The notes under the pieces were generated by a model that saw nothing but the letters and a program-made list of their open reading frames with translations, made no database searches and had not been told where the DNA came from. This document shows, piece by piece, positions 1 to 64,000 of a stretch of 64,000 nucleotides of DNA. The stretch is from a virus. Each line of letters starts with the position of its first letter. The stretch's first letter is position 1. The stretch lies in IMG/VR virus record IMGVR_UViG_3300045988_139610. One strand, given 5' to 3'. Both the position numbers and the translations under genes were made by a program.

Positions 1-164
1 TATCTATTTCCTTCCTTTTTAGATAAATAATAACAACCTGCTACTGTATATGCCATTACAACTCCACTAACTGGTAAACTTAATCCTGCTATTGCTAACA
101 TAGCTCCAACTCCACCTATTGTTAATACATTTGCACTCGCAATACTTATTTTATTTTTATTCAT
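1..164 (-). CDS. small hydrophobic protein, 3' end cut by window edge
   Basis: ATG at 162-164 with AGGAGGG upstream (173-180). Hand translation MNKNKISIASANVLTIGGVGAMLAIAGLSLPVSGVVMAYTVAGCYYLSKKEGNR.. is largely hydrophobic. Absent from the ORF track because it is truncated. Confidence 0.4.
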   Translation of the reverse strand, partial: MNKNKISIASANVLTIGGVGAMLAIAGLSLPVSGVVMAYTVAGCYYLSKKEGNR

Positions 165-178
165 ACTCTTTATCCCTC

Positions 179-409
179 CTAATCTATTAATTCTAATTCA
201 CTCTCTTTCCAACAAACATCATTATTTGTATCTAAACAATAATAATTTTCTGAAATGAATTTACTTGGTAAAAATTTATCAACTATTATTCCTATCTTTA
301 CATTGTAACATTCCATGATTTCATTTTCCAAATCTTTGTTATCTTTTAATATTTTATTTAATTCTTCCTCTGTTATTATTAATTTAACTAAATCTCCTAT
401 ACTAAACAT
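179..409 (-). CDS. hypothetical protein; stand-alone copy of a ~65-aa GDxV...W..ELELI domain
   Basis: Track ORF is 179..448, but AAGGAGG lies 9 nt before the internal ATG at 407-409 (MFSIGDLVKL..). The N-terminal IGDxVK and C-terminal WKESELELI resemble the N-terminal domains of ORFs 875..1612 and 2155..2664. Confidence 0.5.
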   Translation of the reverse strand: MFSIGDLVKLIITEEELNKILKDNKDLENEIMECYNVKIGIIVDKFLPSKFISENYYCLDTNNDVCWKESELELID

Positions 410-410
410 A

Positions 411-614
411 TTATTTAGCCTCCTTTTTATAAAATTTATTCCAATCATCTATAATTGTTTTACCTATTGTAAAACTTACTGTTAAAAATAAAATAATGCT
501 TAATAAAATCCAACCATATTCATTATATAAAGCAAATAAAATAAGTCCTACAGTAAATCCTAATGGAATAGCACCGACCAATATAGGTTTTAAAACATCT
601 ATTATGTTTCTCAT
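411..614 (-). CDS. small membrane protein (two hydrophobic helices)
   Basis: 67 aa with two hydrophobic stretches, ILVGAIPLGFTVGLILFAL and WILLSIILFLTVSFTI. Its ATG abuts the stop of the upstream small ORF (TAATATG). Confidence 0.5.
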   Translation of the reverse strand: MRNIIDVLKPILVGAIPLGFTVGLILFALYNEYGWILLSIILFLTVSFTIGKTIIDDWNKFYKKEAK

Positions 615-615
615 A

Positions 616-792
616 TTAATCCTCCTCCTTTAAAAATAATTTTATACCTTCATAACAATTACTTTCTTTATGTGAAATACTTAGACACTTATTATCTGAT
701 TGGTATTTACATATATTACATAATTTATATTCACCTAATACTTTTGCTAATTGTTCTAATGTTAATGTATGTAATATTTCATATCTATTCAT
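616..792 (-). CDS. small Cys-containing protein (58 aa)
   Basis: Hand translation MNRYEILHTLTLEQLAKVLGEYKLCNICKYQSDNKCLSISHKESNCYEGIKLFLKEED. Below the track cut-off. First ORF after a class-B promoter. Confidence 0.45.
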   Translation of the reverse strand: MNRYEILHTLTLEQLAKVLGEYKLCNICKYQSDNKCLSISHKESNCYEGIKLFLKEED

Positions 793-804
793 TTTATCAC
801 GTCC

Positions 805-849
805 TTTCTATACTTATATATTAACGGATAGTATAAAGAAATTACCTAT
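805..849 (-). promoter_or_regulatory. class-B phage promoter/leader (ATAGGTAAT-N15-GTTAATA...), degenerate copy
   Basis: Sense strand GATAGGTAATTTCTTTATACTATCCGTTAATATATAAGTATAGAAAGGACGTGAT, with the same N15 spacing as the other copies. Confidence 0.5.
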
Positions 850-874
850 CCGTCATAAAATTTATTAATTATTT

Positions 875-1612
875 TTATTTAGTACCCGACGAACCAATCC
901 CACTCTTTCTAATTATATTACAATTATCTTCATCTGCTAATAAATATTTCTTGAATATCCCTTGCAAAATTCTTTCTCCTGCTTTTAATTCTACTGTTTT
1001 ATCTGTTAAATTTTTAAATTTAAGCCCTATATTCCCATCATTATCTGGATTACCATAATAATCACTATCTATAATTCCACATGTATTTACTAACATTAAT
1101 CCTTTTTTAAATCCAATGATACTTCTAGGTACTATTTCCAAATATTCATTATATAACATATATGCTTTGATATCTGTTTGTATTGCTTCGGATATACCAT
1201 GAGGTGGTATTTTAATATCTATTGGAGTTGATATATCATATCCTGCTGATTCACTAGTGGCACGTGTAGGTATTCTTATATCTACATTTGGATGTTTTCT
1301 AAATTCATCAGACACAATTTCAAATCCCCTTACCTTTTGTGAGACACTTTCCTCTATTTTTAATGTATTTGTTGTATAATCTACACCTAATATTTTAATT
1401 TCTGATTCATTTACTAATTCTAACGCATCTCCATACCAAAAATAATCAACATCGTTTAACACATAACATTTACCAAAGATAGCATTATAACGTATATCTA
1501 TTATTTCAAATTCCTTCCCTCTATATTTTAACATCTCTGGAATTATATCATGAAAATTATATTCATTTAAATCCTCTCTTATTCTTACTTTATCACCTAT
1601 ATTAAAATTCAT
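875..1612 (-). CDS. dut: dUTPase with an extra ~75-aa N-terminal domain
   Basis: Trimeric dUTPase motifs AGYDIS, IVPRS, GIIDSDYYG and C-terminal RKSGIGSSG. The N-terminal part FNIGDKVRI...FWYGDALELV is shared with ORFs 2155..2664 and 179..409. Confidence 0.85.
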   Translation of the reverse strand: MNFNIGDKVRIREDLNEYNFHDIIPEMLKYRGKEFEIIDIRYNAIFGKCYVLNDVDYFWYGDALELVNESEIKILGVDYTTNTLKIEESVSQKVRGFEIVSDEFRKHPNVDIRIPTRATSESAGYDISTPIDIKIPPHGISEAIQTDIKAYMLYNEYLEIVPRSIIGFKKGLMLVNTCGIIDSDYYGNPDNDGNIGLKFKNLTDKTVELKAGERILQGIFKKYLLADEDNCNIIRKSGIGSSGTK

Positions 1613-1629
1613 ATTACATCTCTCCTTTA

Positions 1630-2127
1630 TTAATAATTTATATATTTTAACACATCTAAATCATTCATTAATATACCTATATTTTTGAACTCTTTATACG
1701 GTATACTTTTACGCTTGTTATTTTCTTTAAACTTTTTGATTGCTAGCCCACTCACCAAATACACTTCTTTAAATTCTCTAAATTCTATTATAAAGAATAC
1801 ATTATTTGCATAGTTTTGAATCTCATCAATTAAATCGTATTGATAGTCTTTTATATTTGAAAGAGGAAATGAAGTTTTATTAGCTGTTGTTTTAGCCTCA
1901 AATACTATGCTTTTTCCATTAGGTAATATACCTATGTAATCTAGACAAGGTGATTGTTTCTTAGGAAAAGCCGATATAATTTTAGCTCCTTTTCTTAATA
2001 CAGTAAATTCAGTTGGAATCTTAAATATATAAGCCTTTCCTTCTTTTCTATATTTTTCAAATTGTTTTGTTAATCTATTTTCAAATTTAGCACCTATTTT
2101 ATTACTTTTATTTGGTATAAGAATCAC
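1630..2127 (-). CDS. recU: RecU-type Holliday junction resolvase
   Basis: LDYIGIL..IVFEAKTTANKTSFPLSNIKDYQYDLI closely parallels the recalled B. subtilis RecU core [22 protein letters not shown]. Confidence 0.8.
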   Translation of the reverse strand: MILIPNKSNKIGAKFENRLTKQFEKYRKEGKAYIFKIPTEFTVLRKGAKIISAFPKKQSPCLDYIGILPNGKSIVFEAKTTANKTSFPLSNIKDYQYDLIDEIQNYANNVFFIIEFREFKEVYLVSGLAIKKFKENNKRKSIPYKEFKNIGILMNDLDVLKYINY

Positions 2128-2154
2128 TTCCTTTCTTTTTAGATTATTAAAAAC

Positions 2155-2664
2155 TTATTTATTTTTGTCTTGCAATTTTTTAAGTCTTTCTATCTCTCTA
2201 TTTAAATACCAAAATCCTTTTTGAAGGTCTTCGAGTTCTTTATTTGGGTCTTTTTTTCCTGCTCGGGACACATATTTTATTACGTTTCCTCTAGCAAAAT
2301 TTAATTGTTTATCTTCTATAAAATCCATAACTTCTATGTTGCCATCTGTATAATGTGATGGATGATTAACAACATCATCTTCAATTTCTTTAGATATTTC
2401 AGAATCTTTCAAATCTGATTCATTTACTTTGTTCTCTTCTATTTTCGTATTCATATTATCATTCTCTTTTATTAATTCTAATACATTTTCTGACCAATCC
2501 CAGACTTGTTCATCTATATCTAACTTTATTATACCTTTACCAAAAGTACTTGTTACAATTGCCTCTTTATCTACAAACCCTTCCATATAACAATTACATC
2601 CAAATTCGCATTTACTCAAATCTCCTTTTATTCTAACTTTATCACCAACATTAAATTTGTTCAT
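2155..2664 (-). CDS. DUF3310 (SaV-like) protein with the shared N-terminal GDKVRI domain
   Basis: C-terminal HPSHYTDGNIEVMDFIEDKQLNFARGNVIKYVSRAGKK..EDLQKGFWYL matches the recalled DUF3310 pattern. The N-terminus FNVGDKVRIKGDL...VWDWSENVLELI is the shared domain. Confidence 0.6.
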   Translation of the reverse strand: MNKFNVGDKVRIKGDLSKCEFGCNCYMEGFVDKEAIVTSTFGKGIIKLDIDEQVWDWSENVLELIKENDNMNTKIEENKVNESDLKDSEISKEIEDDVVNHPSHYTDGNIEVMDFIEDKQLNFARGNVIKYVSRAGKKDPNKELEDLQKGFWYLNREIERLKKLQDKNK

Positions 2665-2734
2665 TAAATATCATCTCCTTAAAATTTGTTATTTTTATTA
2701 ATATTTTATTTAGAGTATATTTTATCACCTCCTT

Positions 2735-2778
2735 CCTTATATTACTGTATTAGCGTTAGTTATTTAAAAATTACCTAT
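2735..2778 (-). promoter_or_regulatory. class-B phage promoter/leader
   Basis: Sense AATAGGTAATTTTTAAATAACTAACGCTAATACAGTAATATAAGGAAGGAGGTGAT. Confidence 0.6.
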
Positions 2779-2796
2779 TCACCACAAATTTATTAA

Positions 2797-2970
2797 TTAT
2801 TTTCCGTATTCATCATTAATAAATTTAAAAATTGATATTATATCACATAAACATTCAGCCCCAGAACAGCTACGCATATTACATGTTTCGTCAAAGATAC
2901 AATCTTTACATTTTACAGTCCTTAATGCTTCATACAAACTATCTAAAGCTAAATTGAAATCGTCTCCCAT
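2797..2970 (-). CDS. small Cys-rich protein (57 aa)
   Basis: Hand translation MGDDFNLALDSLYEALRTVKCKDCIFDETCNMRSCSGAECLCDIISIFKFINDEYGK. The stop lies inside the 17-mer. Confidence 0.5.
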   Translation of the reverse strand: MGDDFNLALDSLYEALRTVKCKDCIFDETCNMRSCSGAECLCDIISIFKFINDEYGK

Positions 2971-2984
2971 AACATACCTCCTAT

Positions 2985-3218
2985 TTATTCTTCGTTTAAA
3001 TCTTTCATTATAAATAAACTGTTATTATCATTATCTGAAATTATTACATATCTACCTTCATTATTTATATTTATATTAGATGATAATTTGATATATTTTC
3101 CTGTTTGTAATGCATTAATATATAATTCACCTGTCATACTATCAAAATCCAAACTAACTCTCTCTCCTATCACTTCTTGTAAGTGATTTATTTTTGAATC
3201 TATGAATAACATTACCAT
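2985..3218 (-). CDS. hypothetical protein
   Basis: ORF in the co-directional array with AAGGAG upstream. No recognisable motif. Confidence 0.45.
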   Translation of the reverse strand: MVMLFIDSKINHLQEVIGERVSLDFDSMTGELYINALQTGKYIKLSSNININNEGRYVIISDNDNNSLFIMKDLNEE

Positions 3219-3260
3219 AACAACATCATCTCCTTAAAATTTATTATTTTTATTAATATT

Positions 3261-3599
3261 TTATTTTTTTGTAAATTCGTATAATATTTGTATAACTTCT
3301 TCGTTATTCCTTTTTATAATTAAAGGTAAGCAAGCATAATTGTTATATATTACAACTTTATCTATTCTAAAATCATTTATTTGTGAATTTAACACAATAC
3401 GTTCTAACTCTTTTAACACTTCATAATATGTTTCTGTCTTGTCCCCATGTTCATTTATAAGCATACCAATTGGTGTAACTCTCATTTCTTTTGTGAATAA
3501 AGAATTTCCATCATAAACGGCTTCTATTTTAGTTGTCAAGTCATATTCCTCTAAATTTATATTTGTTTTCATATAAAATAATTCATAAAATTCATTCAA
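3261..3599 (-). CDS. hypothetical protein
   Basis: ORF directly behind a class-B promoter. TTG start 6 nt after GGAGGTGAT. Confidence 0.5.
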   Translation of the reverse strand: MNEFYELFYMKTNINLEEYDLTTKIEAVYDGNSLFTKEMRVTPIGMLINEHGDKTETYYEVLKELERIVLNSQINDFRIDKVVIYNNYACLPLIIKRNNEEVIQILYEFTKK

Positions 3600-3615
3600 C
3601 TTTTATCACCTCCTT

Positions 3616-3660
3616 CCTTATATTATTGTATTAACATGACTTACTTAAAAATTACCTATG
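3616..3660 (-). promoter_or_regulatory. class-B phage promoter/leader
   Basis: Sense CATAGGTAATTTTTAAGTAAGTCATGTTAATACAATAATATAAGGAAGGAGGTGAT. Confidence 0.6.
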
Positions 3661-3674
3661 TTTATTAATTATTT

Positions 3675-4172
3675 TTAATTTATATATTCAAATTCATAAT
3701 CGTAATTATTTTTCTTTTGTCCTTTCAGTATTGAAGTTATAGTTTTTCTATTTAATTGTAACTGTTCTGCACATGAACGTATAGATTTAAAAATATATGT
3801 TTCTCCTGTTATTTTATGTGTTACCTTAACCTCGCATCTATATGTACTTTTATAAAGATTATTATCGTATGCATGTTGAGTATTCTTTTTATTTGAAGTC
3901 CATTCTAAATTCTCAACATTGTTGTTTAATTTATTCCCGTCAATATGATTGACCATATTATTATTTTCTGATTTACCTTTAACAAATGCTTCAGCAACCA
4001 AAATATGTACTCTTTTATAGCATCTCTTTTTATTTTTTCTTAATATGACTTGTTTATATCCTACATCATCTATTCATTGACATAATTCTTTATACTTAGA
4101 TTTAACTTTAGATATAACTCTTCCGTCATCTGTAATAAAATAATTTTTAAACCCCTCAATTTCTCTTTCCAT
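3675..4172 (-). pseudogene. HNH (HNH_3/NUMOD4-like) homing endonuclease interrupted by one in-frame TGA
   Basis: ATG at 4170-4172 after GGGGTGA. MEREIEGFKNYFITDDGRVISKVKSKYKELCQ-TGA(4074-4076)-IDDVGYKQVILRKNKKRCYKRVHILVAEAF..NHIDGNKLNNNVENLEW all lie in one frame of 166 codons. Confidence 0.7.
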
Positions 4173-4305
4173 ACTATTCACCCCAAATTTATTAATTATT
4201 TTTAACCCTTAACCTATATAGCATATTATCCAAATAATTTAATCATCATTAATTTTGATAATTGTTTTTCTAATGTTTCTAATATACCATACATATTATC
4301 ACCTC

Positions 4306-7300
4306 CTAACATTTTGAGAATCCACATTTACATTGTAAACAAGACCCCACAGTTGATAATTCTTCACCACACTCTGGACATTTATGATATCTACTTGCAA
4401 ATGCAGTTTCTCCATATTCTTTTATATAATCTAAATCTTCTTTAGTTAATGCGTTTTCTTCGATTTCTTTTTGCTTATCATGATTGTAATAATTTAAATC
4501 TACTAATTCTTTTAATACTTCTTCTTGTAAATCATTTTCTACATCAAGCAAACAATATAATATTGATGCACCACAGCTATTTCCTTTTGAAACTTCTATA
4601 CCTTTGCCTTTGGCTCTAACATAACTAGGACAAGTTCCAGCACCCTTAAATGATTTTTCTAATGATTTTAAATTACCTCCTATTCTTAAATCATGACTCA
4701 TTGCTATAGCTAAATTTTGTATCCCTAAAGCACATCCACCTTTAGATGAATTGGTAACATAAAAATCAAATATTCTCTTTTCTGTAGGTATAATTCCTAT
4801 ATGTAAAGTCATAGAACCACAACCACTTTTTATTTTTCTACGAATTTCAATTATTGATTCTGGTCTTTTTTCCCATTCACCTCTTAATAATTGTTCCTTT
4901 TCTTTATTATCTTTTTCGTTATCTATTGTTAATATACCTTTTCTTATTTCATTAGGTCTAAATATAGTACAACCACTTATACCATTTTTCCAACATTTAG
5001 TGTAAACATCTTTAGTATCTTCAAATGAATATTCAGTAGGAATATTAATTGTTTTACTACAACTCATATCAACATGATAAGACACTGTGCTTAATATGTT
5101 AACGTGGTCATCAACTGATAATTCCATAGCTGTAACAAATTTATTTTTATCAACTATATTTTCTTCAGAATTAAATTCTAACCATTTTTCATAAACATAG
5201 TCTCTCATTTTAAAAATTTCTATATTTTCGTCGTCCTGCCCACCTATTTTTATTTGTCTGTCATATTCTAAACTAAATATAGGTTCTAATGAAGAAGAAC
5301 AGTTATTACCATATGAAAGAGAAAGAGTCCCAGCAGGAGCTACACTTATCAATCTCCCATTACGTATACCATAAAATAAAATTTTATCTTTTATTTTTTC
5401 CCATTCTGGATATTTTTCAATATGTTTTCTTATAAAATTACTTTCAACGAATTTATTTTTGTCTAAAAAATTAAATGAACCTTTTTCTTTGGCTAAATCA
5501 CAGCTTGTATCGTAAGCATTTAAAGATATAAAATTCATCAATTCATCTGTAAATTTTATCGATTCTTCACTCCCGTATCTCATATTTAACATTGCAAACG
5601 TATCGGCTAATCCTGTTATTCCTAAACCAATAGTTCTTATATTTTTTTGATAATTTTCAAATTGTTTTAAAGGATAATTGTTAATATCTATTATATTATC
5701 CAACATTCTAACTGCGACGTTTATAACCTTTTGTAATTTATCGTAATCCATTTTCGCATCTTTTGTAAATGGGGCAATTACAAAATTGTGTAAAAATAAA
5801 CTCCCTAAATTACAAGCACCCATATAATCTTTTTTAATTCCTTCATCGTCATATAATATTCCACTAATATATTCAGCACAGTTATGTGCAACATATCCTT
5901 CTATTATGCCCCAATGATTTTTAGGTTCTGTAAAATCATATACTAATTTTTTACCATTATCTTTAATACTTCTTACATAAGGTACTCTTGATTTTATTAA
6001 TTTATTAAGTTTTATTTTTTTATAAGTTTGATAAAACCCTATAAATTGTGCAAATATTAATATGTCATCATATTTATTTATATTTACATCATAACTTTCT
6101 CTACATTCATATTCTCCATTTTTAAATTCTACCATATGTTTTTTATTTATTGTTAAATTTGCTGTTATTCCAAAATCTTTTTCTAAGGTATTTATAAGTT
6201 CTGTGGCAAATTCTTTACAAGTTGTTTTATAACTTACCCTTTTATTTGAATTAACACACCCATTGGCTGAAAAACAACCTTGTAAAAAGTTTGCCTTTTG
6301 ATTTAAATCCCATTCATTATAAGCTTTAGGCATTGCTCTATTTGGTAAAATTTCTTGTGAGAATTGAAATTTTTTCAGTAAATCATTATATCCTTGTAAA
6401 TATATTTCTCTATATGATTTCACAGTATACTTGTCATTTTCAAATAGATATCTTACGTCACCATCTTTCTCACCTATATTAACTTCAATGCCTTCATGTG
6501 ATTCACTATTTAATCTACTTAACTGTCCATCACCTTGTATAAATCCTAATTTAATATATAAATCGTCATCTTTGATTGTTTTATATATTTTTGGCATAAT
6601 TTTTTTACTTTTTAAATCTTTAGCTTTACATTCTTCTCCGTCTATTGTCATAAATCTATGGTCTGGAGTACAAGTTATTTCTTTTCCATTTGAAAATTTT
6701 AATTTAATTGTATCTTTTTCTCCATTACACCATACTTTTCCTTTTGTTATCTCACCGTCATAACTATAAATTAAAGGTTCTGTATTACATAATTCTTCCA
6801 ATGTTTTATAACCATCTTGTGTTAATAGTTTCATATCTCCTGTAAAACATGGGTTGGTAGTTACTATATTTTCCATGTAATAAAGATTGTTATTTTTATT
6901 CATGTTGTCATAATATAAAACTCCGTATTCACCTGTGTTATAAGCTTTTGTTATAATCAAATCCCACAGTTCTTTAGCATTAACTTCTTTTTTTGTTTTC
7001 CATTTTGACTCTTCATTAATTATTTCACCGTAATCACTCATACAAGGGTATCTTAAATATATTTTTTGATTATTTTCTACAGCCTTCATAAAATTATCAT
7101 CTACTAAAACTGATAAATTAAAATGAGTCAATCGTCCTTCGTCCCATGATTTTGATTCTAAAAAATCATATATATCTGGATGATAAATGCATAAACAACC
7201 CATATTAGCTCCTCTACGACTTCCTTGTAGGACGGTATGAGTTTGACTATCAAATGCATTCATAAAACTAACTACACCACTCGCTACAGCGTCATTTGAA

Positions 7301-7650
7301 GTAGGTGTACCGTTAGGTCTCAATAAACTAAAATTGTACCCTGTTCCTCCACCTGCTTTTTGTGTTATAGCACCGTATTTAACATAATCAAATATTCCTT
7401 CCATGGAATCTGGTACTAAATTTAAAGTAAAACAATTATTAAGAGTCAATGTTTTCCCTATACCAGAATTACTCATAGTTCTTCCAGCAGGATAAAATAA
7501 TCCTTCTAACATAATTTTTTTAAATTCTTCACATTCTTTTTCATTAGTACTCACATATTTTGCCACTCTTTCTATAGACTCATTGAAAGATTCATTGTTT
7601 TTTCTATATCTATCTTCCCATATTTGTTTTGAAATTAAATTAGTTATCAT
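4306..7650 (-). CDS. nrdJ: ribonucleotide reductase, class II (NrdJ)-like, carrying an intein
   Basis: N-terminal IWEDRYRKNNE..ERVAKYV and GGGTGYNFS. The active-site NPC(A)E motif is split by 323 aa. C-terminal CPECG..CLQCKC zinc ribbon. No NrdB-like gene in the window. The class assignment is less certain than the RNR call. Confidence 0.85.
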   Translation of the reverse strand: MITNLISKQIWEDRYRKNNESFNESIERVAKYVSTNEKECEEFKKIMLEGLFYPAGRTMSNSGIGKTLTLNNCFTLNLVPDSMEGIFDYVKYGAITQKAGGGTGYNFSLLRPNGTPTSNDAVASGVVSFMNAFDSQTHTVLQGSRRGANMGCLCIYHPDIYDFLESKSWDEGRLTHFNLSVLVDDNFMKAVENNQKIYLRYPCMSDYGEIINEESKWKTKKEVNAKELWDLIITKAYNTGEYGVLYYDNMNKNNNLYYMENIVTTNPCFTGDMKLLTQDGYKTLEELCNTEPLIYSYDGEITKGKVWCNGEKDTIKLKFSNGKEITCTPDHRFMTIDGEECKAKDLKSKKIMPKIYKTIKDDDLYIKLGFIQGDGQLSRLNSESHEGIEVNIGEKDGDVRYLFENDKYTVKSYREIYLQGYNDLLKKFQFSQEILPNRAMPKAYNEWDLNQKANFLQGCFSANGCVNSNKRVSYKTTCKEFATELINTLEKDFGITANLTINKKHMVEFKNGEYECRESYDVNINKYDDILIFAQFIGFYQTYKKIKLNKLIKSRVPYVRSIKDNGKKLVYDFTEPKNHWGIIEGYVAHNCAEYISGILYDDEGIKKDYMGACNLGSLFLHNFVIAPFTKDAKMDYDKLQKVINVAVRMLDNIIDINNYPLKQFENYQKNIRTIGLGITGLADTFAMLNMRYGSEESIKFTDELMNFISLNAYDTSCDLAKEKGSFNFLDKNKFVESNFIRKHIEKYPEWEKIKDKILFYGIRNGRLISVAPAGTLSLSYGNNCSSSLEPIFSLEYDRQIKIGGQDDENIEIFKMRDYVYEKWLEFNSEENIVDKNKFVTAMELSVDDHVNILSTVSYHVDMSCSKTINIPTEYSFEDTKDVYTKCWKNGISGCTIFRPNEIRKGILTIDNEKDNKEKEQLLRGEWEKRPESIIEIRRKIKSGCGSMTLHIGIIPTEKRIFDFYVTNSSKGGCALGIQNLAIAMSHDLRIGGNLKSLEKSFKGAGTCPSYVRAKGKGIEVSKGNSCGASILYCLLDVENDLQEEVLKELVDLNYYNHDKQKEIEENALTKEDLDYIKEYGETAFASRYHKCPECGEELSTVGSCLQCKCGFSKC
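5881..6849 (-). mobile_element. intein with LAGLIDADG homing endonuclease domain inside the RNR gene
   Basis: Starts with Cys (CFTGDMKLL, codon 268) and ends ..GYVAHN, followed by +1 Cys (CAEY). LAGLIDADG blocks LGFIQGDGQ and FLQGCFSANGC. Confidence 0.8.
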
Positions 7651-7675
7651 ATAACCACTCCTTTATTAATTATTT

Positions 7676-8443
7676 TTAATCTGTTATTTCAACTTCATAA
7701 GAATACATACCGTCATATAGCCTTTTAGGTATTAAGTCAAAGTAATAATCTGCTACTTCTTTAATATTCTTTTCTTTATAATATTTATATATTTCAAATC
7801 CTTTCTTTTGAGTTTCATAATAGCCTAAATATTCACATTTCGATTTTCCTGTTTCTGGATTAATCATATTACAACGTATTACATATTTACCATTTACAGG
7901 AGTTGTTCCTATCAGAGAATCACCTCTTGATTTATCACATTTAGTAAATAAACTATTGATTGTATGTGGCACAAAAATACAAGTTTCTGGACTATAAATT
8001 TTATTACCTTTAACTAATATATCTTTGTCCAAATGCATCCTTTCCCCTTCTACTTCATAATAATTTTCATAATACCATTTAGCGAAATTCTGAAAGTTAT
8101 GCCATTCATCACAAACTTCGCATCCAATGTAAGTCGGATTTCTTTTATGGAATTTATCAGAATAACATCTTTTTAGCATATCGTGCCAAACATCATAACA
8201 TTTTGTAGCCTTACTATTTTTACTTACTTTATATTTACCTTCCCCTAAATACCCCACTCCATATATACTTCTCTCATAAGGACATTTTATTTCACCTTTT
8301 TTAAAATTTCTATATGCTTTATTTTTAACCGTCCAATCATATTGAGGAAAATAAACGTCTATATCTATAGCCTTCCTATAATTAATAATTATCATCTCAC
8401 TTCCGAAGTTATTTATATTCTTTTCACCAGTTCTATCATTCAT
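7676..8443 (-). CDS. free-standing homing-endonuclease-like protein with AP2-type C-terminal domain (paralog 1 of 4)
   Basis: Shares NINNFGSEM, CPYER, GVGYLGEGKYKVS, W..ML.RCY, LDKDILVKGNKIYSPETCI and GTTPVNGKY...LGYY.T...F..YK.YKE with 20481.., 24088.. and 54633... Confidence 0.55.
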   Translation of the reverse strand: MNDRTGEKNINNFGSEMIIINYRKAIDIDVYFPQYDWTVKNKAYRNFKKGEIKCPYERSIYGVGYLGEGKYKVSKNSKATKCYDVWHDMLKRCYSDKFHKRNPTYIGCEVCDEWHNFQNFAKWYYENYYEVEGERMHLDKDILVKGNKIYSPETCIFVPHTINSLFTKCDKSRGDSLIGTTPVNGKYVIRCNMINPETGKSKCEYLGYYETQKKGFEIYKYYKEKNIKEVADYYFDLIPKRLYDGMYSYEVEITD

Positions 8444-8456
8444 ATTATCACCTCCT

Positions 8457-8499
8457 TCATATTACTATATTAACAAAACTTTTATAAAAATTACCTATA
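8457..8499 (-). promoter_or_regulatory. class-B phage promoter/leader
   Basis: Sense TATAGGTAATTTTTATAAAAGTTTTGTTAATATAGTAATATGAAGGAGGTGATAATATG(gene start). Confidence 0.6.
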
Positions 8500-8502
8500 A
8501 AT

Positions 8503-8883
8503 TTAATTATTTATATACCAAACACCGAATATTTCTTTAAGACTAAACATACTACACTCATTCCATTTATTATATTCTGTATCAAAATAATGTACATTTT
8601 CATTCCCTTTGGGGGACATTACATACTTTATTTCACTATAACAGCTTTCTATCTCTTTCCCTTCTTTTAAGGCTTTCATAGCCTCCTCAAAAGTATATTT
8701 TTTCTTGTCTAATACAAATATGTCATCTAACATTACACCAATTTTTTCAAACTCACCATTAAATTTAAAATGTATAACATTTGAAGATTTTTCTATTTTC
8801 GCCAATCTTCTATCATCATATTTATTAATCCATGTTTCACCTTCTTTAATTGTATTCATTACCTCTTGAAATGTTTTCTCCAT
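8503..8883 (-). CDS. hypothetical protein with tandem TF.E.M..(I/L)KEG repeats (possibly DUF2829-like)
   Basis: AAAGGAGGAGATATT precedes the ATG at 8881-8883 (MEKTFQEVMNTIKEGETW..). The second repeat is YTFEEAMKALKEGKEIE. Confidence 0.45.
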   Translation of the reverse strand: MEKTFQEVMNTIKEGETWINKYDDRRLAKIEKSSNVIHFKFNGEFEKIGVMLDDIFVLDKKKYTFEEAMKALKEGKEIESCYSEIKYVMSPKGNENVHYFDTEYNKWNECSMFSLKEIFGVWYINN

Positions 8884-8896
8884 AATATCTCCTCCT

Positions 8897-9361
8897 TTAA
8901 TATAAATTAATAACACCATAATCAATAAACATATTTTCTGGTTCTTTATTGATTATTTTCTTTGCCTTATCTAAATCAATCTCTTTGAATTTATTATAAT
9001 TCATATCAAATAATACACAGCTATACTTTAAATGATATGTTAATTCTAAATATTTCTCATATGATATTACTCTAAATTGTAAATGTATGTTTATATCTAA
9101 ATTATCAAAATAAAATTTTAATACAACTAAATAAAAATCTTTACATTTAATTTTATCATACGATAATGATGTTTCAAATGTATTAATAGCAGTCAATAAC
9201 TTATCTAACATAATATCTATATTTCTATCTGATACAACTAGAATTATATTTGTTAAATCAATTAAATTACAATATTCACTTTCTATATTAAATTTCCAGC
9301 AATTTAATAAATCATGTATTGTATCTATTGTTTCTGTTTTATTCCTTTGTATTACATCCAA
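8897..9361 (-). CDS. hypothetical protein
   Basis: ORF directly behind a class-B promoter, TTG start after GGGGTGAT. Confidence 0.5.
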   Translation of the reverse strand: MDVIQRNKTETIDTIHDLLNCWKFNIESEYCNLIDLTNIILVVSDRNIDIMLDKLLTAINTFETSLSYDKIKCKDFYLVVLKFYFDNLDINIHLQFRVISYEKYLELTYHLKYSCVLFDMNYNKFKEIDLDKAKKIINKEPENMFIDYGVINLY

Positions 9362-9372
9362 TTTACATCACC

Positions 9373-9417
9373 CCTTATATTTAATATATTAACAATTAAT
9401 GAGTAAAAATTACCTAT
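9373..9417 (-). promoter_or_regulatory. class-B phage promoter/leader
   Basis: Sense CATAGGTAATTTTTACTCATTAATTGTTAATATATTAAATATAAGGGGTGAT. Confidence 0.6.
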
Positions 9418-9419
9418 GA

Positions 9420-9638
9420 ATTTGAATTTTTATTATTGTCACTTTGAATTTATGAATGTAATGAATAAATGAAAAAGTGAAGAGGAAAGAGTTTAATCGG
9501 TTTTAAATTAAACTCTTGACGAATAGCTCCCTATATAATACTTTTTTATAAGAGATAACTATTTTTAATATTGAAATATCATAATTTTATCGTATTATTT
9601 TAAAAGTGTATTTTTAATTTTGTTGCTTTTTATCTTAA
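9420..9638 (-). repeat. conserved non-coding element E1 downstream of SF2 helicase-like gene (partner E2 at 59121..59361)
   Basis: Blocks shared with E2: TTTATCGTATTATTTTA (9586-9602), TATAAGAGA, GAATAGCTC (9521-9529). 11-bp perfect hairpin at 9487-9517. Confidence 0.6.
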
Positions 9639-10847
9639 TTATTGTTGTAACCAATTTTCTAATAAATTTCTCATTCTTTTAGATGGTATATAAATATTAA
9701 TTTTCTTTCCATCTCTTAACTGTGACCTAAATATCCATTGAATCAATTCTGATAATGCAAATGTATTCTCATCGACTTTAACGTCTTTACTCCTAAAGAA
9801 TTTTAATATCATTGGATTATTGAATATGTTTACTATATATGCTAAATTTTTCTTATGTCTATATTCATTAGTTGCTCTAGCATTACAGCTTACGAAACCT
9901 TTAGTGTATCCTTTACCTTTACATTTAGATTTATAATCTTTAAATGTAGTCCACATATTTTCTTGACTTTTTGATTTTACTTTATGTTGAAAATAATTTA
10001 GTATATTATTTTTTAATACATCAAATCCATCTCCCTTGCTTTCATCTTGTTTCATATACCAAGATTTACTTAACGCATATTTATCTTCACCTATTTTATT
10101 TAACTTTTTATCGTCACATATATTTACTAATTCTTTTATATGAGATAAATCTTCATGTTTATTATAATCCACAATTTCATATTTGTTATTAATTTTATTC
10201 ACTGATTTATATTCATACTCGACATTATTCATATCGTAATAATACCTTTGTATTTGCCCTGTAAACATATAAGTTAAGATATAAGTGTGCTTTAAAGCTC
10301 TCATAATAGAGACTGGGAAAGTCCATAATATAAAGCAATTATCATATATGTAACAATCTCCTTTTTCAATTGCATTTTTATATTTAAATAATGTCCCTTT
10401 GTAATTTTTATCAATCCATGTTAACTTACCATCTTCAGATACATCAACTTTATCTCTAAGCAATATTTCTCTATCTGATTTAGTTATTTTTATTTCTTCT
10501 AAAACATTAAATACCTCGTCAAGTATTAAAGTGTAATTATACTCTTTTAGATATTTCAAAGTGCTTTCATCTATCATAGCAAATAGTGAATGCGTGGATA
10601 CGATATTCTTACCTTGACTTAACAATTTGTTAAAGTCTTTTAATTTAGAACCTTCACCTCTGTCTGTTTTAGGTTCATAGAAAGCTCTATCTACACACCC
10701 ATCTAACACTCTTTGTATTTCATCTAAATAAGGTGTAATGTAAATAAATTTTTTATTTGTGTTTGTATTCATATAATCGATTGCCCAGCTTGTTTTACCT
10801 GCTCCTGGTATGCAATCAACTACTGTTACTTTGCATTGATTTTCCAT
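9639..10847 (-). CDS. SF2 helicase-like P-loop ATPase (paralog 1)
   Basis: Walker A PGAGKTS, ITPYL, STHSLF, Walker B LILDEVF, RATN, and motif VI-like LIQWIFRSQLRD. Confidence 0.6.
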   Translation of the reverse strand: MENQCKVTVVDCIPGAGKTSWAIDYMNTNTNKKFIYITPYLDEIQRVLDGCVDRAFYEPKTDRGEGSKLKDFNKLLSQGKNIVSTHSLFAMIDESTLKYLKEYNYTLILDEVFNVLEEIKITKSDREILLRDKVDVSEDGKLTWIDKNYKGTLFKYKNAIEKGDCYIYDNCFILWTFPVSIMRALKHTYILTYMFTGQIQRYYYDMNNVEYEYKSVNKINNKYEIVDYNKHEDLSHIKELVNICDDKKLNKIGEDKYALSKSWYMKQDESKGDGFDVLKNNILNYFQHKVKSKSQENMWTTFKDYKSKCKGKGYTKGFVSCNARATNEYRHKKNLAYIVNIFNNPMILKFFRSKDVKVDENTFALSELIQWIFRSQLRDGKKINIYIPSKRMRNLLENWLQQ

Positions 10848-10851
10848 AATA

Positions 10852-11436
10852 TTACTCTCCTTTATTAATTATTTTTTCTTTTTCAAAGCAATGTTTACAC
10901 ATGGACTTATATCTTTCATTACCGCCTATTTCGATTTGTTCTCCGTCTAGAAGTATTTCTCCGTTTTCGTTTATGCGTGCGTTTATTGTTGCCTTTTTGC
11001 CACATGCACAAACTGTTTTTAACTCTCTAATATCGTCAGCTAATTCAAATAATGCTTTACTTCCTTCAAAGAAGCATTGTCTAAAGTCTGTTTTTAATCC
11101 GAAGCAAACTACTGTATATTTAAGAGAGATTTCGTATAATTCTCTTACTTGTTTTTGTGTTAAAAATTGAGCTTCGTCGACCATTATTATAGTTTGTTGT
11201 TGAAAACTATCTGTAAAATTAAAATCTTTATCAATTAACTCACATTCTGTTTCTAAGCCTATCCTTGAAGAAATTGTATTTCCCCTTTTATTAGTTTTAA
11301 AACTCTTTCTAGTATCTAACGAAGGTTTATATACTATTACTTTATACCCTGCTTTTTCATAATTATATTTCCAAGTGAGAAGTTGTAAACTTTTACCAGA
11401 CCCCATTGTACCATAACAAAATATTAATTTACTCAT
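10852..11436 (-). CDS. tdk: thymidine kinase
   Basis: GTMGSGKS, VDEAQFL, and zinc-site Cys pairs CACGKKA and CKHC. Confidence 0.9.
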   Translation of the reverse strand: MSKLIFCYGTMGSGKSLQLLTWKYNYEKAGYKVIVYKPSLDTRKSFKTNKRGNTISSRIGLETECELIDKDFNFTDSFQQQTIIMVDEAQFLTQKQVRELYEISLKYTVVCFGLKTDFRQCFFEGSKALFELADDIRELKTVCACGKKATINARINENGEILLDGEQIEIGGNERYKSMCKHCFEKEKIINKGE

Positions 11437-11451
11437 TTTGTTCCTCCTTTA

Positions 11452-12492
11452 TTAATTATTTTTTAATAATAAATTTACAAATAATTCTTCCAAAACATTA
11501 ACAACTATACTATTTCCTGCTTGTTTATATAGTTGAGTATCACTAATTTTATTTTCTTTTAATTTAAAATAATCTTTATCGTCAAATCCCATCAATCTAA
11601 AACATTCTAGTGGTGTCAGCCTTCTTATATCATAGTTATTTATTTCATTAATTTTTTCTAATAAATCATTACTTGATAAAAATTTATTAGTATATTCTAT
11701 ATATTCATATGGTAAATCTATATCAATAATATAATTGTCGTCCATTCTACTTCCCGCTTTAGTAGTTAAAGTATATGCTATATTGGCATTCTTTTTAACA
11801 TGAGGTCTAAACTTAAATGTATTTCCTTTTTGTTCCTGTTTAAAACTATTATTTATATAAAAATCTTTTGTTTTTAATAAATTATATTTTTTATCTACAT
11901 TTTCTTCTAACAAGTCTTTTAATGTTATGGTAAGTTCTTTTTCTTCTGGAAATTCATAAGGTTTATGTTTACCTAATACACTTATACAATATATTCGTCT
12001 TCTATTTTGAGGAATTCCATAATCTATAGCGTTTAATACTTTATAATAAGATGTATATCCTATCTCTTCTAATACGTCGATATATTTTTGAAAATTATGT
12101 ATATGTTTTTTATGTAACACATTCCTTACGTTTTCCCAAATAACATATTTTGGTTTACAATGTTTTATTATCTCAACGCTATTCCACATCAAACTACTTT
12201 TTGTTCCACTACCTTCGTCAGCTCCATCTTGTGCCCCTACACTTGAAAAGCTTTGACAAGGTGACCCATGTGTTATAATATCTATATTTTTGGGCAAATC
12301 AAATATGTTTATTTTTGTTATATCTTTTAAATTTAATTCTTCTGATACGTTATGTATTATACTATAAGATTTACTGGCAAATTTATCTATTTCACAATAA
12401 TTAACCAATTCATAATCAACACCTATATTGTTCAATGCTTTTTCAAAAGCACCTATCCCACTAAATAAACTTAACATCCTCAACTTTTCCAT
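11452..12492 (-). CDS. dcm: DNA (cytosine-5) methyltransferase
   Basis: C5-MTase motifs FSGIGAFE (I), GSPCQSFS (IV), ENV (VI), QNRRR (VIII) and GNS (X). Confidence 0.9.
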   Translation of the reverse strand: MEKLRMLSLFSGIGAFEKALNNIGVDYELVNYCEIDKFASKSYSIIHNVSEELNLKDITKINIFDLPKNIDIITHGSPCQSFSSVGAQDGADEGSGTKSSLMWNSVEIIKHCKPKYVIWENVRNVLHKKHIHNFQKYIDVLEEIGYTSYYKVLNAIDYGIPQNRRRIYCISVLGKHKPYEFPEEKELTITLKDLLEENVDKKYNLLKTKDFYINNSFKQEQKGNTFKFRPHVKKNANIAYTLTTKAGSRMDDNYIIDIDLPYEYIEYTNKFLSSNDLLEKINEINNYDIRRLTPLECFRLMGFDDKDYFKLKENKISDTQLYKQAGNSIVVNVLEELFVNLLLKNN

Positions 12493-12520
12493 AATATTAC
12501 CTCCTTTTAATTTATTATAT

Positions 12521-12563
12521 CTTATATTACAGTATTAACATAACTTACTTAAAAATTACCTAT
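12521..12563 (-). promoter_or_regulatory. class-B phage promoter/leader
   Basis: Sense CATAGGTAATTTTTAAGTAAGTTATGTTAATACTGTAATATAAG. Confidence 0.55.
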
Positions 12564-12609
12564 GGATGAAAATTATTTTATTAATTATTTTCATCGCCCT
12601 ATATTAATA

Positions 12610-12637
12610 AGTATACCATATTGTAAAAATTTGTCAA
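12610..12637 (-). promoter_or_regulatory. class-A sigma-A-type promoter
   Basis: Sense TTGACA-N16-TATACT. Confidence 0.6.
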
Positions 12638-12644
12638 TACTTTT

Positions 12645-12682
12645 TTAAATAAAAAATCACCACCTTTTTACAGATGGTGATG
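12645..12682 (-). terminator. rho-independent terminator after the DGQHR gene
   Basis: Sense ATCACCA-loop-TGGTGAT followed by TTTTTTATTT, starting 4 nt after the stop. Confidence 0.7.
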
Positions 12683-12685
12683 AAA

Positions 12686-13810
12686 TTATAAATTACTATA
12701 AAACTCTTGTTTAAACACCCTTATCATTAATGCTCTTGATTGTTTAGTGTTAATTGTGATATAAGTTTCTTTTCCTTCTTTAATTATGCAATCCCAAATA
12801 CTATTAGACTTTGAAAAATCTATTTCTTCTAAAGCTTTCAATTCTTCTTTCCACTTGCCAGATTTTCGCTTCATGTATAAATCTTCTGCTAGTGATATAT
12901 AAGCATGGAACATAATATCTTCACATTCTAATGATTCTTTTCTAATTAATATACGTCCTTCTCCATCTTTCATGTGGGGGAATAAACAAAATAGTTCATT
13001 GAAAAATGAAGATAAAAACATATATATTTCCTTCTCTTCTGATTCATTTTTAATTGAGGGGAACGATTCATCTATTGCCATTTTTAGGGTATTAAAAGTT
13101 ACTATGTGTTCCATATCATCTTTGCTTACGCTATTTTTTCTTACGTCAATCATGCCTTTAAGAACAGAATGTTCATTTAACCTTAATATGATTCGGTTGC
13201 TAGCTTTAGTGCTGTCAAAACTCTCGGCTAAAGATTTACTTATTTTTAATCCTTTAGACATTTGAGAAAACACAATCTTGGCTTTAGAATCACTGTAATG
13301 AGTTAACATAATTGGAAATATAGTATTTTTCACATTCTTAATTAATTCTTCATCGCCAAGTATTTGAGAAGATTTATAAGCTCGGTAACATGCTTTAACT
13401 CTATGATTTCCGTCTAATAAAGCTATGCTTCCTTTAATAAAAAGTTCTCTTTTATCTTTATTATAATTAATTAATCCTTTACCATTATTAAGCACATTGA
13501 ATGTTAATTGAGTAGTTCCTAGTTGCCCTTTTAATATTAAATTCTGCATTTCTAATATGTTTGATTGTTTTGTTATTGTTTCTTCTTTTATTTTATTATT
13601 AATTTTTTTATATTTCACTCCACGTTGAGTAGGAATGTAATATGTCAATTCCTCTTTATCCCACATTCTACCGATTTCTTCTGCTGATAGGTGTGTAAGA
13701 TATTTGTTATTGCCTAAATCTATTACATCTTTAAAAGTTTTAAGTACGAAAAATTCTTTTTCATTTTCTTTATAAATATTATTTTTATTTATAATTTTCA
13801 CATTAATCAC
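12686..13810 (-). CDS. DGQHR-domain (DndB-like / ParB-nuclease-fold) protein
   Basis: LLDGNHRVKA (DG[QN]HR motif) and upstream IPTQRGV (QR motif). The real start is probably the GTG at 13799-13801, 5 nt after AGAGGTGA. Confidence 0.5.
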   Translation of the reverse strand: MINVKIINKNNIYKENEKEFFVLKTFKDVIDLGNNKYLTHLSAEEIGRMWDKEELTYYIPTQRGVKYKKINNKIKEETITKQSNILEMQNLILKGQLGTTQLTFNVLNNGKGLINYNKDKRELFIKGSIALLDGNHRVKACYRAYKSSQILGDEELIKNVKNTIFPIMLTHYSDSKAKIVFSQMSKGLKISKSLAESFDSTKASNRIILRLNEHSVLKGMIDVRKNSVSKDDMEHIVTFNTLKMAIDESFPSIKNESEEKEIYMFLSSFFNELFCLFPHMKDGEGRILIRKESLECEDIMFHAYISLAEDLYMKRKSGKWKEELKALEEIDFSKSNSIWDCIIKEGKETYITINTKQSRALMIRVFKQEFYSNL

Positions 13811-13821
13811 CTCTTATATAA

Positions 13822-13850
13822 ATGATAACATATAAGATGATTAATGTCAA
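13822..13850 (-). promoter_or_regulatory. class-A sigma-A-type promoter for the DGQHR gene
   Basis: Sense TTGACA-N17-TATCAT, directly preceded by the 17-mer. Confidence 0.65.
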
Positions 13851-13871
13851 TACTATCTTTAAATTTATTAA

Positions 13872-14607
13872 TTATTTTCTTTTATAATTTTTATAATACT
13901 CCTTCTTTATTTCTTTTTTCTTTTTCAATATTCTGACTCTGCTATACTCTACTTGCTCCTTGTCTATTTCACTTGCAATGTAATAAATATTTTCATTAAT
14001 TGTTGCTAAACATGTACTCCCAGTCCCACAAAACGTGTCAAAGACAATTCCTCTTTTTTTCACATACATATTTAATAATTCTTTTACTAATTCAGTTGAA
14101 AATACATGATGATTAAATGTTTTAACTCCTTTGTCTCTAACTGGTGCATTAATTATATTAGATATATTAGTATATGTTTTTTGTCCGTTCTCTCTGTGGC
14201 TTTTAACCTTTTTGTTAGTCTTGTAAGTTTTGAATTCATTCTTTCTGCAAAATAAATGTATTTGTGATACATTTTTTGTTGATTGATTACAACTCATATT
14301 ATCTGGTAAAATACCAACTTTATTCCAATATATAATGTCACCTAATTGAAATTCTGTATTCATTTCTATTTCATTTATTATTTGGAATATTTCACTTGGT
14401 TTCTTTCTGTTATATGGGATTTCAATTAATATTGTTCCATTATCTACTAATATTTTATCAAACTGTTGAAATAGATTTATGTAGTCCTCCTTAGATAAGT
14501 TAGGGAGGACTTTGAGTCAGTATAACATCTACTTTGAAATTTTCTTCAACCATTTGTTCCATTAGAGAAAAACAATCTGTATTATATATTACATTTTTTT
14601 CAATCAT
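13872..14607 (-). pseudogene. beta-class N4-C/N6-A DNA methyltransferase disrupted at the (S/D)PPY motif
   Basis: ATG at 14605-14607. MIEKNVIYNTDCFSLMEQMVEENFKVDVILTQSPP-TAA(14500-14502). The +1 frame continues NLSKEDYINLFQQFDKILVDNG.. into track ORF 13872..14363, which carries motif I FDTFCGTGST. Total length is 736 nt (3n+1). Confidence 0.7.
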
Positions 14608-14624
14608 ATCATTCTCCTTTTATA

Positions 14625-15359
14625 TTAATCTCTTTTTTTTGGACTTCCACAATTCATTTTACCTTCTGGACAAGACCCATATTGACAAGGTGCTCCTATT
14701 TTACTAAATAACAATGGTGCTTCTTCTCTGCATATTTCTAACATTTTCTCTGCAAGTTCTCTAATTTCTTCTTGTGCTCTATTACAACATCTTTTACTAA
14801 AGAAATTATATAAACTTCTAACATTCATTGTAACTATTATTTTAGTTTCTGAAGCATTAGGTAAAACATATCTTGCATTTTCATTAGCCACTTTAGTTGA
14901 ATTCATGCCATAAGTAGGATAATCATTTTCTTCAACATATTGTTTTATATTTTTTTGCCATTTTAAGTACATAGCATGAATTGAGTGCATATCATTTTCG
15001 TATTCTTTAACATAATCTTCTCCCATTTCTTTAATTATGCTAGGAGTTATAAATTCAAATTTACCTTCTTCTTCCTTAACATATCTTTGAGATTGTTGAC
15101 TGTAAGATGCTATTCTATGTCTTACTAATTGATGAGTTAAAGCTCTACTAACACCTTCCACTGCAAATGAAAAACTACAATGTTCTAATGGAGACTCATG
15201 TCCCATATCTATTAATCTTTTTATAAAACCTTGTATTTTATCTTCTGTTAAACCTTCTTCTAATTCGTCTATACCTACAGGACTATAACATAATTTACCT
15301 GCCATAGCTATAACTTCTTCTACATTTCCATATTTCCCAATTAATTTTACTTTCATCAT
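14625..15359 (-). CDS. thyX: flavin-dependent thymidylate synthase
   Basis: ThyX signature LTHQLVRHRIASYSQQSQRY (RHRxxSxxxxSxR). Confidence 0.9.
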   Translation of the reverse strand: MMKVKLIGKYGNVEEVIAMAGKLCYSPVGIDELEEGLTEDKIQGFIKRLIDMGHESPLEHCSFSFAVEGVSRALTHQLVRHRIASYSQQSQRYVKEEEGKFEFITPSIIKEMGEDYVKEYENDMHSIHAMYLKWQKNIKQYVEENDYPTYGMNSTKVANENARYVLPNASETKIIVTMNVRSLYNFFSKRCCNRAQEEIRELAEKMLEICREEAPLLFSKIGAPCQYGSCPEGKMNCGSPKKRD

Positions 15360-15392
15360 ATTATCATTCTCCTTTTTTATTAATTATTTTTA

Positions 15393-15644
15393 TTATATTC
15401 TATCTAACATTTCTTGCATAACTTTTATTGAATCTTCTAAGAATTTTTTATCTACCAAATCTATATTTATATAATCTGGTACAGTAATTACGTCTCCTTT
15501 GAATATTTTCCTAACACGATTATGAAAATCTGAAAGTTCTTCGTCCGTAGCTATTGGTTCTCCGTCAATTGTTTTATATCTAAATAAAAGTATATCTCCT
15601 TCTTTTGGCTTTAATACGTTTATTTCGTATTCTAATTTATCCAT
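15393..15644 (-). CDS. hypothetical protein
   Basis: AAAGGAGGATTTATT precedes the ATG at 15642-15644 (MDKLEYE..). The track ORF extends further upstream. Confidence 0.5.
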   Translation of the reverse strand: MDKLEYEINVLKPKEGDILLFRYKTIDGEPIATDEELSDFHNRVRKIFKGDVITVPDYINIDLVDKKFLEDSIKVMQEMLDRI

Positions 15645-15660
15645 AATAAATCCTCCTTTA

Positions 15661-15963
15661 TTAATTATTTTCATTTTCAAAATCTTTTAATACTTCTAAC
15701 ATTGCTTTATTTCCATTTTTGTCTTTAAATATATTAAATATAAAAAATGTACTGTTTTCAATTAAAGTAAATAAGTTATAGATAGGTAATATAGAATTTA
15801 TTATTATTTTTTTTCGTTTAATATGTCTGTCATATATTATTATTCCTAATTGATGTGCTAACAGCACATCAACAAATTCTGTATTTTTATTTAAATCATT
15901 TTTTAGTTTTAATCCTAATATTATATTTAAAATACTTATTACTCCATATATTTTTAATAACAT
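15661..15963 (-). CDS. hypothetical protein, hydrophobic N-terminus
   Basis: ORF in the array. IYGVISILNIILGL is a hydrophobic stretch. Ends ..NN* inside the 17-mer. Confidence 0.45.
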   Translation of the reverse strand: MLLKIYGVISILNIILGLKLKNDLNKNTEFVDVLLAHQLGIIIYDRHIKRKKIIINSILPIYNLFTLIENSTFFIFNIFKDKNGNKAMLEVLKDFENENN

Positions 15964-16317
15964 TTATTCCACCTCACTTTCATAAACATTTATTACTCGG
16001 AATATTGGCAATACAGATGATATTTCGTCATATTTTTTTTCATATATTGTACCTTCTGCTATTTCGCATAGAAAAATTGTTTTTAATTTATTTGTAACAC
16101 CCATATCGTCTATTGTTGTTTCTACTATAGATATATTATACAAATTATTACTATTGGTGATAACACTTAATAAAAATTTTCTGATTTCGTTTGTAAATAC
16201 TTCATTATCTATATACAATAATACGTCTTTTCCTTTTTTATAAATTTTATAACCATTTATAGTCCTTAAATATAAATCATTTATTTTTATATGGTCTATA
16301 TTTTTAATACAATACAT
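15964..16317 (-). CDS. hypothetical protein
   Basis: ORF in the array, behind a class-B promoter plus leader. Confidence 0.5.
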   Translation of the reverse strand: MYCIKNIDHIKINDLYLRTINGYKIYKKGKDVLLYIDNEVFTNEIRKFLLSVITNSNNLYNISIVETTIDDMGVTNKLKTIFLCEIAEGTIYEKKYDEISSVLPIFRVINVYESEVE

Positions 16318-16383
16318 ATTATTCTCCTCCTTATTTGTTATTTTTATTAATATTTTATTTACATTTTACATTTTTATCGCCTC

Positions 16384-16427
16384 CTTATATTACTATATTA
16401 ACTAAAGTTATTTAAAAATTACCTATG
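16384..16427 (-). promoter_or_regulatory. class-B phage promoter/leader with ATG-TAA start-stop unit
   Basis: Sense CATAGGTAATTTTTAAATAACTTTAGTTAATATAGTAATATAAGGAGGCGATAAAAATGTAA (ATG 16369-16371, TAA 16366-16368). Confidence 0.6.
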
Positions 16428-16429
16428 AT

Positions 16430-19400
16430 TTAATAAATTTTATAACTTTCTACTATAAGTTCTTTCTCTTCAGTTTGAATCCATTTATCATCTACCTTTT
16501 TCTTTTTATGTTTCCATTGTGCATCTTTTATGCCAATTATATCACCTAGTTTAAGAGGGTTTAATTTAAAATGCTTTTTATATATCTTAATAGTAGTTGA
16601 TTTACCTTTAGAAAGTGAATAAAGGGTTATTTTAGGTGCATATTTGGTATCAATGTCAACTACAAGATATTTGTTACCAAATGATTTATCTTTAATATCA
16701 CAGCTACCAGTAAATTCAAAATAGTCTTGTATAAGTTGTGCTGTGTTATTTTCTTTATTTTTTACTTTAGATTCCATATATTTAAGCATAGGTAATGTAT
16801 TATTGAATTTAAACATTTTATCTGACTCTTTTATAGCAAATTTAGTAAATATTTTATTTAAATTAGGATATTTCTCTTTAGATATTTGTTTCTTACCATA
16901 AAAGGTTTGATATAATTCGTATACTTTTAATAATTTAGGTATTGTTCCAAAGGTAGAGAAAAAATCAAGTCTAATTAATATATTTATATTTTTACTATTT
17001 ATTTTATTTCCTATGTCTATTAATAAATCTATGAAGGAATCATATTGATTATCTTTGAGATTATATAAAATTTCACCTGCATTTTTAGATATAAATTTAA
17101 TTGAGGACAAACCTTTATAAATGGAATTAGTTTCTTTATCCATAAAATATTCACTTTTAGAATATCTAAATTTAGGATTTTTTAAATTAATGTTAAGTTT
17201 TTCTGCATAATCAACTATTTTCTTAGTTTTGTCTATATCTCCCTCATATATATTAAACATTGTTGTTAAAAATTCTAGTGGGTAATAATATCTCAAATAA
17301 CCACATATATATCCTATATAACTGTACGCTTGGCTGTGATTTAAACTAAATAAATATGATGACGCATCATATATTACTTTTAAGAAATCTACAATTATCT
17401 TGTTAGACTCTTCTTCGGACAAACCATATTCATCTTTCATTGTTTTGGTGAAGCCCTCTTTTATTTTAGGTATATATTGTTCTGTCCCAGTTTTTTTAGC
17501 AAATCCACGTCTTACGATATCAGCCTCGCCCATTGAAAATCCACAAAATTTATTTAAGAATTCTATAATTTGTTCTTGATAAACTAAATACCCTAATGTT
17601 GGACTTAAAAATTCATTTAAAGCTTTATGTCCGTTATCTTTAAATATACCTTTTGATAATTGTTCTCTATATGACGCTCCAGCAGGTCTAATAGCCCCAT
17701 TTCCAACAGAAAATAAATCTATATATTTAAAATTAGGATTATATTTTTTTACATTAGCTATAGTTTCATCTGAAAATAAATCTTTTATATAATTCTCTCC
17801 TGTTCCCTCCCATTGGAATATACCTAATGTATTATCTCTGATTGATTTCCATACCTTTTCATCATCTGGTACATTGTTAGGATTTAATCGTTTTATGCCT
17901 AGCAACTCACACGTTTTATTTATTAATGTAATATTGTCTAATGCTAACAAATCTAGTTTTACATAATTTTGACTATCTATTTCTTTCATATTTAACATTG
18001 TAACAGGATAATCACAAGTAGACAAACTCATTAACCCCATATTTTCGTCTAATGGTTCGGGAGAACACACTAAGCCACAAGGATGAGTTCCAACCGATAC
18101 TATTGTTCCATTTATTATGTCTACATATTCAAATAATTGAGGATATAACGCTCTATATTCTTCTTCTTTATTTTCTATATTATCACATATTTCATTTATT
18201 TCACTTAAAGGAATCTCCAAAGCTCTACCCACGTCTCTTATAGACCCTTTTAGGGCGACAGTATTAAATGTGATAATGTCTGCACAATATAAACCTTCTT
18301 TATTATATATATATTCTTTTATAAATTTTCTATCATCTTTATCCCAGTCTGTGTCTATATCAGCTAAACTGACTCTTTCTACATTCATAAATCTTTGAAA
18401 ATTTAACTTATGTTTTATTGAATCCATGTCGGTTAAGCCAATTATATAAGCAACTAAACTACCACTCACACTCCCTCTACTATATCCAGGAAGTCTATTA
18501 TTTTGTCTTGCATAAGATTTTATATCTTCATCTAATAATAAAAAGTCAATAGCTTTATTATGTTTATATGTTTTTAACTCCTCTTTGATTCTAGGTAGAT
18601 ATTCAGTCTTAAAATTATCTAATTTATTTAATCCCTTTTCTTTTATTCCTTTATTAATTTTTTCTTTTAATAATTCTTCGGGATTATCCCATAATTTAGG
18701 ATACTTATACTCTCTATTTATATCAAAAGTTTCGATACTGTTAGCTATTTTGTTGGTATTTTCTAATGCTTTTAAAACTTCATTCATAGGAATTGCATTT
18801 TGCCTTTGATACATATCTATTAATTCATCATATGTTTTAAATGTTATATCCCATTTATCTTCATCACTAAAATTTATTTTTTTTGCTTGCTGAAGAATCT
18901 TTCTGCCTTTTGCATGAACTTCATTTAATGCATGTGTATCTGTTCCAACGGTTAAATTTAAGTCGTTTTCTTTTGCTAGTTTAAATAATTTTTGATTTAA
19001 TTTAACTTGTTTTTCATCTAAATGATGTTGTATTTCAAGATAACATCTATTTTTATTTTTTATAAAAAATTTTAAATATCTATCTTGAATGTATTTGTCT
19101 GCTTTCCCAAATATCCCACCTAAACAAGCTGAAGTGATTATAATATTGTCGCTAGTTTGTTCTAATTCATCAAGAGTTATTCTTGGAGTATAATAAAAAT
19201 GATTGTCTTTTCTATTAAATGACTTGCTTATTAATTTATTTAACTCTTTAACACCATCATAGTTTTTAGCATAGAGACAACAATGATAGTTGTCCCTAAT
19301 TTTTTCATCTAGCATTTCTGTTAAATAAGCCTCTATTCCATGTATGTATTTTAAGCCATATTTTTCACAGTTTTCTTTCTTTTTAGCCCAGTTTAAAATA

Positions 19401-19543
19401 TTTCCATGTTCTGTAAATGCAATAGCTTTCATGCCCAATTCTGATGCTCTTTTTATATAATCTTCTGATTTTGTTACAGAATCTATGTTTGTTGTAGCTG
19501 TAGATAAATCAGTATGAAGATGTAGTATTGTATAGTTTTCCAT
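16430..19543 (-). CDS. dnaE: DNA polymerase III alpha subunit (DnaE-type) with PHP domain
   Basis: PHP HLHTDLS and AFTEHGN. Palm motif GYSRGSVSGSLVAYIIGLTDMD..FQRFMNVERVSLADIDTDW. Confidence 0.9.
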   Translation of the reverse strand: MENYTILHLHTDLSTATTNIDSVTKSEDYIKRASELGMKAIAFTEHGNILNWAKKKENCEKYGLKYIHGIEAYLTEMLDEKIRDNYHCCLYAKNYDGVKELNKLISKSFNRKDNHFYYTPRITLDELEQTSDNIIITSACLGGIFGKADKYIQDRYLKFFIKNKNRCYLEIQHHLDEKQVKLNQKLFKLAKENDLNLTVGTDTHALNEVHAKGRKILQQAKKINFSDEDKWDITFKTYDELIDMYQRQNAIPMNEVLKALENTNKIANSIETFDINREYKYPKLWDNPEELLKEKINKGIKEKGLNKLDNFKTEYLPRIKEELKTYKHNKAIDFLLLDEDIKSYARQNNRLPGYSRGSVSGSLVAYIIGLTDMDSIKHKLNFQRFMNVERVSLADIDTDWDKDDRKFIKEYIYNKEGLYCADIITFNTVALKGSIRDVGRALEIPLSEINEICDNIENKEEEYRALYPQLFEYVDIINGTIVSVGTHPCGLVCSPEPLDENMGLMSLSTCDYPVTMLNMKEIDSQNYVKLDLLALDNITLINKTCELLGIKRLNPNNVPDDEKVWKSIRDNTLGIFQWEGTGENYIKDLFSDETIANVKKYNPNFKYIDLFSVGNGAIRPAGASYREQLSKGIFKDNGHKALNEFLSPTLGYLVYQEQIIEFLNKFCGFSMGEADIVRRGFAKKTGTEQYIPKIKEGFTKTMKDEYGLSEEESNKIIVDFLKVIYDASSYLFSLNHSQAYSYIGYICGYLRYYYPLEFLTTMFNIYEGDIDKTKKIVDYAEKLNINLKNPKFRYSKSEYFMDKETNSIYKGLSSIKFISKNAGEILYNLKDNQYDSFIDLLIDIGNKINSKNINILIRLDFFSTFGTIPKLLKVYELYQTFYGKKQISKEKYPNLNKIFTKFAIKESDKMFKFNNTLPMLKYMESKVKNKENNTAQLIQDYFEFTGSCDIKDKSFGNKYLVVDIDTKYAPKITLYSLSKGKSTTIKIYKKHFKLNPLKLGDIIGIKDAQWKHKKKKVDDKWIQTEEKELIVESYKIY

Positions 19544-19556
19544 CTGTCTTCCCCTC

Positions 19557-19600
19557 CTTATATTAGTGTATTAACATTAGTACACAGAAAATTACCTATA
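19557..19600 (-). promoter_or_regulatory. class-B phage promoter/leader
   Basis: Sense TATAGGTAATTTTCTGTGTACTAATGTTAATACACTAATATAAGGAGGGGAAGACAGATG(dnaE start). Confidence 0.6.
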
Positions 19601-19610
19601 AATTTATTAA

Positions 19611-20456
19611 TTATTTTCTTTTATTATAATACTTACATTGCCCACTTACCCCACATAAATTTTTACAGAAGAAAACATTCTTTTCTGGTTTCCATTCATT
19701 TAATTCTTTAGCATTATTAATATTTTCTAAACTGTCTTTAACATAATCTTCAAATATTTTATAATTTTCTTCATTAAATGGAATAGATATAAAATATCTT
19801 TCATAATCCCCCATTTCTTCTAAAGGTATATCTTTACGTTCTTTAACAGTAGTTTTGCCTTTTTTTCTAGCATACTTAATCATATCAAACTTTGTCTCCA
19901 CTATTTTATACCCTGGATAATTTATTTCCATTGCTTTAGAATAGAGCATCAGTTGATGACACTTCTCTACTAAATGTGCTTTTGTAAATCCACTTTTACT
20001 GCTTGTTTTATAATCTACTATAGTTATTTCTTTTTTTTCATGGTCTAAAATAGCTAAATCTATATATCCCATAATAGTTATACCACATAATTTTATTTCA
20101 AACTCTTGTTCTATTAAACATTCTTTGTTTGTAAAATCTAATGGTTCAAAATACTCCAGATATAGCTCTACGTCTTTAATGTAATTGTTTTTAGCGTTTT
20201 CAGTTGGAAATTTTAATTCATCAACAAATTCTAATATATCAATTTCACTCCTCCATTCTTCTAATGCTTTCTCCTTTGTCGTTTTTCCATGTTCTAAAGA
20301 CTCCATAATACTATGGAACTTAGAACCTAATACACCGTATACACCATTACTTCTTTTAACATGGTCTTGATATATAAGTTTATAGCTATATGGACAATTA
20401 TGAAATGTACCTAATTTAGAATAGCTAAATCTCTCTTTTTTATTTTCTGTTTCCAT
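19611..20456 (-). CDS. PD-(D/E)XK nuclease, Cas4/RecB-like with Cys cluster
   Basis: N-terminal CPYSYK, GYIDLAIL..ITIVDYKTS (D..DxK), and C-terminal CKNLCGVSGQC. Confidence 0.7.
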   Translation of the reverse strand: METENKKERFSYSKLGTFHNCPYSYKLIYQDHVKRSNGVYGVLGSKFHSIMESLEHGKTTKEKALEEWRSEIDILEFVDELKFPTENAKNNYIKDVELYLEYFEPLDFTNKECLIEQEFEIKLCGITIMGYIDLAILDHEKKEITIVDYKTSSKSGFTKAHLVEKCHQLMLYSKAMEINYPGYKIVETKFDMIKYARKKGKTTVKERKDIPLEEMGDYERYFISIPFNEENYKIFEDYVKDSLENINNAKELNEWKPEKNVFFCKNLCGVSGQCKYYNKRK

Positions 20457-20480
20457 ACAATCACTCCTTATTAATTATTT

Positions 20481-21260
20481 TTAGTCAGTTATTTCAACTT
20501 TATAAATATATAACGCTTGATATAATTCACTTGGTATTTTTCTTTTGAAGTAATCTGCAACTTCTTTTATGTTTCTCTCTTTGTAGTATTTATATATCTG
20601 AAATGCTTCCAACTCCGTATCATAATAACCTAAATGTTCTTGTTTTGATTTTCCAGTTTTTGGATTAATTATACGACATAGCACTCTATATTTACCATTT
20701 ACAGGAGTTGTCCCTATAACTGATTTACCTCTTTTATTGTCATTTTTAGTAAATAAGCCGTTGATAGTTTGAGGTACATATATGCAAGTCTCTGGGGAGT
20801 ATATTTTATTCCCTTTAACTAAAATGTCTTTATCTAAACACATTACTTCGTTTTTAACTGTATAATAGTTCTCACTATCCCAACTTCCAAAGTTTTGAAA
20901 ATTATGGAATTCTTCTGATGCTTCACATCCTATATATGTCGGTTCTTTTCCTTGATATTTGTCATCATAACATCTTTGTAACATATTATACCAACTTTGA
21001 AATACTCTAGTTAATTTCCCATTTTCGCTTACTTTATATTCCCCTTCGCCTAAATAGCCTATTTCAAAATATCTTCTTTCATATGGGCATTTTATATTTC
21101 CCTTTTTAAAATTTTGATATTTTGCTCCTTTAAAAGTCCAATTATATTCTGGAAAATATACATCAATATCCATACATCCTCTATACTCGACTATAACCAT
21201 CTCACTACCAAAGTTATTTATATTTCTTTCTCCTATCCTATTAATTTGATTTCTTCCCAT
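20481..21260 (-). CDS. homing-endonuclease-like protein, AP2-type C-terminus (paralog 2 of 4)
   Basis: Same motif set as 7676..8443. GGAGG lies 9 nt before the ATG at 21258-21260 (MGRNQINRIGE), inside the primase 3' end. Confidence 0.55.
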   Translation of the reverse strand: MGRNQINRIGERNINNFGSEMVIVEYRGCMDIDVYFPEYNWTFKGAKYQNFKKGNIKCPYERRYFEIGYLGEGEYKVSENGKLTRVFQSWYNMLQRCYDDKYQGKEPTYIGCEASEEFHNFQNFGSWDSENYYTVKNEVMCLDKDILVKGNKIYSPETCIYVPQTINGLFTKNDNKRGKSVIGTTPVNGKYRVLCRIINPKTGKSKQEHLGYYDTELEAFQIYKYYKERNIKEVADYFKRKIPSELYQALYIYKVEITD

Positions 21261-21265
21261 ATTAA

Positions 21266-22279
21266 TCATCCTCCTATAATACATTCATCACAAAGTTTTT
21301 CAAATATTTCTTTCCCCTGGTCTGATGGAGATACTTTACTTCCTTTTTTCATATATTTATTTTCTTTATCAATCATTACTTTTATTTTTATATCTCGCAT
21401 AAAACAGCACGATTTAATAGTTTGAATATCTCGTTTTATAGCGTCTATTATTAAACCTTCGTCCATACACAAGACTATTTCTGAAACACCTAATTTTAAT
21501 AATTGTTCTACTTGAGTTATACTTATTTGGTTACCCCCTAATGCCGTAGTATTATGTACTCCGAAACTATCACATTGAAGCACAGATTTCTCTGCCTCGA
21601 AGATATATACCTCTTTACTTTCTTTGATGTATTCTTTATTCTGATATAGACCATAAAGATATTTGTGCTTAGGAAAAGGGATTAAAGGAAGGTATTTGAA
21701 ATTTGTTATTTCGTCTGAATCCAAATCTATACGACCCATGACTCCTATAATTTCTCCATGTTCATTATAATGAGGTATTGTAATGCGATTGTTCTCTTCA
21801 GAAAATCCTATATTAAATTTAACTTGACTCGAAGGTAATATACCGTCATCTGCGAAACGTTTAAACCATTTATAACCACTATTATATTCTTCTAAAACAC
21901 TTTCATCATAAGTCACTTCCTTTTCTTCATCTTCATAAGGTACATATAAGCTATCGAAGAAACCATCAAATAATACCTCTTCCTCTGGTTGATAATTACC
22001 TTCTATTTTCTTACCTAACATAGTTTGTGTTGTTTTTAATACTTCTCTATAGGTTAAACCTGTATGAGTAGCTATTAAACCGAATAAATCCCCATTATAA
22101 GACGTTGTAAAATCTGTAGCTGATAAATTATCATTTAATTTGATTCTACATCCACTAGGGTTATCTCCTCCTACTTTTGCACACCTAATCTCTTTATCTG
22201 TTATATTAATACTATGATAATTATAATAACTTAATATTTTTTCGATTTGTTCTGGATTATTTTTTAAATACTCTTTCAT
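21266..22279 (-). CDS. dnaG: DNA primase (Toprim domain)
   Basis: Toprim-like YIFEAEKSVLQ and LCMDEG. Sits directly downstream of dnaB. Ends with a genuine TGA stop (21266-21268). Confidence 0.65.
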   Translation of the reverse strand: MKEYLKNNPEQIEKILSYYNYHSINITDKEIRCAKVGGDNPSGCRIKLNDNLSATDFTTSYNGDLFGLIATHTGLTYREVLKTTQTMLGKKIEGNYQPEEEVLFDGFFDSLYVPYEDEEKEVTYDESVLEEYNSGYKWFKRFADDGILPSSQVKFNIGFSEENNRITIPHYNEHGEIIGVMGRIDLDSDEITNFKYLPLIPFPKHKYLYGLYQNKEYIKESKEVYIFEAEKSVLQCDSFGVHNTTALGGNQISITQVEQLLKLGVSEIVLCMDEGLIIDAIKRDIQTIKSCCFMRDIKIKVMIDKENKYMKKGSKVSPSDQGKEIFEKLCDECIIGG

Positions 22280-22292
22280 ATAGGCTTTTCAC

Positions 22293-23852
22293 CTACTTTT
22301 TACCAAATTTATTATTTTGTTGATTAATATTCTTTCTAACAGGTCTGCACATACATCTTTCTTGGAATGTTCCACTAAAAGTATTAAAGCTCATTATAAT
22401 CGCTTCTTGAGTGTCCACTGCTGTAAGTGTATCTCTTGATTTTGCAATAAATAAAATTCTATAATGATTATTTGGATTTAATGTCACCTCTTCTTCTTCC
22501 CACTTACCTGTTTTTTCGTTCTTTACTCTTCTAAATGGATGACAATAAAATGGACTATCTTTATCTAGTTCTTGAGGGTATAAAGCTCTCATCATATATA
22601 ATCCATGCAAAATCTCGTTTATGGCTTTTGCACCACTCAACATCGACAGCGTTAAGAACAATTCACCGTCATAAGTTTGTGAAGTTTGAATACAACATAA
22701 TCCAACTACATCATACTTTTTACATAATGTATGCAACTCTCTTGAATCTCTAATTAAATCTTTATAAGATGCTTCTCCATTTCCTTTAAACTCTTGTTTA
22801 AATGTATCATATATAACAGCTGATATATTATGAGAATTTTTATATTTTCTAACTAATTTAGATAATCCACCCATATTAGTATCTAACATACTCGCTATAA
22901 TAATTTTATCTGATAAATTTTCATCATAATATTTTTTAGCTTGCTTAACCATTTCAATGTCTTCTTCTGATAATGTTCCACTTTTTATTTTTCTTTTATT
23001 AATCTTTTTATAATCCAATACGTTACATAATATATATACAATAAATGTCGTAAAGAAGTCTTCTATTTTTTGTTCATTAGTTACACAAAGAATTGTGTTA
23101 TCGTTAGTAGCTAAAGATAATATTAAGTTACTCATCCACGTTGTCTTACCACAGTTAACATTCGCGCTTAGCATTGATAAAGTCTGACGTTTCAGACCTA
23201 GTACCTCTTTACTAAGATAAGGCATAAAATTTGTATCTCCAACTTTATCAAACATTAGACCAATTTCCCCACCTTGTAATAAATTATCTATATATGAATC
23301 TGGTATATATCCTGTATGCTCTTTAATAGAATTATCTATGGATGTTTTAATATAATTATTTTCTCTGCTCTCTCTAAATGCTATTATTTCTTCACAAGTC
23401 ATATTTTTGAATAGTTCTAACCAAGATATGTTAATTATTCCTTTCTTAGTTTCTACTTGTATTTCTTGCTCTAAATTCAATCCATCGGCATAATAATTAA
23501 TTAATAAATTACTTTTTTGTAAATCATCTAAATAAGATTCAAAGTTTTTTAAATCTACAGTTCTTCTTAAAGTTTCAATTATTTTAAAACCACCATATTC
23601 TCTATATTGTTTTAATATATCGGCATTACAATTTAATCTGATTTCTGTGTCGTTTATTTTGTTAATTTTTTTATTAGATAATGTTTTTAATATCGTAAAT
23701 AAAAAACTCCCTTCTTCTGATATAAACAGCTCACTATCTATATCATAATCGTTTAATAGTACTGGGTCTTCGTATAAACAACCTAAAACACAGGCTTCTG
23801 AAGATTTTCTTCCTGTCTTTAGATAGTCTGGTAAATCATTATAATTTAACAT
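22293..23852 (-). CDS. dnaB: replicative DNA helicase, DnaB family
   Basis: DnaB-like N-terminus EACVLGCLYEDPVLL. Walker A SANVNCGKTTW. RecA-like core. Confidence 0.8.
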   Translation of the reverse strand: MLNYNDLPDYLKTGRKSSEACVLGCLYEDPVLLNDYDIDSELFISEEGSFLFTILKTLSNKKINKINDTEIRLNCNADILKQYREYGGFKIIETLRRTVDLKNFESYLDDLQKSNLLINYYADGLNLEQEIQVETKKGIINISWLELFKNMTCEEIIAFRESRENNYIKTSIDNSIKEHTGYIPDSYIDNLLQGGEIGLMFDKVGDTNFMPYLSKEVLGLKRQTLSMLSANVNCGKTTWMSNLILSLATNDNTILCVTNEQKIEDFFTTFIVYILCNVLDYKKINKRKIKSGTLSEEDIEMVKQAKKYYDENLSDKIIIASMLDTNMGGLSKLVRKYKNSHNISAVIYDTFKQEFKGNGEASYKDLIRDSRELHTLCKKYDVVGLCCIQTSQTYDGELFLTLSMLSGAKAINEILHGLYMMRALYPQELDKDSPFYCHPFRRVKNEKTGKWEEEEVTLNPNNHYRILFIAKSRDTLTAVDTQEAIIMSFNTFSGTFQERCMCRPVRKNINQQNNKFGKK

Positions 23853-23922
23853 ATCACATCACCTCTTTCTTCAACCAATTTCTTATGTCCCTCATTATAA
23901 TACATTTTCTATCACTCCTTTC

Positions 23923-23966
23923 CTTATATTATCGTATTAACATTAATTCACTAAAAATTACCTATG
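23923..23966 (-). promoter_or_regulatory. class-B phage promoter/leader with 19-codon leader ORF overlapping the dnaB start
   Basis: Sense CATAGGTAATTTTTAGTGAATTAATGTTAATACGATAATATAAGGAAAGGAGTGATAGAAAATG. The leader ORF MYYNEGHKKLVEERGDVIC ends at a TAA overlapping the dnaB ATG. Confidence 0.55.
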
Positions 23967-24045
23967 AATTTATAAAAATTTTGACCTTTTATGCGCCGTT
24001 CTAAGCGTTTTAAATTTCTTCATTGATAATTTATACCTTACAAAT

Positions 24046-24074
24046 ATAGCTCAAGTCGATTAAACTTGAGCTAT
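24046..24074 (-). terminator. 11-bp perfect hairpin after HE paralog 3 (weak T-tract)
   Basis: ATAGCTCAAGT-7 nt-ACTTGAGCTAT followed by ATTTGT. Confidence 0.4.
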
Positions 24075-24087
24075 TTATTAATTATTT

Positions 24088-24879
24088 TTAATCTGTTATT
24101 TCTACCTTATAATTGTATAATGTATCATATAATTTTCTTGGTATTAAATTTTTATAATATTCTGCAACCTCTTTAATATATTGTTCTTTGAATTCTTTAT
24201 AAACTTTAAATGCTTTTTGTGGTGTATCATACGACCCTAAATATTTTGTTTTACTTTTATTTTCTTCAAAATCATATATACTAAAACTTGCTTGAAATTT
24301 TTTATCTCGTTTATTATAATGTACGCCTATAGGATATTCCCCTCGTTTATTACCCCTTTTAGTAAATAATATATTTATATTATTGGGTACAAACACGCAA
24401 TTATCTGGTGAATATATTTTATTCCCTTTATTTAGAATATCTTTATCTAAACACATTTTTTCATTATCAACCTCATAATAATTATTATCATACCACTCTG
24501 CAAAATTCTGAAAACACAACCATTCTTCACAGACTTTGCAATTAATATATGTTGGACGTTTTTTATGAAGTTTATCATCGTAACATCTTTTTAGCATATC
24601 GTGCCAAACATCATAACATTTTGTATTTTTACAATTTTCACTTACTTTATATTTACCTTCCCCTATATAAGCAACACCATAAACTCTTCTCTCATATGGA
24701 CAACTAATTTTGCCTTTTTTGAAATTATCATATGATACATTCTTGGCAATCCAATTATATTCTGTGAAACAAACATCAATATCTCTATTCATTCTGTATC
24801 CCACTATTATCATCTTACTACCAAAGTTATTGTAACCAATTTCCCCAACTCTATCTATCTTACTCCCCATAACCATCAC
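24088..24879 (-). CDS. homing-endonuclease-like protein, AP2-type C-terminus (paralog 3 of 4)
   Basis: Same motif set: CPYERRVYGVAYIGEGKYKVS, WHDMLKRCY, LDKDILNKGNKIYSPDNC. Confidence 0.55.
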   Translation of the reverse strand: MMVMGSKIDRVGEIGYNNFGSKMIIVGYRMNRDIDVCFTEYNWIAKNVSYDNFKKGKISCPYERRVYGVAYIGEGKYKVSENCKNTKCYDVWHDMLKRCYDDKLHKKRPTYINCKVCEEWLCFQNFAEWYDNNYYEVDNEKMCLDKDILNKGNKIYSPDNCVFVPNNINILFTKRGNKRGEYPIGVHYNKRDKKFQASFSIYDFEENKSKTKYLGSYDTPQKAFKVYKEFKEQYIKEVAEYYKNLIPRKLYDTLYNYKVEITD

Positions 24880-24929
24880 CCCTTTATTAATTATTATATC
24901 ATAACCAAATTATTTATCAATAGATTTTA

Positions 24930-25985
24930 TTAATTATTTTTTATATTCTTTTTATAATAATTAAACAAACTATTAGGGTCTTTTCTTTGTCTTTCTACTT
25001 CATGCCAGTCCATTTTTCCTCTAACTTTCCAGTCCCCGTATCCTCCTTGTTCAACATGACAATCTTGGTTTAATCCCATATTTATTTCATCACCGTAATA
25101 TATACAAACATCACCATCTAATGAAAATAACATATCAACGGCTTTAAATAACTTATTCATATCATGTTCTACAGAATTGCTAATTCTGCTCATATCATGA
25201 TTACATAAGAAGTTGACATCATATTTTGGGTCATTTTTAATTACTAATGGATTTCCTGTGTTTAAGGAATGTTTCATCCAACCAGATTCTTCAAAATTAA
25301 AAGTTTTCATTCCTGTTTCTTTGGCATATTTATTACTTATTTCATATGTATCCCAAGCCTCTCCAACTATATAAGCGTTTGGTTTTATTTTATAAACTTC
25401 GTCACAAAACCATTTCCAAAATTCAATCGGATTACCAGATGCATAGATTATAGCATCTAATCTAAATCCATCTACTTTATGGTCTATTAACCAAAACTTT
25501 ATTATATCTTTTATCATATCTTTTACTGTTTCAGATTGATTGTTTAACTGTGGCATGTCATAACTCCATTTTGCTAAATAATATTTCTGATTATCATGAC
25601 ATATTCTCCATTGATTATTTTGTTGATTGTTACTCCAGAAGTAACAATCATTTTGCCCTTTTATACTTTCTTTAAATAATTCATTTTGTGTACTTGTATG
25701 ACATAATACTAAATCCAATAGAATTTCTAATCCATTTTCATGTGCTACTTCTACAAATCTATCAAAATCTTCTAATGTTCCGTATTCTTTTTTAATATCT
25801 GTGTAATCTATTATATCGTATCCATGTTGATTGCAAGAAGGGAAGATAGGAGTTAGCCATAGGGTAGTAACTCCTAATTCAACAAAGTAAGGAATTTTCT
25901 TTTCCAAATCTTTTAAGTCTTTACAAAATGCTGGAAAATATATCTCATAAATTATTCTTCTTTTTTTATTCTGCACAAAAATCAC
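24930..25985 (-). CDS. glycoside hydrolase family 13 (alpha-amylase catalytic domain) protein, short, no signal peptide
   Basis: GH13 regions WLTPIF..HGYDIIDY, DLVLCH (I), DGFRLDAI (II), VGEAWD (III) and FLCNHDMSR (IV). The catalytic Asp/Glu/Asp positions are present. Confidence 0.8.
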   Translation of the reverse strand: MIFVQNKKRRIIYEIYFPAFCKDLKDLEKKIPYFVELGVTTLWLTPIFPSCNQHGYDIIDYTDIKKEYGTLEDFDRFVEVAHENGLEILLDLVLCHTSTQNELFKESIKGQNDCYFWSNNQQNNQWRICHDNQKYYLAKWSYDMPQLNNQSETVKDMIKDIIKFWLIDHKVDGFRLDAIIYASGNPIEFWKWFCDEVYKIKPNAYIVGEAWDTYEISNKYAKETGMKTFNFEESGWMKHSLNTGNPLVIKNDPKYDVNFLCNHDMSRISNSVEHDMNKLFKAVDMLFSLDGDVCIYYGDEINMGLNQDCHVEQGGYGDWKVRGKMDWHEVERQRKDPNSLFNYYKKNIKNN

Positions 25986-25996
25986 CTCTTATATTA

Positions 25997-27121
25997 TTAT
26001 TTAAATCCAATAGTTGATTTTTTTACTTTTTTATCTCTAACCATTCTTTCTATTGTATGTAATAAACAATTTTGATTAATTTTACGTAAACCTTTATCTA
26101 CGGCATATATACCACTATGATTACAAACTGTATGAATAAATGCTCCATTTTTACCTTCTGTTATTTTAGCTAATAATTCGTAATCTATATCGTCCTCATG
26201 TTTAAGTTTGTTAACATATAATTTAAATAGTTCAACTCTTAATTCATAAGAAGGCAAAGGAATAGTTATAACCTTATCGAATCTCCCTTCTCTAATTAAT
26301 GCTGGGTCTAATTGTTCTACTAAATTCGTTGCTCCTATAACTATAATCTTATTATCACTTGCTTCATTCATACAAGATAATAATTTGTTCATTGCACTTC
26401 TATATTCCTTGTTATCGTCTCCTTCACGATTTACACCTATAGCGTCAATTTCATCTATAAAAAGAATTCCTCCACCTTTATTTTTTAAGTCATCAAATAT
26501 TTTTTGCACCTTTTTACTCGACTCCCCTACGTATTTTTCGGCAAAATCTGACGCTACTATAGATTTAAAATTCATATTAGATTCACTAGCTATTGATTTA
26601 GCTAACAATGTTTTACCAGTACCAGGTGACCCTTCTAGTAATATTCCACTTGGCAATTCACATCCAATCTCTTTATATTTTTCCATATTTTTTACAAAGT
26701 TTATTGTACTAAGCACGTCCTCTTTTATTTCTTTGTCAAGTATTACATCGTCTAATTTACATTCTTTTGTTTCTTTTTTACTTGTGTTATTCAACTTCCA
26801 TCTATCATAAGCTTTTTCATAATCTTCAATAATAGGTATGCTCATTGATTCTCCATATTTAAATTTTAATATTTGTTTACATAATAATATTGCTATTCTT
26901 GTTAAGGTATCTTTATTGGTGGTTTCTAATTCTTCATAATCTATGAATTGATAAGCACTAAAATCACTAATTAAGATACATTCTTCAATGTCTGGTTTAA
27001 GTTTTGTAGAAGTTAGAATGTCTAATTTTTCAAAAGCAAATAATAAACATTCAAAATCTACCGTTAATTGATATAAATCCTCGTTTGCAAGAAAATATCT
27101 TTTTCTATTTTTTTCATCCAT
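25997..27121 (-). CDS. AAA+ ATPase (FtsH/Cdc48-type AAA module, no protease domain)
   Basis: Walker A GSPGTGKT, Walker B ILFIDEID, SRH GATN..LDPALIREGRFD. Confidence 0.85.
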   Translation of the reverse strand: MDEKNRKRYFLANEDLYQLTVDFECLLFAFEKLDILTSTKLKPDIEECILISDFSAYQFIDYEELETTNKDTLTRIAILLCKQILKFKYGESMSIPIIEDYEKAYDRWKLNNTSKKETKECKLDDVILDKEIKEDVLSTINFVKNMEKYKEIGCELPSGILLEGSPGTGKTLLAKSIASESNMNFKSIVASDFAEKYVGESSKKVQKIFDDLKNKGGGILFIDEIDAIGVNREGDDNKEYRSAMNKLLSCMNEASDNKIIVIGATNLVEQLDPALIREGRFDKVITIPLPSYELRVELFKLYVNKLKHEDDIDYELLAKITEGKNGAFIHTVCNHSGIYAVDKGLRKINQNCLLHTIERMVRDKKVKKSTIGFK

Positions 27122-27148
27122 AATATCAACCCCCTATTGTATTATTAA

Positions 27149-27370
27149 TTATTTTTCAAATATAATATCGTTCTTTAATTCTTCTACAGCCCTCTCTACT
27201 GTTTTCCATACGCTTAATTTTGCCAATATTATTTTTTTCTCAATTTCTAATTGCACCTTAGTATCTTCGCTAAATTCACATTCATTATTTAATAAATTAT
27301 TTATACTATCTAACAAATTATTTAAATATTCCTGCTCTTTTCTCATTTGAAACTCTAATATATTTTCCAT
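27149..27370 (-). CDS. hypothetical protein (helical)
   Basis: ORF in the array. No motif. Confidence 0.45.
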   Translation of the reverse strand: MENILEFQMRKEQEYLNNLLDSINNLLNNECEFSEDTKVQLEIEKKIILAKLSVWKTVERAVEELKNDIIFEK

Positions 27371-27383
27371 AAATTAGACCTCC

Positions 27384-27680
27384 TTATTGTTTTAACATAT
27401 TTAATATATCTCTAATTAAACTCATATAATAAATTAGTTCTTCCTCATTATTTAAAGTAAATTCCCATACACTGTTATATATGTCTTTTAACATATCTAT
27501 ATTATTTTTAAAATTATTACAACACGCTTTGCTTATTTCATCTAGATTTTCCAAATTTTCAATATTCATATCTTCAGCCTGTTTCTTTATAACTCTTTTG
27601 AAGTCATCTTTAGTTATTGGTGAAAGTCTATCATATTCATCGAATAATTCTTTAATTTCCTTTTTATATATTTCATCCAT
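27384..27680 (-). CDS. hypothetical protein
   Basis: ORF in the array. No motif. Confidence 0.45.
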   Translation of the reverse strand: MDEIYKKEIKELFDEYDRLSPITKDDFKRVIKKQAEDMNIENLENLDEISKACCNNFKNNIDMLKDIYNSVWEFTLNNEEELIYYMSLIRDILNMLKQ

Positions 27681-27695
27681 AAGATTATTACCTCC

Positions 27696-28256
27696 TTATA
27701 ATCCTAATATGTCGTCAATATCCCTAGGCGCTTTTTTCTTTACATTAACTACTATATCGAAATCATCTACAAAACTTGGTTCTACTTCTTTAACTTCTTC
27801 TGTTTTTTCTTTAGGTTCTTGTTTATCTAGTTGATTCTCGGCTATATAATGTTGTAATTGATTTTCTAACATTGATAAACAATATTTAATTCTTGAATTA
27901 ACGGTTTTAAAATCTATATTGTTTAATATATCTAACATATCTTTCTCATATTTATTAATAAATTCATATATTAATTCATCTTCAAATTTATCAGTAATTA
28001 TTTTATATGTAGAAGAAAAATATATGGATTTCTCTTTTTCTTTTAAATCACACAATTCTCTCACTTTATCTCTCGCTAATTTTTTTACTTGTTTTAACCA
28101 TTGCTTTCTAATTATTTCTTCATTCTTTTTATCAAAACATTCTTTATTACAATAATATCTGTTTTTAATTTCTAAGTTATCATTGAGATATTCTTCTATG
28201 AAAGCGTCTTTTTTATCTATCTTATTTTTACAATATCGACAAGTTACTTTTGACAT
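27696..28256 (-). CDS. hypothetical protein with N-terminal zinc ribbon
   Basis: CRYCKNK..(27 aa)..CNKEC. Overlaps the upstream DHH gene end by 13 nt. Confidence 0.5.
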   Translation of the reverse strand: MSKVTCRYCKNKIDKKDAFIEEYLNDNLEIKNRYYCNKECFDKKNEEIIRKQWLKQVKKLARDKVRELCDLKEKEKSIYFSSTYKIITDKFEDELIYEFINKYEKDMLDILNNIDFKTVNSRIKYCLSMLENQLQHYIAENQLDKQEPKEKTEEVKEVEPSFVDDFDIVVNVKKKAPRDIDDILGL

Positions 28257-29176
28257 TTAATCACTTCCTTTATATCAAAAATATCATTTATAAAATTATT
28301 TAATTTAACATTGTTTAATGGAAAACCACTAGCTTTTGGATGACCTCCTCCACCAAATTGTTTAGCTATATCTGTTAAATTAATATCATCTTTAACAGTT
28401 CTTAATGATACCGTTTCTTTTTTAATTATAGCTACAAAATCTAATTCTTCATGTCTTTCACATAATATATTTCCTAATTCACTTGTGTAAGAGTCAGCCA
28501 TAACTATACCTATTTTATAAAGTTTAAAATCTTTAATTATAAGTTCTTTTTCTTTTATATTAATGTAATTATCTATTTCTTTTTGTTTTATTTCTAATAT
28601 TAATTTATCTGTTTCGCTAAATAATTCTTTATTATCTTTTATTCTATGCACCATATCATTAACGAATTTTTCTCTACCTAATATATAAAGCAAATCACTT
28701 AACTGTTTAGCTTCTTCGTTTCTAAATATTTCTTTCCATTCCCAAGTGTCATATTGTCTTACTAATTCAACAAAATCTTCAAGAGATTCATTATACAATC
28801 CTTTATTTAGTAATTTATCTAACAAATAAATAAAAGATAGATGTGTACCACTATCTTTTAATCCATCTAACATGTGTGTTGTTACATTTGCGAATGAATA
28901 TTTATTTAAATGAGTTGCTGACGGATGATGGTCTAATAATTGTACTTTTAAACCTTCTTTATTTATTATCTCTGCTAATTCTTCGTTTACAGATAAATCT
29001 GTTATAAATAATTGCTCGTAAATTCCAAATCTTAGTTCTTCCAATGATTGTTCTACGATGTCATTGACTTCATTATTTCCTACTGAAAGGACATCCGCTT
29101 TATCACCATATAAAAGTTTAAATACTACTTCACATCCTATCCCATCTAAATCGTTATGTGTTATTAATTTAATCAT
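28244..29176 (-). CDS. DHH/DHHA1 family phosphoesterase
   Basis: HNDLDGIGC, ITDLS, LLDHH, and DHHA1 GGGGHPKASGF. Confidence 0.8.
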   Translation of the reverse strand: MIKLITHNDLDGIGCEVVFKLLYGDKADVLSVGNNEVNDIVEQSLEELRFGIYEQLFITDLSVNEELAEIINKEGLKVQLLDHHPSATHLNKYSFANVTTHMLDGLKDSGTHLSFIYLLDKLLNKGLYNESLEDFVELVRQYDTWEWKEIFRNEEAKQLSDLLYILGREKFVNDMVHRIKDNKELFSETDKLILEIKQKEIDNYINIKEKELIIKDFKLYKIGIVMADSYTSELGNILCERHEELDFVAIIKKETVSLRTVKDDINLTDIAKQFGGGGHPKASGFPLNNVKLNNFINDIFDIKEVIKCQK

Positions 29177-29286
29177 ATATTAATCCTCCTCTTTAAATCT
29201 ATAATTTGTTTAGGTTTTCTATTACACGCTCCAAACATTTAATCACCTCCACAGGGGAGTGGAGATTAATTAATCTCCACTATTTA

Positions 29287-30378
29287 TTATTGTAATTTCG
29301 ATAAAATTTCAGTTAATTGTTTAGCATCTAATGATGCAACGCTTTTAACACCTTTTTCTTTCATATAATCTTTTACTATATTTTTATTTTCTGTTGTTTT
29401 AAGTTTGTCTTTTAATTGAGACTTTAACTCATCTACTGATTTTTGTTCTTCTTCTTTTTCTTGTTGTTCAACTTCTTGTTGTACTTGTTTTAAATCTTTT
29501 TCAGCTTGTTTCTTTTCTTCTTCTACTTCTTTTTTAACTTGTTCTTTATCTATTGGTCTGGTTGCTGAATTCCTCATACCTTCTTTTAATGTTTGTAAAA
29601 AGTTTTTAGCAAACTCTTTTGGGTCATCATTAACCACTAAATATTCGGGTACAGAATTTGAAGAGAATCTTGTTCCAGCTTCTACATATCCATCACCTCT
29701 AAAATACAAACGTCTTTCTGTTCCATTTAATTTTCCATCTATTATCGTTTTTTCAATTGTTCCAGTAAGAATTATATCAAATATATCACTGAATATATTT
29801 TCGTAAGTATTTGGTAAATTACTGGTTAATACCATATAACCCTCATCTGGATTCATATTTTTTTCTGTTATCGTCTTGATTTTAGTATGTGAGATTGCCA
29901 TGACACCAAAACCAGCTTTGTATAAAGTTGTAAAGTATTCTTTCAATAATGATTTGACTTTAGCTTGTCCAGAACCAAATCCATTATAGCATTGATTAAT
30001 TGACTTAGCAGGTTTACCTGTTTCTATTTGTGAAAGTCTGCAAACTTCCTTTTCTGCTATGCTTATTATTTCATCTACCGTATCGAAAGCCACCATTTCT
30101 ATATTATGTTCTTTACCTTTTTCTTTAATTAACCATTGTTGTAATTCTCTTAATTCTTTCCAAGTATCAGCATGAGTACATTGTAATTCATCCAGTAATG
30201 TCTCACCAAATTCATTCCCCAAAGAGATTAACAATCCTTTTTCTGGTTTATTATCATATTCTTCTAATATTATATTTCTGAATAAAGTTGATTTTCCCCA
30301 TTTTGGGATTGCCCTTAAATACATTCTCAATTTATTTATATCGTTTGTACTTTTATTTATTTTTATTTTTATACTCAT
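29287..30378 (-). CDS. RecA-fold ATPase, Sak4/AAA_24-like, with Glu/Lys-rich tail
   Basis: Walker A AIPKWGKST, Walker B MVAFDTVDE, C-terminal EEEKKQAEKDLKQVQQEVEQQEKEEE. The family assignment is by pattern only. Confidence 0.5.
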   Translation of the reverse strand: MSIKIKINKSTNDINKLRMYLRAIPKWGKSTLFRNIILEEYDNKPEKGLLISLGNEFGETLLDELQCTHADTWKELRELQQWLIKEKGKEHNIEMVAFDTVDEIISIAEKEVCRLSQIETGKPAKSINQCYNGFGSGQAKVKSLLKEYFTTLYKAGFGVMAISHTKIKTITEKNMNPDEGYMVLTSNLPNTYENIFSDIFDIILTGTIEKTIIDGKLNGTERRLYFRGDGYVEAGTRFSSNSVPEYLVVNDDPKEFAKNFLQTLKEGMRNSATRPIDKEQVKKEVEEEKKQAEKDLKQVQQEVEQQEKEEEQKSVDELKSQLKDKLKTTENKNIVKDYMKEKGVKSVASLDAKQLTEILSKLQ

Positions 30379-30464
30379 TACACATCTCTCCTTTTATTAA
30401 TTATTTTTAATTTGTTATTTTTATTTATATCTTATAACTAATATATTCTACATTTTAATCACCC

Positions 30465-30508
30465 CTTATATTATCGTATTAACAATTCTAACTTCAAAAT
30501 TACCTATG
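30465..30508 (-). promoter_or_regulatory. class-B phage promoter/leader with ATG-TAG start-stop unit
   Basis: Sense CATAGGTAATTTTGAAGTTAGAATTGTTAATACGATAATATAAGGGGTGATTAAAATGTAG (ATG 30451-30453). Confidence 0.6.
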
Positions 30509-30517
30509 ATTTAAAAT

Positions 30518-30643
30518 TTATCTATTCATATAATATACATTAAATTCCATATCTTCACTTATTATTGTAATCTTAGGATATCTATCTGCTATTTCTTTTA
30601 CTTTATTTACAGCACCGTATACATTATGAGTTGTATATTTTTC
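30518..30643 (-). pseudogene. C-terminal fragment of a ~75-aa phage gene split by the IS
   Basis: Reads EKYTTHNVYGAVNKVKEIADRYPKITIISEDMEFNVYYMNR*, in frame with the fragment at 32445..32554 once the IS and one TSD copy are removed. Confidence 0.7.
30636..30643. repeat. target-site duplication, left copy (TATTTTTC)
   Basis: Identical 8-mer at 32445-32452, immediately flanking the IS ends. Confidence 0.8.
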
Positions 30644-30683
30644 GGGTATACAACTTTAATTGTGGAAAAGAAAAGAGAGTGAA

Positions 30684-31997
30684 TTAAAATTTATCACTCT
30701 CTAATACCTCTAGTAGTTGTGGAATATCTACTCCGAAACCTTCTGTTAATTTTGTACTTCCTACGAAATCATTCCAACTAAATGCCGTAGTAAATGTATA
30801 TGTTTTGTTACTTGTATTTGCTCTTGTATATTTAGGTTTTCTAGTAGCACTTGTACCGAATAACACCTTTGCTCTAAGCACTTCAAATGAGTAACCTCTC
30901 CCAGCTTTCTCGATGTTCTTAATCAAGTTGTTTAAACTCTCTGTATAAGCATTTGTAATTCTACATGTAAAGTAATTAAATATCTCATACTGCCAGTTAT
31001 CAACTGTTTTGATTACATCTTGGTAGTATTTCATATCCTTTGGAACTGCTTTTTTCCAGTCCTCATAAGCCTTTAAAGCATCTTCTCGATTATCATGTTT
31101 ATAGATATCCCTAAATTGTTCTTTTAACTCATAGGCTAACTTTAACTGTGGAAAATCTAGAAACATTAGCTGCATATCCCAAATCTGTTTAGGTTCTAAA
31201 TCTTCCTTATTCCTTAATAGCAAGAATCTATCCTTTAACAGCTTAGACCTTTGCTTTCTGTCTAGAGAACCTTTAAATGACTTTCTCTCACCTTCTAAAG
31301 CATTATTAACTAATTGTATTACATGGAATCTGTCAACTATTACCTGAGCTTTTGGCAACTCCTCATAGACTGCCTCTTTGTAGTATCTCCACATATCTAT
31401 GGTTACTACTTCTATGTTATTCTTATTAGGCAATTTGCTCAGAAAAGCCTTTACATCGGACTTCTTACGGCTTGGCTGGATATCCAATACCTTACGTCCA
31501 ATTATATCGGTATAAACGGCTCTCATGCTTTTATTTAGATGTGCTTCGTCTATGCCTAATATAACTGGAGTGAGGAATGTCATATCCTTTTCTAACCTTT
31601 CTATGTAAGCATTAAATATTCTCTTTACTGTAGTAGGAGAAACACTATATTCTTCTGCTATATTGGCGAATGGCTTTTTAAGGGATTCTTTTTCTATTTG
31701 CTCTCTTAAACGAATAGTGATTTTATCTCTATCGTCAATACTTTTGTAATGTTGACTAAATGTAGTACCGCAGTATCTGCATTTATATCTATGTGTATGT
31801 ATTTCAATCCCTACACGTTTCCCAAAGCTGTTCAAATCCCTCACAAATCTCTTTGATTTGCCATGCTTATAATATTCAACTCCACCACACTCTGGGCAAG
31901 CCACAGGCTCTTTAACTGGTTTAACTATTACTGTCATGTCATGTTCATCTTGTATTGTGTCTATAACTTCAAACTCTGGTAAATTTAGTATATTCAT
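30684..31997 (-). CDS. ISL3 family transposase
   Basis: N-terminal zinc-finger pattern CPECG..YKCRYCG, then the DDE_Tnp_ISL3-like body (IDEAHL.., VTIDMW, DRFHVI, NAYTESLN). Confidence 0.85.
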   Translation of the reverse strand: MNILNLPEFEVIDTIQDEHDMTVIVKPVKEPVACPECGGVEYYKHGKSKRFVRDLNSFGKRVGIEIHTHRYKCRYCGTTFSQHYKSIDDRDKITIRLREQIEKESLKKPFANIAEEYSVSPTTVKRIFNAYIERLEKDMTFLTPVILGIDEAHLNKSMRAVYTDIIGRKVLDIQPSRKKSDVKAFLSKLPNKNNIEVVTIDMWRYYKEAVYEELPKAQVIVDRFHVIQLVNNALEGERKSFKGSLDRKQRSKLLKDRFLLLRNKEDLEPKQIWDMQLMFLDFPQLKLAYELKEQFRDIYKHDNREDALKAYEDWKKAVPKDMKYYQDVIKTVDNWQYEIFNYFTCRITNAYTESLNNLIKNIEKAGRGYSFEVLRAKVLFGTSATRKPKYTRANTSNKTYTFTTAFSWNDFVGSTKLTEGFGVDIPQLLEVLESDKF

Positions 31998-32043
31998 TTT
32001 ATGATATCTCCTTAAGCTACTAACTCAAATCTATATTCTAGTT

Positions 32044-32298
32044 TTATTCCTTATAATTTTTAGGGTATCTATAAAATACCATCTTGGTTATAGCGTGGAA
32101 GGTACAAGGCGCTCCCTTATCAACTGTTATAATATTCAATAATGGCACTTCTTTTTTATGATAATTTACTGGGTATAAATGTATATCATTATTTATTTCC
32201 ATAAGAACAGATGTGTTAAATTCTACATATTTTATATTATCATTATAATAAAAACTAGGATTTAAAATATCTCCCTTTTTAAATACTTTATATTTCAT
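32044..32298 (-). CDS. hypothetical 84-aa protein carried inside the IS
   Basis: AGGAGG lies 6 nt before the ATG. Sits between the transposase gene and the right IS end. Confidence 0.5.
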   Translation of the reverse strand: MKYKVFKKGDILNPSFYYNDNIKYVEFNTSVLMEINNDIHLYPVNYHKKEVPLLNIITVDKGAPCTFHAITKMVFYRYPKNYKE

Positions 32299-32444
32299 AA
32301 TAACCTCCTAAATAATATGTTTTACTAAATTATATCACAGTTCTAGTTGCAATTTCCACAGTTAAAGTTATTTTGAATAATAAATTTTATATTCACTTTT
32401 CAATGTACGTTTTCTTACTAATCCACAGTTATAGTTTCATACCC

Positions 32445-32452
32445 TATTTTTC
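32445..32452. repeat. target-site duplication, right copy (TATTTTTC)
   Basis: See the left copy. Confidence 0.8.
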
Positions 32453-32554
32453 TAAGTATTCTAAAACTTCCTCATTCTCATCTATTTTATATAATTGAAT
32501 CAAATATAAATCTTTTGTATTGATATAATCAACATATAACTTCAACTCTTCCAC
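32445..32554 (-). pseudogene. N-terminal fragment of the IS-split gene
   Basis: GTG at 32552-32554, 8 nt after GGAAGGAG. (M)EELKLYVDYINTKDLYLIQLYKIDENEEVLEYLEK, then the IS end. Confidence 0.65.
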
Positions 32555-32617
32555 ATTACCAACTCCTTCCTAGAGGGAATTAATTCCCTCTTTATAATTT
32601 TATTAATTATTTTCAAT

Positions 32618-33748
32618 CTAAAAATCGAATAATTCGTCCTCGTCATCATCACCATCTGATAATATATCTAAATCTCCGTCCTCATCTAATAATTCTGGTT
32701 TAGGTTCATTACCTTTACTTAATAACTCGTTTAATGTTAAAGGTACTGGTATTGCTCCTTTACTATATCCTCTACCTATTGAAGATATTTCCATTCTTCT
32801 TTGCATAGACCCCATTCCTGCACCATATTGTTGTTTCAAATCTTCAATATCCATTAATCCGTACTTAACAAGTTCTTTTTCTTCATCGCTTAACATATCT
32901 TCATTAAATGGCACTTCTTCATGTCTATTTATTAATCTAACTCTATACCCCATTTTACATAATTCATTATCGTCAAAGTTATCTAATAGCATTTTATCTA
33001 TTAATTTAGCCATTTTCTTAGCTTTCTCACTATCCTCACCTAATGGGTATTCAAATGATTGATAAAATCCTATATCAGCCTTTTTCTTAGAATTATACTC
33101 TGGTATATATCCATTTATAACTAATAGATTCTCTTCTTCTAATCTGCTATCGTCTAAACAATCTTCTGTTATATAAAATTCTACGTTTGCTAATGCTTTT
33201 TCTTCCGCCTCGTCATTTATAACATATATTCTTTGCACATTGTAATTTGTATAAATCTTTTCTTCGTGTGTTTTAGGATTAGTATAACTTGAATATTCTA
33301 TATTACCTTGTACTTTAAATTTTTTGTCTTTATAAGCATCTGATTTTAATATTGAGTGTACTGCCATTGAATAATCAAATTCATTACTGCACTCTACTCT
33401 TTCTTCGTTTTCGTCTACGAATACCAGTTTACGGAAGTTTGCGATTCTATCTTCATATTTTTCTCTGTCTTTATATTTAAAGTTAGTTGATTCAAATTTA
33501 CCGTCATTATCTAATATGGTATATATAGTTGAATCATTAACATTAAGTGTCCCATCTGAAGTTCTTTTGACATTATTCATGAAAGATTTTATTTGAAGAT
33601 TAAAGTTATCTTTATCACATTTCATATTCAAATTTAATTGTCTAATATTACAACCAGAATCTAATAGTTTATCACTAAAAGCTTTTCTATTTTCTCTATC
33701 TGGTGCTATTGATAATTTTCCAATCATAACAAAATTTAAATTACTCAT
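32618..33748 (-). CDS. putative ssDNA-binding protein (acidic C-terminal tip)
   Basis: The C-terminus DEDGDLDILSDGDDDEDELFDF resembles SSB interaction tails. Located beside the recombinase-like ATPase. OB fold not verified. Confidence 0.4.
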   Translation of the reverse strand: MSNLNFVMIGKLSIAPDRENRKAFSDKLLDSGCNIRQLNLNMKCDKDNFNLQIKSFMNNVKRTSDGTLNVNDSTIYTILDNDGKFESTNFKYKDREKYEDRIANFRKLVFVDENEERVECSNEFDYSMAVHSILKSDAYKDKKFKVQGNIEYSSYTNPKTHEEKIYTNYNVQRIYVINDEAEEKALANVEFYITEDCLDDSRLEEENLLVINGYIPEYNSKKKADIGFYQSFEYPLGEDSEKAKKMAKLIDKMLLDNFDDNELCKMGYRVRLINRHEEVPFNEDMLSDEEKELVKYGLMDIEDLKQQYGAGMGSMQRRMEISSIGRGYSKGAIPVPLTLNELLSKGNEPKPELLDEDGDLDILSDGDDDEDELFDF

Positions 33749-33827
33749 ATATACATCTCTCCTTTATTAATCATTTTTATTAATATTTTATTTTGGCACT
33801 TCATATATTTTACATTTTAATCACCTC

Positions 33828-33870
33828 TTATATTAGTATATTAACATAACCATATATAAAATTACCTATG
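33828..33870 (-). promoter_or_regulatory. class-B phage promoter/leader with ATG-TAA start-stop unit
   Basis: Sense CATAGGTAATTTTATATATGGTTATGTTAATATACTAATATAAGAGGTGATTAAAATGTAA (ATG 33813-33815). Confidence 0.6.
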
Positions 33871-33893
33871 AATTATTATTTTTTATATCTTAA

Positions 33894-34025
33894 ACTATAT
33901 ATTATTTCTCCTATTATTAATGACACTAAAACTACTACATAAGGAGTTACAAATTCTACTCGAAAAATTAATACTAGAGATAAGATTATAATAATACATC
34001 TTATAATCAAATCTTTTAAATTCAT
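33894..34025 (-). CDS. possible 43-aa hydrophobic peptide
   Basis: GAAGGAGGTGAAGAGAA precedes the ATG. MNLKDLIIRCIIIILSLVLIFRSR... The ATG overlaps the TGA of the upstream small ORF (ATGA). Confidence 0.3.
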
Positions 34026-34198
34026 TTCTCTTCACCTCCTTCTATTAACTCAAAAAATTTACCGATACTATATATTCTATCACAATATTCAACTAAGTAT
34101 TTTTCTCTATCTCTTTGTCTTAAATCCATTCTTGCAGAATATATTGTGTTATAAACTTTCACTACTTTTAAACTACCATTAGTTATTAATTTTATCAT
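34022..34198 (-). CDS. small hypothetical protein (58 aa)
   Basis: Hand translation MIKLITNGSLKVVKVYNTIYSARMDLRQRDREKYLVEYCDRIYSIGKFFELIEGGEEK. Below the track cut-off. Confidence 0.45.
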   Translation of the reverse strand: MIKLITNGSLKVVKVYNTIYSARMDLRQRDREKYLVEYCDRIYSIGKFFELIEGGEEK

Positions 34199-34262
34199 AT
34201 TAACATCTCTCCTTTTTTTTATTAATTATTTTTATTTACTTCCTATTTCATATTAATTTCTT

Positions 34263-34427
34263 CTATTCTAACTCTTCCAATGTTCCTTCTACGAATACTG
34301 TCTTGACGCACTCTTTAGTGTCTTTATAATAAAAGAAACATTTCTCGCATTGTTTGTTAGATAACAACTCACACACTTCATTTGAATCAAGCTTTTTCAA
34401 TATATCTTTTAATTCTTCTATTGTCAT
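34263..34427 (-). CDS. small Cys-containing protein (54 aa)
   Basis: MTIEELKDILKKLDSNEVCELLSNKQCEKCFFYYKDTKECVKTVFVEGTLEELE. Driven by a class-A promoter. Confidence 0.45.
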   Translation of the reverse strand: MTIEELKDILKKLDSNEVCELLSNKQCEKCFFYYKDTKECVKTVFVEGTLEELE

Positions 34428-34454
34428 ATTAAATCTCACTCCTTAACATAAATA

Positions 34455-34482
34455 AGTATATCATATTGTAAATATTCGTCAA
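34455..34482 (-). promoter_or_regulatory. class-A sigma-A-type promoter
   Basis: Sense TTGACG-N16-TATACT, preceded by the 17-mer. Confidence 0.6.
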
Positions 34483-34491
34483 TACTTTTTA

Positions 34492-35265
34492 TTAATTATT
34501 TTCGGCTTTTTCTATTCTATTTTTAGCTATATTAAAGTAATTCTCATCTAGTTCAATTCCTATAAATTTACGATTAGTATTCATACAAGCAACCCCTGTA
34601 CTACCACTGCCCATAGTAAAATCTAATACTAAATCATTTTCATTAGTATATGTCTTAATCCAATATTCAAGTAATTTAATAGGTTTTTGTGTAGGATGTA
34701 TCCTATTTAAATTATTACATTCTCCTATAATTTTACTTAAACTATATAAATTTGTAGGATATCTTTTTGTATTATCATAATTTTTACTAAGTTTTGTAAT
34801 ATGTTTCCCATAATTATTGCTCGAATAACCTTCTTTGCTAATTGGTCTAATATTTTTTTGTTCTGCGTCAGTCATTTGAGGATTGTATATTGGTAATTTT
34901 TTATAAAAGACGCATATATCTTCTGTTCTTTTTAAAGGCATTCGTTTAGCATTAAGAAAACCACTTGGTAATTGTTTGTCCCATGTTATCCTATATTTAA
35001 ATTCTTTTAAATTACTACATATTAATTTACTTGTAAACGGCTCATCTGAAAATAATAATATAGGTGTATTTTTATTAATTAGTTTATGTATTTTTCCCCA
35101 CATACAATTAAAAGGAATTATTTCATCCCATTTATTTCTCGATGTTATTCCATATGGAATATCTGTAAATATCATATCAACTTTCATACCTTTTTCGATT
35201 AACATATCCATCACTTCTAAGCAATCGCCTTGATATAATTTATATCTTTCATTTTCTATACCCAT
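34492..35265 (-). CDS. DNA methyltransferase, beta class (N6-adenine or N4-cytosine)
   Basis: Motif IV IFTDIPYG and motif I LDFTMGSGSTGVAC, in the order IV->I. Confidence 0.85.
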   Translation of the reverse strand: MGIENERYKLYQGDCLEVMDMLIEKGMKVDMIFTDIPYGITSRNKWDEIIPFNCMWGKIHKLINKNTPILLFSDEPFTSKLICSNLKEFKYRITWDKQLPSGFLNAKRMPLKRTEDICVFYKKLPIYNPQMTDAEQKNIRPISKEGYSSNNYGKHITKLSKNYDNTKRYPTNLYSLSKIIGECNNLNRIHPTQKPIKLLEYWIKTYTNENDLVLDFTMGSGSTGVACMNTNRKFIGIELDENYFNIAKNRIEKAENN

Positions 35266-35277
35266 ATTAATACCTCC

Positions 35278-35439
35278 TTAATATAATCTCCTTTTATGTT
35301 TATCTTTTCTAGTATAAGTCTTTTTACTTTTCTTTATCCCAGTGCCTCTTTTAACTTCTTGTAGATGTTCATGTATGTTTTCTATTTTACCAACATGATT
35401 GAAATCCTTACCTTTTAATGTAAATTTTATCTTTTTCAT
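35278..35439 (-). CDS. small basic protein (53 aa)
   Basis: MKKIKFTLKGKDFNHVGKIENIHEHLQEVKRGTGIKKSKKTYTRKDKHKRRLY. Below the track cut-off. Confidence 0.4.
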   Translation of the reverse strand: MKKIKFTLKGKDFNHVGKIENIHEHLQEVKRGTGIKKSKKTYTRKDKHKRRLY

Positions 35440-35510
35440 TCTTATCACCTTCCTATAAATACATTATATCACATTGAAATATAATATCGATACCTTTTAT
35501 TAATTATTTT

Positions 35511-37395
35511 CTATATTACAAACACATTATTTTTCTTATCTATTATAGTAACCTTTTTACTCATATCAGAGAATAAAAATGATTCTTCAGCTTTAAATTT
35601 TAATTGTTCTTTAGCTTCATTACTACCATGATGAATTAAAATTTTTTGGCAATTCAATCCTTTCATATAATTAATTAATTCATCTTGTTGAATATGTCCA
35701 CTGAAGGTTTTACAAATAACTATTTCACATCTTATATTCACTCTTTTGTTTTCAATAGTAACACTTTTAGCTCCTTGTTGTATTTTTCCTGCTAACGTTG
35801 CAGGTGAAGAATACCCAACAAATATGATGCAATCTTTGCTTTTACCTGCTATTTCTTTTAAATATTCAACGGAATGCCCACCACAAAACATTCCCGATGA
35901 AGATATAATCACACATGGTTCTTTTTGTTTGGCTAAAACTTGAGTTTTTTTATAATTGTCAACAAATATAAAGTTTTCCCAACTTAATACTCTTTTCCAA
36001 CGTTCAAGTAAATCTCCTTCTAATATATTCTCATACACTTTATTTATTTCATTAGTTAATCTACTATCCACTATAACTTTTACATTTTTAAATTCTTTCT
36101 CATCTTTAAACATATGATATAATAAATCCATTATAGACTGACTTCTATCGTAACTGAAACAAGGAATCAGTACTCTATTCCCATTATAGACAACTTCTCT
36201 TATTTTAGCCAATAAATTAAAGATTTCTTGTTTATGCTCTTTCTTTGTAAATCCATCACTTCTATCTCCATAAGTAGATTCTAAAATTGCTATATTACAT
36301 TTAGATACTTGCTTTCTATCAAAAGAATACGGTTTGGATAATTGATTATTATTACTACCTAAATCACTCGAATATAATAATTTAACCACTCTTCCACTAG
36401 GTTTTTTAATGTAAAGTATTATACTTGTACTTCCACAACAATGGTTATTATCTATAAATTGTACGGATAAATTACTATCTATTTTGTGAGTTTTATTTCT
36501 CTCTACAACTTTTATACGGTCTATAGCTTTATATGTGTCTGATTCATCGTATAACAATTCATACTTTTTACCTTTATTATTCATACTTATTACATTTCTT
36601 TGATGAATAAAAGCAGAATCTAATAACATAGGTTTCATTATTTCTGAATTTTCATAAGTTGTTATTATATCACCTTGAAAACCTCTACTTATTCCAGCTG
36701 GTATATTTGCTATATGGTCAGGCATGGCAGTGTGCAACAAGCACACAACTTGCAAGGTTAAATGGTATATTGTCAATCATTTTTTTATTACTATTATAAT
36801 CTTCTACCATGTTATTAGTTTGAATTCCTCCAGATTCAAGTAATATTAAATTCCTATTACCATTGTCTAAAGGATATTCCACAGCTATACAACTACCAGT
36901 GACATCCTCTGTAGACCCACCAACACTCGTTATAATTATTTTATTTTTAAACTTTTTATTGTTAGCAAAATGATGCTTAAATTTTTTCTTTTCTATTATA
37001 TTTAAATTTTCTTTTCTATTATCTAATATATCACCATTCAGATATTCTATTTTATTATCTGAATTGGTTAAAAGGTTAGGTAAATCATAAGTATAATGCT
37101 CATCTTGTCCCACTATGTATTTACCACATCTTTTCCATATTTTATCTTTGACTAAATCTATGTCTTCAATATCTATTAAAATTGTTTCTCCTGTTTCTTC
37201 TGTGGTTAAATCGTCATACAGTACTATTTCAGCATAATTTTCATGTTTTATTATTTCATTAGCTTCATTTGAATCATGCTGATTATTTGATATACATATT
37301 CCAAATTCTCTATATTCATTCAAATGTTTATTACATAACATTTCTTTATTTTTATGTAATAGTTTTTTGCCACAAATTTTGCAGTGTCTATCCAT
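35511..37395 (-). CDS. Zn-ribbon + HNH_3-like N-terminal module fused to an MBL-fold beta-CASP nuclease; reading frame broken (+1) inside HxHxDH
   Basis: Track ORFs 36718..37395 and 35511..36776 join as ..VLVAHCHA|DHIANIPAG.. if the T of GCC-T-GAC (TGA at 36718-36720) is skipped. MBL start KIIITSVGGSTEDVTGSC. HNH_3-like IEYLNGDILDNRKENL. Confidence 0.75.
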
Positions 37396-37467
37396 ATCTT
37401 ATCTCTCCTTTATAGTTTTGTATGCTATTAATAAATCTTTTTGACACTTTATCTTTATAGTACACAA

Positions 37468-37599
37468 CTACTTCTTTGATATTTTTTCTTTTTCAGTTGT
37501 AAACATTCCTTTAGTTCTTAATTCATTATAACAACTTTCACAATAGCTAACTTCTCCATTTTTTAATTTCTTTCCACAATGAATACAATGTTTGCTCAT
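37468..37599 (-). CDS. 43-aa zinc-ribbon protein
   Basis: MSKHCIHCGKKLKNGEVSYCESCYNEL.. resembles the N-terminus of the downstream nuclease (MDRHCKICGKKL). Confidence 0.45.
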   Translation of the reverse strand: MSKHCIHCGKKLKNGEVSYCESCYNELRTKGMFTTEKEKISKK

Positions 37600-37664
37600 A
37601 TCTTTATTCTCCTTTCTAGGGAGGAATCCCTCCCTCTTCGTATTATAAAATTTATTAATTATTT

Positions 37665-38825
37665 TTAGTCATCCAAAGGTTCTTTTAAATATTCACAATC
37701 AAAGACGTCATCAGTGAATGCACATTTATGAAAGTCTGTACATTCATTAAAGTCTGGACAGAAATGGCAACAAATATTAGTTCCACGATGTAACCCACAT
37801 TCAGTTGGTTCCTCACATTCTTTTATATCTTCTTGTTTATTTTCTTTACAAGTGCAATCTTCACAAGGTACTTCACATTTACATTCATTATCTAATTCAT
37901 CTAATTTATTCTCCATATATTCACATATATCTGCTTTTTCTGCATATTCACATAATTTATCACATTTATCAAAGTTCTCACACGTATAACAACATCTATT
38001 TTCAAACTCGTCACATTTAACCTCTTCATTACATTTAAAGTCTTCACCTAATACTTCTTTGACAGCTTCTCCTAATGTCATATCTGGTTCTGTATTACCT
38101 TCTATTTCTTTTATTTTATCTTGTATTTCTTTTTCTGAAGGTTTATCTTCGTCTGGTATGATATTTACATAGGATTTCATCTCTTCGATAAAAGCGTTCC
38201 ATTCTGATTCTGTCATTTCTTCTTTTTCCATATCTTCTAATGCTTTTGCTAATCGCTCTTCTTCGCTAGGTTCTTCCTTTATTATTTTATATTCTAAAGC
38301 TTTATCAAAATCTATCCAAAAATCACGTCCTTTATATTTATCCAAAATTTCTTGAGTTAGACCAGTATCTCGAGTAACTATATCATCTAATATTTTTTGT
38401 ATTTTATTCATTCTTTTTGTTTCACTTTCTAAGTCGCTTAATTTATCCATCCTCATCATTGAAAGTTCATGATACATTAAACTACCAAATTTACTCATTG
38501 TTCTATAATCACAAGCACAAAACAAATACATACCTGCTGAAAATGCATGACTACTTACTCTTCCTTTAAATATTATACCTTGTTCCTCCTTCATTCTTTC
38601 CATTAGGTCATATATCTCTAAATATTTATATAAACTACCGCCGTTACTATTAATTCTAAATTCCACTTCATCACAATATAAAGGTAAATAATCAGATTGA
38701 TATTTTAATCTTTCATTTGTTTCAATTATAGCTTTATTTTTATCATATATATCTAATAGTTCATTAACTACATAATTTCCTAATTCATCATCAAGTTCCC
38801 CAGTAAAGTTTATTATTCTTTCCAT
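37665..38825 (-). CDS. ClpP-like serine protease with Cys-rich C-terminal extension
   Basis: ClpP-like INSNGGSLY, SHAFSAGMYLF and MYHELS. The last ~130 aa contain two 7-Cys repeats (CC-x2-C-x-[ND]F-x2-C...). Confidence 0.7.
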   Translation of the reverse strand: MERIINFTGELDDELGNYVVNELLDIYDKNKAIIETNERLKYQSDYLPLYCDEVEFRINSNGGSLYKYLEIYDLMERMKEEQGIIFKGRVSSHAFSAGMYLFCACDYRTMSKFGSLMYHELSMMRMDKLSDLESETKRMNKIQKILDDIVTRDTGLTQEILDKYKGRDFWIDFDKALEYKIIKEEPSEEERLAKALEDMEKEEMTESEWNAFIEEMKSYVNIIPDEDKPSEKEIQDKIKEIEGNTEPDMTLGEAVKEVLGEDFKCNEEVKCDEFENRCCYTCENFDKCDKLCEYAEKADICEYMENKLDELDNECKCEVPCEDCTCKENKQEDIKECEEPTECGLHRGTNICCHFCPDFNECTDFHKCAFTDDVFDCEYLKEPLDD

Positions 38826-38862
38826 AATATCTATCCTCCTAAATTTTATTAATTATTTTTAA

Positions 38863-39690
38863 TTACATATTTATTGTTAAATCATTTTCTTCATATAAAC
38901 CGTATTTAATTGCTAAATCTTTTATTACAATTAATATTGCCTCAATTAATAACTTGTCTTCGTTTATTATGTCTAATTTATTTATTTTATCTGCTTTTGT
39001 TTTACTTACACCATTTTTAATAGCATTATTTTTTCTATTTTTTAATCTAGTATTTAAATTAACTCCAAATCTGTTATCTATTTCTTTATATATTTCATCA
39101 TATACAACCTTATGATTTATACCAGTTTTATATGTTATCTTATTTACCATATTTTTCACATCTGCTCTCCAATTATCTTTCGATAATGATATTAAGTCTT
39201 GTATATTATCTAATGAATTTTGAAGTCCTTTTATATCTTTTTCCATTTGTTTCTGTTTTAATTCTTGTTCAACCATACTATCAAATAATATTTTGAATGA
39301 CTGAAGATTAGGTGATAATTCTGTTGTGTCTATTGCTTGCATTTGTGCTAATTCCATTTCGTTGAAACGTTTAACATATTTTGCTGTAAATATTATACCT
39401 TTTTCACCTGTCATTTTGTTTGCTAACATTTCACAACCCATTTTAGTACATTCATAAAACGGTTTTTTTCTATTCATACTATCTTTGTAACTTGATTTTA
39501 TAAAGTAATCAGATAGGTGTAATTCTGCACTTATCTCTATAGTCGGTTTTATACCAACTATCCCACGTTTTTCATTTCCTTCTATCATCCACATTATTTC
39601 CTTATGTTCTTTTCCCATCATCTTAGCTACTTCATAACTAGGAATTGTTTCAACTTTCTTTCCTTTATTTATATCAATTATATTACTCAT
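38863..39690 (-). CDS. Rha-family phage regulatory protein
   Basis: SYEVAKMMGKEHKEIMWMI and FYECTKMGCEMLANKMTGEKGIIFTAKYVKRFNEME match the recalled Rha pattern. ATG at 39688-39690 follows GGGAGAG. Confidence 0.7.
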   Translation of the reverse strand: MSNIIDINKGKKVETIPSYEVAKMMGKEHKEIMWMIEGNEKRGIVGIKPTIEISAELHLSDYFIKSSYKDSMNRKKPFYECTKMGCEMLANKMTGEKGIIFTAKYVKRFNEMELAQMQAIDTTELSPNLQSFKILFDSMVEQELKQKQMEKDIKGLQNSLDNIQDLISLSKDNWRADVKNMVNKITYKTGINHKVVYDEIYKEIDNRFGVNLNTRLKNRKNNAIKNGVSKTKADKINKLDIINEDKLLIEAILIVIKDLAIKYGLYEENDLTINM

Positions 39691-39775
39691 ATTTCTCACT
39701 CTCCCTTATTAATTATTTTTAATCCTTTACTATTTTTGTCGAGGTATTTCAATAAATTTACATTTTAATCACCTT

Positions 39776-39817
39776 CTTATTATAGTATTATCAAAACTGT
39801 TATTGAAATTACCTATA
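39776..39817 (-). promoter_or_regulatory. class-B phage promoter/leader with ATG-TAA start-stop unit
   Basis: Sense TATAGGTAATTTCAATAACAGTTTTGATAATACTATAATAAGAAGGTGATTAAAATGTAA (ATG 39761-39763). Confidence 0.55.
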
Positions 39818-39860
39818 ATTTAAAATTTATATTTCATATTATCTCCTCCTTATAGTAATA

Positions 39861-39888
39861 ATTATATCATACCTATATTATTTGTCAA
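39861..39888 (-). promoter_or_regulatory. class-A sigma-A-type promoter, tandem with a class-B promoter
   Basis: Sense TTGACA-N16-TATAAT. Confidence 0.65.
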
Positions 39889-39901
39889 TACATTTTATTA
39901 A

Positions 39902-40441
39902 TTATTTTTGCATTAAATCTAAAATAGTACATATATCAATATCGTTATTATTTTTTCGTAATTTATCACAATCTGGCTTATAGCAACAATTGTTACAACT
40001 GTCTATTACAAAATCTTGATACAATATGTTCAATATTCTATCTGCTTTATTAGCACACTGTGCTTTCATTCTTTTCATCATATTTTCTTCATTAATGCTA
40101 ATACTAATTTCATTCCAGCTAATTACATGACTTATTTGACAATAATTATTAAAATCTGTTCCCTTCCAATAAGGCTGTACTGAATGTTCTGTACCATCTA
40201 TAAGTTCTAATTCAATTTTCACTATATCATCAGACATAGACAATCTATTAAAAGGACTCAAGTCATTTGTAAATGAATGATATTCAATATTGTCCATCTT
40301 CTCAATAACACATTCAAAATTATAATATTCATTATCTACTTTTGATATATTCAATTTTGTAAAATTTTCAATCGGTATTTCAACATACTCACAATTTTCA
40401 CAAACGAATGTTACCGATTTTATTTCTTTTATATTATTCAT
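39902..40441 (-). CDS. hypothetical protein with C-terminal Cys cluster
   Basis: ORF in the array. The C-terminus CNNCCYKPDCDKL..DIC resembles the ClpP-tail repeat. Confidence 0.5.
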   Translation of the reverse strand: MNNIKEIKSVTFVCENCEYVEIPIENFTKLNISKVDNEYYNFECVIEKMDNIEYHSFTNDLSPFNRLSMSDDIVKIELELIDGTEHSVQPYWKGTDFNNYCQISHVISWNEISISINEENMMKRMKAQCANKADRILNILYQDFVIDSCNNCCYKPDCDKLRKNNNDIDICTILDLMQK

Positions 40442-40453
40442 AAAAACCCCTCC

Positions 40454-41713
40454 TTAATTATAACTAACTTCTTTACCTGATTCTCTAATACATTTAAAAA
40501 CTGGAAACCTTAAAGATAATCCTCCTTTATCGTTATAGGTTTCTTCAAAGTATTGTATTTCAGCTATACGATTTAAATATTCTTCTTGATTATTCCAAAT
40601 TTGTTCTCTTTGTTTATCATCAAATCCACTACCTACACCAAGCTGATAACCTTTATAATCACATATGAGATTACCTAATGTACCTTTATATTTACCGTCA
40701 CCCTCTTCAAAACCTATGATTTTTAAATCACAAGAGTTCATTACTTTTAATTTTAATAATGTTTTACTTCTTTTAAATTCATATGATTTGTCAAGATTAA
40801 TCATACATCCTTCAGCACCATTTTGTCTACATTTATTTAAAATTTCTAAAACTTTATCGTTGTCATTACCATGATATAAAATTGGAGTTACTTTTAAAAA
40901 TTCAGTTTCTTTAATGTTCTCTAATACACTTCTTCTGATTGAATAAATATCAGTCTTTTTCTTATTTTCAAATTCGTCTAATGTAATAATATCAAACACC
41001 ATATACTTAACACCTGTTTTAACTTCACTTTTAGTAGATATTATTTTCATAGTGTCTTTATATACACTCTCATAATCACTATTTATTGCTAATAATTCAC
41101 CGTCTAAACAAACATTATTTAAACCTGTTTGTTTTATTGATTTTAATACTTCAATCAATCCTGTTATTTCCTTGTTTTGTCTACTCTTCATAGTTATTTT
41201 TCCATTTTTAATAATTGTAAAGCATCTTTGACCATCAAATTTCTCTGTTACAAATTTATCACCTTTAGGTAATTTATTTAAATCAGCTTTACTGCCAAGC
41301 ATTATTTCAAATGTAAAAATCAATCCAGGTATAACTTTATTAACCGTCTTAGCATCAGCACCTATTTTTAAACTCTTAGTAAGTAATCCTCTCACAAAAT
41401 CCTGTAAATCTTCATCTAATGAATTTATATATCCTTGCACAACACCTATATTTACATCTGTTCCCGAGTTATGTAGACTTAAATAAATAAACATATCTCT
41501 TATATCATCGCAAGTATTTTCATATACTTTTACTTTTTTATTTATTTTCTTTTTACTTAATCCAGTTGTTATATTACTATCTAATAAAAATTTCAGACAT
41601 TCTAAGAATAATTCATTATCCTTATTTTGTTTAATTATTGTTTCTTTACTTTTTTTACCACTTGTATTTGAAATTTTATCAAATATTTCTTTTACCCTTT
41701 TTAATTCATTCAT
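40454..41713 (-). CDS. ATP-dependent DNA ligase
   Basis: Adenylation motif TEKFDGQRC (KxDG), then DGELL, EGCMINL and LLKLK. Confidence 0.85.
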   Translation of the reverse strand: MNELKRVKEIFDKISNTSGKKSKETIIKQNKDNELFLECLKFLLDSNITTGLSKKKINKKVKVYENTCDDIRDMFIYLSLHNSGTDVNIGVVQGYINSLDEDLQDFVRGLLTKSLKIGADAKTVNKVIPGLIFTFEIMLGSKADLNKLPKGDKFVTEKFDGQRCFTIIKNGKITMKSRQNKEITGLIEVLKSIKQTGLNNVCLDGELLAINSDYESVYKDTMKIISTKSEVKTGVKYMVFDIITLDEFENKKKTDIYSIRRSVLENIKETEFLKVTPILYHGNDNDKVLEILNKCRQNGAEGCMINLDKSYEFKRSKTLLKLKVMNSCDLKIIGFEEGDGKYKGTLGNLICDYKGYQLGVGSGFDDKQREQIWNNQEEYLNRIAEIQYFEETYNDKGGLSLRFPVFKCIRESGKEVSYN

Positions 41714-41727
41714 ATATTAATTCCTCC

Positions 41728-42192
41728 TTAATTATATAAAAAAGAATACTTTACTTTATTGTCACTATATATTCCTATTTTTACAAACTCTCTATAAAAA
41801 TCCTCATCTTTTATATTTTTTATATCCTCTTTCTTATCTAAATCAATAACCCATGAATTATCTCTGTTTCCTCTTTCACATTTCCAATTATTATCTTTCT
41901 CTATATTAATTCCAGTTAGTACAATTTTCTTTTCTTCGTTATTAAGTGAAACATTATAAGTAATATATATTCTATCTCCGTATTTTTTAAATTTTATTTT
42001 TATAATTTTTTCATTTTCTATATTATGATATGCATTTTTTATTAATCTATCAAGGTTATTTGTCAAAACTCTTATACTAGCATATGGGTGTTTAACTGTA
42101 TAAGCTAAGTCTAAAATTAAATCTTCATAAAAATTTCCTTTATAGAATTCTCTATTGATTTTCATATCAAGATATTTATTAATTTTATTCAT
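41728..42192 (-). CDS. hypothetical protein
   Basis: ORF in the array with AAGGAGG upstream. Confidence 0.5.
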   Translation of the reverse strand: MNKINKYLDMKINREFYKGNFYEDLILDLAYTVKHPYASIRVLTNNLDRLIKNAYHNIENEKIIKIKFKKYGDRIYITYNVSLNNEEKKIVLTGINIEKDNNWKCERGNRDNSWVIDLDKKEDIKNIKDEDFYREFVKIGIYSDNKVKYSFLYN

Positions 42193-42204
42193 ATTTATAC
42201 CTCC

Positions 42205-42279
42205 TTATTTATCACTTAATCTTACATCCAATATAGTTAATATAATAATCACTGCTAACAATATTAATAACCCATTCAT
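42205..42279 (-). CDS. 24-aa hydrophobic micro-peptide
   Basis: AAGGGGTGATAAT precedes the ATG. MNGLLILLAVIIILTILDVRLSDK. Confidence 0.35.
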   Translation of the reverse strand: MNGLLILLAVIIILTILDVRLSDK

Positions 42280-42356
42280 ATTATCACCCCTTATTAATCA
42301 TTCATCTATTCTATCTAAAAGTTTTTTCCATTTTTATATTCTTCCCTTTATTAATA

Positions 42357-42384
42357 ATTATATTATAAATATGTTATTTGTCAA
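42357..42384 (-). promoter_or_regulatory. class-A sigma-A-type promoter
   Basis: Sense TTGACA-N16-TATAAT, preceded by the 17-mer. Confidence 0.65.
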
Positions 42385-42619
42385 TACTTTTATTAATTAT
42401 TTTTATTTTATCTACTAAACAACTCAATTCATCCCAATTATGTAAATAAAACACATAATCATTTACATATACTTCAATTATTCCTTTTGAGAAAAAACTT
42501 CTCTCTCTAAAAATTATTCTTACTCTTAGTTGTTCATTTGCGAATATAGATATAAAATAGTTATCTTCAACTAATTTTAAATTTAGTTCTTTTTTCAGAT
42601 ATTCTATTTCTTTAATCAT
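42374..42619 (-). CDS. hypothetical protein
   Basis: ORF in the array. Reads through the 17-mer in the K-I-I-N-K frame. Confidence 0.45.
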   Translation of the reverse strand: MIKEIEYLKKELNLKLVEDNYFISIFANEQLRVRIIFRERSFFSKGIIEVYVNDYVFYLHNWDELSCLVDKIKIINKSIDK

Positions 42620-42622
42620 AAT

Positions 42623-43093
42623 TTAACACCACACCCTATGTTTCTCATGTATTTCTTCTAGCCCATCATAATCACTTATCTCCCATTCAACATCTTCTGG
42701 TATTTCTACTATTTTTAATGAGGCACAACGACCACTAGCTTTTTTACTTCCCATTTCTTCAAACAATTTTATTAAGTCTTTGTCATCTCTATCATATAAT
42801 TCATCACTTAGAAATGTACAATTCATTAACTCCTCGGGATTTTTACCTTGATATTCATATGTAACATAAATCATGTTCCAACTAGGGTTTTGATTCTCTA
42901 CAATTAAATCTCCATTTTCTTTAAATTTAAAATCTTGTATAAATTTAAAGGTATCATTGCAATCTTCGTCATACCCTCCACTATAGAAATATAATTTGTC
43001 GCATTCTCTATTTTTTATTTTACATAATTTTATTTTAAATTTATCTGATAGAGTATATCCTCCGAAACATCTATTTATTAATATTTTTCTCAT
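42623..43093 (-). CDS. hypothetical protein
   Basis: ORF in the array. No motif. Confidence 0.5.
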   Translation of the reverse strand: MRKILINRCFGGYTLSDKFKIKLCKIKNRECDKLYFYSGGYDEDCNDTFKFIQDFKFKENGDLIVENQNPSWNMIYVTYEYQGKNPEELMNCTFLSDELYDRDDKDLIKLFEEMGSKKASGRCASLKIVEIPEDVEWEISDYDGLEEIHEKHRVWC

Positions 43094-43193
43094 AATTATT
43101 CCTCCTTATAAATTAATTTTTTTATTTTTATAATAATTTACTTTTATTTTATTATTAGCATTTATATCAATAATTAAAACAAAATCACTTAGC

Positions 43194-43646
43194 TTAATCA
43201 TAATTTAACACTGAATCCTCCTTTGGTAATTCGCAATAATTCCATTTTTCAATGTCATTTTTCCCATTTTTAGACCATGATGTTCTACCAGTAAAATATG
43301 TATAAAAATTTCCATTTTCATATTTAAAAAAATGTCTCTTATACCATATTAATTGATTATCACTTACCCAAACTTTTGTATCTACGAGTACTTTGTCCCA
43401 ATCTGTTTCAATTCTTTCATATATGATTTTGCCATCAGCATCAATAACTTTCATTATATCTAATCCATAGTTAACAGCTTTATATCTCATATTTGATAAA
43501 TATAAATCTTTCATTCCTTCTAAGCTATAATCAAATTTTAACTGTCTCGCACTTTCTTTATGATATACTCCATTATCAATTATATATTTTTTCTCATTAT
43601 TTTTAAGTACTAAACACATACCATTTTTTAAATCATTTATATTCAT
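43194..43646 (-). CDS. hypothetical protein
   Basis: AAAGGAGGAATATAAT precedes the ATG at 43644-43646 (MNINDLKNG..). Confidence 0.5.
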   Translation of the reverse strand: MNINDLKNGMCLVLKNNEKKYIIDNGVYHKESARQLKFDYSLEGMKDLYLSNMRYKAVNYGLDIMKVIDADGKIIYERIETDWDKVLVDTKVWVSDNQLIWYKRHFFKYENGNFYTYFTGRTSWSKNGKNDIEKWNYCELPKEDSVLNYD

Positions 43647-43711
43647 ATTATATTCCTCCTTTATTAATTTATACTTATATATTAACATAAACTAATTAAA
43701 AATAACCCTTA

Positions 43712-44206
43712 TTAATTATTTTTATCATCTAACAAATTAACTTCTTCAATATCATAATACTCGCAATCAGCACAACATGGAGATTCGCAACTTAATAAGC
43801 TATTCAATTCAGAAAGTTCAGATGGGTCTAAACTTTCTTTTCCATGAAGTTTACATTTATGAATTGTAAATTCAACTGAAGGTGTATTACTTTGTTGTAA
43901 AACACATATTCTTAAAAGAGTATAAACATCTATTATACCTTCATTACCTTCTGTAGTCATAGCTTGTATAATCTTATTTTTGTAATAATACGATATTGAT
44001 ATATTATAATTTCCATCTATTTTAGCTAATAATGTGAAATGTTTAGCATCTCCTATATTCGTATCTATATATTCGTATAAATCTTTAGATGTTAATTTTA
44101 TTGTCACCTCCAATACATTAAGTCCTTTTAATTTTTCAACCTTTTCCTCTACCTCGCTTATTATTAATTCTTCCAATTTATTTGCGAATAACTCATTTTT
44201 GTTCAT
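43712..44206 (-). CDS. hypothetical protein with C-terminal CC-x2-C motif
   Basis: ORF behind a class-A promoter. C-terminus LSCESPCCADCEYYD. Confidence 0.5.
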   Translation of the reverse strand: MNKNELFANKLEELIISEVEEKVEKLKGLNVLEVTIKLTSKDLYEYIDTNIGDAKHFTLLAKIDGNYNISISYYYKNKIIQAMTTEGNEGIIDVYTLLRICVLQQSNTPSVEFTIHKCKLHGKESLDPSELSELNSLLSCESPCCADCEYYDIEEVNLLDDKNN

Positions 44207-44230
44207 ATTATCTACCCCCTTATATTAATA

Positions 44231-44260
44231 ATTATACTATTTTTTTATTTATATTGTCAA
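44231..44260 (-). promoter_or_regulatory. class-A sigma-A-type promoter
   Basis: Sense TTGACA-N18-TATAAT. Confidence 0.6.
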
Positions 44261-44355
44261 TACTTTTTATTAATTATTTTTATTAACTTTTCTTAATTTT
44301 TAACAATTAATTAGTGTGCTGTATGCACCTCCTCTATAGAAATGTATTTAATCCT

Positions 44356-45185
44356 TTAATTTTCTTCTATATCTATGTCAGTTATTGTTTTAAATATGTC
44401 TTTATTGAAGTTAGGTAATGAAGTAAATGCATTTTTTTCTTTATCATTTATATAATTCCACATATTTCTCCATGCCTCTTTATAATTTAATTCTTTTAAA
44501 TAACCTCTAGCAATTTTATAATTGGGATGTTTTTCTTTTTCTTCATCTGTCATTTCATATTCATTAACCCATAGAGTTAATTTAAAATAGTTATTTATTA
44601 TTTCAAATACACAACTTTTTTCCATGTGTCTAATGTCCAATCACTTTCTTTATTAAATAGTTTAATCGTTTCATGTTTATCATTATCGTCAGTGCAAAAG
44701 CATCCTAATTTTTTATTGCCTAAATTACAGTCTCCAATGTTATAATTACCTTTATTATAATTACCACTATTCCAATTTCCAGTATTCCAATCTCCAGTAT
44801 TCCAATCTCCAGGATTATAATCTCCAGTATTATAATTTCCAGTATTATAACTACCTGTGTTTTTAATACCTGTGTTACCTTCACCAGTATTAACCATATC
44901 TAATACTTCATGCCAGCTTAATTCTTTTATTATTTTTATTTCATTTGTTACACATTTATTATTTGAACAATCACTTTTTTCTATAATTTCACCAGTAGCT
45001 TCTATTATAGCTACTTTGTTTTCTGGGTCAAAAGTGTAATAATTAAAACAATCAACTAGCTTTTTACAAAAATGAAATCCTGCTTCACATATATCTATTT
45101 TCCCTTCATGTCTATATGTTTCTCCTACCTTATATTGAAAACCTCTGCAAGTCCAATCTGAATTAAATACTTTATATCCTTTCAT
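44356..45185 (-). CDS. DUF7666-like N-terminus + NTGxW five-residue repeats; frame broken (-1) at an A6 run
   Basis: Track ORFs 44598..45185 and 44356..44640 overlap. ..SDWTLDTWKK|SCVFEIINNY.. is continuous if one A of TGGAAAAAAGT (44616-44621) is re-read. Confidence 0.55.
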
Positions 45186-45285
45186 ATCTTTCTCTCCTTT
45201 TCATTAATAATTTTCTTGCTCTATCCATTCTTTTTCTTCTTTATCCCATACCCTAAACTTTAAGTTTTTCATATTACCACCCTCC

Positions 45286-45328
45286 TTATATTACTATATT
45301 AACATTAGCGTCATAAAAATTACCTATG
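45286..45328 (-). promoter_or_regulatory. class-B phage promoter/leader
   Basis: Sense CATAGGTAATTTTTATGACGCTAATGTTAATATAGTAATATAAGGAGGGTGGTAATATG (22-codon ORF MKNLKFRVWDKEEKEWIEQENY). Confidence 0.6.
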
Positions 45329-45360
45329 ATTATTATTTTATATTATTTTCATCCTCCTTT

Positions 45361-45388
45361 AAAAAATTAGAGGGAAATTAATCCCTCT
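45361..45388 (-). terminator. rho-independent terminator after the ParR-like gene
   Basis: Sense AGAGGGA-TTAATT-TCCCTCT followed by AATTTTTT. Confidence 0.7.
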
Positions 45389-45637
45389 TTATAAATTTAG
45401 GTCATCTAATGAAAAGTCAAATTCATCTTGTTTCCTTTCTTCTACCTTTACAGTTTCACGTGAAACGTCTGTTATTACTGTCGCTCCATTAGCTAAATAG
45501 CTTTGTTCAATCTGCATGTGTAATCTTAACAAATCTTTTATATATCCCGTTTTGCTAGTTTTCCCATTTAAAAATTCTATAATATCTTTATCTTTTTCAT
45601 TGAAGGTCAATCTAACCTCTTTAATAGTCTTCTTCAT
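45389..45637 (-). CDS. ParR-like ribbon-helix-helix adaptor (putative)
   Basis: 82 aa immediately downstream of parM. The N-terminus KEVRLTFNEKDKDIIEFLNG..GYIKDLLRLHM fits a strand-helix-helix pattern. Confidence 0.4.
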   Translation of the reverse strand: MKKTIKEVRLTFNEKDKDIIEFLNGKTSKTGYIKDLLRLHMQIEQSYLANGATVITDVSRETVKVEERKQDEFDFSLDDLNL

Positions 45638-45645
45638 AATATCAC

Positions 45646-46560
45646 CTACTTATATATTTTATTAGCTATATTTAATAAACCTTGTGCTTGTAAAGTTATA
45701 TCTTCAGATGATATTGTTTGTTGATATATCTTTTTCATTGTAGGTGATATAATTTTAGCTCCACCACCAATAATGAGAATATTTGAATTCTTGATGTTAT
45801 TTGCTTGCCCTTTTATTTCATTTACTAAATTAACTATAAATTTCTTAACTAACTCTTCTTTGTATTTGAAATCACCTACTAATAAAGATTCTTCATTATC
45901 AAATATTCTTTTTGTTTGTTCTAATGATAATGATAAATCATATGTTAAGTTAAGATATTCTCTACAAGAATTGTATAAATCAAACAATCCTAATCTTATA
46001 CTAAATCCATCTTTTAATTGCATTTTATTATCGTAGATTGTAATATCGCATGTATTCCCACCTATATCCACAACCATCGTGTCTACATTTTTATTTAATT
46101 TATTCATTATACCTTGTATAGATTTGATTGAATAAGACTCTGGAAGTATTGTAACATTCTCAATTACTATGCTTCTTTTAATCCCATTTATAATTATAGT
46201 CTTTTTATTATTCTTTTTAATATAATCTTCCATTTTATCTTTCTTTTTATATTGATTAACAGGACAACAAGTTACCAAATTGATATTGTTTTCCGTATCT
46301 TTTGTAGCATTTGCTATACAATAATAAAGTAATATTAAATAATTGTCTTTTTTATATTTTAAAAGTTCATTTTCATACTTTCCTTCACCAATTAAATAAC
46401 CCTCATCATCTATAGTGAATTTTTGATTTTGTGAAAAGTCATCTAAACCATTTTCGCATTGTTTAATTCTCGATTCACAAATACAACTCCCATTATTAGA
46501 TATAGCTATTGATGTTAAATTACCGATGTCTACTCCTATATTGATAATATTTTTACTCAT
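45646..46560 (-). CDS. parM: actin-like segregation ATPase (ParM/Alp family)
   Basis: Actin-fold motifs GVDIGNLTS, VVDIGGNTCD and IIGGGAKI. ATG at 46558-46560 follows GGAGAG. Confidence 0.7.
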   Translation of the reverse strand: MSKNIINIGVDIGNLTSIAISNNGSCICESRIKQCENGLDDFSQNQKFTIDDEGYLIGEGKYENELLKYKKDNYLILLYYCIANATKDTENNINLVTCCPVNQYKKKDKMEDYIKKNNKKTIIINGIKRSIVIENVTILPESYSIKSIQGIMNKLNKNVDTMVVDIGGNTCDITIYDNKMQLKDGFSIRLGLFDLYNSCREYLNLTYDLSLSLEQTKRIFDNEESLLVGDFKYKEELVKKFIVNLVNEIKGQANNIKNSNILIIGGGAKIISPTMKKIYQQTISSEDITLQAQGLLNIANKIYK

Positions 46561-46620
46561 AATATCACTCTCCAAAATATTGATTATTATACACCTCTAC
46601 CCTATAGGTTATATAATAAA

Positions 46621-46683
46621 AAATACGACATAAATTAATAATGATTTTCAATTAATACATTACAATAATTTTATATCGTATTT
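46621..46683. promoter_or_regulatory. candidate parC-like inverted repeat upstream of parM
   Basis: AAATACGACAT (46621-46631) and ATATCGTATTT (46673-46683) are reverse complements at 10 of 11 positions, 41 nt apart. Confidence 0.3.
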
Positions 46684-46845
46684 ACCTCCTTTACTTTAAT
46701 ATATGCTCTAATTACAAAAATGTTGACTATATATTCATATATTTTGTAAAAATATTTATCACAATCTCTTTCCCTGTTCTCTCTAGGATGTCCAAAATCC
46801 TTGTTAAATGCCATTCTAAGGGTTCTGCATTAGTTAAAGGAGTAA

Positions 46846-47520
46846 TTAATCCTCAAACATATTGATTTGAATACTTGGTTTGTAATCATTACAAATATCA
46901 ATTAATAATTTCACGTTATTTCTGGAATAATTTAAATCTTCCCATTTGGATACTCCGACCTCATAGAAAAACATTTCTTTTATAATATTATAATCTTTAT
47001 TAACTTTACTAATACCTAAATGTTCTTTAATTATTTTACCGTAATCAAATACATCTTTTGCTCTTATACCAACTAAATGTTTTATTTCTTCTATTTGTTT
47101 ATCTTGTTCCTCAATCTTATATTTCATATCTTCAACTAATTGATTCATATCGTTTAATAATTCTGGAAACTCATTAAAATCTTGTATTTCATATTTACCT
47201 GTTTTTCTTATTTGTGGTAATACTTCATCCATAACCCACTCTTCAAATTTTTGTGCTGAAGGTAATTTACTACCTATTATTAATCTGTATAAATCACCTT
47301 CATTGATTAAAGTTGTTTGAGTTTTAACCACCTTGCCATTTTGGCAATGTGATATCATTTCTTTTCTTTTATGTTTACACTTTTTAGATATAGTAGCACT
47401 TGGGTCTGAATATCCTAAAATCGACGCTATATCTTTACCTACAAACCAAGGTTCATTACTTATATTTATCACTCTTATTTTCCCAAATTCATCATTGTTA
47501 AATAACATTAATTCGTTCAT
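46846..47520 (-). CDS. BRO-N domain antirepressor-like protein
   Basis: LMLFNNDEFGKIRVINISNEPWFVGKDIASILGYSDPS matches the recalled Bro-N pattern. Confidence 0.75.
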   Translation of the reverse strand: MNELMLFNNDEFGKIRVINISNEPWFVGKDIASILGYSDPSATISKKCKHKRKEMISHCQNGKVVKTQTTLINEGDLYRLIIGSKLPSAQKFEEWVMDEVLPQIRKTGKYEIQDFNEFPELLNDMNQLVEDMKYKIEEQDKQIEEIKHLVGIRAKDVFDYGKIIKEHLGISKVNKDYNIIKEMFFYEVGVSKWEDLNYSRNNVKLLIDICNDYKPSIQINMFED

Positions 47521-47623
47521 AATATCTCCTCCTATTTTATTAATTATTTTTACTTAAACTTTCTAAATCTCCATAAAATTCCATCATATCATCCTCTCAA
47601 ACCTAGTAATATCAATTGTTCGT

Positions 47624-47680
47624 ATAAAAGTGTACCCGCTTTGCATGAAAGTGTACCTGCTTTACATAAAAGTGTACCCT
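47624..47680. repeat. three 21-bp direct repeats (iteron-like)
   Basis: AAAGTGTACC at 47627, 47648 and 47669. Units are ATAAAAGTGTACCCGCTTTGC, ATGAAAGTGTACCTGCTTTAC and ATAAAAGTGTACCCT... Confidence 0.8.
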
Positions 47681-47681
47681 A

Positions 47682-47710
47682 ATAAATAGATAAATATATA
47701 AATAGATAAA
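47682..47710. repeat. two ATAAATAGATAAA 13-mers in a pure A/T stretch (possible DNA-unwinding element)
   Basis: Copies at 47682-47694 and 47698-47710, adjacent to the iterons. Confidence 0.6.
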
Positions 47711-47720
47711 AAAATAAATA

Positions 47721-48617
47721 TTAATCTCTTTTTTCTCTTTCTTCTTTTTCTCTTCTTCTTTCTATATATTCTTCATACGATATAAGTCGAATGTAAGTTA
47801 CAGAAGTATAAACTATCTTCCCATTTTTATTTTGTATTTTTTCTGTTTTCGTATATTTTTCAATTAAATCAATATCCCTTAATAAATCAAGAGTTTTATT
47901 AAGTTCTTTTTTATTTTTCCCACTATCTGAATTCAATCCAATATTATTGTTTATGCTTTCTTTTATTATTCTTGTAAAAGTTTTAGTGTTGCATCTATAT
48001 TTCAACAACATATAAACTTTTATAGTTGACGATTTTAAATCATTAAGTAATGTTTTTAATATTTCTTCTTCTATAGTAACATATTTACGTCCGTCTTTAT
48101 TCTTATAATTAATTATATATGTAGTTTTTCCATTTATAATTTTCGCAACAACTAAGCTACTTTCTAATTTGGCTAATTTCTTTATATTCCTTTTAACAGT
48201 GTCAAATTTATTTTTACTATACTCTTCAATTTTAGATTGGTTAAGTATTAAATCATCTTCTGTGATATATCTATGGTCTTCACCTTTAGTATATTTACTA
48301 AATAAGGTCATCAAACCATATGTGTTATAATCGCATTTCTTATCCTTCATGTTCTTTTCATCTGTACTTATTGGGAATCTAATAATATTGTCTTTAGACA
48401 TACCGATAGCAACTGTGTCTTTATCTATTATTAAATCTTTTATATCATCGTCTACACCAATCATTTCACCTATTAAATCATAATCTAATTCTCTTTGAGA
48501 TTCAGTATCATCTATATCTGGAATCTCATTAAACTGATTTCCTATTAAATCATAATTTAATTGTTTTTGATAATCTAATTCTTCCAAGTTATCACCTCCT
48601 TTACCACCATAACGCAT
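47721..48617 (-). CDS. putative plasmid-type replication initiator (winged-helix-like repeats)
   Basis: Lies immediately upstream of the iterons. The basic C-terminal half has a two-domain look. N-terminal LDY.LIG repeats. A TTG at 48585-48587 behind AAGGAGGTGATAAC may be the real start. No family motif verified. Confidence 0.4.
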   Translation of the reverse strand: MRYGGKGGDNLEELDYQKQLNYDLIGNQFNEIPDIDDTESQRELDYDLIGEMIGVDDDIKDLIIDKDTVAIGMSKDNIIRFPISTDEKNMKDKKCDYNTYGLMTLFSKYTKGEDHRYITEDDLILNQSKIEEYSKNKFDTVKRNIKKLAKLESSLVVAKIINGKTTYIINYKNKDGRKYVTIEEEILKTLLNDLKSSTIKVYMLLKYRCNTKTFTRIIKESINNNIGLNSDSGKNKKELNKTLDLLRDIDLIEKYTKTEKIQNKNGKIVYTSVTYIRLISYEEYIERRREKEEREKRD

Positions 48618-49008
48618 ATTTTATTAAATCATATATTTTCCATATAGATTCTATTTTATCTATCACTTCTTGTTCTTTTCTCTTTTTATCAAAAGGTTCT
48701 AATGTTAGTTCTAATCTTAATCCCTCAAGAATTTTATTTATACATTCTTCTTGTGTTAATTCTTCCTCATTATATTTAAATGTGTGGAAACTTAAATTTA
48801 CTATTCCTTTAGTTATTTCTTTATATTTGCATAAACGTTCATATAATAATAAATTCATAGTAAAATTTAAATCCCATGTTTCTCTTTCATCAAAACCATC
48901 TTCATATATTTCCTCTGTCCAATATTTTTCTCTTGAATCACCTTTATTCCATCCCCACGGAGTTTCTTTTAATTCTATTCCTATTTCTTTAAGATATCTT
49001 CTGCCCAT
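48601..49008 (-). CDS. hypothetical protein
   Basis: ORF in the array. Confidence 0.5.
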   Translation of the reverse strand: MGRRYLKEIGIELKETPWGWNKGDSREKYWTEEIYEDGFDERETWDLNFTMNLLLYERLCKYKEITKGIVNLSFHTFKYNEEELTQEECINKILEGLRLELTLEPFDKKRKEQEVIDKIESIWKIYDLIKYALWW

Positions 49009-49115
49009 TTTTTATACCTCCTAATAAAAATTTCATTTTATTTGACTTTATCTCTTTTAAAAATTATAAAATTTTACCTCTTTGTTTAATAGTATTAAGT
49101 TATTGCTTTTTTGTC

Positions 49116-49295
49116 TCAAGATAGTCTCTTTCCCTTATAGTTTATAGCTACATTTAAATAATCTAATGTTGTTTCTAAACATACATATTCTTCATAGTCT
49201 GGATTTATATCATTTTTCACTTTTTCAATAATATCATATGCTTTTCTTAATTCTTCTCTTTTATCTTCTTTTAACAAAATATAATTTTCATTCAT
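49116..49295 (-). CDS. small hypothetical protein (59 aa)
   Basis: MNENYILLKEDKREELRKAYDIIEKVKNDINPDYEEYVCLETTLDYLNVAINYKGKRLS. Below the track cut-off. Confidence 0.4.
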   Translation of the reverse strand: MNENYILLKEDKREELRKAYDIIEKVKNDINPDYEEYVCLETTLDYLNVAINYKGKRLS

Positions 49296-49322
49296 GTCTT
49301 ACCACCCCTTTATTAATTATTT

Positions 49323-49508
49323 TCACATATCTGACTTTTCCATAAGTTGTTTAAAATCCTCAAATTCATCGAGTATTTTATTTATATCTTTATTTAATTC
49401 ACAATCATTACAGGAATGATTGCATATACTTTGACTATCACATATTGTTGCTATGACTAATTCTTTTATTTCTTCTAATTTATCTAACATTTCTTCTATA
49501 TACATCAT
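49323..49508 (-). CDS. small Cys-rich protein
   Basis: ICDSQSICNHSCNDCELNKD. Confidence 0.45.
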   Translation of the reverse strand: MMYIEEMLDKLEEIKELVIATICDSQSICNHSCNDCELNKDINKILDEFEDFKQLMEKSDM

Positions 49509-49536
49509 ATTATTATTCTCCTTTTATTAATTATTT

Positions 49537-49707
49537 TTATCTATCGCTTAATTGAGTAACAGATACATTTTCGATAACTCTTTCGTCTTTAGTTTCTAGT
49601 ATATATTTAAAGTTAACCAAGTCGTATGTTACCCCTGTAACTCTACATTTTATTTTCTTAGTTCCTTTCTTTGGTCGGTAATAAATCCAATCATTAATAT
49701 TAAACAT
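49537..49707 (-). CDS. small hypothetical protein (56 aa)
   Basis: MFNINDWIYYRPKKGTKKIKCRVTGVTYDLVNFKYILETKDERVIENVSVTQLSDR. Behind a class-A promoter. Confidence 0.45.
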   Translation of the reverse strand: MFNINDWIYYRPKKGTKKIKCRVTGVTYDLVNFKYILETKDERVIENVSVTQLSDR

Positions 49708-49731
49708 AATATTTACCCCCTTATACTTATA

Positions 49732-49759
49732 ATTATAATACTTTTATTTATATTGTCAA
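49732..49759 (-). promoter_or_regulatory. class-A sigma-A-type promoter
   Basis: Sense TTGACA-N16-TATAAT. Confidence 0.65.
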
Positions 49760-49792
49760 TGCTTTATTAATTATTTTTACTTCAATGTCTTA

Positions 49793-50524
49793 TTAATAAT
49801 TTATTGCATTTTCTTTATTCACAAAGAAATGTATTCCAGTACTGCATTCATTCCATCTATTATTATCAAAATTATCCACACTTACTATTTCTCCAACTTT
49901 GTATATGAAATTGCTGTCATAACTACTTCTTATTTCTTTTACTTTATCTCCCGTTTCAATGTTTTCTATATCTAATACTTTAGCTTTATCACATCTACAT
50001 TTTGCAGTAGTCGCACTACTTCTTTTAGAATCTTCTAATATCAATAACTTAACTATACATCCATTAGCTTTCTTATATCCTATAAAACTACCAGTTTCTG
50101 GACAAGCTAAATTATAACCAATAGTATGAATATTTGTTTTTATATCTTTTAAATTAGCACTACTTAAATCAGCACATCTCAAATTAGTATCTTTTAAATT
50201 AGAATAGCTTAAATTAGAATAGCTTAAATCTGCATTACTTAAATTAGTATATCTTAAATCAGCATATCTTAAATCTGCACATCTTAAATTGACACATCTT
50301 AAATCAGTATATCTTAAATTAGTATATCTTAAATCTGCATATTTTAAATTAACACATCTTAAATTAGTATTACTTAAATTAGCATTTTTTAAATTAGCGT
50401 TTTTTAAATTAGCACCACTTAAATCAACATTACTTAAATTAGCACGTTTTCCTCCTTCTCTTTTTAACCACAATTCATGTTCCTTTAATATTTTATTTAA
50501 TTCTTCTTGATTTATATTTTTCAT
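49793..50524 (-). CDS. pentapeptide-repeat protein with DUF5758-like C-terminal domain
   Basis: About 20 A(D/N)LxY-type repeats (ANLKNANLSNTNLRCVNLKYADLRYTNL..). C-terminus ..CSTGIHFFVNKENAINY. Confidence 0.75.
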   Translation of the reverse strand: MKNINQEELNKILKEHELWLKREGGKRANLSNVDLSGANLKNANLKNANLSNTNLRCVNLKYADLRYTNLRYTDLRCVNLRCADLRYADLRYTNLSNADLSYSNLSYSNLKDTNLRCADLSSANLKDIKTNIHTIGYNLACPETGSFIGYKKANGCIVKLLILEDSKRSSATTAKCRCDKAKVLDIENIETGDKVKEIRSSYDSNFIYKVGEIVSVDNFDNNRWNECSTGIHFFVNKENAINY

Positions 50525-50540
50525 ATTTATTTCTCCTTTA

Positions 50541-51116
50541 TTAATTATTTTTAATTTCTTTTATTATATCTTTAATTAAATTGATTTTTCTATTAATTGT
50601 CACACTACTTACATTTAATTTTTTAGATATATTTTTTTGCTTGTATCCATCCATTAACATATCCATAATTATATGTAATTCTTCTGCATTAATCTTATTA
50701 AATTTATTAATATTTCTTTTTTTTATTATACTATCAAATTCATTCATTAATTCTATATATTCGATATTTTGATATTCTAAATCTATTTTTCCTATAGTAT
50801 CTAATAGAGTAGTCTGTTCTTTATCATCGTCAGATATATTAACATCCATAGATATAAGCATATCTTTGTCTCTATAATAAGTGTTTCTTAAATAGACATT
50901 GTATGAATTGTATATAATTGCACAAATAAATTTTTTAATATCCCCTTTAGACTCATCAAATTTATTTCTAGATTCCCAAAGTTGTAGTAACGAATATTGA
51001 ATCATATCTTCTTTAATTTTGAAAAATCCATTATAATTTTTATTATATATCTTACCAGCTAATTCTAAAGATAAATTTACATATTCTGTATCACTTATCA
51101 TTGTTTTACTCATCAC
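50541..51116 (-). CDS. small sigma-70-family factor (regions 2 and 4 only), copy 1
   Basis: 191 aa. Region-2-like LLQLWESRNKFDESKGDIKKFICAIIYNSY. Region-4 HTH EELHIIMDMLMDGYKQKNISKKLNVSSVTINRKINLIK. Confidence 0.6.
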   Translation of the reverse strand: MMSKTMISDTEYVNLSLELAGKIYNKNYNGFFKIKEDMIQYSLLQLWESRNKFDESKGDIKKFICAIIYNSYNVYLRNTYYRDKDMLISMDVNISDDDKEQTTLLDTIGKIDLEYQNIEYIELMNEFDSIIKKRNINKFNKINAEELHIIMDMLMDGYKQKNISKKLNVSSVTINRKINLIKDIIKEIKNN

Positions 51117-51193
51117 TTTACCCCCTATAGTTTATTAATTATTTTTATCTATACATAGATTGTATGATATTGTAATGATATTTGCCACCTCCT

Positions 51194-51784
51194 TTATTCA
51201 TTATTTTTTATTTCTGTAATTATATCTTTTATTCTATTGACTTTCTTATTAACATTCGTACTGCTTACTCCTAACATTTTGCTGATTTCGCATTTATTAT
51301 AGCCTTCATATAGTTTATTAATTATAAAATGTAACTCATCCAAATCTATTTTTCTACTTGTATGTTTATTTCTCTCTTCAACTATATTATTAAATTTATT
51401 TATAAACTCTTGTTTTTCAATATTTTTATAGTTGATATCTTCTTTAAGAAAATGACTAATTAATTTATTATATTCCTTTCTACAATCCAGTAATGTATCA
51501 TTCATTGTATATATTCCTTCAGCAGAAATAACTTTACCTTTATTTTTATATACAAAGTCTCTCACATATTTTGTCATGCTCTTCCATGCAATAGCATTAA
51601 GATAAGTATTTAATGAAACATTTTTGCTTTCATCATATCTTTTTATGGCACTACACATTTGCATATAAGCATATGATTGCATATCGTCTTTAAATAGAGA
51701 GAATGTTTTAAATCGTTTATTCCATATTCCCTTTGTTATTTTTATCATCAATCTTCCTTGTTCTTCTGAAATTTTTTCTTTCAT
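51194..51784 (-). CDS. small sigma-70-family factor, copy 2 (tandem paralog)
   Basis: 196 aa with the same layout. HTH DELHFIINKLYEGYNKCEISKMLGVSSTNVNKKVNRIK. Confidence 0.6.
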   Translation of the reverse strand: MKEKISEEQGRLMIKITKGIWNKRFKTFSLFKDDMQSYAYMQMCSAIKRYDESKNVSLNTYLNAIAWKSMTKYVRDFVYKNKGKVISAEGIYTMNDTLLDCRKEYNKLISHFLKEDINYKNIEKQEFINKFNNIVEERNKHTSRKIDLDELHFIINKLYEGYNKCEISKMLGVSSTNVNKKVNRIKDIITEIKNNE

Positions 51785-51816
51785 GTTTTCTTCCCCTTGT
51801 TTATCTTATACTATAT

Positions 51817-51845
51817 ATCATATGAACTTACTTGCCAAAAGTCAA
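51817..51845 (-). promoter_or_regulatory. class-A sigma-A-type promoter of the sigma-factor gene
   Basis: Sense TTGACT-N17-TATGAT. Confidence 0.6.
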
Positions 51846-51858
51846 TACCTTTGACAAG
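51831..51858. promoter_or_regulatory. dyad CTTGCCAAA-N10-TTTGACAAG overlapping the -35
   Basis: The half-sites are reverse complements at 8 of 9 positions. Confidence 0.4.
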
Positions 51859-51874
51859 ATTTTATTAATTATTT

Positions 51875-52486
51875 TTAATTATCTTCTTCCCTACACCATT
51901 TTCTAAATACAATATGATATTCATCTTCCCACAAATCTAAAACAAATCCTTTATTTACATCAGTTACATCGACAAGACTTTCGTTACAACAATACATCCA
52001 ATCTTTTATATCTTTTTTATCAACTAAATTTACGTCAAAATAATATTCCTTATTTTTATTAAATATAAGCTCTTTTGAATGATTATTTATAGGTTTATCT
52101 TCTAAATTATCTAATAATGAAAATCCTGCATCTGTCCAATGGTCATTTTTATCTATACCAAAAAATATTTTTCCTTCAAATTCTTTAGGTTTACTGCCTT
52201 TTAGACTTGATTTTGTTTGTATTGTTCCTATAACATCATTTATAATGTCATTCCCATATACATTTTCTGTTTCTGTGGATTTAACATCTACTTCTATTTT
52301 ATTGCAACTATAAGGAAATACAACGTATTCCTCACCTTCTACTTTAACAATGCCTATATATTCAGTTTCTGGCTCTACAATTAATCCATCACATACACTT
52401 GTCCAAGTAAATTTCTCACCATTATAAAGATAATACTTATTTTCACTAAAGACATATAATGCTTTTAAATCAAATTTATCTAACAT
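51875..52486 (-). CDS. hypothetical protein
   Basis: ORF in the array. The C-terminus YHIVFRKWCRE resembles the C-terminus of 54196..54549 (YIVFVNWCKE). Confidence 0.5.
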   Translation of the reverse strand: MLDKFDLKALYVFSENKYYLYNGEKFTWTSVCDGLIVEPETEYIGIVKVEGEEYVVFPYSCNKIEVDVKSTETENVYGNDIINDVIGTIQTKSSLKGSKPKEFEGKIFFGIDKNDHWTDAGFSLLDNLEDKPINNHSKELIFNKNKEYYFDVNLVDKKDIKDWMYCCNESLVDVTDVNKGFVLDLWEDEYHIVFRKWCREEDN

Positions 52487-52540
52487 ATTTTCTCCTCCTT
52501 ATATTCGATTTTAAGACTTTCCACGTTGATACTTAACTAA

Positions 52541-52804
52541 TTAATCCTCGTATTTCCAATTGTCGCTTAAAAACTTTACTGATTCGTCACAACATAATTC
52601 AGCCTTAATCATATTCCAGCTTAATAAATTACATTCACTTAAATACATCATATTATTTGTATAATTATTTATTTGTTCCTCACTCATTCCTAATGTTTTT
52701 ATAATATATTTTTTTGAATACCATACTTCACCGTGATTAGATACATCTTCTGTTACATAATCTATTAAATTTAATATCTGTTTTAAACTTAATATTTCAT
52801 TCAT
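52541..52804 (-). CDS. hypothetical protein
   Basis: ORF in the array. Confidence 0.45.
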   Translation of the reverse strand: MNEILSLKQILNLIDYVTEDVSNHGEVWYSKKYIIKTLGMSEEQINNYTNNMMYLSECNLLSWNMIKAELCCDESVKFLSDNWKYED

Positions 52805-52821
52805 ATTAAAACCTCCTTTTA

Positions 52822-53250
52822 TTAATTATTTTCTTCTACTTCTTTTGTTATACCTAAATAACTTCCTCCAATGCTTTCCACCCATGTTATAAATTCTTCA
52901 ATAAATCTTTCTTCGTCCATTTCAGATATAACAATTCCGTTTATTTCCACGCTGTGAGGTTTTCTTTCTTTGACAAAATCTTTCCAATCAATAATAGGTA
53001 AATGACTATAATTTTTCTTATAAAAATTAACGGTTCCATAAACTAAAGTTTTATGTTCTTCTTTATATTGATATCGTAAACAAGAGTTATATCCATATTC
53101 ATTATACATTGTGTATAATAATGAAAATAGATTTTCTTCTTCTGGTAAACAAACTTTACTTTGTTCATAAAAATCTCTTACATCATTAATTTCTTCAAAA
53201 TGGATTATTAATTCCCCATCTTTAAATTTTTTCCAATTTGCTTTGTTCAT
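52822..53250 (-). CDS. hypothetical protein
   Basis: ORF behind a class-A promoter. Confidence 0.5.
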   Translation of the reverse strand: MNKANWKKFKDGELIIHFEEINDVRDFYEQSKVCLPEEENLFSLLYTMYNEYGYNSCLRYQYKEEHKTLVYGTVNFYKKNYSHLPIIDWKDFVKERKPHSVEINGIVISEMDEERFIEEFITWVESIGGSYLGITKEVEENN

Positions 53251-53274
53251 AATATCTACCTCCCTATACTTATA

Positions 53275-53303
53275 ATTATATAACCTTCAATATCATTTGT
53301 CAA
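53275..53303 (-). promoter_or_regulatory. class-A sigma-A-type promoter
   Basis: Sense TTGACA-N17-TATAAT. Confidence 0.65.
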
Positions 53304-53315
53304 TAAGTTTATTAA

Positions 53316-53900
53316 TTATTTTAGCTTTAAATTATGTAATTTTTTAATTTTTTCTTTTTTCTCACCATTGCTTTCAGTATAATACTTTTCATTATATCGT
53401 TTAATACTTGCCTCATCTTTTATAGGTTTTTCTTTTTGTATATAATTACTTAAAGCATCCAATATCGTATTGTAAGCTTTATCAAATCCGTATAATTTAC
53501 GATTTTCATTTTCTGTAATTCTACGCTTAGTTAATTGATTTTTCATATTATTTAAAAATTCTAATTGTTTTGTTTCTTCTAATTCTCCTAAGTCTAATTC
53601 TTCAAGTTGATGATATAATTTATTTTTAACATTACCATAATTATGTTCTTCTCTTGTTACTTCTACTTGGTATTTACCAAGCTCTATTAAGTCATCTATA
53701 AGATTATTATATAACTTTTCAAAAGACTTTTTACCTGTATGTTTTACGAATTGCACTTTATCATCTTTATAAACTGTTATTTCAGCAGGTATATTTGAAT
53801 ATTCTTGTTTAATTTCATTATATTTTTCCATACACTCTTTATAACTATCTGCTTTCAAAGAGAAACTGCCATATTTTAATCCAATTTTTATTTTATACAT
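53316..53900 (-). CDS. hypothetical protein
   Basis: ORF in the array. Confidence 0.5.
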   Translation of the reverse strand: MYKIKIGLKYGSFSLKADSYKECMEKYNEIKQEYSNIPAEITVYKDDKVQFVKHTGKKSFEKLYNNLIDDLIELGKYQVEVTREEHNYGNVKNKLYHQLEELDLGELEETKQLEFLNNMKNQLTKRRITENENRKLYGFDKAYNTILDALSNYIQKEKPIKDEASIKRYNEKYYTESNGEKKEKIKKLHNLKLK

Positions 53901-53937
53901 CTTCTTTCCCCCTTATACATTATTTTATTAATTATTT

Positions 53938-54156
53938 TTATACTTCTAAATCAAATCCCCTTAAATGATTATAATAACTTTCTCTTTTATCTGCTCTGTC
54001 TAACACATCCACTCTACATTGAAGAAAATCTATAACCTTTTCTAAAAAATCATCATCAAAATCTTGATTAATTTCTTTACAATATATAGCGTCTTCTTCT
54101 ACGCTATTTGCTACTATTTCGTACGCTTCTTTAACATTCATAGTACCTAATCTCAT
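53938..54156 (-). CDS. hypothetical protein
   Basis: ORF in the array. Confidence 0.45.
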   Translation of the reverse strand: MRLGTMNVKEAYEIVANSVEEDAIYCKEINQDFDDDFLEKVIDFLQCRVDVLDRADKRESYYNHLRGFDLEV

Positions 54157-54195
54157 ATTAATTTCCCCCTTTTATTTTATCTTTTGTATATTATA

Positions 54196-54549
54196 TTATA
54201 CTTCTTTGCACCAATTCACAAATACTATGTAGGCTTCACCTTTATCATTGAAACAATAACCATTTTTTTTATTTTCAACTTTAACAGGTTTACCATCTAT
54301 TTCTATTTGCCATCCACTCAACTCTCCTAGATGTTTTGATATTAATCTCTTATCAAATACATATTGTTTTCCTACTTCAAACTCTTCTACTTTGTTTCCT
54401 AAGCACATACATTGACTAGGTAAAATTATTTTTTCTTCACCGTTTTCTGGTATAATCCCAGTAAATTCATCCACAAGTGTTACAAGCTCTCCTTTGTATA
54501 TATAATTTTTGCTTGAATCAAATAAATCAACTTTCTTCATATTTACCAA
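54196..54549 (-). CDS. hypothetical protein
   Basis: ORF behind a class-A promoter. Partial similarity to 51875..52486. Confidence 0.5.
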   Translation of the reverse strand: MVNMKKVDLFDSSKNYIYKGELVTLVDEFTGIIPENGEEKIILPSQCMCLGNKVEEFEVGKQYVFDKRLISKHLGELSGWQIEIDGKPVKVENKKNGYCFNDKGEAYIVFVNWCKEV

Positions 54550-54576
54550 CTCCTTTTTATTTATTATTATGTATTA

Positions 54577-54606
54577 AGTATATCATAACCAAATTATCTT
54601 TGTCAA
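54577..54606 (-). promoter_or_regulatory. class-A sigma-A-type promoter
   Basis: Sense TTGACA-N18-TATACT. Confidence 0.6.
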
Positions 54607-54632
54607 TACTTTTTATTAATTATTTATAAAGT

Positions 54633-55409
54633 TTAATCATCTATTTCTACTTCATATTCATACATTGCATCATATAGCTTTTGTGGTATATGCTCTTTGT
54701 AATAATCTGCTACTTCTTTAATGTTACGTTCTTTATAATATTTATATACTTCAAATCCTTTTTCCTGTGTATCATATAATCCCAGGTATTTTAGTTTAGA
54801 TTTACCAGTGCTAGGGTTAAGTAATCTACAATGCACTATATATTTACCATTTACAGGAGTTGTACCTATAACTGATTCACCTCTTATATTATCGTTTTTG
54901 ATAAATAACTTGTTTATTGTTTGTGGTACATAAATACAAGTCTCTGGTGAATATATTTTGTTATGTTTAACTAAAATATCTTTATCAAGACACATTTGTT
55001 GCCCTTCTATTTGATAAAAATTATCTTTATTCCACATTCCGAAATTTTGAAAATTATGAAATTCTTCTGAAACGGTACAATTGATATAAGTAGGGTGTTT
55101 TTCATGGTATTTTCTATCATAACATCTTTGCATCATATTGTGCCAAACATTATAGATTCTAGTATTTTTACCATTTTCTCTTGCTTTATATTCCCCTTCT
55201 CCCAGATAACCAACTCCATATACGTTTCTCTCATAAGGGCAACTAATTTTACCATTTTTAAAATGGTCATATGTTACCCCTTTAGCAATCCAATCATACT
55301 CTGGAAAATATACATCAATATTCATACATCCATTATAGTCTACAATTACCATTTTGCTACCAAAATTATTTGTTCCCTCTTCTCTTGTTCTATTAATTTT
55401 AGTCGCCAT
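54633..55409 (-). CDS. homing-endonuclease-like protein, AP2-type C-terminus (paralog 4 of 4)
   Basis: Same motif set as 7676..8443. Confidence 0.55.
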   Translation of the reverse strand: MATKINRTREEGTNNFGSKMVIVDYNGCMNIDVYFPEYDWIAKGVTYDHFKNGKISCPYERNVYGVGYLGEGEYKARENGKNTRIYNVWHNMMQRCYDRKYHEKHPTYINCTVSEEFHNFQNFGMWNKDNFYQIEGQQMCLDKDILVKHNKIYSPETCIYVPQTINKLFIKNDNIRGESVIGTTPVNGKYIVHCRLLNPSTGKSKLKYLGLYDTQEKGFEVYKYYKERNIKEVADYYKEHIPQKLYDAMYEYEVEIDD

Positions 55410-55430
55410 AATATATCATCCCCTTATTAA

Positions 55431-55742
55431 TTATTTATAAATTTTATAATATGTAAGAAGGTCGTACATTCCCTTTGTTCCTCTTATAATAAACCACTTT
55501 TTAAATTGCTTCTTACTTATATGAGTATATATCTTTACACATTCTGAATCTGGTACATCCTCAAATATAACATTATTGAATAAGAAGTTTTTAAATGTTT
55601 CATAATCTGATTGATTATAAAGTGTATCTATTATCTTGCAATTTCTTTGTTGTTGAATTTTTATATTTCTAATTCTTTCTTTATTTTTTTCAATTATATT
55701 CCCACCTGCACAATTAATAGGTTCTATTATCATATTTATCAT
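55431..55742 (-). CDS. hypothetical protein
   Basis: ORF in the array. Confidence 0.45.
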   Translation of the reverse strand: MINMIIEPINCAGGNIIEKNKERIRNIKIQQQRNCKIIDTLYNQSDYETFKNFLFNNVIFEDVPDSECVKIYTHISKKQFKKWFIIRGTKGMYDLLTYYKIYK

Positions 55743-55809
55743 TCATCCCCCTTGTTTTTATTTTATATATATATTATATGATGTTTATTATAATTTATCA
55801 ACTGTTTTA

Positions 55810-55899
55810 TTAATTATTTTTATAATTAATTATGAATAATAAAAAGCCCATTGCCCCACCAACTAAACTTATAAACATAAATGCTAATACATATTTCAT
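55810..55899 (-). CDS. 29-aa hydrophobic micro-peptide
   Basis: AAAAGGGGTGATAAAT precedes the ATG. MKYVLAFMFISLVGGAMGFLLFIINYKNN ends in the 17-mer. Has its own class-A promoter. Confidence 0.4.
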   Translation of the reverse strand: MKYVLAFMFISLVGGAMGFLLFIINYKNN

Positions 55900-55920
55900 A
55901 TTTATCACCCCTTTTATATA

Positions 55921-55949
55921 ATAATAGTACATTTGGATATATTTGTCAA
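55921..55949 (-). promoter_or_regulatory. class-A sigma-A-type promoter
   Basis: Sense TTGACA-N17-TATTAT. Confidence 0.55.
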
Positions 55950-55960
55950 TAAGAATGAGC

Positions 55961-55988
55961 AAAAAAATAGACTAGATAATTCTAGTCT
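55961..55988 (-). terminator. rho-independent terminator
   Basis: Sense AGACTAGA-ATTA-TCTAGTCT followed by ATTTTTTT. Confidence 0.7.
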
Positions 55989-56014
55989 TTATATTATTAT
56001 TAATTATTTTTAGA

Positions 56015-56755
56015 TTATGCCAATTTCTTTAAATCCTCTTCTTCAAATTCTATTTCTAATAATTTACTTATCTCATACACACCTTTAGGTGAAAATTTTA
56101 ATTGTGAATAATTATGTTCATTATTACTTCCTACAATAAGTTTATACCATGATTTATCTACATCACTATAAGGTAACCAACTCGTTCCCTTTTTATATAT
56201 TATTTTATTTTCATTTAATATCTTGTTTAATTTTTGTGCTGATGACAATTTAAATAATTTAGCTACTTGCGTACTCGAATAACAACCATTTGAATTAAGA
56301 AAATCGTCAAACCAACTTGCCTTCTCGTCTCTTTGTTTTGACAGTTCGGCTCTTCGTCTTTCAATTTCAATTCTTTCTTCTTTAGTTAAATTTGGGTCTA
56401 ATGATTTCAATATCAATCTATCTAATTCAGAAACCTGCTCTTCTAGCGTATTTATATATTCAATCATTTTGGCTCTAACATAAACCGATTCACTAGCACA
56501 CATTTGCAATATACCATCTTTATTCATTTCATATGTAGGATATTCTTTACCTCTAGTATTTATATAAGTTGACTCCTTAAAATTTAGGAGTGAATCTTTT
56601 AACTTTAATTCTTGCAGAATATTAACTTCTTTTCTTATTTTAGTTAAGAAGTTATCTTCTCTCAACTCTTTTCTATTACCTTCCATTTTTCTTAATTCAT
56701 TAATTTTAGCACATAATTCTACGTGATTCATTTTACATTCTTTTAATTCTAACAT
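56015..56755 (-). CDS. antirepressor-like protein (Rha-like N-terminal part, KilAC-like C-terminal part)
   Basis: YEMNKDGILQMCAS.. and the C-terminal YSSTQVAKLFKLSSAQKLNKILNENKIIYKKGTSWLPY fit recalled patterns. Confidence 0.55.
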   Translation of the reverse strand: MLELKECKMNHVELCAKINELRKMEGNRKELREDNFLTKIRKEVNILQELKLKDSLLNFKESTYINTRGKEYPTYEMNKDGILQMCASESVYVRAKMIEYINTLEEQVSELDRLILKSLDPNLTKEERIEIERRRAELSKQRDEKASWFDDFLNSNGCYSSTQVAKLFKLSSAQKLNKILNENKIIYKKGTSWLPYSDVDKSWYKLIVGSNNEHNYSQLKFSPKGVYEISKLLEIEFEEEDLKKLA

Positions 56756-56849
56756 ATTATCATTCTCCTTTTTATTTATTATTTTTATTGATATTTCATT
56801 AACTTTATTAATTATTTTTTATCAACACTCAATTTACATCAACTCCTTT

Positions 56850-56892
56850 CTTATATTACTATATTAACAATTAGTATTGAAAAATTACCTAT
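56850..56892 (-). promoter_or_regulatory. class-B phage promoter/leader
   Basis: Sense TATAGGTAATTTTTCAATACTAATTGTTAATATAGTAATATAAGAAAGGAGTTGAT. Confidence 0.6.
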
Positions 56893-56920
56893 AAAAACAA
56901 AAAAAGAAACCAGAGATTTT

Positions 56921-57793
56921 CTAGTTTCTTGAAGAGTTCATACCATAATATAAACGATGATACTTTAAGCTTAGTTCGTTAGCGTTCATATTGTATCCAT
57001 TTATATCAAGATAACTCTTTGTATTTTGTATAGTCCATACAATATTATCTAATACTTGTAATACAAACATGTCATACATGATGCCTGATTGGTATATTCC
57101 TGTAGCTGTTAATGTAACATTTAATCCTCCATGTTGTAATTCTTTTGTTAAAACAGTCAATTTTCCACTCAAATTGCTACGTTTCATTGGTTCTAAACCA
57201 TTGTTAGTATATCTATTACATAATGTCTTGAATAAATACTCACTGCTCATGTTCAAGTCATAATACATAACATTTCGACTTCTTGTTGTATTAACATATA
57301 CTTCTTGTTCTATCGTGTCTTTAACTAACTCTTTCATTATATCGTCGCATAGTATTTTATTTCCATTTACATTAATATAACTGTAGTCTTCAGCTACGTC
57401 AGAAACCTTAATCTCTAATAGGTCTTTAAATCCTTTACCTAATACTTTATTAAATATCATGTATATTAATAATTTATCTTGTGCATTTATAAGTGAATTA
57501 ATTACATCTAATATTTGAGTTTTTGTGAAGTATTTAGATTCGTCAAAATATAAACATTTTTGCATTAATTCATCTTCTTTTAAATCGTATTTAATTCCCT
57601 TTGTATCTAATACTTCTTTTAAAATTCTAAATCCATCGTAGAAACTACTTCTATTAATTGTCTTTAGATTTTTTATAGCGAAATCTTTTATCACTTCTTC
57701 ATTTATATTTTTTTCACCTATTTCATTAATTAAATCGTTCACCTTATTTTCCATTCTATTCATTTTAATTTGTTTATCACACATCTTAGTCAT
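56921..57793 (-). CDS. hypothetical protein
   Basis: ORF behind an operator-flanked promoter. The stretch LLIYMIFNKVLGKGFKDLLEIKVSDV faintly recalls a tyrosine-recombinase core, but no catalytic residues were identified. Confidence 0.5.
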   Translation of the reverse strand: MTKMCDKQIKMNRMENKVNDLINEIGEKNINEEVIKDFAIKNLKTINRSSFYDGFRILKEVLDTKGIKYDLKEDELMQKCLYFDESKYFTKTQILDVINSLINAQDKLLIYMIFNKVLGKGFKDLLEIKVSDVAEDYSYINVNGNKILCDDIMKELVKDTIEQEVYVNTTRSRNVMYYDLNMSSEYLFKTLCNRYTNNGLEPMKRSNLSGKLTVLTKELQHGGLNVTLTATGIYQSGIMYDMFVLQVLDNIVWTIQNTKSYLDINGYNMNANELSLKYHRLYYGMNSSRN

Positions 57794-57806
57794 TTTAACT
57801 CCTTCC

Positions 57807-57854
57807 TTAGTTGTCTTGCTTAGTATATCATAAAATATATTTTAAGACAACTAA
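57807..57854 (-). promoter_or_regulatory. promoter TTGTCT-N17-TATACT bracketed by a perfect 11-bp inverted repeat
   Basis: TTAGTTGTCTT (57807-57817) and AAGACAACTAA (57844-57854). -10 at 57822-57827, -35 at 57845-57850. Confidence 0.55.
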
Positions 57855-57935
57855 CTTTATTAATTTTCTTTATATATTATACACAGATTGGAGTTTAAAT
57901 ATACCAACTTTTATTAATTATTTTTTAAAATAAGC

Positions 57936-57963
57936 AAAAAAAATAAGAGGTATAAAACCTCTT
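57936..57963 (-). terminator. rho-independent terminator
   Basis: Sense AAGAGGT-TTTAT-ACCTCTT followed by ATTTTTTTT. Confidence 0.75.
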
Positions 57964-57974
57964 GAAAGCAATAG

Positions 57975-58775
57975 TTATTTAATTCTGTTTTCAATTCCCT
58001 TCTCTCTTATTTGTAATTCTTCTTTATTAATTATTTTCAATATATTAAGGATGTCTTTGTTTTTATTTACTTGTTCTGCAAATTCACTAAAGAATATTAT
58101 ATTATTGTTTACTCCAATTCTGGCTACACCTAAATCAGCACATTTGTTAACAAAATTATCATTAGGTCTAAATCTTCTATTTTTGTTTATTATTGTATAA
58201 TCTCCTAAATTCAAATATTCATCTAGGTATCTAAATAATGTACTTGGCAACAAATTATCTATATTTATCTTTTTAACTATCTGAGTGACTCCATAAGCCT
58301 TTCTACGTCTTTCATAATGTAATCTATCCTTTAATTTATTAAGTTTATTTTGAAGTGAATCTAATTGTTCTTTAGATATATTGTTATCTATATAAAATCC
58401 ATTTCTTCTTATTTCATCTAAAAGATATATCATTTCTATTTTATATTCTGCACCAAGTCTACTGTTCATGATTATATAATTTATCATTGTAAAGTTTCCG
58501 AATATTTCACCTGCATTATTAACTTTGTCAAAGTTTCGGATTACATTTAATTTTACCTCTGAATTTGTTACCAATTTCGTGTTTTGTTCTAAGAAATTCG
58601 GAGTACATTTAGAATGTACGCTAAAATCCTCAAGTTTCTTTCTTGTGTTTGATAAAGTTTGTCTACTTAATGGTAAATCATTCATTGCATACCATGTTTC
58701 ATCACCTATTTTTATTGCTCTCAAATTATATTTTTCTATTAATTCATCAAATAAATTTTGTACTTTATTGCTCAT
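57975..58775 (-). CDS. hypothetical protein
   Basis: ORF in the array. No secure motif. Confidence 0.5.
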   Translation of the reverse strand: MSNKVQNLFDELIEKYNLRAIKIGDETWYAMNDLPLSRQTLSNTRKKLEDFSVHSKCTPNFLEQNTKLVTNSEVKLNVIRNFDKVNNAGEIFGNFTMINYIIMNSRLGAEYKIEMIYLLDEIRRNGFYIDNNISKEQLDSLQNKLNKLKDRLHYERRRKAYGVTQIVKKINIDNLLPSTLFRYLDEYLNLGDYTIINKNRRFRPNDNFVNKCADLGVARIGVNNNIIFFSEFAEQVNKNKDILNILKIINKEELQIREKGIENRIK

Positions 58776-58793
58776 AATATCACCCCTTCTTTA

Positions 58794-59051
58794 TTAATTA
58801 TTTTTATCTATATAATTGAATACTAGAAAATCATTATCCTTTTTATTATACAGTAATTGTAGATGATGCCAGGTAAGTTGAGTGTTATAATATAAATCTT
58901 GAAAAGCCAATACTATCAATTCTTCATTATTTGGAATGTTCAGTATTTCAGAAAACTCTTCTAGAGTATAATTAACAATCAGAGTATCTTCCAATCTTTT
59001 TCTACTGTGTTCTATAAAGTCATTGACTTGTTTTTGTTTTAATATATACAT
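58794..59051 (-). CDS. hypothetical protein
   Basis: ORF behind a class-A promoter. Confidence 0.5.
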   Translation of the reverse strand: MYILKQKQVNDFIEHSRKRLEDTLIVNYTLEEFSEILNIPNNEELIVLAFQDLYYNTQLTWHHLQLLYNKKDNDFLVFNYIDKNN

Positions 59052-59070
59052 AATATCTCCTCCTTTATTA

Positions 59071-59099
59071 ATTATATTATAATTTACAAATTAAGTCAA
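59071..59099 (-). promoter_or_regulatory. class-A sigma-A-type promoter
   Basis: Sense TTGACT-N17-TATAAT. Confidence 0.65.
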
Positions 59100-59120
59100 T
59101 AAATTTATTAATTATTTTTA

Positions 59121-59361
59121 TAGTCAATTTTGAATTATGAACTTGTGAATAATGAAAAAATTGTGACGAATGAACTAATTGATTTTTGATTAGTTCATGA
59201 GGAATAGCTCACTGCAAGTGCAATTATAATTAATTATTTTATACTATTACTTTTTAATACCTCTACTATAAGAGATTGTAATTTTTACCTTTAAAATGTG
59301 CTATATTTATCGTATTATTTTAACTATGTATTTTTAAATTTATCACTTTTAAAGTACTATG
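59121..59361 (-). repeat. conserved non-coding element E2 (partner of E1 at 9420..9638)
   Basis: Shares TTTATCGTATTATTTTA (59307-59323), TATAAGAGAT and GAATAGCTC (59202-59210). 10-bp perfect hairpin at 59170-59198 whose stem sequence differs from that of E1. Confidence 0.6.
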
Positions 59362-60565
59362 TTATTGGTTTAACCAAGATTCTAATAATTTTCTCATTCT
59401 AATTGAAGGTATATAAATATTAATCTTTTGATTATCTCTAATTCTACTTCTAAACATCCATTGAATTAACATTGATAATGCATAGTCATTTTCTTCTATT
59501 GTCACTCCCTTACCTTTAAAGAATTTATTAATCATTGGGTTATTATAGATATTAATCAAATAAGCTAAATTTTCTTTATGTTTATAATCATTTGTTGCTC
59601 TTATATTTAAGGATACAAACCCTTTAGTATATCCTTTACCTTTGATTTGACTCTCAAAATCTTTAAATGTCGTATACATATTATCTGATGATTTTCCTTT
59701 ACATATATTTCTAAAATAATTTACAGTATTATTTTTAAGTTCCTTCATTATTTCTTTTTTATCTGCTTTCATATACCATGATTTAGATAACGCTGTTGTT
59801 TTATCTCCTATATTATTTAATTTTCCATCATAAATATTTATTAAATCTTTATATTTGTTTCCACCTTCCTCTTTGTAATTTTTTAATCTATATTGTCTAT
59901 CTCCTATATCTATAACTGACTTATATTCATATTCTACTTGATTCATATCATAGTAATAAGCTTGAATTTGACTTTTAAATTTATAAGTTAATATATAAAT
60001 ATGTTTAAATGCTTTAAATATGTTGACGGGAAATGTCCATAGAATCATCGTATTTTCAAATAAATATACATCTCCATTTTCGCAACTATTTTTTAAACTG
60101 GTAAATTTACCAACATAACCAGAATCTATCCAATGTACTTTATCTTCTTCGTCAACTTCTATTGTTCCATGCTCTAATAACATACTTATGTCAGATTTAG
60201 AGATTTTTAAATCTTCTATCACATCAAAGACTTCGTCGAGAAATAAAATATATTCTCCCTTTTCTATTTCATCTATAACCTCTTTTGATATTCCTTTAAA
60301 TAAACTATGCGTAGATACAATGTTATACCCTTCTTTTAATAATTCATAAAAATGATTCTTTTTACTTCCTTTCCCTAATCTTTCATTAGGTTTCTTAAAT
60401 TCTCTATTATCACATTCTTTTTCAATCCTATCTAGCTCTGTAAGAAATGGAGTTATAAAAATAAATCTATCAAATATTTCCTCCTTCATATATTGTATTG
60501 CGTAACTTGTTTTACCAGCTCCAGGTGGGACAATCAACCACCGTTATTTTACATTGTTCATTCAT
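59362..60565 (-). CDS. SF2 helicase-like P-loop ATPase (paralog 2); frame broken (+1) just before Walker A
   Basis: ATG at 60563-60565 behind AAAGGAG gives MNEQCKITVVDC, then CCC ACC TGG AGC TGG TAA. Skipping one C (run at 60527-60529) gives ..VVDCPPGAGKTS.., colinear with paralog 1 (..VVDCIPGAGKTS..). Length is 1204 nt (3n+1). Confidence 0.6.
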
Positions 60566-60708
60566 AATATCATCTCCTTTATATTATAATTTAATAAAGA
60601 GGATAAGTAACGTTGTTTTTAATTGTGACACAACAAAACCTTATCCACTTTATTAATTGTTATTATTGTATTAACATAACTTTAAGTAAAATTACTTATG
60701 AATTAAAA

Positions 60709-61614
60709 TTAATCCCAAACATTATTTACCATTTTCTTTTTAGTATCTGTATTAGGATGGTAATAAAAAGAGTAGGTTGTTTGTGGATTACTATGTCCAG
60801 CTAGCTTTGCTGTTTCTGTAACATTAAATCCATTCTCCATATATGCCGTTAAACTTGTATGGCGTGCCGTATGAGGCGTAAAATTTGTAATTCCTACACT
60901 TTTAGTTATGTTTGATATTATTTTTTCAAGTCCACTTGAAGACAAACGTTGTTTATAACTTGATATAAATAGTGAATTATCTTTTGCATTTATTTTTAAT
61001 CTTTCATCAAGATATTTATTATATAAATCTAAAGCTTTATCGCTTAATACACATTGCTTTTTACTGCCACCTTTTTGAGTAATAGTATATTCTCCTGTTT
61101 CTCTATCTATTGTATCAACGTTTAAACTTCTTATTTCAAAATTTCTAAGTGCATTTTGGAATAAAATTTCTACAATTAAAATATTTCTTAAATTGTTAAA
61201 ATTCTTTTTCAAATTATATTCTGATTTTACATAATTTCTAATCTTTGTTATGTTTTTTGTATCTTCTGCGTGACCTTTAGATTCAATTCTTAATTGTTTA
61301 AGTTCCTTACTAGCATTAAAATCAATAATCCTAAATGCACATAGATAACCATAAAATGATTTACAACTAGCTATCCTTCTGTTAAGACTTTGATTAGATA
61401 ATCCTTCATTTCTTTTTTTGTTTAACCAATTTTGTAATTGGATTATAGTAGAATTTTGTATATCATCTATTCTTTTAAATCCACAATACTCAATCATTTC
61501 CTTTACTACTGGAATATATGATTTAATACTTTTAGGTGATAAGTTTTTTATATCCTTCAAGTATGCTATATAATTATTTATTAATCTTTCCATATTATTA
61601 ACTTTTTCCATCAT
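60709..61614 (-). CDS. tyrosine recombinase (XerC/D-like integrase)
   Basis: SAM-like N-domain YIAYLKDIKNLSPKSIKSY. Catalytic ALRNFEIRSL (R), HTARHT (HxxR), LAGHS and ..TYSFYYH (Y). Confidence 0.85.
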   Translation of the reverse strand: MMEKVNNMERLINNYIAYLKDIKNLSPKSIKSYIPVVKEMIEYCGFKRIDDIQNSTIIQLQNWLNKKRNEGLSNQSLNRRIASCKSFYGYLCAFRIIDFNASKELKQLRIESKGHAEDTKNITKIRNYVKSEYNLKKNFNNLRNILIVEILFQNALRNFEIRSLNVDTIDRETGEYTITQKGGSKKQCVLSDKALDLYNKYLDERLKINAKDNSLFISSYKQRLSSSGLEKIISNITKSVGITNFTPHTARHTSLTAYMENGFNVTETAKLAGHSNPQTTYSFYYHPNTDTKKKMVNNVWD

Positions 61615-61647
61615 CTTTTCCTCCCTTTAATATCTTATATATGTATA

Positions 61648-61676
61648 AGTATATATCATATGGTATATTTTGTCAA
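61648..61676 (-). promoter_or_regulatory. class-A sigma-A-type promoter of the recombinase gene
   Basis: Sense TTGACA-N17-TATACT. Confidence 0.65.
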
Positions 61677-61710
61677 TAGATTTATTAATAATTTTTACAA
61701 TCTTTTTGAA

Positions 61711-61744
61711 CTATAAAAGAATAGACTAGAATAAAATCTAGCCT
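61711..61744 (-). terminator. probable terminator after the lipoprotein gene
   Basis: Sense AGGCTAGA-TTTTAT-TCTAGTCT (one G-U pair) followed by ATTCTTTTAT. The stem sequence is nearly the same as the terminator at 55961..55988. Confidence 0.5.
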
Positions 61745-61779
61745 ATCAATTAATATTATTTGTCATCATTTTAGTTCTT

Positions 61780-62262
61780 TTATTGATTCATGTTATCTGC
61801 TATGTTAAATACAATTTCACCATCTTTTATTATCAAATAACAAGTTCCCTCCCTATCCTTTGCGTCACAAATTTGAATTGTAAAGCTAACATTAGTGTAA
61901 CCTTTGTCGTTTAAGTATTCTTTTAAGGTACTAGATGTTTCTTTTAATGTATCTAACAGATTATCCCATTTACCAGTATATATAGCATTAGATACCTCAT
62001 CATATTGGAAATAGTTAGTTAATACTAAACCATCTTTTTCCATTTTATAAACGTAATCTTTTCCATAGAATATTTCATCCACCTTATTTTCGGTTAAATA
62101 ATATGCTATTTCTACCAGTTGTTGTTTTTGTTTATCTTTTGCTTCCTCATCCATTTGTTGAGTTGTATTTTCTGGCACAGAATCAAGTTCAACATCTTTG
62201 CATCCTATCATAGATATTGATAACATCCCTGTTAATATTAGTACTGATAATTTTTTATTCAT
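61780..62262 (-). CDS. lipoprotein
   Basis: AAGGAGG lies 9 nt before the ATG at 62260-62262. Signal peptide MNKKLSVLILTGMLSISMIGC with lipobox Cys. Confidence 0.7.
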   Translation of the reverse strand: MNKKLSVLILTGMLSISMIGCKDVELDSVPENTTQQMDEEAKDKQKQQLVEIAYYLTENKVDEIFYGKDYVYKMEKDGLVLTNYFQYDEVSNAIYTGKWDNLLDTLKETSSTLKEYLNDKGYTNVSFTIQICDAKDREGTCYLIIKDGEIVFNIADNMNQ

Positions 62263-62294
62263 AATTACCAACCTCCTTATGTTTTATATCATTA

Positions 62295-62324
62295 ATTATA
62301 TCATATTTCACTATCATTTGTCAA
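62295..62324 (-). promoter_or_regulatory. class-A sigma-A-type promoter
   Basis: Sense TTGACA-N18-TATAAT with a TG extension. Confidence 0.65.
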
Positions 62325-62332
62325 CAGTTTTA

Positions 62333-62944
62333 TTAATTATTTTCACCATCATTTACCATTATATTGTTTAATTTAATATATCCTTTTTCTTTATTATCAT
62401 ATATTCTTAATTTACCATAATCATCTTGATGTCTTCCATATAATAACAATTGAATTATTTTCTCTTTTGATAATCTATCTCTAGTGCCAACTAATTTTCC
62501 ACATTCATTACAATATATATGATAACGGTGATAATCTTTTTCTAATTCTAGATTAGGTGTAAAAAATTCATCATCATTCACTTTGTATTTACAGCAAAGT
62601 TCTTTCCATTCTTTATAATGACTTGTATTTCTACCATGTTTCTTGTCAGACAATAAATGGATTAATTCATGTTGGATAATATGTTTAACCGTATCATTAT
62701 CATATGAGTTAATACGTTTACTAAATTTAAATTTCACTGGTGATATAAACTCACCACTTCTCTTATATTTGCCACTAAAATAGCCCATGCTTGATTTAAG
62801 TCTACCGTCTATTGATATTGGAATAATATCAATTACATCACCAATTGTTTCTCTATCATCTTTATCCATTTTTAATACAAAATCCTTCATGTAATTTCTT
62901 ATTTCGTCTGATGTCCAGGTCTTATTAACACTTTTCCCCATCAT
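62333..62944 (-). CDS. SprT-like zinc metalloprotease
   Basis: HExxH in IIQHELIHLL. C-terminal CNECGKLV zinc-ribbon-like motif. Confidence 0.6.
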   Translation of the reverse strand: MMGKSVNKTWTSDEIRNYMKDFVLKMDKDDRETIGDVIDIIPISIDGRLKSSMGYFSGKYKRSGEFISPVKFKFSKRINSYDNDTVKHIIQHELIHLLSDKKHGRNTSHYKEWKELCCKYKVNDDEFFTPNLELEKDYHRYHIYCNECGKLVGTRDRLSKEKIIQLLLYGRHQDDYGKLRIYDNKEKGYIKLNNIMVNDGENN

Positions 62945-63081
62945 TCAATCCCCCAATATTATTTATTAATTATTTTTACTATCATTGCCAAGAGCTTTTA
63001 AAAAATTTATTAATTATTTTTATTAATTATTTTGATAATCTTTTTAGCAGGTTTTAAAGGATTACCTGCAAACCTTTTATA

Positions 63082-63519
63082 TTATGGTAGTAATGTATAC
63101 ATACCACTTTTTAGCATCTTTATTAAACCAGTTAATGTTGTTGTGCTAGTGTATGGAAATACATGTACTGGATAATGTGCATAACCACCACTGTAGCTCA
63201 TACCTGTATAAGTAATAATACCAGTTGATGTTGTTGATACTATCAACAAAGATGTAGGAATTTTAGCACTATGCACACATACGTATTTGTGGTGAGTACC
63301 ACGCAATGCTATTTTATAACCTACAAGGTAAGGCAACATTGTTGCTGGAGTACTAGACGCTTTTAGAGTGCAAATTACTTTGCTTATGTGTGGTTTTACA
63401 GTTGCTGGAGTAATGTATGTTATTACTGGTGATGTTGATACTGGTTTACTTGATAAACTTTTTGCTAATGCTAAAGTAGTCATTGTTACTGTGCTTGGTA
63501 ATGTTATATATTTGCTCAT
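63082..63519 (-). CDS. Thr/Ser/Pro-rich hypothetical protein (compositional outlier)
   Basis: 145-aa ORF with A/T-ending codons (ACA, CCA, GTA, TCA), GAAAGGGG upstream, and its own class-A promoter. Confidence 0.5.
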   Translation of the reverse strand: MSKYITLPSTVTMTTLALAKSLSSKPVSTSPVITYITPATVKPHISKVICTLKASSTPATMLPYLVGYKIALRGTHHKYVCVHSAKIPTSLLIVSTTSTGIITYTGMSYSGGYAHYPVHVFPYTSTTTLTGLIKMLKSGMYTLLP

Positions 63520-63557
63520 ATTATAAAACCCCTTTCAATTATCTTAATCTTAATATT

Positions 63558-63586
63558 ATCATATATGATTTTAACTAAGATGTCAA
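63558..63586 (-). promoter_or_regulatory. class-A sigma-A-type promoter
   Basis: Sense TTGACA-N17-TATGAT. Confidence 0.65.
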
Positions 63587-63657
63587 GAGCTTTTTAAAAA
63601 ATTTATTAATTATTTTTACTATCATTTCAAGAGCTGGAAGGTTATTTAAAACCCTCC

Positions 63658-63969
63658 TTAATTACCATTCTTTTTCATATATTCAAAATCTCTAATTCTA
63701 TATTTTATTTCATATTCCATACCACACAATGCATCTGAAATCTTATCTGTTAAATCTTCAATTGTATTTTCTTTGTCAATTTCGACTATATCCTCTAATA
63801 AATAATCTATCATAATTAATTTTTTTTCTATTTTATTACGTTCATCATGAGTCAAATATCTAGCAGTAGCATATATGCATTTTTCTTCTTGTTCGTATTC
63901 ACAATTACCTCCCCACATCTTATTATAATCACAATTTACACATACATTTTTATCCATAATAATTATCAT
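63658..63969 (-). CDS. small Cys-rich protein
   Basis: VCVNCDYNKMWGGNCEYEQEEKCIY. The true start may be the ATG at 63955-63957 (MDKNV..). Confidence 0.5.
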   Translation of the reverse strand: MIIIMDKNVCVNCDYNKMWGGNCEYEQEEKCIYATARYLTHDERNKIEKKLIMIDYLLEDIVEIDKENTIEDLTDKISDALCGMEYEIKYRIRDFEYMKKNGN

Positions 63970-64000
63970 CTCCTTATATAAACAATATCATATTTAGCCA

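What the first reader, a model, noticed from the sequence alone, without database searches (positions are those of the whole stretch)
12645..13850. Self-contained DGQHR (DndB-like) cassette between two DNA methyltransferase genes
The 374-aa ORF carries DG(N)HR and an upstream QR motif, typical of the DndB/DGQHR branch of the ParB-nuclease fold. Unlike its neighbours it has a private sigma-A promoter (TTGACA-N17-TATCAT, 13822-13850) and its own strong terminator (12645-12682), which is a moron-like layout. It sits between a broken SPPY-type MTase and an intact Dcm, next to tdk and thyX. In bacteria, DGQHR proteins accompany DNA-backbone or base-modification systems (Dnd, Dpd) as regulators or nickases. 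A solitary phage copy expressed from a host promoter could be a modification-sensing nuclease or regulator, an anti-restriction factor, or a superinfection-exclusion or defence gene of the carrier state. I know of no characterised phage example with this arrangement.
Basis: partly seen in the sequence, partly recalled or inferred. Interest (0 to 1): 0.7.

Follow-up and report, generated by a model that had tools for sequence, protein, structure and literature searches.

The report
Phage SroE-like repressor gene cassette
The gene is real, but it is most likely this large clostridial-type phage's copy of SroE/YopQ, a DndB/ParB-fold "second repressor" already known from Bacillus phage SPbeta, here sitting in an unusually well-insulated expression cassette rather than acting as a DNA-modification or defence gene.

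Summary
The likely start is GTG 13801, giving 371 aa.

The protein passes Pfam DndB but fails the TIGR DGQHR and DndB-equivalog cut-offs. No dnd, ssp or dpd genes are present. Its closest family is PHROG 5732, which holds SPbeta YopQ and phi3T_96, i.e. SroE, the published second lysogeny repressor of SPbeta phages (hhalign probability 100%).

The window also encodes SroF/MrpR-like and SroD/XerC-like proteins 43-47 kb away.

The gene is not a moron. It sits at the same position in all 15 close relatives examined, while dcm, tdk and an HNH gene come and go around it.

A private sigma-A promoter is not unusual here: there are 18 on the coding strand, and dcm has one. The unusual features are these:
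- One of only five terminators in 64 kb follows the gene.
- A conserved hairpin holds the promoter in its 5' arm and loop and the SD and start codon in its 3' arm.
- That hairpin should block translation of read-through transcripts.

Best reading: a prophage-state co-repressor. This is a new variant of a known kind, of moderate interest.

The parts
12686..13801 (-). CDS of the DndB/ParB-fold protein (371 aa from GTG 13801; the longest ORF starts at GTG 13810, 374 aa). QR at residues 59-60 and DGNHR at residues 130-134.
13822..13850 (-). Sigma-A-type promoter: -35 TTGACA at 13850-13845, 17-nt spacer with TG, -10 TATCAT at 13827-13822.
   Evidence: 11 of 12 match. The -35 is invariant and the -10 conserved in 15 relatives.
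13800..13847 (-). Hairpin in the sense-strand RNA. The 5' arm (13847-13828) is the end of the -35 plus the spacer. The loop (13827-13820) holds the -10 hexamer. The 3' arm (13819-13800) holds the predicted transcription start, the SD AAGAGGTG (13815-13808) and the first two bases of the start codon.
   Evidence: dG -21.8, z -5.75, 0 of 200 shuffles. Kept in 14 distinct relatives by compensating substitutions and indels. The sense fold is more stable than the antisense fold in 13 of 13 cases, with G-U pairs. None of the other 13 strong promoters in the window has such a hairpin.
12646..12681 (-). Intrinsic terminator: 10-bp stem-loop at 12681-12656 followed by a T-run.
   Evidence: It is one of only five on the coding strand in 64 kb. 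Conserved in relatives.
13865..13877 (-). Copy of the genome-wide gene-junction motif AAATAATTAATAA. It marks the upstream border of the cassette and overlaps the MTase stop codon.
13872..14607 (-). Split N6/N4 (SPP[Y]) DNA methyltransferase. The N-part at 14607-14500 ends SPP-TAA. The C-part continues in the +1 frame down to 13872. It is the constant upstream neighbour in this clade, and transcription through it would run into the hairpin.
11452..12637 (-). Downstream unit. It has its own sigma-A-like promoter (12637-12610), a phage-type bipartite motif (12562-12533) and dcm (12492-11452). dcm is an accessory gene present in only 2 of 16 related genomes.
56921..57793 (-). Candidate partner: an MrpR/SroF/YopR-like integrase-fold repressor (290 aa). 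It is flanked by terminators at 57963-57945 and 56930-56904. An 11-bp inverted repeat brackets its promoter.
   Evidence: phrog_5830 at E 3e-10. The top four PDB sequence hits are SroF/MrpR/YopR.
60709..61614 (-). Candidate partner: an XerC-type tyrosine recombinase (301 aa). It hits the same PHROGs (1 and 216) as SPbeta YopP/SroD.

Best explanation
The gene encodes a DNA-binding regulator of the DndB branch of the ParB fold. It belongs to the same phage family as SroE (YopQ/phi3T_96), the second lysogeny repressor of SPbeta-type phages.

**Proposed working**
1. The host sigma-A RNA polymerase transcribes the gene from its own promoter, in the carrier (prophage or plasmid) state and early after infection.
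2. The protein binds phage DNA, possibly in a nucleotide-dependent way through the DG(N)HR patch, as ParB-family proteins do.
3. Together with the integrase-fold MrpR/SroF-like repressor encoded 43 kb upstream, it keeps lytic genes silent.
4. The cassette is insulated on both sides. Transcripts that read in from the upstream replication genes contain the whole hairpin, which locks the SD and start codon, so they are not translated. Transcripts from the cassette's own promoter begin inside the 3' arm and are translatable.
5. The terminator stops cassette transcription from running into dcm/tdk.

**Shown here:** family membership, fold, motifs, synteny, and conservation of the promoter, hairpin and terminator.

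**Inferred:** repressor function, timing of expression, and the translational gating.
For: **Family**
- PHROG 5732 matches the window protein at E 4.6e-57, SPbeta YopQ at 6.9e-171 and the C. difficile phage protein at 1.2e-123.
- Both the window protein and YopQ hit Pfam DndB.
- tblastn gives 24-27% identity over 84-94% of the length to YopQ and phi3T_96.
- phi3T_96 is the fifth gene of the phi3T_92-97 (sroABCDEF) operon.
- hhalign of the clostridial clade against the YopQ clade gives probability 100%, E 1.4e-48, over 315 columns.

**Published function of relatives**
- SroE is a second repressor required to establish lysogeny (10.1101/2025.11.27.690993).
- yopQ is transcribed from the dormant SPbeta prophage (10.1101/2021.11.22.469490).
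- Salmonella DndB is an autoregulating repressor (PMC4507180).

**Fold**
- The top five PDB hits for the domain model are ParB and Noc, with probability 1.0.

**Partners**
- SroF-like and SroD-like genes are present in the window.
- In relative L005 a Phage_integrase-domain gene lies directly upstream of the homolog, the same order as yopP-yopQ.

**Insulation**
- Promoter, hairpin and terminator are conserved in 15 relatives.
- Three of the five coding-strand terminators in the window flank the SroF-like gene (two) or follow the SroE-like gene (one).

**Core gene**
- It sits at the same position in all relatives.
- Its GC content matches its surroundings.
Against: - Identity to SroE is only 24-27%.
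- The roughly 90-aa N-terminal extension of YopQ-type proteins is missing.
- The gene is not in an sro-type operon. It lies in the replication and nucleotide-metabolism module, 43 kb from the SroF-like gene.
- No arbitrium receptor was found.
- In this clade the gene always follows an N6/N4 MTase.
- A temperate or plasmid lifestyle for this phage is inferred only from its gene content: antirepressors, an XerC-like gene, an actin-like segregation protein. No prophage copy turned up in representative genomes.
- How SroE itself works is unresolved.
- The transcription start, and hence the gating, is predicted and not measured.
Confidence: 0.55

Rival explanations
1. A carrier-state defence, superinfection-exclusion or modification-sensing enzyme. 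A ParB/DUF262-type NTPase or nuclease is made from a host promoter and attacks or senses incoming DNA according to its modification state.
For: The gene is an autonomous host-promoter unit with its own terminator. BFVD fold matches include DUF262/GmrSD N-terminal domains. ParB-superfamily proteins can be NTPases or nucleases (PMC10853773). Three MTase genes lie in the window.
Against: There is no HNH, DUF1524 or other nuclease domain, and the only PADLOC hit is the DndB model. No partner defence genes are present. The gene is a syntenic core gene, not an accessory one. Both characterised family members are repressors. dcm is an accidental neighbour.
Confidence: 0.13
2. A DndB-like controller of the phage's own DNA methylation. 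It would repress or time the adjacent N6/N4 MTase, or other MTases, much as DndB limits phosphorothioation.
For: The N6/N4 MTase is the constant upstream neighbour in all 15 clade members. DndB represses its own modification operon (PMC4507180).
Against: No MTase is adjacent in LIBA2945, L005 or SPbeta. The MTase is frameshifted. The two genes are separate expression units, and the hairpin uncouples them.
Confidence: 0.1
3. A ParB-like centromere-binding or DNA-organising protein of a plasmid-type prophage, acting in partition, or in genome compaction and silencing without a specific repressor role.
For: The fold matches ParB/Noc CTP clamps. Related C. difficile phages are extrachromosomal (PMC5786514). 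Homologs occur on 118-436-kb plasmid records. An actin-like segregation ATPase lies at 45646-46575.
Against: There is no adjacent ParA, and the actin-like gene is 32 kb away. SPbeta, which carries a homolog, integrates into the chromosome. The GERRxR CTP motif is replaced by DGNHR.
Confidence: 0.1
4. A replication or nucleotide-metabolism accessory protein of the lytic cycle, given its position between dnaE/thyX and tdk/nrd.
For: The gene is embedded in the replication and nucleotide-metabolism module here and in LIBA2945 and L005.
Against: The hairpin and terminator argue that the gene is deliberately uncoupled from those genes. It has no phage-type promoter motif of its own. The SPbeta homolog is in the lysogeny operon.
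Confidence: 0.05

Closest known systems
SroE (YopQ of SPbeta; phi3T_96 of phi3T), second repressor of the sroABCDEF operon
   Same: It belongs to the same PHROG (5732) and the same Pfam family (DndB). Homology runs over the full DndB core (hhalign 100%). The QR, DGxHR, FxQ and N motifs are invariant. The host phage is of the same kind: about 130 kb, SPbeta-like replication genes, and SroF-like and SroD-like genes present.
   Different: Identity is only 24-27%. The roughly 90-aa N-terminal extension is absent. The gene is not in an operon with sroD/sroF or next to an arbitrium module. It is a stand-alone promoter-hairpin-terminator cassette inside the replication module.
'dndB' / 'DGQHR domain protein' of the big plasmidial C. 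difficile phages (phiCD5763, LIBA2945, LIBA6276)
   Same: This is the closest named relative (35% identity over 93% of the length). It has a similar length (379 aa) and a similar place, after dnaE and before nucleotide-metabolism genes.
   Different: It is uncharacterised and has been used only as a PCR marker (PMC5786514). LIBA2945 lacks the leader hairpin, the adjacent MTase and the junction motif.
DndB of dndBCDE phosphorothioation clusters
   Same: Same Pfam family and DGQHR-type motif. DndB is a DNA-binding autorepressor, which fits a regulator role.
   Different: It fails the DndB equivalog model (51 bits against 328) and the TIGR DGQHR cut-off. No dndCDE/FGH, ssp or dpd genes are nearby.
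ParB / Noc / KorB CTP-dependent DNA clamps
   Same: The N-terminal 200 residues give their best PDB fold matches to ParB and Noc (probability 1.0, TM 0.35-0.41). The DG(N)HR patch sits at the strand-to-helix position where, from memory, ParB has its GERRxR box.
   Different: Sequence searches do not detect it. There is no ParA partner. The motif differs. The C-terminal half is a helical domain specific to this family.
Promoter inside an RBS-occluding hairpin (phage T4 lysozyme gene e and intron ORF I-TevI; recalled from memory, not checked in the library)
   Same: Long transcripts from upstream fold so that the SD and start codon are paired. A promoter within the hairpin gives shorter transcripts that lack the 5' arm.
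   Different: Here the internal promoter is a host sigma-A type, not a phage late promoter. The gene is a putative repressor. Function has not been tested.

Membership tests
Pfam DndB (PF14072), ParB-like clan | Whole-protein HMM score above the gathering cut-off, covering most of the model | tested here: met
   105.3 bits against 29.1, E 4.6e-30, profile positions 43-334 of 338.
Pfam DndB (PF14072), ParB-like clan | DGQHR-type motif and upstream QR motif | tested here: met
   Q59-R60 and D130-G131-N-H133-R134. D, G, H and R are invariant in 18 homologs, and the Q position varies.
TIGR03187 DGQHR domain | Score at or above NCBIfam's curated cut-off | tested here: not met
   33.8 bits against 58.85.
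DndB proper (TIGR03233 equivalog) | Equivalog-level score | tested here: not met
   51.2 bits against 328. PADLOC DndB scores 54 bits.
DndB proper (TIGR03233 equivalog) | Linked dndCDE (or ssp/dpd) modification genes | tested here: not met
   Pfam scans of about 45 window ORFs found none. None appear in the neighbourhoods of relatives.
SroE/YopQ family (PHROG 5732) | Sequence membership in the same family as YopQ and phi3T_96 | tested here: met
   PHROG 5732 at E 4.6e-57, and YopQ at 6.9e-171. hhalign probability 100%, E 1.4e-48.
SroE/YopQ family (PHROG 5732) | N-terminal extension of about 90 aa, as in YopQ-type proteins (430-460 aa) | tested here: not met
   The window protein aligns from YopQ residue ~92 onwards. 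Most distant representatives are 430-460 aa.
SroE/YopQ family (PHROG 5732) | Fifth gene of an sroABCDEF operon next to the arbitrium genes, directly upstream of sroF | tested here: not met
   The SroF-like gene (56921-57793) and the SroD-like gene (60709-61614) lie 43-47 kb away. No AimR homolog was found.
SroE/YopQ family (PHROG 5732) | Repressor activity, and a requirement for establishing lysogeny | not testable with these tools
   Needs genetics and DNA-binding assays. The only indirect support is the insulated cassette with a host promoter.
ParB/Srx-fold NTP-dependent DNA clamps | ParB N-terminal domain fold | tested here: met
   Domain model pLDDT 89, pTM 0.82. The top five PDB hits are ParB and Noc, probability 1.0, E 3e-3 to 1e-2, TM 0.35-0.41, followed by noise. 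The match is weak in TM terms.
ParB/Srx-fold NTP-dependent DNA clamps | GERRxR CTP-binding box and a ParA or parS partner | tested here: not met
   The motif is DGNHR. No ParA-type gene is adjacent. Nucleotide binding cannot be tested here.
DUF262/GmrSD/SspE-type defence nucleases | C-terminal HNH or DUF1524 nuclease domain | tested here: not met
   Only the DndB model hits in Pfam and PADLOC. The C-terminal half is helical in the model.
Moron (autonomous accessory gene of a prophage) | Own promoter and terminator | tested here: met
Moron (autonomous accessory gene of a prophage) | Sporadic presence among related phages, or deviant composition | tested here: not met
   Present at the same locus in all 15 relatives (63-99% identity). 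GC is 0.26-0.29, like the flanks.

The most novel reading that the evidence does not exclude
The two-repressor (integrase-fold plus ParB/DndB-fold) lysogeny system of SPbeta may extend, in dispersed form and without arbitrium, to large plasmid-type phages of clostridia-like hosts. In that reading the ParB-fold component is a nucleotide-gated DNA clamp that silences the phage genome. Its synthesis is restricted to the carrier state by a host promoter hidden inside an RBS-locking hairpin, so that lytic read-through RNA cannot make more repressor.
Probability: 0.25. Interest if true: 0.65.

Novelty: new variant of a known kind. Interest (0 to 1): 0.42.

Why it matters
SroE is a recently recognised second master repressor, and its mechanism is openly described as unknown. 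This clade supplies a shorter, stand-alone version of it, with many natural sequence variants and a clean regulatory cassette.

That gives three practical uses:
- **A minimal system.** It can be used to ask how a ParB/DndB-fold protein represses a phage genome.
- **A check on distribution.** It can show whether the SPbeta-type repression system is widespread outside Bacillus.
- **A testable mechanism.** The hairpin offers a way to decouple a lysogeny gene from the surrounding lytic transcription.

It also corrects a recurrent database mis-naming. PGAP labels this phage family 'DNA sulfur modification protein DndB', which invites wrong inferences about DNA modification.

Tried and rejected
**Searches that gave nothing**
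- An exact-sequence look-up of the protein found no record.
- A profile search of PDB sequences found no hit.
- Foldseek of the full-length model against PDB gave only noise, with TM below 0.13. Only the 201-residue domain model found ParB and Noc.
- A scan of one genome per species for close relatives found none. The host and any integrated copies remain unknown.
- The first alignment (A2) was too diverse for locus finding.
- No tRNA and no Rfam family lie in the window.

**Ideas rejected**
- The 391-aa ORF at 59362-60537 is not an AimR-like receptor. It is a paralog of the YonV-like protein and has no PDB or AimR similarity.
- The abundant 13-mer AAATAATTAATAA is probably not the SPBRE-like operator of the repressors. 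It has 52 exact copies at nearly every gene junction, against about 10 promoter-associated SPBREs in SPbeta.
- The inverted repeat is probably not a DNA palindromic operator. Its arms differ widely between close relatives, it contains 2-4 G-U pairs, and the sense strand folds 1-13 kcal/mol better than the antisense in 13 of 13 variants.

**Technical limits on the covariation analysis**
- RNAalifold on the MAFFT alignment recovered only the inner stem, because the indels in the two arms were misaligned.
- The covariance-model alignment mixed in antisense matches, so I used per-sequence folds instead.
- My first guess at the spacing of the second motif (N17) gave no matches. N13 gave 15.
Full report
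**1. What is in the sequence**

The minus-strand ORF 12686-13810 (374 aa, GTG start) is present. Three observations point to the second GTG at 13801 as the real start, giving 371 aa:
- Close homologs are all 369-371 aa.
- Several relatives have ATG at the position of the second GTG.
- The first GTG lies inside the Shine-Dalgarno sequence AAGAGGTG.

The only minus-strand terminator in that stretch is at 12681-12656. It has a 10-bp stem and a U-run, with dG -14.4 kcal/mol and z -4.7.

The neighbours are as described:
- thyX
- an N6/N4 MTase broken right after its SPP motif
- the gene itself
- an intact Dcm
- tdk

**2. Family**

| Model | Score | Cut-off |
|---|---|---|
| Pfam DndB | 105 bits | 29 bits |
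| NCBIfam DGQHR domain | 33.8 | 58.85 |
| NCBIfam DndB equivalog | 51 | 328 |
| PADLOC DndB (only hit) | 54 bits | none |
| PHROG 5732, 'unknown function' | E 4.6e-57 | none |

PHROG 5732 is by far the best match.

Searching phage genomes by tblastn gave 35% identity to the 'DGQHR domain protein' of the 132-kb C. difficile phages LIBA2945 and LIBA6276. It gave 24-27% identity over 84-94% of the length to SPbeta YopQ and its phi3T counterpart.

YopQ itself hits PHROG 5732 (E 6.9e-171) and Pfam DndB. The phi3T hit is phi3T_96, the gene directly upstream of the master repressor phi3T_97.

A profile-profile comparison of the window's clade with YopQ-type proteins gives probability 100%, E 1.4e-48, over 315 columns.

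Q59-R60, D130-G131-x-H133-R134, F178-x-Q180 and N202 are invariant across both clades.

The family is sizeable: 1263 clusters at 50% identity. Most members are 430-460 aa and carry an N-terminal extension of about 90 aa that the window protein lacks.

**3. What the characterised relatives do**

- The yopMNOPQR and phi3T_92-97 operons were renamed sroABCDEF (PMC10769878). YopQ and phi3T_96 are therefore SroE.
[quoted passage not shown] Its relation to SroF is unknown (10.1101/2025.11.27.690993).
- yopQ and yopR are among the few conserved genes transcribed from the dormant SPbeta prophage. A yopQ mutant gives translucent, lysing colonies (10.1101/2021.11.22.469490).
- YopQ was noted to carry a ParB_N_Srx-type domain (PMC8612738).
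- Salmonella DndB is an autoregulating transcriptional repressor that binds palindromes in its own promoter (PMC4507180). Enzymatic roles for DndB have also been proposed (PMC10853773).

The primary SroE paper (Brady et al., Cell Host Microbe 2023, recalled from memory) is not held in the library.

**4. Fold**

The full-length AlphaFold model (pLDDT 85.7) gave nothing in PDB. In the viral structure library it matched DUF262/GmrSD-N, 'DNA-sulfur modification-associated' and ParB-like proteins.

A model of residues 15-215 (pLDDT 89, pTM 0.82) gave ParB and Noc as its five best PDB hits. These had probability 1.0, E 3e-3 to 1e-2 and TM 0.35-0.41, and were followed by noise.

The ParB-fold assignment therefore holds, weakly in TM terms. 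No nuclease domain is present.

**5. Context in this phage**

The window is a one-directional block of early, replication and nucleotide-metabolism genes (26% GC). It is distantly related to LIBA2945 and SPbeta in its helicase, primase, DnaE, ligase and YonV-like genes. No dnd, ssp or dpd genes were found.

The window also encodes two candidate partners:
- **A 290-aa protein at 56921-57793.** It hits the YopR/MrpR PHROG 5830 (E 3e-10). Its four best PDB sequence hits are SroF, MrpR and YopR.
- **An XerC-type recombinase at 60709-61614.** It hits the same PHROGs as YopP/SroD.

LIBA2945 has the same pair, adjacent to each other.

Homologs of SroD, SroE and SroF are thus all present but dispersed. 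No AimR was found.

In a 44%-identical relative (L005), a Phage_integrase-domain gene sits directly upstream of the homolog, matching the yopP-yopQ order.

**6. A core gene, not a moron**

Fifteen relatives (63-99% identity, mostly from 126-140-kb viral contigs) all show the order dnaE ... thyX - split MTase - [HNH] - this gene - [dcm/tdk] - YonV-like.
- dcm is present only here and in L016.
- tdk is present in about half.
- An HNH gene is inserted between the MTase and this gene in 8 of the 15.

GC content matches the flanks.

**7. What is and is not special about the cassette**

Near-consensus sigma-A promoters are common on the coding strand. There are 18 sites matching at least 11 of 12 positions, 15 of them intergenic, against 3 on the other strand. 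One of them sits just upstream of dcm (12637-12610). The 'private promoter' is therefore not distinctive.

Terminators are rare. Only five lie on the coding strand in 64 kb. Two of them flank the SroF-like gene and one follows this gene.

The leader is the new point. From the end of the -35 to the start codon (13847-13800) the sense RNA folds into a 19-bp hairpin.
- The -10 hexamer is in the loop.
- The SD and start codon are in the 3' arm.
- Folding gives dG -21.8, z -5.75, with 0 of 200 shuffles as stable.

All 14 distinct sequence variants among the relatives keep the hairpin (dG about -14 to -25, z -3.3 to -8.4). Between 14 and 17 of the 19 nt from SD to start codon are paired. The arms are kept complementary by compensating substitutions and matched indels.

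In 13 of 13 variants the sense fold is more stable than the antisense fold (mean 7.9 kcal/mol), and 12 of them contain 2-4 G-U pairs. This points to an RNA structure and not a DNA operator.

None of the other 13 strong promoters in the window has such a structure (z -1.3 to +1.9). The hairpin is absent from L005, LIBA2945 and SPbeta yopQ. A covariance model of it finds exactly one site per genome.

No terminator lies between 45369 and this gene. Transcripts from upstream would therefore carry the whole hairpin, with the ribosome-binding site occluded. These include transcripts from a probable phage-type promoter at 16425-16396. Transcripts from the gene's own promoter should start near 13815, inside the 3' arm, and be translatable.

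This is the logic known from T4 gene e and I-TevI (recalled from memory). The transcription start and the gating effect are inferences.

**8. Interpretation**

The most economical reading is an SroE-type, prophage- or carrier-state regulator. Its synthesis is tied to its own host promoter and shielded from lytic read-through. It is likely to act with the MrpR/SroF-like repressor, whose gene is similarly insulated.

I put this at about 0.55. The reasons for caution are:
- low identity to SroE
- the missing N-terminal extension
- the unlinked position in the replication module
- the constant MTase neighbour in this clade
- an unproven lifestyle
- the unknown mechanism of SroE itself

The rivals and their weights are:

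| Rival | Weight |
|---|---|
| Defence or modification-sensing enzyme | 0.13 |
| Controller of the phage MTases | 0.10 |
| ParB-like partition or organising protein of a plasmid prophage | 0.10 |
| Lytic replication accessory | 0.05 |

Related C. difficile phages are extrachromosomal, and their 'dndB' was used only as a PCR marker (PMC5786514). Homologs also occur on plasmid records.

**9. Verdict**

It is wrong on 'solitary moron', on the link to DNA modification, and on the absence of a characterised phage example.

I rate it a new variant of a known kind (SroE/YopQ family), of moderate interest. The variant features are that the gene is stand-alone, shorter, relocated and gated by a hairpin.

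Noticed in passing
whole window, - strand (e.g. 13877-13865, 12590-12578, 11461-11449, 10874-10862, 7675-7663): The 13-mer AAATAATTAATAA (extended form TAA-AAATAATTAATAA-A) occurs 52 times exactly, always on the coding strand. With up to one mismatch there are 70 copies, against 8.2 +/- 2.6 expected. It sits at gene junctions. It overlaps or follows the upstream stop codon and precedes either an RBS or a TATTGACA promoter. Together with the preceding TAA it gives stops in all three frames. Relatives L003-L025 carry 8-15 copies per ~21 kb (only 2 in the short 6.5-kb locus L004). It is absent from SPbeta and L005, with a single copy in the 132-kb LIBA2945 genome. It may be a module-boundary or recombination linker, which would explain the HNH, dcm and tdk insertions around the cassette.
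   Followed up: partly
15 sites on the - strand, e.g. 19598-19569, 16425-16396, 12562-12533, 9416-9387, 56891-56862: The bipartite motif TAGGTAATTT-N13-GTTAATA occurs 15 times (up to 2 mismatches), all on the coding strand, against 0.28 expected. It lies upstream of gene blocks, and in two cases directly after the terminators of the SroF-like and SroE-like cassettes. It is probably a phage-specific promoter class. The DndB-like gene has none of its own.
   Followed up: partly
13872-14607 (-): The N6/N4 MTase is split at its catalytic motif. The N-part ends ...LTQSPP-TAA (stop at 14502-14500) and the rest continues in the +1 frame, as if 2 nt of SPPY-NL were missing. The same CCC-TAA/TAG junction with +1 continuation was found directly in four relatives (L013, L014, L019, L024). 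The same split into a short N-terminal ORF and a C-terminal part appears in most of the 15, although the C-part has diverged to 56-88% identity. This is either a programmed +1 frameshift or an old shared pseudogene.
   Followed up: partly
56904-57963 (-): The MrpR/SroF-like gene (56921-57793) is flanked by terminators at 57963-57945 and 56930-56904. Its promoter region is bracketed by a perfect 11-bp inverted repeat, TTAGTTGTCTT (57854-57844 and 57817-57807). An Ant/Rha antirepressor gene (56015-56755) follows.
   Followed up: partly
30684-31997 (-): A complete ISL3-family transposase (DDE_Tnp_ISL3, zinc ribbon, HTH) lies inside the phage replication region. It appears to be an IS insertion.
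   Followed up: no
4306-7650 (-): The class I ribonucleotide reductase large subunit is interrupted by an intein with a LAGLIDADG endonuclease, as in SPbeta bnrdE.
   Followed up: no
24930-25985 (-): An alpha-amylase-family catalytic domain protein (E 9e-53) sits among the replication genes. This is unexpected cargo for that module.
   Followed up: no
45646-46575 (-): An actin-like segregation protein (ALP_N plus MreB-like_C) is present. This suggests plasmid-like maintenance of the prophage, as reported for the related C. difficile 'plasmidial' phages.
   Followed up: no
9639-10847 and 59362-60537 (-): There are two paralogous YonV-like P-loop proteins (402 and 391 aa; PHROG 2467, and YonV_C in relatives). 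One lies next to the SroD-like recombinase and the other just downstream of the DndB-like cassette.
   Followed up: no
7676-8443 (-); loci L003, L013, L014, L016-L018, L020, L024: An HNH homing-endonuclease-like gene (PHROG 953) has several mobile copies. In 8 of 15 relatives a copy is inserted exactly between the MTase and the DndB-like promoter.
   Followed up: partly
public records H33-H36, P0046, P0048: NCBI annotation names YopQ-family phage and plasmid proteins 'DNA sulfur modification protein DndB', although they score far below the DndB equivalog model and lack dnd partners. This looks like systematic over-annotation.
   Followed up: partly

What the first reader, a model, noticed from the sequence alone, without database searches (positions are those of the whole stretch)
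47624..48617. Plasmid-style origin: three exact-phase 21-bp iterons plus an A/T 13-mer pair directly downstream of a Rep-like gene
AAAGTGTACC recurs at 47627, 47648 and 47669, exactly 21 bp (two helical turns) apart, within longer units (A[TA][AG]AAAGTGTACC[CT]GCTTT[GA]C). These are relatively G+C-rich islands in an A/T background. Immediately beside them are two ATAAATAGATAAA 13-mers (47682, 47698) in a pure A/T stretch, like a DNA-unwinding element. The adjacent 298-aa ORF has a repeat-containing acidic N-terminus and a basic C-terminal half with a two-domain look, as in iteron-binding Rep proteins. Together with the ParM/ParR-like genes and the Xer-like recombinase, this suggests the element is maintained as an extrachromosomal phage-plasmid. 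The window also carries a complete phage replisome (DnaB, primase, Pol III alpha), which implies two replication modes.
Basis: partly seen in the sequence, partly recalled or inferred. Interest (0 to 1): 0.75.

Follow-up and report, generated by a model that had tools for sequence, protein, structure and literature searches.

The report
Iteron-type replication origin with cognate initiator
Next to the plasmid-partition genes of a roughly 138-kb Clostridia phage sits an unannotated two-winged-helix DNA-binding gene, followed by an easily melted A/T tract and three 21-bp repeats that change whenever the protein's second domain changes; this is most likely a plasmid-style replication origin with its own initiator, a familiar kind of system built on a protein family that no database recognises.

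Summary
Three 21-bp direct repeats (47619-47681) share an exact 10-mer core, and that core has no other exact copy in the window. An A/T tract (47682-47720) lies between them and the stop codon of a 298-aa gene. The tract is among the least stable 0.02% of 40-mers in the window.

The protein has no Pfam or NCBIfam family, and PHROGs labels it 'ScpB'. It models confidently as a disordered acidic N-terminus plus two winged-helix domains. Its only two-domain matches among solved structures are the iteron initiators RepE54 and RctB, and both matches are weak.

In 17 related loci the order is always the same: gene, conserved A/T tract, variable repeats. There are five repeat types, and they follow the WH2 domain (80-98% identity within a type, 31-42% between types). 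They do not follow ParM/ParR, which stay 97%/83% identical across types.

Distant homologues in sequenced circular C. difficile phage-plasmids carry DnaA-box-like sites, 22-bp iterons and an A/T region beside parA.

Best reading: an iteron origin with its cognate initiator, probably for plasmid-prophage maintenance (about 0.6). Replication itself is untested.

The parts
47721..48617 (-). 298-aa gene for a tandem winged-helix DNA-binding protein, the putative iteron-binding initiator. Residues 1-77 (nt 48387-48617) are acidic, disordered and contain a duplicated 24-aa segment. WH1 covers about residues 78-183 (nt 48069-48386). WH2 plus the C-terminal helix covers about residues 184-298 (nt 47724-48068).
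   Evidence: ORF. AF2 model: pLDDT about 90 for residues 78-298 and below 50 for residues 1-75, with two helix-strand-helix-helix-wing units. PHROG 3396, E 3e-19; no Pfam or NCBIfam family. Foldseek matches: RepE54 co-crystals (TM 0.52 normalised to the target), RctB domains 2-3, and BFVD entries named 'Replication initiator protein' and 'Replication protein O'. Duplicated DNA segment 48469-48503 / 48541-48575.
47682..47720 (.). A/T-rich periodic tract and putative DNA-unwinding element. In gene orientation it reads TTTATCTATTTAT(A) units with period 15-16.
   Evidence: period 8/16. 2 G/C in 40 bp; among the least stable 0.016% of 40-mers. The sequence is conserved in all 17 related loci whatever the repeat type, with 1.5 to 4 unit copies.
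47619..47681 (.). Three 21-bp direct repeats (iterons, 'type A'). In gene orientation: GGGTACACTTTTATGTAAAGC / AGGTACACTTTCATGCAAAGC / GGGTACACTTTTATACGAACA.
   Evidence: The same repeat is found in L004 and L011-L013. Loci whose WH2 domain differs carry unrelated repeats at the same position.
47540..47618 (-). Conserved spacer (ACGAACAATTGATATTACTAGGTTTGAGAGG) with the ribosome-binding site of the next ORF. In the window that ORF is cut down to a 15-codon remnant (47540-47587). Relatives have a 138-156-aa ORF of unknown function here.
   Evidence: The downstream ORF has no Pfam family.
46846..47520 (-). Bro-N / Ant-like gene. It is the next intact gene downstream and is not conserved at this position in relatives.
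45646..46575 (-). Actin-like partition ATPase (ParM/ALP).
   Evidence: ALP_N E 3e-16; PHROG 691 'partition protein' E 2.5e-36. 37% identical to the ParM of C. perfringens plasmids.
45389..45637 (-). 82-aa ParR-like adaptor with an acidic C-terminal tail (DEFDFSLDDLNL).
   Evidence: Its position immediately after parM is conserved in L006-L009. It is 80-89% identical across loci that carry different iteron types.
60709..61614 (-). XerC/D-type tyrosine recombinase, a candidate multimer resolvase or integrase.
   Evidence: Phage_integrase plus Phage_int_SAM_1.

Best explanation
The 298-aa gene, the A/T tract and the three 21-bp repeats form one unit: an iteron-type origin of replication with its own initiator.

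**Proposed mechanism (all inferred).**
- Monomers of the tandem winged-helix protein bind the three repeats. The repeats are two helical turns apart, so the monomers sit on one face of the DNA. WH2 sets the sequence specificity.
- The bound array melts the adjacent conserved A/T tract. The initiator may also contact one strand of that tract, as RepE and TrfA do.
- The element's own DnaB-like helicase, primase and Pol III alpha are then loaded. This would explain why the window's module has no DnaA boxes.

**Likely role (inferred).** The module sits beside parM/parR and a Xer-like recombinase. Its distant homologues lie in the maintenance region of circular C. difficile phage-plasmids. It is therefore most probably the origin used to maintain the roughly 138-kb element as a low-copy plasmid prophage.

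**Shown versus inferred.** Shown: the repeats are non-random; the three-part architecture is conserved; repeat type co-varies with WH2; the predicted fold is a tandem winged helix. Inferred: DNA binding, melting, helicase recruitment, and the plasmid lifestyle.
For: 1. **Non-random repeats.** They are in helical phase, and the A/T tract is extremely unstable.
2. **Conserved order in 17 related loci.** Stop codon, then the A/T tract of TTTATCTATTTAT units, then a repeat region of about 65 bp, then the next ORF.
3. **Five repeat types that follow the protein.** WH2 is 80-98% identical within type A and 31-42% identical to all other types. L004 shares only 35% of the N-terminus but 80% of WH2, and it has the same iteron. 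L014 shares 73% of the N-terminus but only 42% of WH2, and it has different repeats.
4. **The repeats do not follow the partition genes.** ParM is 97% and ParR 83% identical between the window and L008/L009, while the WH protein is 35% identical and the repeats are unrelated.
5. **Copy number varies.** With an identical protein there are 2 or 3 iterons. The A/T units number 1.5 to 4.
6. **Fold.** It is a tandem winged helix. RepE54 (probability 0.99, TM 0.52) and RctB domains 2-3 are the only two-domain PDB matches. BFVD neighbours are named 'Replication initiator protein' and 'Replication protein O'.
7. **C. difficile homologues.** They share about 30% identity and occur only in C. difficile phage-plasmids. 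In phiCD6356 and pCd18_3 the gene is followed by DnaA-box-like sites (TTATCCACA, TTATCAACA, TTGTCCACA), 3-4 iterons of 22 bp with a related CAC-TTTT core, and an A/T region. This lies next to parA, in replicons with no other plasmid Rep.
8. **Shared flanking motif.** The exact 11-mer AGAAATCTAAC flanks the iterons in both phage groups and occurs nowhere else in 318 kb of loci.
9. **Canonical layout.** Iterons, a DUE with 13-mer-like repeats, a WH1-WH2 initiator and as few as 2-3 iterons match the standard iteron origin (PMC4980987).
10. **Stand-alone contigs.** Relatives assemble as contigs of 126-142 kb in many samples, and none is found in 185,579 representative genomes.
Against: - No experiment shows binding or replication.
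- No DnaA boxes lie near the window's repeats.
- The gene has no promoter or operator of its own. It overlaps the upstream ORF inside a long one-directional gene array, and no half-iteron inverted repeat was found. This is unlike autoregulated rep genes.
- There is no sequence-level link to any known Rep family. No Rep_3 hit appears in 137 family members. The profile-profile comparison with Rep_3 gives only 13% probability.
- Foldseek E-values against the PDB are weak, at best 0.012.
- GC skew shows no inflection at the site, although every gene lies on one strand, so skew is uninformative.
- In pCDBI1 the homologue lies next to a genuine Rep_3 initiator with seven 22-bp iterons, so there it may play an accessory role.
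- One relative lies in a 323-kb contig. That could mean integration.
Confidence: 0.6

Rival explanations
1. It is an origin, but the phage's vegetative (lytic) origin, comparable to lambda O/ori-lambda. On this reading the winged-helix protein recruits the phage DnaB, primase and Pol III during lytic growth. Plasmid maintenance, if it happens at all, uses something else.
For: It is the only initiator-like gene found in the 64 kb that carry the phage replisome genes. The gene lies in a long co-directional array with sigma-like factors and Ant/Bro/Rha genes. A BFVD neighbour is named 'Replication protein O'. 20 of 137 family members hit HTH_36, the domain also found in the lytic initiator of phiCD6356.
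Against: In the C. difficile phage-plasmids the homologue sits in the maintenance region beside parA or parM. It is separate from the lytic module, which has its own HTH_36 + Phg_2220_C initiator. In the 138-kb group it neighbours parM/parR. Type diversification among otherwise similar backbones suits an incompatibility determinant. Unlike lambda, the repeats lie outside the gene and have no dyad symmetry.
Confidence: 0.15
2. It is a transcription factor with its operator array. On this reading the winged-helix protein binds the three repeats to repress or activate the downstream genes (the 138-156-aa ORF, Bro/Ant and parMR). It would be a heteroimmunity-like specificity cassette, and the A/T tract would be a promoter.
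For: The repeats lie upstream of the next ORF in every locus. Cassette-like co-variation of regulator and sites is also typical of phage immunity regions. Family members hit only generic HTH/wHTH regulator models such as MarR, HTH_11 and HTH_24. In pCDBI1 a separate Rep_3 initiator is present.
Against: Direct repeats at two-turn spacing suggest monomers binding in tandem. Dimeric repressors typically use palindromic sites. The downstream gene is not conserved and is a 15-codon remnant in the window, yet the module is intact. The A/T motif is not reused elsewhere in the window as a promoter would be, and its copy number varies from 1.5 to 4. The consensus scan finds no convincing promoter there. 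DnaA-box-like clusters accompany the homologous module in C. difficile.
Confidence: 0.13
3. It is a partition site. On this reading the repeats are a centromere and the winged-helix protein is a centromere-binding adaptor, working either with ParM or, as the PHROG 'ScpB' label implies, with an SMC-type condensation system.
For: It lies close to parM/parR. The PHROG label is ScpB, which is also a tandem winged-helix protein. The N-terminal repeats (QRELDYDL, QKQLNYDL) resemble the ParR C-terminal tail (QDEFDFSL).
Against: The repeats do not co-vary with ParM/ParR. L004 and L010 carry the module with no ALP gene within 6 kb. No ScpB model was hit in any family member, and no ScpB structure appears among the top 50 Foldseek matches. 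The C. difficile homologues lack the N-terminal extension, and some of those elements use ParA instead. parC sites normally lie upstream of parM.
Confidence: 0.07

Closest known systems
Iteron plasmids with WH1-WH2 initiators (Rep_3 class): F RepE/ori2, R6K pi/gamma-ori, pPS10 RepA, RK2 TrfA/oriV
   Same: These origins have direct repeats of about 19-22 bp in helical phase next to an A/T-rich DUE containing 13-mer-like repeats. The initiator has two winged-helix domains, is encoded beside the origin and binds as a monomer. Some have only 2-3 iterons (PMC4980987). RepE54 is the best two-domain structural match here.
   Different: No Rep_3 HMM hit appears in any of 137 family members, and the profile comparison reaches only 13% probability. 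The window's module has no DnaA boxes. It has no autoregulatory inverted repeat and no promoter of its own. The iterons lie downstream of the gene. The protein has an extra 75-residue acidic disordered N-terminus. The element supplies its own DnaB, primase and Pol III.
phiCD6356 gp35 and its homologues in C. difficile phage-plasmids (pCd18_3, pCDBI1)
   Same: These are the only annotated homologues, at 28-32% identity over both WH domains. In phiCD6356 and pCd18_3, 22-bp direct repeats lie downstream of the gene, with a related CAC-TTTT core and the flanking motif AGAAATCTAAC. They sit in the maintenance region beside parA or parM.
   Different: They lack the acidic N-terminal extension. They have DnaA-box-like sites. 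The module is inverted relative to the gene (gene, DnaA boxes, iterons, A/T). None has been characterised; they are annotated as 'ScpB', 'HTH domain protein' or hypothetical. pCDBI1 additionally encodes a true Rep_3 protein.
Phage-plasmid P1 RepA/oriR, and RepA-type extrachromosomal mycobacteriophage prophages
   Same: A temperate phage is maintained as a low-copy plasmid through an iteron-binding initiator, a partition system and a site-specific recombinase. For P1 this rests on my own knowledge. Mycobacteriophage RepA origins were shown to support autonomous replication (PMC7157519).
   Different: The initiator families are unrelated. P1 has two iteron arrays (incC and incA) flanking repA, plus DnaA boxes. 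Here there is a single short array and no control array was found.
Lambda O protein / ori-lambda
   Same: A phage initiator with a winged-helix DNA-binding domain binds repeats next to an A/T-rich region and recruits the helicase (my own knowledge). A BFVD neighbour carries the name 'Replication protein O'.
   Different: Lambda's four repeats lie inside the O gene and each has dyad symmetry. Here the repeats lie outside the gene and are asymmetric. No P-like loader was identified.

Membership tests
Iteron-type (theta) replication origin, as a functional class | Two or more direct repeats of about 17-22 bp in helical phase | tested here: met
   Three 21-bp units with an exact 10-mer core. This is the only such triple in the window, with 0 in 30 simulations.
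Iteron-type (theta) replication origin, as a functional class | Adjacent A/T-rich unwinding element with short repeated units | tested here: met
   47682-47720 has 2 G/C in 40 bp, ranks among the least stable 0.016% of 40-mers, and is periodic. It is conserved in 17 loci. Actual melting was not tested.
Iteron-type (theta) replication origin, as a functional class | A cognate initiator encoded next to the repeats, whose specificity matches them | tested here: met
   Repeat type follows WH2 identity (80-98% within a type, 31-42% between types) and is independent of the flanking genes. This shows cognate pairing. It does not show initiation.
Iteron-type (theta) replication origin, as a functional class | DnaA boxes in the origin (common but dispensable in some hosts) | tested here: not met
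   No box with one mismatch or fewer lies between 46073 and 49814. The C. difficile homologous modules do have them.
Iteron-type (theta) replication origin, as a functional class | Autoregulatory inverted half-iterons at the rep promoter, or a second control array | tested here: not met
   The gene overlaps the upstream ORF by 17 nt. The window holds no further copies of the repeat core within 2 mismatches.
Iteron-type (theta) replication origin, as a functional class | The fragment supports autonomous replication | not testable with these tools
   Needs cloning into a non-replicating vector and transfer into a permissive host.
Rep_3 initiators (Pfam PF01051 Rep3_N + PF21205 Rep3_C) | A significant match to the family HMMs | tested here: not met
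   There is no Rep_3 hit for the window protein or any of 26 members at E<=1, and none for 137 wider members at E<=0.001. As a positive control, the pCDBI1 neighbour hits both models at about 1e-14.
Rep_3 initiators (Pfam PF01051 Rep3_N + PF21205 Rep3_C) | Remote homology by profile-profile comparison | tested here: inconclusive
   hhalign of the 137-sequence family profile against a 33-sequence Rep_3 profile gives probability 13% and E 0.002. WH2 aligns to WH2 in register over 104 columns.
Rep_3 initiators (Pfam PF01051 Rep3_N + PF21205 Rep3_C) | A WH1-WH2 fold that superposes on RepE, pi or RepA | tested here: inconclusive
   Foldseek against RepE54 co-crystal chains gives probability 0.96-0.99, TM 0.47-0.52 normalised to the target, 238-240 columns, but E 0.017-0.024. 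RctB domains 2-3 are also matched.
ScpB (the label of PHROG 3396) | Match to ScpB models, ScpB-like structural neighbours, ScpA/SMC partners | tested here: not met
   Pfam and NCBIfam were scanned for the 26 members and Pfam for the 137, and no ScpB family was reported. No ScpB chain is in the top 50 Foldseek PDB matches. No ScpA- or SMC-like gene was seen among the window ORFs scanned.
Type II (ParMRC) centromere parC | Repeats bound by ParR: upstream of parM and co-varying with ParR | tested here: not met
   The repeats lie about 1 kb upstream with another gene in between. ParM is 97% and ParR 83% identical in loci whose repeats are unrelated. The module occurs without a nearby ALP gene in L004 and L010.
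Phage-plasmid | Phage genes together with plasmid maintenance genes on one replicon | tested here: met
   The phage-type replication and nucleotide-metabolism genes, Ant/Bro/Rha genes and HNH genes sit with ParM/ParR and a Xer-like recombinase. Relatives are listed in IMG/VR. No virion genes lie within this 64-kb window.
Phage-plasmid | Extrachromosomal maintenance in lysogens | not testable with these tools
   The evidence is indirect only: relatives assemble as contigs of 126-142 kb in many samples and are absent from 185,579 representative genomes. One relative lies in a 323-kb contig.

The most novel reading that the evidence does not exclude
The initiator may couple replication to segregation. 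Its disordered N-terminus carries one or two copies of an acidic-aromatic peptide (QKQLNYDL, QRELDYDL; EWEYSW in other types). This resembles the C-terminal tail of the neighbouring ParR (QDEFDFSL), which in type II systems is the part that binds ParM.

If the origin-bound initiator also docks onto ParM filaments, the origin would double as a second centromere. The interchangeable WH2/iteron cassettes would then set both replication and partition incompatibility among co-circulating 138-kb gut phage-plasmids.
Probability: 0.1. Interest if true: 0.65.

Novelty: new variant of a known kind. Interest (0 to 1): 0.45.

Why it matters
Phage-plasmids are being recognised as a large class of gut mobile elements, but for Clostridia almost none has a defined plasmid replicon. 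This analysis makes four contributions:
- It assigns a testable origin and initiator to a group of roughly 138-kb phages seen in many metagenomes.
- It does the same, by homology, for the C. difficile phiCD6356-type phage-plasmids, which include clinical-strain plasmids.
- It shows that the PHROG label 'ScpB' is probably wrong for a family with at least 437 representatives at 50% identity.
- It identifies natural WH2/iteron specificity cassettes. If they work as proposed, they would supply a set of mutually compatible replicons for genetically difficult Clostridia, and a way to type incompatibility groups from sequence.

It is not a new principle of replication.

Tried and rejected
- **Chance repeat:** rejected.
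- **RNA element (terminator, riboswitch, small RNA):** no terminator. Folding z-scores are -0.2 and -1.1 on the two strands. No credible Rfam match.
- **ParR centromere:** rejected because the repeats do not co-vary with ParR.
- **A/T tract as a reused phage promoter motif:** it is not enriched elsewhere in the window.
- **DnaA boxes in the window's module:** none found.
- **Additional iteron copies or a control array:** none found.
- **GC-skew inflection:** uninformative. All genes in the window lie on one strand. In pCd18_3 the skew minimum (4057) falls beside the module, but it coincides with the switch in gene orientation.
- **Sequence searches against the PDB:** profiles of 26 and 137 sequences gave nothing significant.
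- **hhalign against single RepE and Rep_3 sequences:** no signal. Against a Rep_3 profile the result was 13% probability.
- **Megablast of the region against GenBank phages:** no match.
- **GTDB representative genomes:** no homologue.
- **First structure submission:** I repeated it with A2.
- **Literature:** searches for an experimentally defined replicon of this family found none.
Full report
**1.

The window is 25% G+C and every ORF of at least 100 aa that looks real lies on the minus strand. The 298-aa ORF (47721-48617, minus) stops at 47721-47723, and the next intact gene is a Bro-N/Ant-like ORF (46846-47520, minus). Between them lie two features:
- Three 21-bp direct repeats at 47619-47681. 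Their 10-mer core AAAGTGTACC is exact at 47627, 47648 and 47669 and has no other exact copy in the window.
- An A/T tract at 47682-47720, built from ATAAATAG units with period 8/16.

A scan for any G/C-containing 10-mer present three times at equal spacing finds only this case in the window. It finds none in 30 Markov simulations.

The tract is nonetheless among the least stable 0.016% of 40-mers in the window. The third repeat is only 76% identical to the first.

**2. The protein**

Pfam and NCBIfam give no family. PHROGs places it in phrog_3396, labelled 'ScpB' (E 3e-19).

An AlphaFold2 model built on 23 homologues is confident for residues 78-298 (pLDDT about 90). It shows two consecutive winged-helix units and a C-terminal helix. 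Residues 1-75 are disordered.

Foldseek against the PDB gives only weak E-values (0.012 at best). The only matches that span both domains are chain C of the 'isoreticular co-crystal' entries and RctB domains 2-3.
- The co-crystal match has probability 0.96-0.99, TM 0.47-0.52 normalised to the target, and 238-240 aligned columns.
- A RepE query retrieves that same co-crystal series, which identifies chain C as the F-plasmid initiator RepE54.
- The other matches are single winged-helix domains (TFIIE, Cdt1, RTP).

Against predicted viral structures, the named neighbours include 'Replication initiator protein' (E 3.6e-6) and 'Replication protein O' (E 3.8e-5).

An exhaustive HMM search finds 437 cluster representatives at E<=0.001. 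Among 137 of them, the commonest Pfam hit is HTH_36 (20 members), one hits DnaD_N, and none hits Rep_3. A profile-profile comparison with a Rep_3 profile aligns WH2 to WH2 in register, but at only 13% probability.

The fold and the neighbours therefore fit an iteron-binding initiator. Membership of Rep_3 is not demonstrated.

**3. Comparative evidence that gene and repeats are one unit**

Homologues lie on metagenomic and IMG/VR contigs of 126-142 kb from many samples. None lies in 185,579 representative genomes.

In all 17 loci the stop codon is followed by the same A/T tract, made of TTTATCTATTTAT(A) units present in 1.5 to 4 copies. Next comes a repeat-bearing region of about 65 bp, and then the ribosome-binding site of the next ORF.

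The repeat region falls into five types:

| Type | Loci | Repeat |
|---|---|---|
| A | window, L004, L011-13 | GGGTACACTTTTATGYAAAGC x3 |
| B | L007, L009 (x3); L008, L021 (x2); L010 (diverged) | AACCTTTTTCTGCRCTTAGTA |
| C | L006, L019, L020 | ATACCACYAC units, 21/23 bp apart |
| D | L014-16 | TTAGTAGG-containing |
| E | L017-18 | AAGTCCACTTT x2 |

Type follows the WH2 domain:
- WH2 is 80-98% identical to the window within type A and 31-42% identical in every other type.
- L004 shares only 35% of the N-terminus but 80% of WH2, and it has the same iteron.
- L014 shares 73% of the N-terminus but 42% of WH2, and it has different repeats.

ParM and ParR behave differently. They are 97% and 83% identical between the window and L008/L009, where the WH protein is 35% identical and the repeats are unrelated. 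L004 and L010 carry the module with no ALP gene within 6 kb.

The repeats therefore belong to the WH protein, not to ParR and not to the variable downstream gene. In the window that downstream gene is a 15-codon remnant.

**4. Distant homologues in proven plasmids**

tblastn finds homologues at about 30% identity only in C. difficile phage phiCD6356, phage AR1074-1 and 18 circular Clostridioides plasmids of 37-49 kb. These plasmids are complete phage genomes that also carry parA or parM. Related phages in this species are known to be kept as extrachromosomal DNA (PMC6127314).

In phiCD6356 and pCd18_3 the gene lies beside the parA operon. It is followed, in order, by:
- DnaA-box-like sites: TTATCCACA, TTATCAACA and TTGTCCACA within 45 bp in phiCD6356;
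- 3-4 repeats of 22 bp with the core CACCACTTTTT;
- an A/T region.

These replicons have no other recognisable plasmid Rep. Their lytic module has its own HTH_36 + Phg_2220_C initiator.

When the modules are read so that the repeats run CAC-TTTT, the A/T region lies on the same side of the repeats in both phage groups. The exact 11-mer AGAAATCTAAC occurs only four times in 318 kb of loci, and each copy lies next to an iteron array (L001 twice, L003, L004). One-mismatch copies lie next to the arrays of L003, L007-9 and L021.

One caveat applies. In pCDBI1 the homologue is divergently paired with a true Rep_3 gene, and seven 22-bp repeats lie between the two genes. In that plasmid the family need not be the initiator.

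**5. Mechanism**

The arrangement matches the textbook iteron origin. In that model, monomers of a WH1-WH2 protein bind direct repeats. An adjacent DUE with 13-mer-like repeats melts, and the Rep protein can contact it strand-specifically. The helicase is then loaded, and two or three iterons can be enough (PMC4980987).

I infer the same mechanism here. The lack of DnaA boxes fits an element that carries its own DnaB-like helicase, primase and Pol III alpha.

The module sits beside parM/parR and within 13 kb of a XerC/D-type recombinase. This points to maintenance as a plasmid prophage.

I found no second initiator among the window's ORFs. One origin may serve both states, or another origin may lie in the unseen half of the genome.

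**6. Rivals**

- **Purely lytic origin (0.15).** The fold and the gene's position in a long early-looking array allow it. The synteny with partition genes in two phage groups argues against it.
- **Regulator and operator cassette (0.13).** The repeats are direct, the downstream gene is dispensable, the A/T motif is not reused and varies in copy number, and the C. difficile modules have DnaA-box-like sites. All of this argues against it.
- **Centromere or ScpB-like role (0.07).** The lack of co-variation with ParR and the absence of any ScpB signal contradict it.
- **RNA-based explanations.** Excluded.

**7. Verdict**

The finding is a real, conserved cis-element with its cognate protein. It is most likely an iteron-type origin and initiator of a Clostridia phage-plasmid, with confidence of about 0.6 for that function and about 0.9 for the cognate protein-site pairing.

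It is a known kind of system built on an unrecognised and probably mislabelled protein family. Its architecture is unusual in four ways:
- the origin lies downstream of the gene;
- there are no DnaA boxes;
- a sequence-conserved A/T tract sits next to interchangeable WH2/iteron cassettes;
- the protein has an acidic N-terminal extension.

Interest is moderate.

Noticed in passing
window 48387-48617 (residues 1-77) and 45389-45430 (ParR C-terminus): The initiator's disordered N-terminus carries a duplicated acidic-aromatic peptide (QKQLNYDLIG and QRELDYDLIG; EWEYSW/EWEYEW in other types). It resembles the ParR C-terminal tail QDEFDFSLDDLNL, so both may dock on the same partner, possibly ParM. 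The C. difficile homologues lack this extension.
   Followed up: partly
L001 5742 and 5922; L003 5241 and 5043(-); L004 6979; L007 6908; L008 6887; L009 6908; L021 4902: A near-palindromic motif, TTAGAAATCTAA(C), flanks the iteron arrays on the side away from the A/T tract in both the C. difficile and the 138-kb phage groups. The exact 11-mer occurs nowhere else in 318 kb of loci and is absent from the window itself. It could be a host-factor site or a site for the protein's dimer.
   Followed up: partly
L008 and L021 versus L007 and L009; L019; L014: Copy number is polymorphic with the same or nearly the same protein: 2 versus 3 type B iterons, and 1.5 to 4 copies of the A/T unit.
   Followed up: yes
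L006 6760-6831: In this relative the initiator gene has lost its normal stop codon and reads on into the A/T tract, adding the tail ...IIIYFLSIYILSIY.
   Followed up: no
L010 (contig of 323,523 bases, range 228628-241497): One relative lies in a contig far longer than the usual 138 kb or so. It could be an integrated copy, a larger element or a misassembly, which bears on the episome question. The flanking sequence could not be retrieved.
   Followed up: no
L002 3362-4770 (pCDBI1): The C. difficile homologue is divergently paired with a genuine Rep_3 initiator, and seven perfect-phase 22-bp iterons lie between the two genes. This is either a two-initiator arrangement or an initiator with an accessory protein.
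   Followed up: partly
window 47540-47587: A 15-codon remnant (MMEFYGDLESLSKNN*) is all that is left of the 138-156-aa ORF that follows the iterons in relatives. The gene has been lost here while the origin module stayed intact.
   Followed up: yes
window 4306-7650: The ribonucleotide reductase large subunit is interrupted by an intein carrying a LAGLIDADG homing endonuclease. Relatives have an intein in the DNA ligase instead (L007).
   Followed up: no
window 7676-8443, 20481-21284, 24088-24879: Three paralogous HNH endonuclease genes (phrog_953) are scattered among the replication and nucleotide-metabolism genes.
   Followed up: no
window 30684-31997: A complete ISL3-family transposase lies in a locally G+C-richer stretch (0.31 against 0.25). 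This looks like an insertion sequence that has landed in the phage genome.
   Followed up: no
window 49793-50524 and 44598-45185: Two pentapeptide-repeat proteins are fused to DUF5758 and DUF7666. Their genes contain long tandem DNA repeats of 15/30/60 bp (50143-50445 and 44724-44850).
   Followed up: no
window 50541-51116 and 51194-51784: Two adjacent paralogous sigma-70-like factors, with weak region 2 and region 4 matches, lie just upstream of the module. This suggests phage-specific promoters that the sigma-70 consensus scan would miss.
   Followed up: no
window 11452-13810, 13872-14363 and 34492-35265: A C5-cytosine methyltransferase, a DndB-like protein and two further methyltransferase-like ORFs are present. 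The iteron core contains GTAC, so methylation could affect iteron binding.
   Followed up: no
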